Shown here one piece after another: positions 1 through 20,000 of a stretch of 20,000 nucleotides of DNA. The notes beneath the pieces are model-generated. The model ran no database searches. It saw only the letters and a program-made list of their open reading frames with translations, and was not told where the DNA came from. The first letter of the stretch is position 1; each line of letters begins with the position of its first letter. The DNA is taken from the IMG/VR virus record IMGVR_UViG_3300010233_002389; one strand, given 5' to 3'. The translations under genes were made by a program, and so were the position numbers. The stretch is from an uncultured virus (IMG/VR IMGVR_UViG_3300010233_002389) (taxonomy: Duplodnaviria; Heunggongvirae; Uroviricota; Caudoviricetes).

Positions 1-42
1 ATTCATTATTCGCTCCAGCAATTGTAATTTATTGGTAATAAA

Positions 43-58
43 GATATATAATATATAC
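43..58 (+). promoter_or_regulatory. Putative promoter element upstream of tRNA genes (GATATATAATATATAC)
   Basis: GATATA core begins 18 nt before the tRNA 5' end. The same core recurs at 3879, 10407, 17698 and 19669, 16-18 nt before tRNA starts. Confidence 0.5.
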
Positions 59-60
59 AC

Positions 61-143
61 ACTAACGTGGTGGAATTGGCGAGACACAATTGACTTAGAA
101 TCAATCGCTTAAGTGCATGAGAGTTCGAATCTCTCCGTTAGTA
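61..143 (+). tRNA. tRNA-Leu(TAG)
   Basis: Acceptor ACTAACG/CGTTAGT; anticodon arm ATTGA-CT TAG AA-TCAAT; long variable arm; T arm GAGAG-TTCGAAT-CTCTC; A73 followed by CTA. Confidence 0.95.
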
Positions 144-159
144 CTAGGAAATAAAGACA

Positions 160-621
160 ATGGCAATTGTAGATAAAGACTTACTAAAAAAACTAAAGAA
201 AGAAACAGGGCTTGGTATGAATGAATGCAAAGCTGCGCTTGAATCTTTAGATAACGATTATGACGGCGCCCTTCATGCCCTTGAAGAAAGAGCCCGAGAA
301 AAAGCCGAGAAGCTTGCGGGTGCCGAAGCTTCCGAAGGAGTCATTGCTTCTTATGTTCACCATGACCGTAGAATCGGCTCTATGGTAGAGCTTAACTGTC
401 AAACAGACTTCGCTGCTCGCTCAGAAGAATTTCTAGCATTTGCTGATGAACTTGCTTTGCAAATTGCGGCAACCAACCCTAAGGATATTATAGAATTGCA
501 AATGCAAGAGTCTATGTTCCAAAGCGGCAAAATAATTGAATATTGCAGAATTGAACTATCTGCTAAAATTAAAGAGAATGTAGTAATAAAGAGAATTCAT
601 AGGTTTGCATTATCAGAATGA
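160..621 (+). CDS. tsf: Translation elongation factor Ts, short form
   Basis: N-terminal LKKETGLGMNECKAAL; EGVIASYVHH..RIGSMVELNCQTDFAARSEEF (TDF motif); C-terminal KIKENVVIKRIHRF. Confidence 0.93.
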   Translation: MAIVDKDLLKKLKKETGLGMNECKAALESLDNDYDGALHALEERAREKAEKLAGAEASEGVIASYVHHDRRIGSMVELNCQTDFAARSEEFLAFADELALQIAATNPKDIIELQMQESMFQSGKIIEYCRIELSAKIKENVVIKRIHRFALSE

Positions 622-1139
622 AATATACTAAGGAATTATTAGAAGAATTAGTAAAAGATTGTTTTTCGGTTCATCAGGTTATGAAAAAGCTTGGATTGAA
701 ACTTACAGGCGGATCGCATACTCATTTATCTTCCAGATTGAAAAAATATAATATAGATATTTCACATTTTACTGGTAATGCTACAAATAAAGGAATTAAC
801 CATAAGTGTGGTAATTTGCCTTTGCATAAAGATAAAATATTAGTTTTAGACAGATTGAATGGAAGGCGAGAATCTTCATTTAGATTAAGAAGAGCAATGG
901 TTCAGCACGGCATTCAAGAAAAATGTAAAAAATGCAAATTAGAATCACTATGGAATGGTAAGCCACTTAAACTACATATAGATCATAAGAATGGAAATGG
1001 TTGTGATAATAGACCAAATAATTTAAGATTCTTATGCCCTAATTGTCATTCGCAAACAAGTAATTACGGCGCTTTGAATATAAAAAAAGTCAACGTGGTG
1101 GAACGGCAGACACAATTGGCTAAGAACCAATCGCTTTAA
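618..1139 (+). CDS. HNH homing endonuclease
   Basis: CxxC..WNGKPLKLHIDHKNG...DNRPNNLRFLCPNCHSQT. The stop codon lies inside the downstream tRNA. Confidence 0.92.
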   Translation: MKYTKELLEELVKDCFSVHQVMKKLGLKLTGGSHTHLSSRLKKYNIDISHFTGNATNKGINHKCGNLPLHKDKILVLDRLNGRRESSFRLRRAMVQHGIQEKCKKCKLESLWNGKPLKLHIDHKNGNGCDNRPNNLRFLCPNCHSQTSNYGALNIKKVNVVERQTQLAKNQSL

Positions 1140-1170
1140 CAGCATGAGAGTTCGAGTCTCTCCGTTGGCA
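1089..1170 (+). tRNA. tRNA-Leu(AAG)
   Basis: Acceptor GTCAACG/CGTTGGC; anticodon arm ATTGG-CT AAG AA-CCAAT (AAG at 1122-1124); long variable arm; T arm GAGAG-TTCGAGT-CTCTC; A73. Confidence 0.93.
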
Positions 1171-1186
1171 CGAGTTAAATAATATA

Positions 1187-1501
1187 ATGAGAAATAAAAT
1201 AAAGAGAACTCATCGCTCAAGCTTCAAGCCAGTTGGCACGGCAACCCTAGCTAGAGAAGACCTTCGTAGCAATAAGATTAAGGTCAAGGGGCGTCCCACA
1301 ATAAAGAAAATATTAACTAAAGAGCTAGGTAAGGAAAAAGCCCAAGAGTTAATAGAAAGCTTTATAGACGACCTTCTAGATAAATATAAAGGCATTATGC
1401 CGTCTGGGTCATCTTCGACATATAGTAGTAGAAGCGATTTTGGCGGGCATAATTATAATTGTACTGCCTGTGGACATTGTGGATATAATCATTTAGGATA
1501 A
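1187..1501 (+). CDS. Hypothetical protein, basic, with C-terminal Cys/His cluster
   Basis: 104-aa ORF filling the gap between two tRNAs; HNYNCTACGHCG. Confidence 0.7.
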   Translation: MRNKIKRTHRSSFKPVGTATLAREDLRSNKIKVKGRPTIKKILTKELGKEKAQELIESFIDDLLDKYKGIMPSGSSSTYSSRSDFGGHNYNCTACGHCGYNHLG

Positions 1502-1505
1502 TATT

Positions 1506-1590
1506 GCTGTGGTGGCGAAACTTGGAAGACGCGAAAGTCTCAAAAACTTTTGCCCTTTAGGGCGTGAGGGTTCGACTCCCTCCCGCAGCA
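1506..1590 (+). tRNA. tRNA-Leu(CAA)
   Basis: Acceptor GCTGTGG/CCGCAGC; AAAGT-CT CAA AA-ACTTT; variable arm GCCC-TTTA-GGGC; T arm GAGGG-TTCGACT-CCCTC. Confidence 0.95.
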
Positions 1591-1614
1591 CAATAGAAAG
1601 AAAGAAAAGACATT

Positions 1615-2007
1615 ATGGTTTGTAGACACTCTGCTGATGACCCTAATTGTAGCTCTCACCGCAATTATATTGTAGACCCCTATAAATATCCTAGCTCATT
1701 ATCTTCCGAAACACCCGAAACACCTGATTCATCAAAATACACAATTGAAGACGCCAAGCGAATAGGCGCCCATCTTGTACTTAAAGTAAAATACCCCAAT
1801 TGCTTTAATTGTTCTTATGAGGGCAATAAGATTATGGTATTTCTTAATGTTACCGAGATAGACGTTTTGAAGTGGAAAAAGATAGACCCTCATTTCCGTG
1901 ACCCAAAGCGTAAAGCCGTTAATGAAGCTCCTAGTCCAGCGGCTAGATTCCCTGGAAGTCCTGAAGGATGGTCAGACGCCCTTGCTTATGCTCAGGGTAA
2001 ATGCTAA
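1615..2007 (+). CDS. Hypothetical protein
   Basis: 130-aa ORF, purine-rich upstream sequence, co-oriented with neighbours. Confidence 0.75.
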   Translation: MVCRHSADDPNCSSHRNYIVDPYKYPSSLSSETPETPDSSKYTIEDAKRIGAHLVLKVKYPNCFNCSYEGNKIMVFLNVTEIDVLKWKKIDPHFRDPKRKAVNEAPSPAARFPGSPEGWSDALAYAQGKC

Positions 2008-2024
2008 TTTAATTACATACATGT

Positions 2025-3002
2025 ATGAAATCAGCTGACCCAATATTATCCTTAGCACATAAATACATGCTTTATTCATCCGCTGGCAAAAGAAACATCG
2101 ATAAGCAAAAACTTAATAGCCTAAGAACATTTGATGAACGTGTTGAATGGTTGACTAATGAGGGTTTTGATGTACTTGGATTTGGTACAGGTAGACTTGT
2201 AGTTTTAGTTAACCAGCGCAAAGTTATTAAGCTAGCAATGAATGAAAAGGGCGTTGCTCAAAACGAAGCAGAATTTAATGTATTAAGTAAAAACAAAAGC
2301 GAATGGTTTCCTAAAGTTTTTGATAAAGCTCCTGATAATTCATGGATGGAAGTTGAATTAGTAAAGACATTAGAGTCTATGGACGCAGTATACAAGCGCC
2401 TAGGCACTGATAAATTAACTTTCGAATGTGTAATGGAAGTAACGGATAATATAAATGACAAGTCAGTTCAAACTGCCTTAGAAGAAAATTTAGTATTCTA
2501 TGAAAATTGGATAAATAGCAGAATCCAAGAATCCGAAAAACTTACCGAAGACAGATTGGCGGAATATAAAAAAGAACTTGCTGAACGCACTAACTTAAAT
2601 CAAATTAGACAGGCACTAGCTAATCCAAAATTAATCAGCTTATTTCAGGCAATAAAAGACTTTGATATTCCCGCAAATGAATATAGAAAGGACCCATCAC
2701 ATTTTGGTGTCACTGGTGATGGCAGGTTAGTTATTACAGATGCCGGTTTAACTTCAGATGTGTTTAATAATCATTACTATAAATCACCATTTCAACTTCA
2801 TAATGAAAAAGAAAAGGACCATGATGATGAATATTACTCAAACATGAAACCTCCTTTTAAATATACACATGAATCAGACCCAACTTATGTAAGCAAAGAT
2901 CCTAAAAATACTTTGCCTCCTCCAGACCCACAAGCCCCTGCGCCTCCCAAAACTACCCCTAAGCCAGTCAACAAAAATGATATAATGTTTTTAAAACCAT
3001 AA
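2025..3002 (+). CDS. Protein kinase-like fold protein with Pro-rich tail
   Basis: LGFGTGR Gly loop, VIK lysine, QNEAE helix-C glutamate, FPKVF, and LVITDAG at the DFG position. The catalytic loop is divergent. Confidence 0.7.
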   Translation: MKSADPILSLAHKYMLYSSAGKRNIDKQKLNSLRTFDERVEWLTNEGFDVLGFGTGRLVVLVNQRKVIKLAMNEKGVAQNEAEFNVLSKNKSEWFPKVFDKAPDNSWMEVELVKTLESMDAVYKRLGTDKLTFECVMEVTDNINDKSVQTALEENLVFYENWINSRIQESEKLTEDRLAEYKKELAERTNLNQIRQALANPKLISLFQAIKDFDIPANEYRKDPSHFGVTGDGRLVITDAGLTSDVFNNHYYKSPFQLHNEKEKDHDDEYYSNMKPPFKYTHESDPTYVSKDPKNTLPPPDPQAPAPPKTTPKPVNKNDIMFLKP

Positions 3003-3003
3003 A

Positions 3004-3168
3004 ATGAATCAACACGATAGAAAATATATTTACTTGCCATTTGATATTTTTCCACCTACACTTGTCGAAGAAGAGCCTAAAGGTATGCCCTTCGATATTA
3101 GTATTCCAGAAACGCCTGACTATATAGAACCAGCTCATCCTGATTTAGGTATAGAAATAATATTTTAA
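3004..3168 (+). CDS. Small acidic Pro-rich hypothetical protein (54 aa)
   Basis: MNQHDRKYIYLPFDIFPP...GIEIIF*; exactly fills the gap between flanking ORFs; below the ORF-track cutoff. Confidence 0.6.
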   Translation: MNQHDRKYIYLPFDIFPPTLVEEEPKGMPFDISIPETPDYIEPAHPDLGIEIIF

Positions 3169-3780
3169 ATGTCTAATGTAAAAAATATAGAAGACGCTCG
3201 CAAAGAACGCGAGATGAAAAAAATATTGGACGCCATTATTGATGACCTAGGAGTCGATGCTGAACGCCTAGGGATTATGATTGCTGCTGCCCCTGATGAC
3301 ATCCGTGAAGCCGTCTCGGAAGCTATGGAACGTTATGAAATCTATAATGAACTAAAACAAATAAAGGCACAAGAAGACGAAGCCGAAGGAATCCCAGCTG
3401 ACGCCTGTTATAATGGAGTTTGTCCAAAACACAATCAAAGTCATTGTGATGATGGTCCAATGTGTGCTCAAGGATGTATTTTTAGAATGGTACAAACGCC
3501 TCCAAGCGATCCCTTCCAAAAGCTTCCTTCACATGCCGAAGCCATTAGAATGCTTCAAAGATTGGGCGAGCTGAAGCCAGATGATTTTGGAGCTTGGAAT
3601 GGAACAGACTTTATATTTCATGAAAATGTAAAAGATCTATGGAAAGCATATATTGACTTATTGGTCGAGACTGGTAAGATAAATAATTCAATATTTACAC
3701 GAAGTGATGGAACTGAAGTTGAAGATTTTGGCGAAAAACAAAAACAAGCAAAGCGTGCACTAAAGGTACTAAAGAGATGA
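3169..3780 (+). CDS. Hypothetical protein with central Cys/His cluster
   Basis: 203-aa ORF; CYNGVCPKH...CDDGPMCAQGC. Confidence 0.75.
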   Translation: MSNVKNIEDARKEREMKKILDAIIDDLGVDAERLGIMIAAAPDDIREAVSEAMERYEIYNELKQIKAQEDEAEGIPADACYNGVCPKHNQSHCDDGPMCAQGCIFRMVQTPPSDPFQKLPSHAEAIRMLQRLGELKPDDFGAWNGTDFIFHENVKDLWKAYIDLLVETGKINNSIFTRSDGTEVEDFGEKQKQAKRALKVLKR

Positions 3781-3875
3781 AGGGTTTACTACTTATTGTT
3801 ATAGTTTTCTTGGGATGGGCATTGCTTAAGGTATTAAGCTTACCTACAATTCCAAATAATCGCGACGAGGAATAA
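3777..3875 (+). CDS. Small single-TM peptide (32 aa)
   Basis: ATGA overlap with the upstream stop; MKGLLLIVIVFLGWALLKVLSLPTIPNNRDEE*. Confidence 0.5.
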   Translation: MKGLLLIVIVFLGWALLKVLSLPTIPNNRDEE

Positions 3876-3894
3876 TACGATATAGATAATACAT

Positions 3895-3968
3895 CCAGTA
3901 CGATGGTCCGGTATGACCTGGAAACTCTGATAAAGTTTTCGTGACAAGTTCGACTCTTGTGTGCTGGA
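3895..3968 (+). tRNA. Atypical tRNA-Ile(GAT)
   Basis: Acceptor CCAGTAC/GTGCTGG; D arm GGTC-CGGTAT-GACC; GGAAACT-CT GAT AA-AGTTTTC; T arm ACAAG-TTCGACT-CTTGT; A73. Confidence 0.75.
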
Positions 3969-3987
3969 CCCTAGAAAGACATCTTTA

Positions 3988-4494
3988 ATGAAGCCATCCA
4001 TAATAGTCAGAGGCGAAGAGTCTGAATCGGAGACTTATGCTGGTAAATTATTCCAATACCATGCTGAGTTTGATAAATACCTTCGAGATAATTTTTCGTC
4101 AGAATATGTTACAAAGATGGAAAATCTTAAAGGCTCAAGTTTACGGGAATATCTTATAACTATAAAAGAAGCAAAAGCCAAGACTGTAAAAAGAATCATA
4201 TCCGCAACTCATTCCTGGGTACCAGAAATGAAAGATTTTTTTCGACATGGCAATTGGCATAGTGTTCCTTTTAGATGTAAAGTATGTAAGTATGAAGCTG
4301 GCACATATGAATATGCGGATGAATTAACTACACCAATAAAAGTAGAAGATAATATTCCAACTCAAACTAAGCATGGAACTTTAATTCATTTTACTTGTCA
4401 AGAAGTACAGAATAGAAGGTCTGATAGTAAAAAGCTTAGATATAAGAAATGTTGGACATGTGGCGTTTTTGGATGCCCTTGGTACATGATATAA
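3988..4494 (+). CDS. Hypothetical protein with two CxxC motifs
   Basis: The track start at 3961 lies in the tRNA, so ATG 3988 is more plausible. CKVC and CWTC motifs. Confidence 0.7.
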   Translation: MKPSIIVRGEESESETYAGKLFQYHAEFDKYLRDNFSSEYVTKMENLKGSSLREYLITIKEAKAKTVKRIISATHSWVPEMKDFFRHGNWHSVPFRCKVCKYEAGTYEYADELTTPIKVEDNIPTQTKHGTLIHFTCQEVQNRRSDSKKLRYKKCWTCGVFGCPWYMI

Positions 4495-4513
4495 TAATAC
4501 GGCATACTGATAC

Positions 4514-4586
4514 GGTTTCGTGATGTTAATGGCTAGCATGACTCTCTCTTAAAGAGCCTGAGTGAGTTCGAATCTCACCGGAACCA
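4514..4586 (+). tRNA. tRNA-Lys(CTT)
   Basis: Acceptor GGTTTCG/CGGAACC; CTCT-CT CTT AA-AGAG; T arm GTGAG-TTCGAAT-CTCAC. Confidence 0.88.
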
Positions 4587-4603
4587 CTGAAAGTAAGAAA
4601 ATT

Positions 4604-4795
4604 ATGGCAATAGGCGACAAATGGGGAAATATAAAGTGCCCCAAATGTAATAAGATTAAATTGCACGTCTGGCACTTCGCTATGGATGATAGCTATAGTG
4701 ATTCATCATCTGGTGGCGCGTGTAAAGCTTGCGGCTTTAAGCCAGATAAAACCGATTTAGGTAAGTATCTATCAAAAATCAATGGACGAAATTAA
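4604..4795 (+). CDS. Small zinc-ribbon-like protein
   Basis: CPKC...CKAC; start moved to ATG 4604, outside the tRNA. Confidence 0.65.
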   Translation: MAIGDKWGNIKCPKCNKIKLHVWHFAMDDSYSDSSSGGACKACGFKPDKTDLGKYLSKINGRN

Positions 4796-5468
4796 ATTTA
4801 AAGAATACCAAGAGCGTTTTCGCACTGCCGCATCGCGTCATGATGGCAATTTAATCGAATTGCCTAATGGTGGAACTATATTTACCAAGGGCAAAAGACA
4901 CCGAGACCATCTCTCAATTATGAGCGGCGTTCATGGAGATGAGCGAAGCGGTCCATTAGCTCTATTAAGATGGTTAGAAGAAACTGAGCCTGGTAAACTA
5001 ATCAATAAGTATACTACCTTATGGATTTGTCCACTCGTAAATGATGATGGCTGGGATAAAAAAAATAGACTACATAATGGTTTAGACCTTAATCGTTCAT
5101 TTACAAATGAATTGGCTCCAGAGTTTCTTAAGGTTATTATGGAAAGCCTTAACAACACCAACAATCCTTTAGGCAATAGATTTAGTACATTTTTTGATTT
5201 ACATGAAGATGATGAAGTTAATGTTCCGTTCTTATTCCATTGTATAGAAAATAGTATACAGGATGTCCATACTATAGCAAAATTATTAGATGCAAAGGTT
5301 GAGCTATGGTCAACTGAAGATAATAAGTGGGATGGCTCCAGCGAAACATATGTACGTAGTATAAAGTATAGTTGGGCTATGACGCTTGAAGCAACCCCAT
5401 TCTGGGAACTAAATAAAAGAATTGATTGGTATATGAAATTTTTAAACTACTGTAGTCGTACTTGGTAA
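4782..5468 (+). CDS. M14-type zinc carboxypeptidase / succinylglutamate desuccinylase-aspartoacylase family protein
   Basis: GVHGDE (HxxE), PLVNDDG, DLNRSF, DLHE and C-terminal TLE catalytic Glu. Confidence 0.85.
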   Translation: MDEIKFKEYQERFRTAASRHDGNLIELPNGGTIFTKGKRHRDHLSIMSGVHGDERSGPLALLRWLEETEPGKLINKYTTLWICPLVNDDGWDKKNRLHNGLDLNRSFTNELAPEFLKVIMESLNNTNNPLGNRFSTFFDLHEDDEVNVPFLFHCIENSIQDVHTIAKLLDAKVELWSTEDNKWDGSSETYVRSIKYSWAMTLEATPFWELNKRIDWYMKFLNYCSRTW

Positions 5469-5503
5469 CATGTCTAAAATAAGGCATAAACCATAAAGAC
5501 CAT

Positions 5504-5872
5504 ATGACAATTATAGAATTCGTGTGTGATATAATCCCGAAAAATACAAAACCTGAATATTGTATCAATGGCAAAGATGTAATTATTCCAATGGAAGAAT
5601 GTACATTTAGCTCTGCCGATGAATTCAAAGATATATTCAATAAGTTCTCATCTATACTCGAAGGTAGCATTACACAATACCCAAAGGTAGTTGTATTTAT
5701 GGTAATTGAAACCCCTACAATATCATTTGCCAGCCATACTGTAAAAACTAAAGTAGGCTTCTATGCAAGTACGGATGAAGAGGCATTTGAGGGGATGGAG
5801 CGAGTTGATGACAGCCGTTGTCCTAAAATTATACAAGAAAGTTTTAACAAATTATTATTTTTGACGAATTGA
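5504..5872 (+). CDS. Hypothetical protein
   Basis: 122-aa co-oriented ORF. Confidence 0.65.
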   Translation: MTIIEFVCDIIPKNTKPEYCINGKDVIIPMEECTFSSADEFKDIFNKFSSILEGSITQYPKVVVFMVIETPTISFASHTVKTKVGFYASTDEEAFEGMERVDDSRCPKIIQESFNKLLFLTN

Positions 5873-5878
5873 GATATT

Positions 5879-6109
5879 ATGGAAAATCCTGCTTATTGGA
5901 CCGAACTTCATTGGAAAATTCATAGAGTTGGCTATGATATGGAACACACTTCACGTGCAAAAGAAATTACAAAAATCTTGCAAGATGAAGGAATGCCTGG
6001 TACACTAGAAGAAGTAATACAACTCATACAGGCACATAATGATGAAATAGAAGAAGGTATATGTGGGCACTCATTGCCAGCAAAGATAATTAATTATTAT
6101 ACAAAGTAA
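5879..6109 (+). CDS. Hypothetical protein
   Basis: 76-aa co-oriented ORF with GAGA upstream. Confidence 0.65.
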   Translation: MENPAYWTELHWKIHRVGYDMEHTSRAKEITKILQDEGMPGTLEEVIQLIQAHNDEIEEGICGHSLPAKIINYYTK

Positions 6110-6114
6110 AATTT

Positions 6115-6207
6115 GGGACTGTAGCTTAGACGTAAAGCGCCTGTAAAACGATGTAGCCTCTTAGCAGAGGTTCGGAGATGAAGAATCGACCCCTTCCAGT
6201 TCCACCA
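6115..6207 (+). ncRNA. tRNA-Ala-like RNA lacking a canonical anticodon arm
   Basis: Acceptor GGGACTG/CAGTTCC (G3:U70), A73, encoded CCA; U8A9; D arm GCTT-AGACGTA-AAGC; T-like arm GAAG-AATCGACCC-CTTC; the central region carries hairpin AGCCTCT-TAGC-AGAGGTT. Confidence 0.8.
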
Positions 6208-6209
6208 AT

Positions 6210-6494
6210 ATGCTATTAAATCAAATAGGCAAATCAGAAAACAAAATAGTTGTTTCAGGAGTATTCAAATTCTATGAAACTCATGGGCTTCCTTTATCAG
6301 ATATTCTATTTGGCATAAATAATAAGAATGGTTTACCTGATTTTCTATCTTTCTATATAGAAGCTAGAAATGCTGGAATGAAACATTCTAGAGTTCTAAG
6401 TATTTTAGAAGAAGGTCTAAATGATTCTACAGTTTATCCAAATGAAAGCATAACAATAATACTAGAAAGATTAAAGTCGTTGAATGACAAATAA
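6210..6494 (+). CDS. Stand-alone protein resembling the AlaRS helical tRNA-recognition segment
   Basis: FKFYETHGLPLSDILFGINNKNGLPDFLSF aligns without gaps to the AlaRS motif F[KR]LYDTYGFP-x15-D-x3-F. No catalytic domain is present. Confidence 0.65.
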   Translation: MLLNQIGKSENKIVVSGVFKFYETHGLPLSDILFGINNKNGLPDFLSFYIEARNAGMKHSRVLSILEEGLNDSTVYPNESITIILERLKSLNDK

Positions 6495-6663
6495 ACTATT
6501 AGCGGCATTCATATCTATATTAATTGTTTATATAGCATTGTGGATTTTTTGTTTTTGGTATCGCCCATGGTTCGCATTTGCAACCATTCCTGCTATATTT
6601 ATACAATATTTTGTTTATAAATTATTATTGAATAAGATAACAAAGAAAAGTTTTTATTTATAA
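6484..6663 (+). CDS. Small membrane protein (59 aa, about 2 TM)
   Basis: MTNKLLAAFISILIVYIALWIFCFWYRPWFAFATIPAIFIQYFVYKLLL...; below the track cutoff. Confidence 0.55.
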   Translation: MTNKLLAAFISILIVYIALWIFCFWYRPWFAFATIPAIFIQYFVYKLLLNKITKKSFYL

Positions 6664-6665
6664 AA

Positions 6666-6839
6666 ATGTTAAGCTTGCCCAAAATAGTATTATATATTAT
6701 GTTAATTGCTATAATGCAATTTATAGTTGTAACAGTTCTTCCAAAGCCAATAAATTTATTGGCAATTATGGCAGTTTTCTTTGGACATTTATATTTATTC
6801 AGATACCTAATTGATAATACAAAATTACTACATAAATGA
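6666..6839 (+). CDS. Small membrane protein (57 aa, about 2 TM)
   Basis: MLSLPKIVLYIMLIAIMQFIVVTVLPKPINLLAIMAVFFGHLYLF...; stop overlaps the next ATG. Confidence 0.55.
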   Translation: MLSLPKIVLYIMLIAIMQFIVVTVLPKPINLLAIMAVFFGHLYLFRYLIDNTKLLHK

Positions 6840-7645
6840 AACATATACGTAATGTATTAATAATTCTCTTTTTTGCATTCGTAGCGTGCTTAGATCAAAA
6901 TAATAAGATCGAGTCACAATCTATCATAGCAGAATCACCAATACTTGTATTAGACGAAATAGAAATCAACGAAAATAATTACCAATGCCCTTATGATATG
7001 GTACTTGTTGATGGAGAATACTGCTCCAACCTAGATATGCAATGTGCTCATATGGGCGGACCCAAACATCACGTTTGTCAAGAATTTGCTCAAACAAAAT
7101 GTATGTCAAAAAAAACCAGACATATGAACTTCTGTATGGATAAATATGAATGGCCAAACGAGGAGGGTATTATTCCAGATGTAATGTTTAGTTTTCTTGA
7201 TTTAGATAAAATGTGCAAATCCATCGGCAAAAGACTTTGCGCCGATGTCGAATTTATAAAAGCGTGTGAAGGTCCAGAAAACAAGCCATACCCATATGGT
7301 TACGTAAGAAATGATTCAATTTGCAATATCGATAAGATACCCATTGAATGGGATCAAGAAAAAATCAAACACAAAGATTGGGATGAAGTCAAAAAAGTTG
7401 ACCAAAGAGTACCAAGTGGATCGATGCCTTCTTGCGTTTCTGATTATGGTGTATATGATATAGTTGGAAATGTAGATGAGGAATACCAAAATACAATAGG
7501 TGAAGGCACTCCTCATCCAAACGTTATGATGAGTGGACACTGGATGAGAGGCGCAAGAAATATGTGTCGAGGCAGGACGCTAGTGCATAATGAATGGTTT
7601 TACATATACGAAGCGGGCGGACGATGTTGTAAGGATCCACAATGA
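6836..7645 (+). CDS. FGE-sulfatase (formylglycine-generating enzyme-like) domain lipoprotein
   Basis: Signal peptide ending FVAC; CPYDMVLVDG, FCMDKYEWPN, GKRLC..EF.KAC.G....YPYG, GVYDIVGNVDE, GRCC. Confidence 0.85.
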   Translation: MKHIRNVLIILFFAFVACLDQNNKIESQSIIAESPILVLDEIEINENNYQCPYDMVLVDGEYCSNLDMQCAHMGGPKHHVCQEFAQTKCMSKKTRHMNFCMDKYEWPNEEGIIPDVMFSFLDLDKMCKSIGKRLCADVEFIKACEGPENKPYPYGYVRNDSICNIDKIPIEWDQEKIKHKDWDEVKKVDQRVPSGSMPSCVSDYGVYDIVGNVDEEYQNTIGEGTPHPNVMMSGHWMRGARNMCRGRTLVHNEWFYIYEAGGRCCKDPQ

Positions 7646-7854
7646 AATATTTAATTTTAGTTATGTTATTATGTTTGGCATGTAACCCCGAAACACGTAA
7701 ACAACGTAGAACACTAATTGGTCCTGATGGTTATCCAGCATTAGATATTTGTAATTTTTATGATGCCGCAGACTTTTGCCCAAATGGATATGATGTCCTT
7801 GTCATAAAACATGAGTGTATGTTAATTAGATGTAAGACAAATAATCACAATTAA
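7642..7854 (+). CDS. Small putative lipoprotein
   Basis: MKYLILVMLLCLAC lipobox-like signal; Cys-rich body. Confidence 0.65.
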   Translation: MKYLILVMLLCLACNPETRKQRRTLIGPDGYPALDICNFYDAADFCPNGYDVLVIKHECMLIRCKTNNHN

Positions 7855-8115
7855 ATGAAAATAGTAAGAAAAATCATAACAACAAAAGAAGAGGAAGAAG
7901 TAGTCGATGTATTGTGCAATAAGTGTGGTAAAACGTGCCGCAATCCAGGTGCCTATGAACAATCTCCTTATGGTTTGATAGAACAAACATATTCAGGCGG
8001 TTATGGGTCTACTCCATTAGATGACTGCACAAATTATACATTTTCAATTTGCGAGTCTTGTCTAAAAGATTTTTTTGACTCATTTATAATCCCAGTCGAA
8101 ATTAGCGAATATTAG
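7855..8115 (+). CDS. Hypothetical zinc-binding protein
   Basis: CNKCGKTC ... ICESC. Confidence 0.7.
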   Translation: MKIVRKIITTKEEEEVVDVLCNKCGKTCRNPGAYEQSPYGLIEQTYSGGYGSTPLDDCTNYTFSICESCLKDFFDSFIIPVEISEY

Positions 8116-8134
8116 CTAGTATGCATAATTTTAT

Positions 8135-8323
8135 ATGGTCTTTATGTACGACCAAGACCGTGAAGAGCTAAGGAAAGCAGCCGATGCCATTTGGGAACTT
8201 GCAAAAAATACTCCAAGCAGTGACGTCGAAAATGTGCTAAAACAATTATCTACTGCATTACACCATTGCGCTGGCGGTCGTAAGTCTGGTATCATTCTTA
8301 TAGACGAACTAAATGAACCATAA
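8135..8323 (+). CDS. Hypothetical protein
   Basis: 62-aa co-oriented ORF overlapping the next start. Confidence 0.6.
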   Translation: MVFMYDQDREELRKAADAIWELAKNTPSSDVENVLKQLSTALHHCAGGRKSGIILIDELNEP

Positions 8324-8546
8324 TTGGACAATTGAAATAATTTCAGATATGCCCAGTTTGCATACTTATAGGGATGATCGGCGAGATATTTCTTTAAACA
8401 TAAAATGTCATAATTGTGGATTTTATGTTAATGGAAAAGGAGATTTTCTTTCCGTTAAGGACGCAAAAAATTGGGCTAATGGATTACCAAAAAGTTTTGA
8501 AGCTGAAAATTGTAACGAACATATAATGAAACAAATATTAAAATGA
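8313..8546 (+). CDS. Small Zn-finger-like protein of the IM-x-DVL-tail family
   Basis: HNW...CHNCG...CNEHIMKQILK. Confidence 0.7.
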   Translation: MNHNWTIEIISDMPSLHTYRDDRRDISLNIKCHNCGFYVNGKGDFLSVKDAKNWANGLPKSFEAENCNEHIMKQILK

Positions 8547-8552
8547 GGATAC

Positions 8553-8861
8553 ATGGTACAAGAAATTAATGAAGCAAATTGGGACGCAGAAGTACTAAAG
8601 TCGGAAACACAAGTATTAGTTGACTTTACCGCTACTTGGTGTGGTCCTTGCAAAAGGCTATCTCCCATTGTCGAAGACTTATCAAAGGACCTCGAAGGTA
8701 AAACTAAAGTAGTTAAAGTTGATATAGATAATTCACCTGAACTAGCCAAAAAATATGGCGTTCGTGGCGTTCCTACATTAATGGTTTTTGATGGCGGCGA
8801 AAAAACTGCTAGCATTGTTGGTTTAACCAGCCGCGAGAATATAATTAAATTATTAGCATGA
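8553..8861 (+). CDS. trxA: Thioredoxin
   Basis: VLVDFTATWCGPCK, VRGVPTL; GAGGA Shine-Dalgarno. Confidence 0.97.
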   Translation: MVQEINEANWDAEVLKSETQVLVDFTATWCGPCKRLSPIVEDLSKDLEGKTKVVKVDIDNSPELAKKYGVRGVPTLMVFDGGEKTASIVGLTSRENIIKLLA

Positions 8862-9094
8862 AATATTTAATACTTATAATTCTATTACTTGCATCATGTG
8901 ATCGTCTTGATCTGGACAAGACAACTGCAATTCAAGATAAAGAATTTAAAGAAAAAAAATTAGAAATGTGGAATGGTCCATGTGCTGACGAAGCAACTTT
9001 ACTTATAACATCCTCTGGATACTCAGTCTATCATATATGTTCTAATAAATTACATAAAAATGCGAGTACAAGTTGCAACACACCCATCAAATGA
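8858..9094 (+). CDS. Small putative lipoprotein, possibly frameshifted (alternative end 9146)
   Basis: MKYLILIILLLASC lipobox. A second frame continues from the A-run near 9056-9060 to 9146. Confidence 0.6.
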   Translation: MKYLILIILLLASCDRLDLDKTTAIQDKEFKEKKLEMWNGPCADEATLLITSSGYSVYHICSNKLHKNASTSCNTPIK

Positions 9095-9166
9095 AAATGT
9101 TGGGGCTTTAATATTTTGTGAATGTCAAAAGAATGAAACGAATTAAGATCACAATAGAAAAAGATA

Positions 9167-9340
9167 ATGAGTGAAATAAAAGCAATAGCATTCGAAACAC
9201 ATTGCCCAACATGTAAAACTGAATATGAAAATATTGGGCACCCTTTACGCCCCGGTGTTATAATGATGCGTACTTGTAAGTGTAAATATAAAACAATTAC
9301 AAATGGCAACAATGTAGTTATAGAATTAGAAAAAAAATGA
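9167..9340 (+). CDS. Small zinc-ribbon-like protein (57 aa)
   Basis: MSEIKAIAFETHCPTCK...TCKC...TNGNNVVIELEKK*; stop overlaps the next ATG. Confidence 0.6.
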   Translation: MSEIKAIAFETHCPTCKTEYENIGHPLRPGVIMMRTCKCKYKTITNGNNVVIELEKK

Positions 9341-9564
9341 GACCGATTAATCAAGGACCAGTAAGCAAGGGAAAGTTTTGCGACTATTGTCCTTGCTCAA
9401 ATTGTCAAGAAGGTTCAAAGATCATGGGCAGTTTACCTTGCGAAGATGGAACAAATATCTGTGAATGTTGCTATGGTGAAGACCCTTGTGGCATGGGCTG
9501 TCAAGGCGGATACCCTGACCAGCCATGTGAACATAAACCAAAATTAAAGAAAGATAAAGACTAA
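9337..9564 (+). CDS. Cys-rich small protein, copy 1
   Basis: KGKFCDYCPCSNCQ...CEDGTNICECCY.EDPCG.GC.GG...QPC.HKPKL; paralog of 9692-9916. Confidence 0.75.
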   Translation: MRPINQGPVSKGKFCDYCPCSNCQEGSKIMGSLPCEDGTNICECCYGEDPCGMGCQGGYPDQPCEHKPKLKKDKD

Positions 9565-9695
9565 TGGAAAATCAAGAAAAATGGGATAGGCGATTTTTGG
9601 AACTTGCAAAACAAGTTTCGACATGGAGCAAAGACCCAAGCACAAATGGAAATAATATAATTGTCGAATTGGAAGAAAATAAAAAGAATAAATGA
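9564..9695 (+). pseudogene. Chimeric junction ORF: dCMP deaminase N-terminus fused to the C-terminus of a 9167-like gene
   Basis: MENQEKWDRRFLELAKQVSTWSKDPST + NGNNIIVELEENKKNK*. Confidence 0.7.
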
Positions 9696-10011
9696 GAGCA
9701 TCTGGACAAGGAATAAGTAAGGGCAAATTTTGTGATTATTGTACTTGCAAAGATTGTCAGAATGGTGGACCATCTTACTTGACAAGTCTTGCATGCCAAG
9801 ATGGAACAAATATTTGCAATATCTGTTATCGTGAAGACCCATGTGGATTGGGCTGCAACGGAGGCTCACCAGAACAACCATGTAAACACAAACCAAAATT
9901 AAAGAAAATACTGTAGAAAGATAAGGATAAATGGAGCATCAAGAAAAATGGGATAGGCGATTTTTGGAACTTGCAAAACAAGTTTCGACATGGAGCAAAG
10001 ACCCAAGCACA
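9571..10011 (+). repeat. 74-nt exact direct repeat (9571-9644 and 9938-10011)
   Basis: ATCAAGAAAAATGGGATAGG...GACCCAAGCACA is present twice. Confidence 0.95.
9692..9916 (+). CDS. Cys-rich small protein, copy 2
   Basis: Same Cys pattern as 9337-9564 with many substitutions. Confidence 0.75.
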   Translation: MRASGQGISKGKFCDYCTCKDCQNGGPSYLTSLACQDGTNICNICYREDPCGLGCNGGSPEQPCKHKPKLKKIL

Positions 10012-10395
10012 CAAGTAGGTGCAATACTCGTAAATGACCTAAGACAAATAGTTGGAATGGGCTACAATGGATTTGCCAGAGGATGTAGTGATGACCCTGA
10101 GCTGTATGCAAATCGAGAGCTAAAATATGCTCGCGTTGTTCACGCAGAAGTAAACGCAATTATTCAAGCAGGGCATGCTGCACGTGGAACGACCATTTAT
10201 GTTTATCCGTCGTTTATGTTGCCTCCCGTTTGTCAGGATTGTTGCAAAGCTGTTATTCAAGCTGGAGTCAAAGGTATTGTTGGATATCTCCCAAATGAAA
10301 CCGACCCACGTGTAATACGCTGGAAAGACTCTATTTCAATTGCACGAGATATGTGGACTGAAGTTGGTAATTTCATCCGCTCTTATGAAGAATAA
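9931..10395 (+). CDS. dCMP deaminase (ComEB/DCTD family)
   Basis: SKDPSTQVGA, GYNG, HAEVNAI, PVCQDC zinc ligands. Confidence 0.92.
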   Translation: MEHQEKWDRRFLELAKQVSTWSKDPSTQVGAILVNDLRQIVGMGYNGFARGCSDDPELYANRELKYARVVHAEVNAIIQAGHAARGTTIYVYPSFMLPPVCQDCCKAVIQAGVKGIVGYLPNETDPRVIRWKDSISIARDMWTEVGNFIRSYEE

Positions 10396-10424
10396 CAAGT
10401 AATATTGATATATAGTATATACCT

Positions 10425-10498
10425 GGGGTCGTGGCTCAATTGGCACAGCACATCCTTTGCACGGATACATTTTGCGAGTTCGATTCTCGCCGACTCCA
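10425..10498 (+). tRNA. tRNA-Ala(TGC)
   Basis: Acceptor GGGGTCG/CGACTCC with G3:U70; ATCC-TT TGC AC-GGAT; T arm GCGAG-TTCGATT-CTCGC. Confidence 0.93.
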
Positions 10499-10567
10499 CT
10501 AAGCTATTGAATTCATTTATGAATTATGTTCTTATGTATATGGAGGATTTAATTATCTAAATTTGAA

Positions 10568-10891
10568 GTGGAAAATATGCTAATAAGTGTTGTTGCTTTA
10601 ATGATTGCACTTTTATCATTACTGTCAAACTTCGAGAAGTTTTCTAAATTTGTAGACGTTTGGTGGGGTATTTTAAGAGGCAAGAAGTGTTCTTCGGATA
10701 ATTGTAAATATCTAGAATACGCTGACGACTATACACACGATGACGCTCATGATATTTTTCAAAAGAAATATAAATTAGCTTACAATCTTGATAATGAAAT
10801 TCCTAGCAGCCATATATTTGTATTTTTGACATTAAGATTTTTTAGTAAGGTTGATGGGACATATAATAGTTTTAGAATGGTAAGACCATAA
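10568..10891 (+). CDS. Hypothetical protein with N-terminal hydrophobic segment
   Basis: 107-aa ORF; MLISVVALMIALLSLL. Confidence 0.55.
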   Translation: MENMLISVVALMIALLSLLSNFEKFSKFVDVWWGILRGKKCSSDNCKYLEYADDYTHDDAHDIFQKKYKLAYNLDNEIPSSHIFVFLTLRFFSKVDGTYNSFRMVRP

Positions 10892-10892
10892 T

Positions 10893-11577
10893 TCATCTTT
10901 TTAAGAATTTTCTAACCGCATTATCACTTACGCCAAATTTCTTACCAGTTCTAACATACCCGTGTCTTTTAACCATATCTTCGATAATAGATTTTTCTGG
11001 CCAGTCTACCTTAGTTTTAAGTTCAGAAAGAACTTTTTTATTACAAGTAAAACACAATCTTGATTTAGATGATTTTTTGGAGCCCTTACAATTAGAGCAA
11101 ACAAATTTATAAGCATGTCGTTCTTTTTTCTTTTTTGAGCCACAATAAGTCTCCGTTTGCGAATGGCAATTTGGACATAATATTCTCAAATTATCAATTC
11201 TATTATCTGAAGAGTCTCCATTAATATGATCTAAGTGCAAAGATAAAGATTTGCCGTTCCACTCAGGTAACAACCCACACTCATAACAGACATTATTCAA
11301 AACTTTATCTTTGATAAGACGCAACCTTAGGCTACTTGTTGATCGGTATTTACCATTAACTAATAGTTCATCAATAGGTGTTGTAGAAAAAATTACCACC
11401 GTTTGAACTAGCACGAAAATGATTTATATCAATGTTTAACCGTTTGATTTCAGCATGAAATAATTTATTATACCATCCCTGATTGCCTGGTAATCCAAAT
11501 TTATTCAATACTACTGATATAGAATAACTGTTTTTAACAGTCTCAATAAATTCTTCATCACTCCAATATTTATTCAT
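10893..11577 (-). pseudogene. HNH endonuclease split by a 1-nt frameshift
   Basis: 11371-11577 resembles the N-terminus of the 618 HNH (..NIDINHF versus ..NIDISHF). 10893-11414 has LHLDHING..DNRIDNLRILCPNCHSQT and a C-terminal HTH-like GVSDNAVRK. The frames join at the T6 run (+ strand A6, 11387-11392). Confidence 0.85.
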
Positions 11578-11634
11578 AAAATGATATTTGTTAACAAATC
11601 AAGAGAACTCGACTAATAATAAAACATAAATTAC

Positions 11635-11711
11635 AGGACATTAGCTCAATTGGCAGAGCGCCGGTTCTACACTCCGGAGGTTTATCGGTTCGAGTCCGAT
11701 ATGTTCTACCA
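11635..11711 (+). tRNA. tRNA-Val(TAC), atypical
   Basis: Acceptor AGGACAT/ATGTTCT; D arm GCTC/GAGC; CCGG-T TC TAC AC T-CCGG; T arm ATCGG-TTCGAGT-CCGAT; ACCA. Confidence 0.85.
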
Positions 11712-11782
11712 GGGTTGCATAACATTGCTATAAAGACTTTGATACTCTATCTCACGGGAATCAAAGCGACCCTGAATTTTTT
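11710..11782 (+). other. Long bulged hairpin directly after tRNA-Val, followed by a T-run (terminator or ncRNA)
   Basis: CAGGGTTGC (11710-11718) pairs with GCGACCCTG (11766-11774); TTTGAT (11738-11743) pairs with ATCAAA (11760-11765). Confidence 0.5.
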
Positions 11783-11920
11783 GAAAGATAAATAACATAA
11801 TATAAAATCTATATCAGCGCTATTGAAAAAAAATAATAAAACCGTGGCATGAAAAATCTAAAATTGATGACGACCTACATTTAGAACTAAAGAAAATGAA
11901 CGAAGAAAGAGATAAAGAAG

Positions 11921-12157
11921 ATGCATTATAAAGATGGAACATTAGCACAAATTGGCGATGTAGTTGTAGGAACAGTATATAATAACAAAGGAACTATTGT
12001 TGGTATAATATCAGAAATTACAAGTCAAACAAGTGAGACATGTAACTGTAAAGTACAAATACTAACAATTGTTCGAGAAGAAGAAGGTAGACGGTTAGTA
12101 ATGCAATCAAATGTAACTGATTACAGTGAATGCAAAGCATTATTAAAAGTTTGTTAA
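11921..12157 (+). CDS. Hypothetical protein
   Basis: 78-aa ORF; MHYKDGTLAQIGDVVVG. Confidence 0.7.
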   Translation: MHYKDGTLAQIGDVVVGTVYNNKGTIVGIISEITSQTSETCNCKVQILTIVREEEGRRLVMQSNVTDYSECKALLKVC

Positions 12158-12162
12158 AAATT

Positions 12163-12234
12163 GGGACCTTATTTCAGCGGTAGAATATCATCTTAACATG
12201 ATGAAGGTCATTGGTTCGAATCCAATAGGTCCTA
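12163..12234 (+). tRNA. tRNA-Val(AAC)
   Basis: Acceptor GGGACCT/AGGTCCT; TCATC-TT AAC AT-GATGA (AAC at 12195-12197); AGGTC variable loop; T arm ATTGG-TTCGAAT-CCAAT; A73. Confidence 0.92.
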
Positions 12235-12256
12235 CTAGGAAAACAAACATGATAAA

Positions 12257-12577
12257 ATGAATAAGCAAGAACTCTTACGATCCATTGCTGACAATGTTCG
12301 TAAGAAGCATCCGTGGAAAATATCTCAAGAAAAATATATGAAATTCTTTGGTGAACTACCAAGAGAATATCTTAATGAACGATTAGCTTATGATAATCTA
12401 CTAGAGAAGGCTAAGCAATTCAAACTATGCCATTTGGTCTTATCAGAGGTTAAGGTAGAAATTAGATTAACCATTGACCAATGCATTGAATGGGAAATTG
12501 CAAGATGGGAAGATGCTTCGGCTCATAATATTATGCCCAATGATATCAAGAAGATATTGAAGAGCAATGAATCTTGA
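12257..12577 (+). CDS. Hypothetical protein
   Basis: 106-aa co-oriented ORF. Confidence 0.7.
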   Translation: MNKQELLRSIADNVRKKHPWKISQEKYMKFFGELPREYLNERLAYDNLLEKAKQFKLCHLVLSEVKVEIRLTIDQCIEWEIARWEDASAHNIMPNDIKKILKSNES

Positions 12578-12800
12578 AGAATTCAAAAAAGCTGGACATG
12601 AGCTTGAGCACACAGAACAGTCAAATAAAAGAATGTTTAAAAGAATTTTTAATTGCGCCAAATGCGGAACACTTTATCATTATGATGTAATGGTAGACAT
12701 AATATTATTATGTGAAGCTATAGATATTAATGTATTAACACCTTCTACATTAGATAAATTTACCTGTGCAGAACTTATAATGAAAGCTGTATTGAAGTAA
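12567..12800 (+). CDS. Small Zn-finger-like protein of the IM-x-DVL-tail family
   Basis: EFKKAGHE...CAKCG...LDKFTCAELIMKAVLK; close paralog of the next ORF. Confidence 0.75.
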   Translation: MNLEEFKKAGHELEHTEQSNKRMFKRIFNCAKCGTLYHYDVMVDIILLCEAIDINVLTPSTLDKFTCAELIMKAVLK

Positions 12801-13045
12801 TGAAGGCGAATGAGTTTGAAAAGGCTGGGCATAAATATGCGTCAAGCCCACACGATCATGATTTATATTATAAATGTACAAATTGTGGAATTTATTATTT
12901 TTACCGTGATTCTCCAGACACATCTCCTTATAAAATAGCACTATTTGAAATGAAATTTAGAAATTTTGGTAGCTATCTAGACACAGCTACCTATTTAGAA
13001 AAATTCACTTGCGAAGAGATAATAATGAAAGATGTATTAGATTAA
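12800..13045 (+). CDS. Small Zn-finger-like protein of the IM-x-DVL-tail family
   Basis: EFEKAGHK...CTNCG...LEKFTCEEIIMKDVLD. Confidence 0.75.
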   Translation: MKANEFEKAGHKYASSPHDHDLYYKCTNCGIYYFYRDSPDTSPYKIALFEMKFRNFGSYLDTATYLEKFTCEEIIMKDVLD

Positions 13046-13068
13046 CTATATAAAAAGGACATTCGAAA

Positions 13069-13395
13069 ATGCAAGATAAAGACAAAATGATTGAAGAAAT
13101 GGTTGCGCAAATAAAAGAAAAAGACGAAATGCTTGAAACAGTAGAAGAAGATATAAAAGAGTTACTTTTGGAAGCACCCGAGGGTCAGCTTGATGCCAGC
13201 ATGAAGGATTTAATCAAGAATTGGGCAATACCTATCCCGTCGATACAAATATTAGAAGTAATTGATAAGTCTGTTAATGCCAGCTTAGCTTCCAGCTTTG
13301 TTATTTTTGCATTGGAGTCAATTTACAATGACGCCCTCTCTAGAGAAAATATTTCACATGAAGAGGTGGTGAAATTGGCAACATGGAGAAACTAA
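13069..13395 (+). CDS. Hypothetical protein
   Basis: 108-aa ORF with AAGGA Shine-Dalgarno. Confidence 0.7.
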   Translation: MQDKDKMIEEMVAQIKEKDEMLETVEEDIKELLLEAPEGQLDASMKDLIKNWAIPIPSIQILEVIDKSVNASLASSFVIFALESIYNDALSRENISHEEVVKLATWRN

Positions 13396-13652
13396 CGTGC
13401 AAGCCCAGACATAATTGGGTTAGTATTTTTACACCACGGGAAGATCCAAGTGGTTATGGAATAAATTATACAGTTAAATGCGTCCATTGCCACTATGTAT
13501 TAGATGAAATAACTTATACAGTTAAATGCCACTATGTATTAGATAAACAAATTATAGGTGATGACGAAATTAGTTTTGATGAGTACCCAATATACATAAA
13601 AGATAAACATTCCCATTATAATAAAATGATAATGAAAGACGTGTTATGTTAG
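13383..13652 (+). CDS. Small protein of the IM-x-DVL-tail family with internal duplication
   Basis: HNW...CVHC...KMIMKDVLC; YTVKC..HYVLD occurs twice. Confidence 0.7.
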   Translation: MEKLTCKPRHNWVSIFTPREDPSGYGINYTVKCVHCHYVLDEITYTVKCHYVLDKQIIGDDEISFDEYPIYIKDKHSHYNKMIMKDVLC

Positions 13653-14695
13653 ATAATCTCAAATATCGTAAATTTCAAAAGATCATACAAGAAAACGAAC
13701 AAAAGATAAAAGATATGCCCAAAGCTGAGCTTCACGTTCATCTTGATGGGTCTCTGCGTATTGATACGATGATTGAGCTTGCAATCCAATCACATTACAT
13801 TGGCACTGACTATATGGCGTCTCATGTAAAGCCAGTTGGTTTGCCATCACATTACCCACCGGCATTAATTAGAAAATTAAAGTTCGATCAAAAATACGAA
13901 TCATTAGAAGATTGTCTTAAAGTATTTACATTAACTACTGCGCTTATGCAGAACAAACTATCTCTAAATAGAATAGCGTTTGAATTAGTTGAAGATGCTT
14001 ATTGCGAAAACATTCAATACATGGAGATTAGGTTCGCTCCACATTTACACACCAATCGTCAGCAAACTAATGAAGATGTTTTAAATGAAGTACTAAACGG
14101 CTTATCAAGAGCTACTTTCCAATATAATGTCGAAACAAAAGTAATCATTTGTGGGATTAGAAATTTATCGCCAGATCTTTCATTAGAAATGGCTAAGCTA
14201 GCAGTTGCATTTAAGGATAAGGGAGTCGTAGGGTTTGATTTGGCTGGTGGCGAAAATGGATTTCCACCAGGTTTGCATAAGGATGCCTTCCAGGTTGCAC
14301 GAGATGGCGGACTAGGCATTACAATCCACGCTGGCGAAAGCGCCGGTCCAGAATCAATCAAAGAAGCTCTCGATCTTGGAGCTACTCGAATAGGTCACGG
14401 ATGCAGAATCATAGAAGATAAGAAACTAATGACCAGAGCTATAAAAGAAAATATAGCTCTCGAATGCTGTCCAACTTCCAACTGGCAAACTGGAGCTGTC
14501 AAAGACCTATCTGAACATCCACTAAAGAAATGCTTTGATGCCGGCATTAAAGTTACAATTAATACTGATAATAGATTGGTTCACAATACAACACTAACTA
14601 AAGAACTGTTGAAATGCGGGACAGAGATGAATCTCGGCATTGATACAATTACTGAGATGGTAGAGAATGGATTCAAAGCAAAATTCACAGTGTGA
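13646..14695 (+). CDS. add: Adenosine deaminase
   Basis: PKAELHVHLDGS, YMEIRFAP, GFDLAGGE, TIHAGE, RIGHG, CPTSN, INTDN. Confidence 0.95.
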   Translation: MLDNLKYRKFQKIIQENEQKIKDMPKAELHVHLDGSLRIDTMIELAIQSHYIGTDYMASHVKPVGLPSHYPPALIRKLKFDQKYESLEDCLKVFTLTTALMQNKLSLNRIAFELVEDAYCENIQYMEIRFAPHLHTNRQQTNEDVLNEVLNGLSRATFQYNVETKVIICGIRNLSPDLSLEMAKLAVAFKDKGVVGFDLAGGENGFPPGLHKDAFQVARDGGLGITIHAGESAGPESIKEALDLGATRIGHGCRIIEDKKLMTRAIKENIALECCPTSNWQTGAVKDLSEHPLKKCFDAGIKVTINTDNRLVHNTTLTKELLKCGTEMNLGIDTITEMVENGFKAKFTV

Positions 14696-14879
14696 GGCTT
14701 GTCAATACGAAAGTGAAATCGGATTCGTAGCTCCGATGTTTCATTCTTGTGGTAAAGAGCCAGAGAATGGACTATGTACTAAGTGCATATTGACACCAAA
14801 GCCAGCTACATATTCTTTGCCTGAAAAATGGTGCACACAATGTTGGCAAGCGTGGTTCACGGAAGGTTATGAAAATTAA
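14667..14879 (+). CDS. Small Cys-rich hypothetical protein
   Basis: Three CxxC motifs; start uncertain because it overlaps the end of add. Confidence 0.5.
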   Translation: MDSKQNSQCEACQYESEIGFVAPMFHSCGKEPENGLCTKCILTPKPATYSLPEKWCTQCWQAWFTEGYEN

Positions 14880-14914
14880 ATATGGAATTTGTACAATGAT
14901 AGAAAAATAATAAC

Positions 14915-15268
14915 ATGCCAGAATCACCAATACATTATGCTTGTCAAAAATGTAGCAAGATCTTTATAAGTCATAATAGTACTTATGGTCCTCCCTCATA
15001 TTGTTGTGCAAATCTAGACGGTTCATTAAATCAATATGTACGCATGGTTCCAATAGGGAATTTTAGCGTATACCCTTTAAAGGAGCTTGGTATGCCCGAA
15101 ATAAAATTAAAAAGCGTTAAGTCTTATGTTAAAGAACCTGGTGTAGTTGGCTCAGATATTGAATTTGAAATGATTGTCGAGCTTCCAAACGGAAAGAATA
15201 TATGCTCATCAATATCAAGTTCAGCATATTTAGAATTTTTGAAAATATTAGATAAAGAGGACCAATGA
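14915..15268 (+). CDS. Hypothetical protein
   Basis: 117-aa ORF with CQKC; ATGA-coupled to the next gene. Confidence 0.7.
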   Translation: MPESPIHYACQKCSKIFISHNSTYGPPSYCCANLDGSLNQYVRMVPIGNFSVYPLKELGMPEIKLKSVKSYVKEPGVVGSDIEFEMIVELPNGKNICSSISSSAYLEFLKILDKEDQ

Positions 15269-15972
15269 AAATCGACCGTGTGACGTTGACTGGCGCAAAT
15301 GACAAAACAAACATACAAGATTTAATAGCGTTATCCAAAGATTACCCGTTCGCAGAATGGGGCATTCTACTATCAAAATCATCTGAAGGCTCACCTAGAT
15401 TCCCTTCCCTCAAGTGGATGGAACAATTAAATAATCACGACAATGAATTAAATCTTTCCGGACATCTTTGTGGACGATGGGTTAGAGATATAGTAAGATT
15501 AGGTCAACTATCATTTGTCCAAGAACGTCATATGATATGGAGCGCATTCAAACGTATACAAATTAATTTCCACGGCGAACAATTAACAGTAAGTGATAAG
15601 TTCTATGATCTATTAGGTTATCTAAAGAATTTTGATAAACAATTTATATTCCAGATGGATATTGAAAACGATGAGTTATTCTATGATGCCCTAAAGGCTG
15701 GGGTAAATGCAGTCCCTCTATTTGATACTTCACACGGTGCCGGTATAAGCCCTGATTCCTGGCCAGCAGTAATAGAAAATGTGTACTGCGGTTATGCAGG
15801 TGGACTTTCTCCAGAAAATCTAAAGAGTGAATTAGATAAAATAGCGAATGTAGTTGGCGATAAAACCATTTGGATAGATGCAGAAACAAAAGTTCGCTCA
15901 GATAACGATTTAACATTCGATTTAGCAAAAGTAGAAGCATTTTTAAAGATAGCCGAACCATATACAAAATGA
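15265..15972 (+). CDS. TrpF (phosphoribosylanthranilate isomerase)-like TIM-barrel protein
   Basis: QINFHG, LFDTSHGAG, YAGGLSPENL and IDAETKVRS...DLAKVEAFL parallel TrpF motifs. The N-terminus is divergent. Confidence 0.65.
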   Translation: MKIDRVTLTGANDKTNIQDLIALSKDYPFAEWGILLSKSSEGSPRFPSLKWMEQLNNHDNELNLSGHLCGRWVRDIVRLGQLSFVQERHMIWSAFKRIQINFHGEQLTVSDKFYDLLGYLKNFDKQFIFQMDIENDELFYDALKAGVNAVPLFDTSHGAGISPDSWPAVIENVYCGYAGGLSPENLKSELDKIANVVGDKTIWIDAETKVRSDNDLTFDLAKVEAFLKIAEPYTK

Positions 15973-16502
15973 AAAGCATTCCTGCCAGCAAAAAACTTCC
16001 TCCACCATTACCCAAGCCTAAACATCATATAGGGGTATACGCTGGAAGCTTCGACCCTCCTACCAAGGGGCACTTTGATATTATTACCCGAGCATCAGGT
16101 ATGTTTAATCAACTGTATGTAGCTGTTGCATATAATATCTCCAAGAACGCCATCTTCACCACTGAAGAAAAGATTAAGATGTTGCGCGCTAATCTAATGA
16201 TTCCAAACGTAGTAGTAACTGATTTTAGCGGACTTATTGTTGACCTATGCAAAAAGATTGGAGCCACAACAATGGTTCGTGGTGTAAGAAACATTATGGA
16301 CTTCGAGACCGAAATGAATATGGCTCATGTTAATTCAGACTTAGCGCATGATGTAAATACAATATTAATTCCTACAAGACTTGAGTATATGACCGTTTCA
16401 TCGTCAATGGTTAAAGAGCTAGCTAAATTTGGCAGAGACGTTTCACAATATGTACATCCTCATGTGGCTATGGCTTTGAAAGAAAAGTTTGCACAAAAAT
16501 GA
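15969..16502 (+). CDS. coaD: Pantetheine-phosphate adenylyltransferase
   Basis: YAGSFDPPTKGHFDIITRA, VRGVRNIMDFETE, VSSSMVKELAKFG. Confidence 0.93.
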   Translation: MKSIPASKKLPPPLPKPKHHIGVYAGSFDPPTKGHFDIITRASGMFNQLYVAVAYNISKNAIFTTEEKIKMLRANLMIPNVVVTDFSGLIVDLCKKIGATTMVRGVRNIMDFETEMNMAHVNSDLAHDVNTILIPTRLEYMTVSSSMVKELAKFGRDVSQYVHPHVAMALKEKFAQK

Positions 16503-16678
16503 CAATTGATAAAAGTCATCAAATAAATCTTGTTAATTCATTAATTTATCAAATTGGACTAAAAATAACATTAGAGACTCTAATTCTAATAGTAGACGAT
16601 CCACCAACTAAAGTAAGTCTAGAAAAGACTCTTGAAATTTATAATACAAGATATGAGGGCGAAGATGAAGGAAGCTAA
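16499..16678 (+). CDS. Small hypothetical protein (59 aa)
   Basis: ATGA overlap with the coaD stop; MTIDKSHQINLVNSLIYQIG...EDEGS*. Confidence 0.5.
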   Translation: MTIDKSHQINLVNSLIYQIGLKITLETLILIVDDPPTKVSLEKTLEIYNTRYEGEDEGS

Positions 16679-16910
16679 ACGTTGGTTAATTGATAATGAC
16701 AAAATAGAAGTCATTAATGGCAAATTTCAAATAGATCCTGAAAACTTCAAACAGATGGTTATAGATATACAGTCAGATGCAAGAACTGACTTACAAGAGA
16801 GAAATACAAAGTTACTAGAAAGAGCAAGAGCACTAGAAGCATCAGAGCTGGAAAGACGTAATCGATCTGCCATGGATACAGCTAGTTATTTGCAGAATGT
16901 TACAAGGTAA
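16665..16910 (+). CDS. Hypothetical protein, coiled-coil-like
   Basis: Track ORF 16632-16910; ATG 16665 has GAGGG upstream. Confidence 0.6.
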   Translation: MKEAKRWLIDNDKIEVINGKFQIDPENFKQMVIDIQSDARTDLQERNTKLLERARALEASELERRNRSAMDTASYLQNVTR

Positions 16911-16930
16911 TAAAGAAGCATTAATATATT

Positions 16931-17006
16931 GCTGCCTAAGCTTAGATGGCGAAGCCCATCATTGGTAATGATGAGATGCAGAGTTCGAGTCTCTGAGGTA
17001 GCTCCA
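16931..17006 (+). tRNA. tRNA-Thr(GGT)
   Basis: Acceptor GCTGCCT/AGGTAGC; CATCA-TT GGT AA-TGATG; T arm CAGAG-TTCGAGT-CTCTG; TCCA. Confidence 0.93.
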
Positions 17007-17017
17007 GGAATCGTAAG

Positions 17018-17691
17018 TTGATATCAAAAGAAATAAAATCTAAAGCTATCTTGTTAAGACAACAAGGGCTTGCAGTTACAAAAATTGCAAAAGACTTACA
17101 TTGCGCTAAAAGTACTATTTCAAGATGGGTTCGAAACGTATCAATATCCGAACAGCATAAGAAAATGCTGGCAACTAGAGATGCAAATCCCAAAAAGATA
17201 TGGTTCAAAAATAAAAGATTTGAATACCAACAAAGAGGCGCTAAAAGAATCCATAAAAATGAACCATTGTATATAGCTGGTTGTATGCTATATTGGGGCG
17301 AAGGCAGCAAGCACCCTAACGCTTGCCAAATGGTAAATTCTGATATTAATATACTAATTACATTTAAAGATTTTCTACAAACGTACTTTAATGTTAAGAA
17401 TGTAGAAATAAAGTTAGCAATACATTGTTATAATGATTTGCATAGCGTTGAAGATATAGAAACTTGGTGGCTAAACAAACTAGGTCTTTCGCGCGATAAT
17501 TTAACAAAAACAATAGTTAACAATTATCCTAAATCATCAAAAAAGTTGAAAATTAACAAATTAGAATATGGTACAATAAGAATGTCTGTACATAAGACAG
17601 AGGTGGTTCAAGAAATATNNNNNNNNNNGAAATATTTTGTGCAATCCAGGAATTTGGTAAATTTACTAATGAAACATGGATTAACCATTAA
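17018..17691 (+). CDS. HTH plus LAGLIDADG-like endonuclease-fold protein (spans an assembly gap)
   Basis: N-terminal HTH (IAKDLHCAKSTISRWV); AGCMLYWGEGS..VNSD motif. GAAATAT on both sides of the N gap suggests the true end is EIFCAIQEFGKFTNETWINH* at 17691. Confidence 0.65.
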
Positions 17692-17715
17692 TATTGTGAT
17701 ATAATAACATTACAT

Positions 17716-17788
17716 GCGTGATTCGCATAGTGGCTATTGCGCTTGCCTTCCAAGCAAGATTCCATGGGTTCGAGTCCCATATCACGCT
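17716..17788 (+). tRNA. tRNA-Gly(TCC)
   Basis: Acceptor GCGTGAT/ATCACGC; CTTGC-CT TCC AA-GCAAG; T arm ATGGG-TTCGAGT-CCCAT; U73. Confidence 0.95.
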
Positions 17789-17796
17789 CTATAAAT

Positions 17797-17871
17797 GCGA
17801 CTGTAATTCAGCGGTAGAATGTTTCGTTGCCAACGAGAATGTTAGGAGTTCGATTCTCCTCAGTCGCTCCA
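17797..17871 (+). tRNA. tRNA-Gly(GCC)
   Basis: Acceptor GCGACTG/CAGTCGC; TTTCG-TT GCC AA-CGAGA; T arm AGGAG-TTCGATT-CTCCT; TCCA. Confidence 0.95.
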
Positions 17872-17956
17872 TAAAATTCTTATCTGATTTAGATGAAATC
17901 TATGTTAGCAGAACCCCTAATATTTATAATAGCATGATAATGGAAGATGTTATTAA

Positions 17957-18202
17957 ATGAAGGTTAAACAACATATATCTACTGGCAGAGCTTATTGTCG
18001 TGGACCAAACTGTTGTGATAAACAAATTATTCCAAAGGGAGAGTTATGCTTTCAGGTATCAATGAACACTAGCTCCAACCAATTTCAAGCAACATCAATG
18101 TTTTGTAAAGGATGCATGATAGATGTGTTTATCAATTTTGAAGCTGCCATAAAAAATTCTCCAATTTATGACGAAATTTGTATGAAGACTGTATTAGAAT
18201 AA
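17957..18202 (+). CDS. Small Cys-rich protein with an IM-x-DVL-like tail
   Basis: CRGPNCC...CKGC...YDEICMKTVLE. Confidence 0.7.
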   Translation: MKVKQHISTGRAYCRGPNCCDKQIIPKGELCFQVSMNTSSNQFQATSMFCKGCMIDVFINFEAAIKNSPIYDEICMKTVLE

Positions 18203-18216
18203 TTTGACATATAAAT

Positions 18217-18552
18217 ATGTGTACATCTTCTGAAGAAAGATTGGCGCTTGATGTTGAACTCAGTGATATCGAAAATAGATTAAATCTAGATGATAATAAT
18301 ACCCAATATAAATTACTAACCGAACGACGTAAACAATTTATAGAGCGTCGAGGAGAAATTGTAGGACTCATATATAACTATGATAATGTCCGTATCGATA
18401 CACATAATTGGAAGCATATACAGATGTGGCGATTCAAATGCAAAAACTGTGGAATTACCGGAGAGTCAGAGGCATTGGGAGCCACTAGACCATTTAAACT
18501 CCACGCTCCATACTTAAGCTGCAACGAAATGATAATGAGAGACGTTTTGTAA
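18217..18552 (+). CDS. Small Zn-finger-like protein of the IM-x-DVL-tail family
   Basis: IDTHNW...CKNCG...YLSCNEMIMRDVL. Confidence 0.78.
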   Translation: MCTSSEERLALDVELSDIENRLNLDDNNTQYKLLTERRKQFIERRGEIVGLIYNYDNVRIDTHNWKHIQMWRFKCKNCGITGESEALGATRPFKLHAPYLSCNEMIMRDVL

Positions 18553-18893
18553 TGAATTTAAAAGAAAGAGGCAAAGTATGGCTATCAATACAATCAAAAA
18601 TAGCCAAACACCAATCTAGTTTTATTCGTAGTGATCTTAAAGATGCTGCCCAAAAAGAATTTAATGATCTAGTTAAATCTGCATTAGATTTCGATTTTCC
18701 CAAAATATCTACTCATACATGGATAGATGACAAATGGCAAATGAAATGTAGTGTTTGTGGAGTTTGTGCACATAGAAAAGATGAAATATTTCTTGAAAAA
18801 AATCCAATTATTGAATATATACCTTTTCTTCTTAAATACCCATATTTAAATTGCAGTGAAATGAATGAAGTGATAATGAGAGATGTTTTGTAA
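18552..18893 (+). CDS. Small Zn-finger-like protein of the IM-x-DVL-tail family
   Basis: ISTHTW...CSVCG...YLNCSEMNEVIMRDVL. Confidence 0.78.
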   Translation: MNLKERGKVWLSIQSKIAKHQSSFIRSDLKDAAQKEFNDLVKSALDFDFPKISTHTWIDDKWQMKCSVCGVCAHRKDEIFLEKNPIIEYIPFLLKYPYLNCSEMNEVIMRDVL

Positions 18894-18895
18894 AA

Positions 18896-19144
18896 GTGCA
18901 CTACATAGATGATGAGTTTTTTAAATTATTAGAAGCGCAAACTAACGCATCACACGCAATAGATACCCACACCTGGATTCCTCATCCTCAAAAATCTGCA
19001 ACATTCAAATGTACAAAGTGTGGCATATCAGGTGGAATAAACCCACGAGCAAATTATAAAAAGGTAACTAGACCAACATATCTTTTACCTATACTATCTT
19101 TATTAACTTGTGACGAAAAGATTATGAAAGATGTTATCGAATAA
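18896..19144 (+). CDS. Small Zn-finger-like protein of the IM-x-DVL-tail family
   Basis: IDTHTW...CTKCG...LTCDEKIMKDVIE. Confidence 0.78.
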   Translation: MHYIDDEFFKLLEAQTNASHAIDTHTWIPHPQKSATFKCTKCGISGGINPRANYKKVTRPTYLLPILSLLTCDEKIMKDVIE

Positions 19145-19391
19145 AAAAGAAAAAATCGATAGCCACGACTGGCAAGAGTTTAGTGATTATAGAACTAATT
19201 CAATGTATTGGAATTATTATATTTGTAAAAATTGTAAATTCCTTATGGCTGTTTCAATAAATGGAACTAAGTCAGAAACTCAAAGGAGTCCAATTTTTAG
19301 TAATCCATGCAAAAAAATTGACGATAGAAGATTTGTAGAATTTGATGCGCCAAGCTGTGGAGAAGTAATGATGAGAGATATACTAGAATAA
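19131..19391 (+). CDS. Small Zn-finger-like protein of the IM-x-DVL-tail family
   Basis: IDSHDW...CKNCK...PSCGEVMMRDILE. Confidence 0.78.
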   Translation: MLSNKKEKIDSHDWQEFSDYRTNSMYWNYYICKNCKFLMAVSINGTKSETQRSPIFSNPCKKIDDRRFVEFDAPSCGEVMMRDILE

Positions 19392-19392
19392 T

Positions 19393-19665
19393 ATGGATTA
19401 CAAAACGGGAAATCAATTACAAGATGAATATGAATCTGACCCCCATTATCTAGCTCTAAAAAAGAACTTACTAGCCCCAATTTATAAGAAAAAATTTATA
19501 GATACACATACATGGGTAAACACAAGTACTAGAAAAGTTATATGTTCTGTTTGTAAAATATGGGGATTAGAGTCTATTGACCATAAACAATACTTTACCA
19601 TACAAGTCATTGAACGCTATGAAATATCTTGCGCCGAAATGGTAATGAAGGATATACTAGAATAA
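19393..19665 (+). CDS. Small Zn-finger-like protein of the IM-x-DVL-tail family
   Basis: IDTHTW...CSVCK...ISCAEMVMKDILE. Confidence 0.78.
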   Translation: MDYKTGNQLQDEYESDPHYLALKKNLLAPIYKKKFIDTHTWVNTSTRKVICSVCKIWGLESIDHKQYFTIQVIERYEISCAEMVMKDILE

Positions 19666-19685
19666 AACGATATATAGTAAATAAC

Positions 19686-19757
19686 GACGTGGATAGCCTA
19701 GTGGACATGGCGACAAGCTGCAACCTTGTAAGTGAAGTTCGATTCTTCTCCTCGTCT
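19686..19757 (+). tRNA. tRNA-Cys(GCA), 8/4 fold
   Basis: Acceptor GACGTGGA/TCCTCGTC; ACAAG-CT GCA AC-CTTGT; 4-bp T stem GAAG-TTCGATT-CTTC; U73. Confidence 0.85.
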
Positions 19758-19763
19758 CTATAT

Positions 19764-19839
19764 GGTCCCATCATCTAGCGGTTTAGGATAGCAGATTCTC
19801 AATTTGCTTACACCGGTTCGAATCCGGTTGGGATCACCA
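19764..19839 (+). tRNA. tRNA-Glu(CTC)
   Basis: Acceptor GGTCCCA/TGGGATC; GCAGA-TT CTC AA-TTTGC; T arm ACCGG-TTCGAAT-CCGGT; ACCA. Confidence 0.95.
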
Positions 19840-19896
19840 AAAATTACCATATGTATAACCCGACATATTATCAGTCACATAATGTTGGAGTTATCA

Positions 19897-20000
19897 ATGT
19901 GCAAAAAAAGTATTGGTGATACAGTAGAGAAGTTTTCGAGCTGTCTCAAGACCGCCATCCAAAATAAAGAAGAGGAACTGTTCGATAAGAATCCTTCGGA
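19897..20000 (+). CDS. Possible ORF truncated by the window edge
   Basis: MCKKSIGDTVEKFSSCLKTAIQNKEEELFDKNPS... is open to the end of the window. Confidence 0.35.
   Translation, partial: MCKKSIGDTVEKFSSCLKTAIQNKEEELFDKNPS

Follow-up and report, generated by a model that had tools for sequence, protein, structure and literature searches.

Adenosine is very seldom the wobble base (A34) of prokaryotic tRNAs. Why this is so has been named as an open question, and the reported lack of such tRNAs in phages is cited as backing strong selection against them. Among the closest described systems are the Leu(AAG/IAG) tRNAs of Lactobacillales such as Streptococcus, Lactococcus and Oenococcus, which are edited by the deaminase TadA, and tRNAs operating with unmodified A34, namely Mycoplasma Thr-AGU, the unedited A34 tRNAs of Oenococcus oeni and engineered E. 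coli tRNA-ANN. Eukaryotes and giant viruses employ Val(AAC/IAC), a substrate of ADAT2/3. Finally, phage tRNA clusters are associated with codon compensation and nuclease-insensitive tRNAs, and are said to lack non-Arg ANN tRNAs (PMC8007984), a view also voiced in 10.64898/2026.05.15.725136.

The window, i.e., the entire 20-kb stretch of phage DNA analysed here, harbours 13 tRNA genes (ARAGORN), including Leu-AAG, Val-AAC, Leu-TAG and Val-TAC; all features described below lie on the plus strand. The class II tRNA-Leu(AAG) gene spans positions 1089..1170 (ARAGORN, 1089-1171), with the anticodon AAG at 1122-1124 in the loop CU-AAG-AA (1120-1126). The tRNA-Val(AAC) gene, which has a Val-GAC-type body, spans 12163..12234 (ARAGORN, 12163-12235), with the anticodon AAC at 12195-12197 in the loop UU-AAC-AU (12193-12199). 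They are accompanied by tRNA-Leu(TAG), the paralogue and likely parent of Leu-AAG (61..143; ARAGORN, 61-144; loop CU-UAG-AA), and by the isoacceptors tRNA-Leu(CAA) (1506..1590) and tRNA-Val(TAC) (11635..11711), both found by ARAGORN and the Rfam model RF00005.

Judged by the RF00005 gathering score (29), a 7-nt loop, U33 and a purine at position 37, Leu-AAG (48.8 bits, E 6.6e-8) and Val-AAC (59.2 bits, E 9.2e-11, above the 56.8 bits of Val-TAC) are both tRNA genes, and each has a 5-bp Watson-Crick anticodon stem and A73. A defect of Val-AAC is the U-U mismatch in the first D-stem pair. Neither gene encodes CCA, which is complete in the drawn 3' ends of only 4 of the 13 ARAGORN tRNAs (Val-TAC, Thr-GGT, Gly-GCC and Glu-CTC). 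The identity elements of tRNA-Leu, a long variable arm, A73 and A15-U48, are all present in the ARAGORN structure of Leu-AAG, as are those of tRNA-Val (A35, C36 and A73) in Val-AAC, and the host LeuRS and ValRS would charge the two tRNAs. Upon free folding, Leu-AAG adopts a full cloverleaf and Val-AAC only the acceptor and anticodon stems; since Val-TAC folds just as incompletely, free folding was left out as evidence. A Glu gene with an intron, called on the opposite (minus) strand over the adenosine deaminase gene, was an artefact of a lowered threshold. Leu-AAG and Val-AAC are thus confirmed as real tRNA genes, and ARAGORN, RF00005 and the drawn structures bear out the earlier note, which had described intact cloverleaves with AAG and AAC beside Leu-TAG and Val-TAC.

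The tRNA region of the phage has a GC content of 35%. A short form of elongation factor Ts (160..621; Pfam EF_TS and TIGR00116, above cut-off) lies between both Leu paralogues and is followed by an HNH endonuclease gene (618..1139), the frame of which enters Leu-AAG, where the anticodon coincides with an AAG codon of that frame. The phage host is probably a Polyangiaceae-like, GC-rich myxobacterium, as judged from proteins of 42-51% identity; a host marker is the FGE-sulfatase-domain protein (6836..7645), a family expanded in Polyangiaceae-like genomes, and the nearest named relatives of the adenosine deaminase are in Myxococcota. Genomes of the likely host group contain Leu-GAG (18/19) and Val-GAC (17/19). 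Within the 20-kb window, ARAGORN found no Leu-GAG, and no Val-GAC was seen apart from the GAC-type body of Val-AAC.

Leu-AAG and Val-AAC arose separately. With position 34 masked, Leu-AAG is 86% identical to the phage's own Leu-TAG, the top value of 37 within-locus pairs, and the pairs 1-72, 3-70 and 31-39 are altered on both sides in a compensatory manner; Leu-TAG would have been duplicated, followed by a change of U34 to A. The four nearest non-AAC viral relatives of Val-AAC all carry GAC (77-82%), and the loop UU-GAC-AU occurs in 62 of 88 distinct viral Val-GAC genes; in this case a G34 to A transition would have taken place within a Val-GAC body, presumably in that direction. A myxobacterial chromosome was rejected as the source of Leu-AAG, which aligns with the phage's Leu-TAG and not with Nannocystis Leu-AAG, and so was a eukaryotic virus origin. 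Overall, we favour, at a probability of roughly 0.55, two wobble switches that happened independently among the accessory tRNAs of a large, AT-rich phage whose host is a GC-rich myxobacterium.

The substrate consensus of S. pyogenes TadA is YUAMGRA, according to 10.1101/2023.09.19.555891. The Leu-AAG loop, CUAAGAA, matches this consensus, and its sole difference from the loop of the TadA substrate tRNA-Arg(ACG) is position 35. Given this TadA-type loop, Leu-AAG is probably edited at least partly by host TadA, a prediction made from sequence: the host's own enzyme would convert it to I34 partly or completely, the simplest route for Leu-AAG and one that the earlier note had omitted. According to PMC11066159, a CU-AAG-AA loop placed in an M. 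jannaschii body is edited to about 15% by E. coli TadA, and AAC remains unedited, with a U:C reading of 59:41. S. pyogenes Leu-AAG was not edited in vitro by E. coli TadA (10.1101/2023.09.19.555891), and editing therefore depends on the host enzyme. The Val-AAC loop, UUAACAU, deviates from YUAMGRA by C36 and U38 instead of G36 and A38; since it is unfit for TadA, A34 probably stays unmodified and reads GUU best, by analogy with E. coli data from another tRNA body, while GUC and GUG would be read more weakly. Reading of GUU by unmodified A34, already considered in the earlier note, is plausible for Val-AAC. Both tRNAs would give the phage further readers of CUU and GUU, through Watson-Crick pairing or inosine, neither would miscode, as both belong to four-codon boxes, and neither would require a phage enzyme. 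The benefit of A34, and the effect of the locus on the phage itself, are probably modest.

Viral counts, which are pattern samples, place Leu-AAG in 21 of 114 sampled Leu-RAG loci and in at least 120 IMG/VR stretches. Together with the window, these stretches contradict for Leu-AAG the claim that phages lack non-Arg ANN tRNAs. Loci with Leu-AAG have a lower GC content (median 0.35 vs 0.46, p = 1e-9), and below 40% GC it is the majority purine form of viral clusters (9/15). A38 is found in 18/21 viral Leu-AAG loci versus 6/93 Leu-GAG loci, and may have been inherited from Leu-TAG parents, which mostly carry A38 themselves. Confirmed viral Val-AAC genes number 22, and 16 of them form a single family including giant-virus bins, which agrees with the view that Val-AAC is mainly a eukaryotic choice; the remainder are six unrelated singletons of 24-66% GC (one full scan). 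The Leu-AAG/Val-AAC pair is also present in locus L135, and locus L156 has it with an irregular Val loop. Leu-AAG is probably a favoured, recurring state and a regular member of viral tRNA clusters rich in AT, and Val-AAC is probably tolerated and turns up sporadically.

Leu-AAG replaces Leu-GAG in 55 of 251 Myxococcota genomes, while both occur together in none. Given these genomes and the AT-rich viral clusters, the earlier note, which limited Leu-AAG to a few lineages, understated how common it is. The Leu-AAG genomes include GC-rich, CUC-heavy Nannocystis, and in the cultured Nannocystis exedens Leu-AAG is the sole CUY reader found. This GC-rich species breaks the reported tie of Leu-AAG-type tRNAs to AT-rich genomes, and myxobacterial Leu-AAG predicts Leu-IAG outside Bacilli. 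TadA is present in Myxococcota (5/5 genomes in one check, 26/30 in another), and their Arg loops are CUACGGA (16/19) or CUACGAA (3/19). On a 31-row TadA tree, Leu-AAG needs 6 changes, at least 3 of which are forced by well-supported branches, and no active-site column is diagnostic for Leu-AAG genomes, which suggests that ordinary myxobacterial TadA tolerates the Leu-AAG loop. A diagnostic TadA residue was rejected, as only one C-terminal column emerged.

Codon usage relates A34 to base composition. In 48 ORFs of the window, GTT accounts for 129 of 298 Val codons and CTT for 88 of 472 Leu codons (19%), compared to 9-29% GTT and 9-21% CTT in Leu-GAG myxobacteria (three 19-kb samples); CUU and GUU are used far more by the phage than by such hosts, although its CTT share overlaps the host-type range. 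Once the U:C ratio of the other boxes is regressed out, CTT:CTC is no higher in Leu-AAG than in Leu-GAG loci (p = 0.76 for 59 vs 51 loci), and the residuals of the window stay below 1 SD (Val 0.23, SD 0.59; Leu 0.12, SD 0.57), on which grounds box-specific codon adaptation was rejected. Moreover, Thr-GGT, Ile-GAT and Gly-GCC retain G34, though ACT, ATT and GGT equal or exceed their C-ending partners. A34 tracks AT-richness, not box-specific codon excess. The proposed match to abundant CTT/GTT codons hence stands as far as general AT-richness is concerned, but not as an excess in these boxes.

The lack of box-specific excess also suits near-neutral drift, in which AT-biased mutation places A at redundant wobble bases and selection keeps the fold but ignores base 34, because host G34 and phage U34 tRNAs already read the boxes. 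The Val-GAC and Leu-GAG genes of the likely hosts and the scattered Val-AAC singletons fit this explanation, as does the finding that four-fold-box A34 tRNAs work in E. coli and are often neutral or beneficial (reported in 10.64898/2026.05.15.725136). However, drift should strike all boxes equally, yet of the 56 clusters that contain Leu-AAG, no more than 3 per box have another non-Arg A34 type and only 2 also have Leu-GAG, and the predominance of Leu-AAG below 40% GC likewise speaks against it. We regard drift as possible but unlikely. Evasion of nucleases is more doubtful still: A34 forms would escape cutters of host Leu-GAG and Val-GAC, and CUY and GUY would stay readable during defence. 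The likely host group indeed carries other anticodons than the phage, and a mechanism of this general kind has been described for phage tRNAs (PMC10264068), but evasion does not predict that Leu-AAG goes with low GC across many viral loci.

An assembly error that altered one base of a Val-GAC gene, with Leu-AAG being real, is improbable. The GAC-type body and loop, the absence of another Val-GAC from the window, a scaffold gap of 10 N and the contig being the sole record for its proteins are compatible with an error; against it stand genuine Val-AAC genes in other viral contigs, including the six outside the giant-virus family, and long genes free of frameshifts in the window. In long contigs, the consensus is rarely wrong at any particular base. 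Of 17 candidate relatives from a scan of viral contigs with EF-Ts, none was confirmed, and phage-specific Leu and Val patterns matched no viral stretch; the Leu pattern matched one 1.1-kb metagenome contig bearing an unrelated Leu-CAG. Searches with the adenosine deaminase (8 viral loci, 27-29% only) and the dCMP deaminase (3/301 genomes, 43-46%) yielded no close relative. Among distant huge phages, 150 kb of LR756501 (40 tRNA calls, no Val gene) and 40 kb of LR756511 (12 calls) contain Leu-GAG and no A34 tRNA, and the top Val match in cultured phages is Val-TAC of crAss001.

The window encodes two deaminases. One is a dCMP deaminase (9931..10395; PHROG 174, E 9.5e-37), with relatives of 62-79% named dCMP deaminase on contigs up to 172 kb; it failed on the TadA model (18.6 bits, cut-off 150) and scored 16 bits on a profile of 5 myxobacterial TadA proteins, which themselves score 265-277 bits. 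The other is a nucleoside adenosine deaminase of the amidohydrolase fold (13646..14695; TIGR01430, 279.8 bits, cut-off 216.55). By these assignments and TadA scores, both were rejected as A34 editors; across the window and 355 viral loci the myxobacterial TadA profile gave at most 33 bits. The suggested phage-encoded, broadened A-to-I deaminase found no support in the 20-kb window. Thus, although two A34 tRNAs in one genome, their recurrence in L135 and L156, the roughly 55 kb of the contig (74,915 bases) and the further genome that lie outside the window, and repeated Leu-AAG in Myxococcota leave some room for a widened, ADAT-like deaminase of phage or host that would edit both tRNAs and create a eukaryote-like Val-IAC, these scores and the G34 kept in Thr, Ile and Gly tRNAs (the eukaryotic ADAT-type set, which extends A34 to the Thr, Ile, Ala, Pro and Ser boxes, is not seen, the window having no Pro or Ser genes) make it the least probable explanation, and a very improbable one.

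Under the favoured reading of two separate wobble switches, each gene resembles a different known system. Like the Lactobacillales Leu-IAG system, the phage combines the anticodon AAG with a loop fitting YUAMGRA; within the 20 kb of the window, no Leu-GAG lies beside it. In contrast to that system, its Leu-AAG is phage-borne, derives from a Leu-TAG and not a Leu-GAG body, carries A37 instead of G37 and is only predicted to be edited, and the likely host keeps Leu-GAG. Val-AAC shares an A34 in a four-codon box with Mycoplasma Thr-AGU, the unedited Oenococcus oeni tRNAs and engineered E. coli tRNA-ANN, as well as a loop unlikely to be accepted by TadA. It differs from them by belonging to the valine box, being phage-encoded and being accompanied by an isoacceptor with U34 and by the host's G34 tRNA, and therefore need not read all four codons. 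With eukaryotic and giant-virus Val-AAC it has the anticodon in common, but not the body, the UU-AAC-AU loop or the surroundings, which are of the bacterial type (EF-Ts, CoaD, PHROG matches) and include no ADAT seen in the window. As in other phage tRNA clusters, 13 tRNA genes in 20 kb are set amid HNH genes and small ORFs, yet unlike these clusters as reviewed, the window has non-Arg ANN tRNAs, and Leu-AAG and Val-AAC lend themselves as natural tests of TadA specificity and of decoding by unmodified A34.

Thirteen tRNA genes are called by ARAGORN in the window, including Leu-AAG (1089-1171), Val-AAC (12163-12235), Leu-TAG, Leu-CAA and Val-TAC. Leu-AAG and Val-AAC alone carry an anticodon starting with A (A34), and the window sequence reads AAG at 1122-1124 and AAC at 12195-12197. 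Both genes exceed the Rfam tRNA threshold of 29 bits (48.8 and 59.2 bits, respectively), and both have complete anticodon stems and U33, A37 and A73; the D stem of Val-AAC harbours one U-U mismatch. The two cloverleaves described in the earlier note are thus borne out, and the listing of ANN tRNAs it proposed adds no third gene in the window. The second valine tRNA, Val-TAC (11635-11711), has C33 in place of U33 (loop UC-UAC-AC), and its anticodon stem is closed by a U-U pair.

The two A34 tRNAs have separate origins. With the wobble base masked, Leu-AAG shares 86% identity with Leu-TAG (61-143) of the same phage, the highest value among 37 within-locus AAG/TAG pairs, and it is nearer to this paralogue than to any other Leu gene of the viral set. 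After the two diverged, both partners in pairs 1-72, 3-70 and 31-39 were replaced and 2-71 turned into U-G, and therefore selection has maintained the Leu-AAG fold. Myxobacterial Leu-AAG genes were rejected as kin, as they showed no resemblance on alignment. The body of Val-AAC is of the Val-GAC type. Setting other AAC genes aside, the four viral Val genes closest to it all carry GAC (77-82%), and outside base 34 its loop is identical to the most frequent loop of viral Val-GAC genes (62 of 88 distinct ones). Like a duplicated target, the two Leu paralogues lie on either side of the EF-Ts (160-621) and HNH (618-1139) genes. The HNH frame enters Leu-AAG by 51 bases, so that the anticodon falls in frame as a Lys codon; in the TAG parent this position would be a stop.

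The window (35% GC, GC3 0.26) resembles a large phage's tRNA region and encodes EF-Ts, CoaD, thioredoxin, HNH endonucleases, a dCMP deaminase, an adenosine deaminase and numerous small ORFs. An apparently split HNH endonuclease (overlapping frames 11371-11577 and 10893-11414, upstream of Val-TAC) represents the only minus-strand genes noticed, and a scaffold gap of 10 N (17620-17629) lies within an HTH/endonuclease-like gene (17018-17704). At 6115-6204 a tRNA-like RNA combines an acceptor stem, D arm, T-like arm and encoded CCA with an irregular 32-nt middle where the anticodon arm is expected; it scores 36 bits as Rfam tRNA, matches skipping-rope weakly (E 0.16) and is absent from the ARAGORN calls. 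It is followed by a 94-aa ORF (6210-6494), reminiscent of an alanyl-tRNA synthetase fragment, which gave no match in family searches of the window proteins. A tandem duplication (9337-10011) comprises two Cys-rich 75-aa genes, 76% identical at the DNA level, together with a truncated repeat, 97 bases long, of the beginning of the dCMP deaminase gene (9548-9644, 95% identical to 9915-10011). About ten small Cys/His-rich ORFs (8313-8546, 12567-13652, 17957-19665) share the C-terminal tail C-x-E-x-x-M-K-x-V-L, and none matches a Pfam family above cut-off.

The nearest named relatives of the adenosine deaminase belong to Myxococcota (~50%). The FGE-domain protein strongly matches (E < 3e-39) 19 of 251 genomes sampled from this phylum, that of a Polyangiaceae genome; the 19 form the group of that genome, and Leu-GAG occurs in 18, Val-GAC in 17 and Leu-AAG in none. 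From these protein relatives and tRNA contents we infer that the phage probably infects a Polyangiaceae-like, GC-rich bacterium that has G34 readers.

How would such tRNAs be read? With the sequence CUAAGAA, the loop of Leu-AAG conforms to YUAMGRA, the consensus for TadA of Streptococcus pyogenes; that enzyme edits the streptococcal Leu-AAG fully, whereas the TadA of Escherichia coli left this tRNA unedited (10.1101/2023.09.19.555891). Placed in a Methanocaldococcus jannaschii body, CUAAGAA received ~15% inosine from E. coli TadA, which A37G abolished, and an AAC variant stayed unedited, reading GUU at 0.84, GUC at 0.59 and GUG at 0.35% (PMC11066159). TadA is present in Myxococcota, whose Arg loops differ from the phage Leu-AAG loop by one or two bases. 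Loop fit, published editing and host enzyme together suggest that host TadA would convert Leu-AAG to inosine (I34), partly to fully, and that Val-AAC would keep unmodified A34, a reading to which we assign a probability of 0.55.

One option in the earlier note was that unmodified A34 reads abundant CTT and GTT codons. In 48 hand-picked window ORFs, GTT accounts for 129 of 298 Val and CTT for 88 of 472 Leu codons, and the U:C ratios of the Val and Leu boxes (4.9 and 3.7) are the highest among ten compared. The match to codon use goes no further than general AT-richness. Median GC is lower in 59 viral loci with Leu-AAG than in 51 with Leu-GAG (0.35 and 0.46, p = 1e-9), but the former showed no extra CTT once general U:C bias was removed (p = 0.76), ORF calling in these comparisons being crude. 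Window codon residuals for both boxes are ordinary, and the Thr, Ile and Gly tRNAs retain G34; all this counts against a specific codon fit. Near-neutral drift of the wobble base to A is possible but doubtful, and evasion of host anticodon nucleases, also raised in the earlier note, is unlikely. An assembly error at the wobble base of Val-AAC seems improbable, even though the window's wobble bases rest on a single assembly: the contig, of 74,915 bases, has proteins recorded nowhere else. The protein at 9931-10395 is a dCMP deaminase (PHROG E 9.5e-37; 18.6 bits with the TadA model, cut-off 150), and 13646-14695 encodes a nucleoside adenosine deaminase scoring above its family cut-off. The proposed TadA profile search, with a profile from five myxobacterial proteins (265-277 bits on its own members), never exceeded 33 bits against the window and 355 viral loci, all translated in six frames. 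A phage-encoded, widened A-to-I deaminase is thus very improbable: nothing in the window points to a new enzyme, although the viral loci comprise 20-kb flanks, leaving room for a TadA elsewhere in the genome.

Phage Leu-AAG is part of a common, apparently under-reported pattern. A pattern search of IMG/VR retrieved at least 120 stretches, with Leu-AAG called by ARAGORN in all 120 listed; 80 of these had flanks, and in 56 of them eight or more tRNAs were counted. Allowing A or G at position 34 gave at least 114 viral stretches (21 AAG and 93 GAG among the matches listed), some possibly host genes at prophage edges and the loci being non-independent. Of the listed stretches, 54 span 8 kb or more and hold eight or more tRNAs; within this set, AAG occurs in 9 of 15 below 40% GC and in 2 of 39 above. 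Val-AAC is a rare, probably unedited one-off. A complete pattern scan gave 30 stretches, 22 of them Val-AAC genes by ARAGORN: 16 form one family including five giant-virus bins, consistent with the supposed mainly eukaryotic distribution, and 6 are unrelated singletons of putative phage status. In a Val sample with A or G at position 34, 103 of 113 were GAC and five confirmed AAC, four of the giant-virus family. These Val counts are lower bounds, because the strict pattern matched Val-GAC in just 78 of the 251 bacterial genomes. Viral locus L135 holds Leu-AAG and Val-AAC together, as does L156, where the Val loop is irregular.

Chromosomal Leu-AAG was matched in 55 of the 251 Myxococcota genomes and Leu-GAG in 179, with none matching both and 17 neither; together with the viral stretches, this makes the few lineages allowed by the earlier note an understatement for Leu-AAG. 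Val-AAC was matched in none of the 251, all 78 Val matches being GAC. Myxobacterial Leu-AAG loci include L470 (genome G003), L471, L474-L476 and L450-L459. Among 35 titled genomes, ten have AAG (Nannocystis exedens DSM 71, N. bainbridge, other Nannocystales, a Sandaracinaceae bin, a Polyangiales bin and four bins placed to phylum or class), 21 have GAG (Polyangiaceae, Myxococcaceae, Anaeromyxobacteraceae) and four lack a match. The switch to A34 brings a remodelled loop, mostly CU-AAG-GA vs UU-GAG-GU/GG. Sampled over 19 kb each, five AAG genomes (57-73% GC) use CTC for 33-69% of their Leu codons; since unmodified A34 reads CTC poorly, Leu-IAG is likely in these GC-rich, CTC-heavy myxobacteria, outside Bacilli. 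On a short single-gene TadA tree of 31 rows, which leaves 14 of its 28 inner branches open, the AAG label needs six changes, which suggests several origins or losses. Of 31 tadA loci inspected in myxobacteria (L445, L446, L503, L509 and others), 19 have tRNA-Arg(ACG) no further than about 1.5 kb from tadA.

No prior report of phage or myxobacterial Leu-AAG was found among the top literature matches; supplementary taxon lists (PMC13249217, 10.1101/2023.09.19.555891, 10.64898/2026.05.15.725136), Rafels-Ybern 2018 or a 2019 paper may already include myxobacteria. Phages are stated to lack such ANN tRNAs (PMC8007984; 10.64898/2026.05.15.725136), and the virus survey cited there does not contain "AAG" in its main text (PMC6409571). 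Bacterial Leu-AAG is placed almost entirely in Bacilli by PMC13249217, whose main text contains neither "Myxo" nor "phage", and ANN genera are linked to 60-70% AT (10.64898/2026.05.15.725136). The importance of the locus rests mostly on its conflict with the published generalisation and on the testable myxobacterial Leu-AAG; compared with known systems, it represents a variant of established A34 tRNAs that is carried by a phage.
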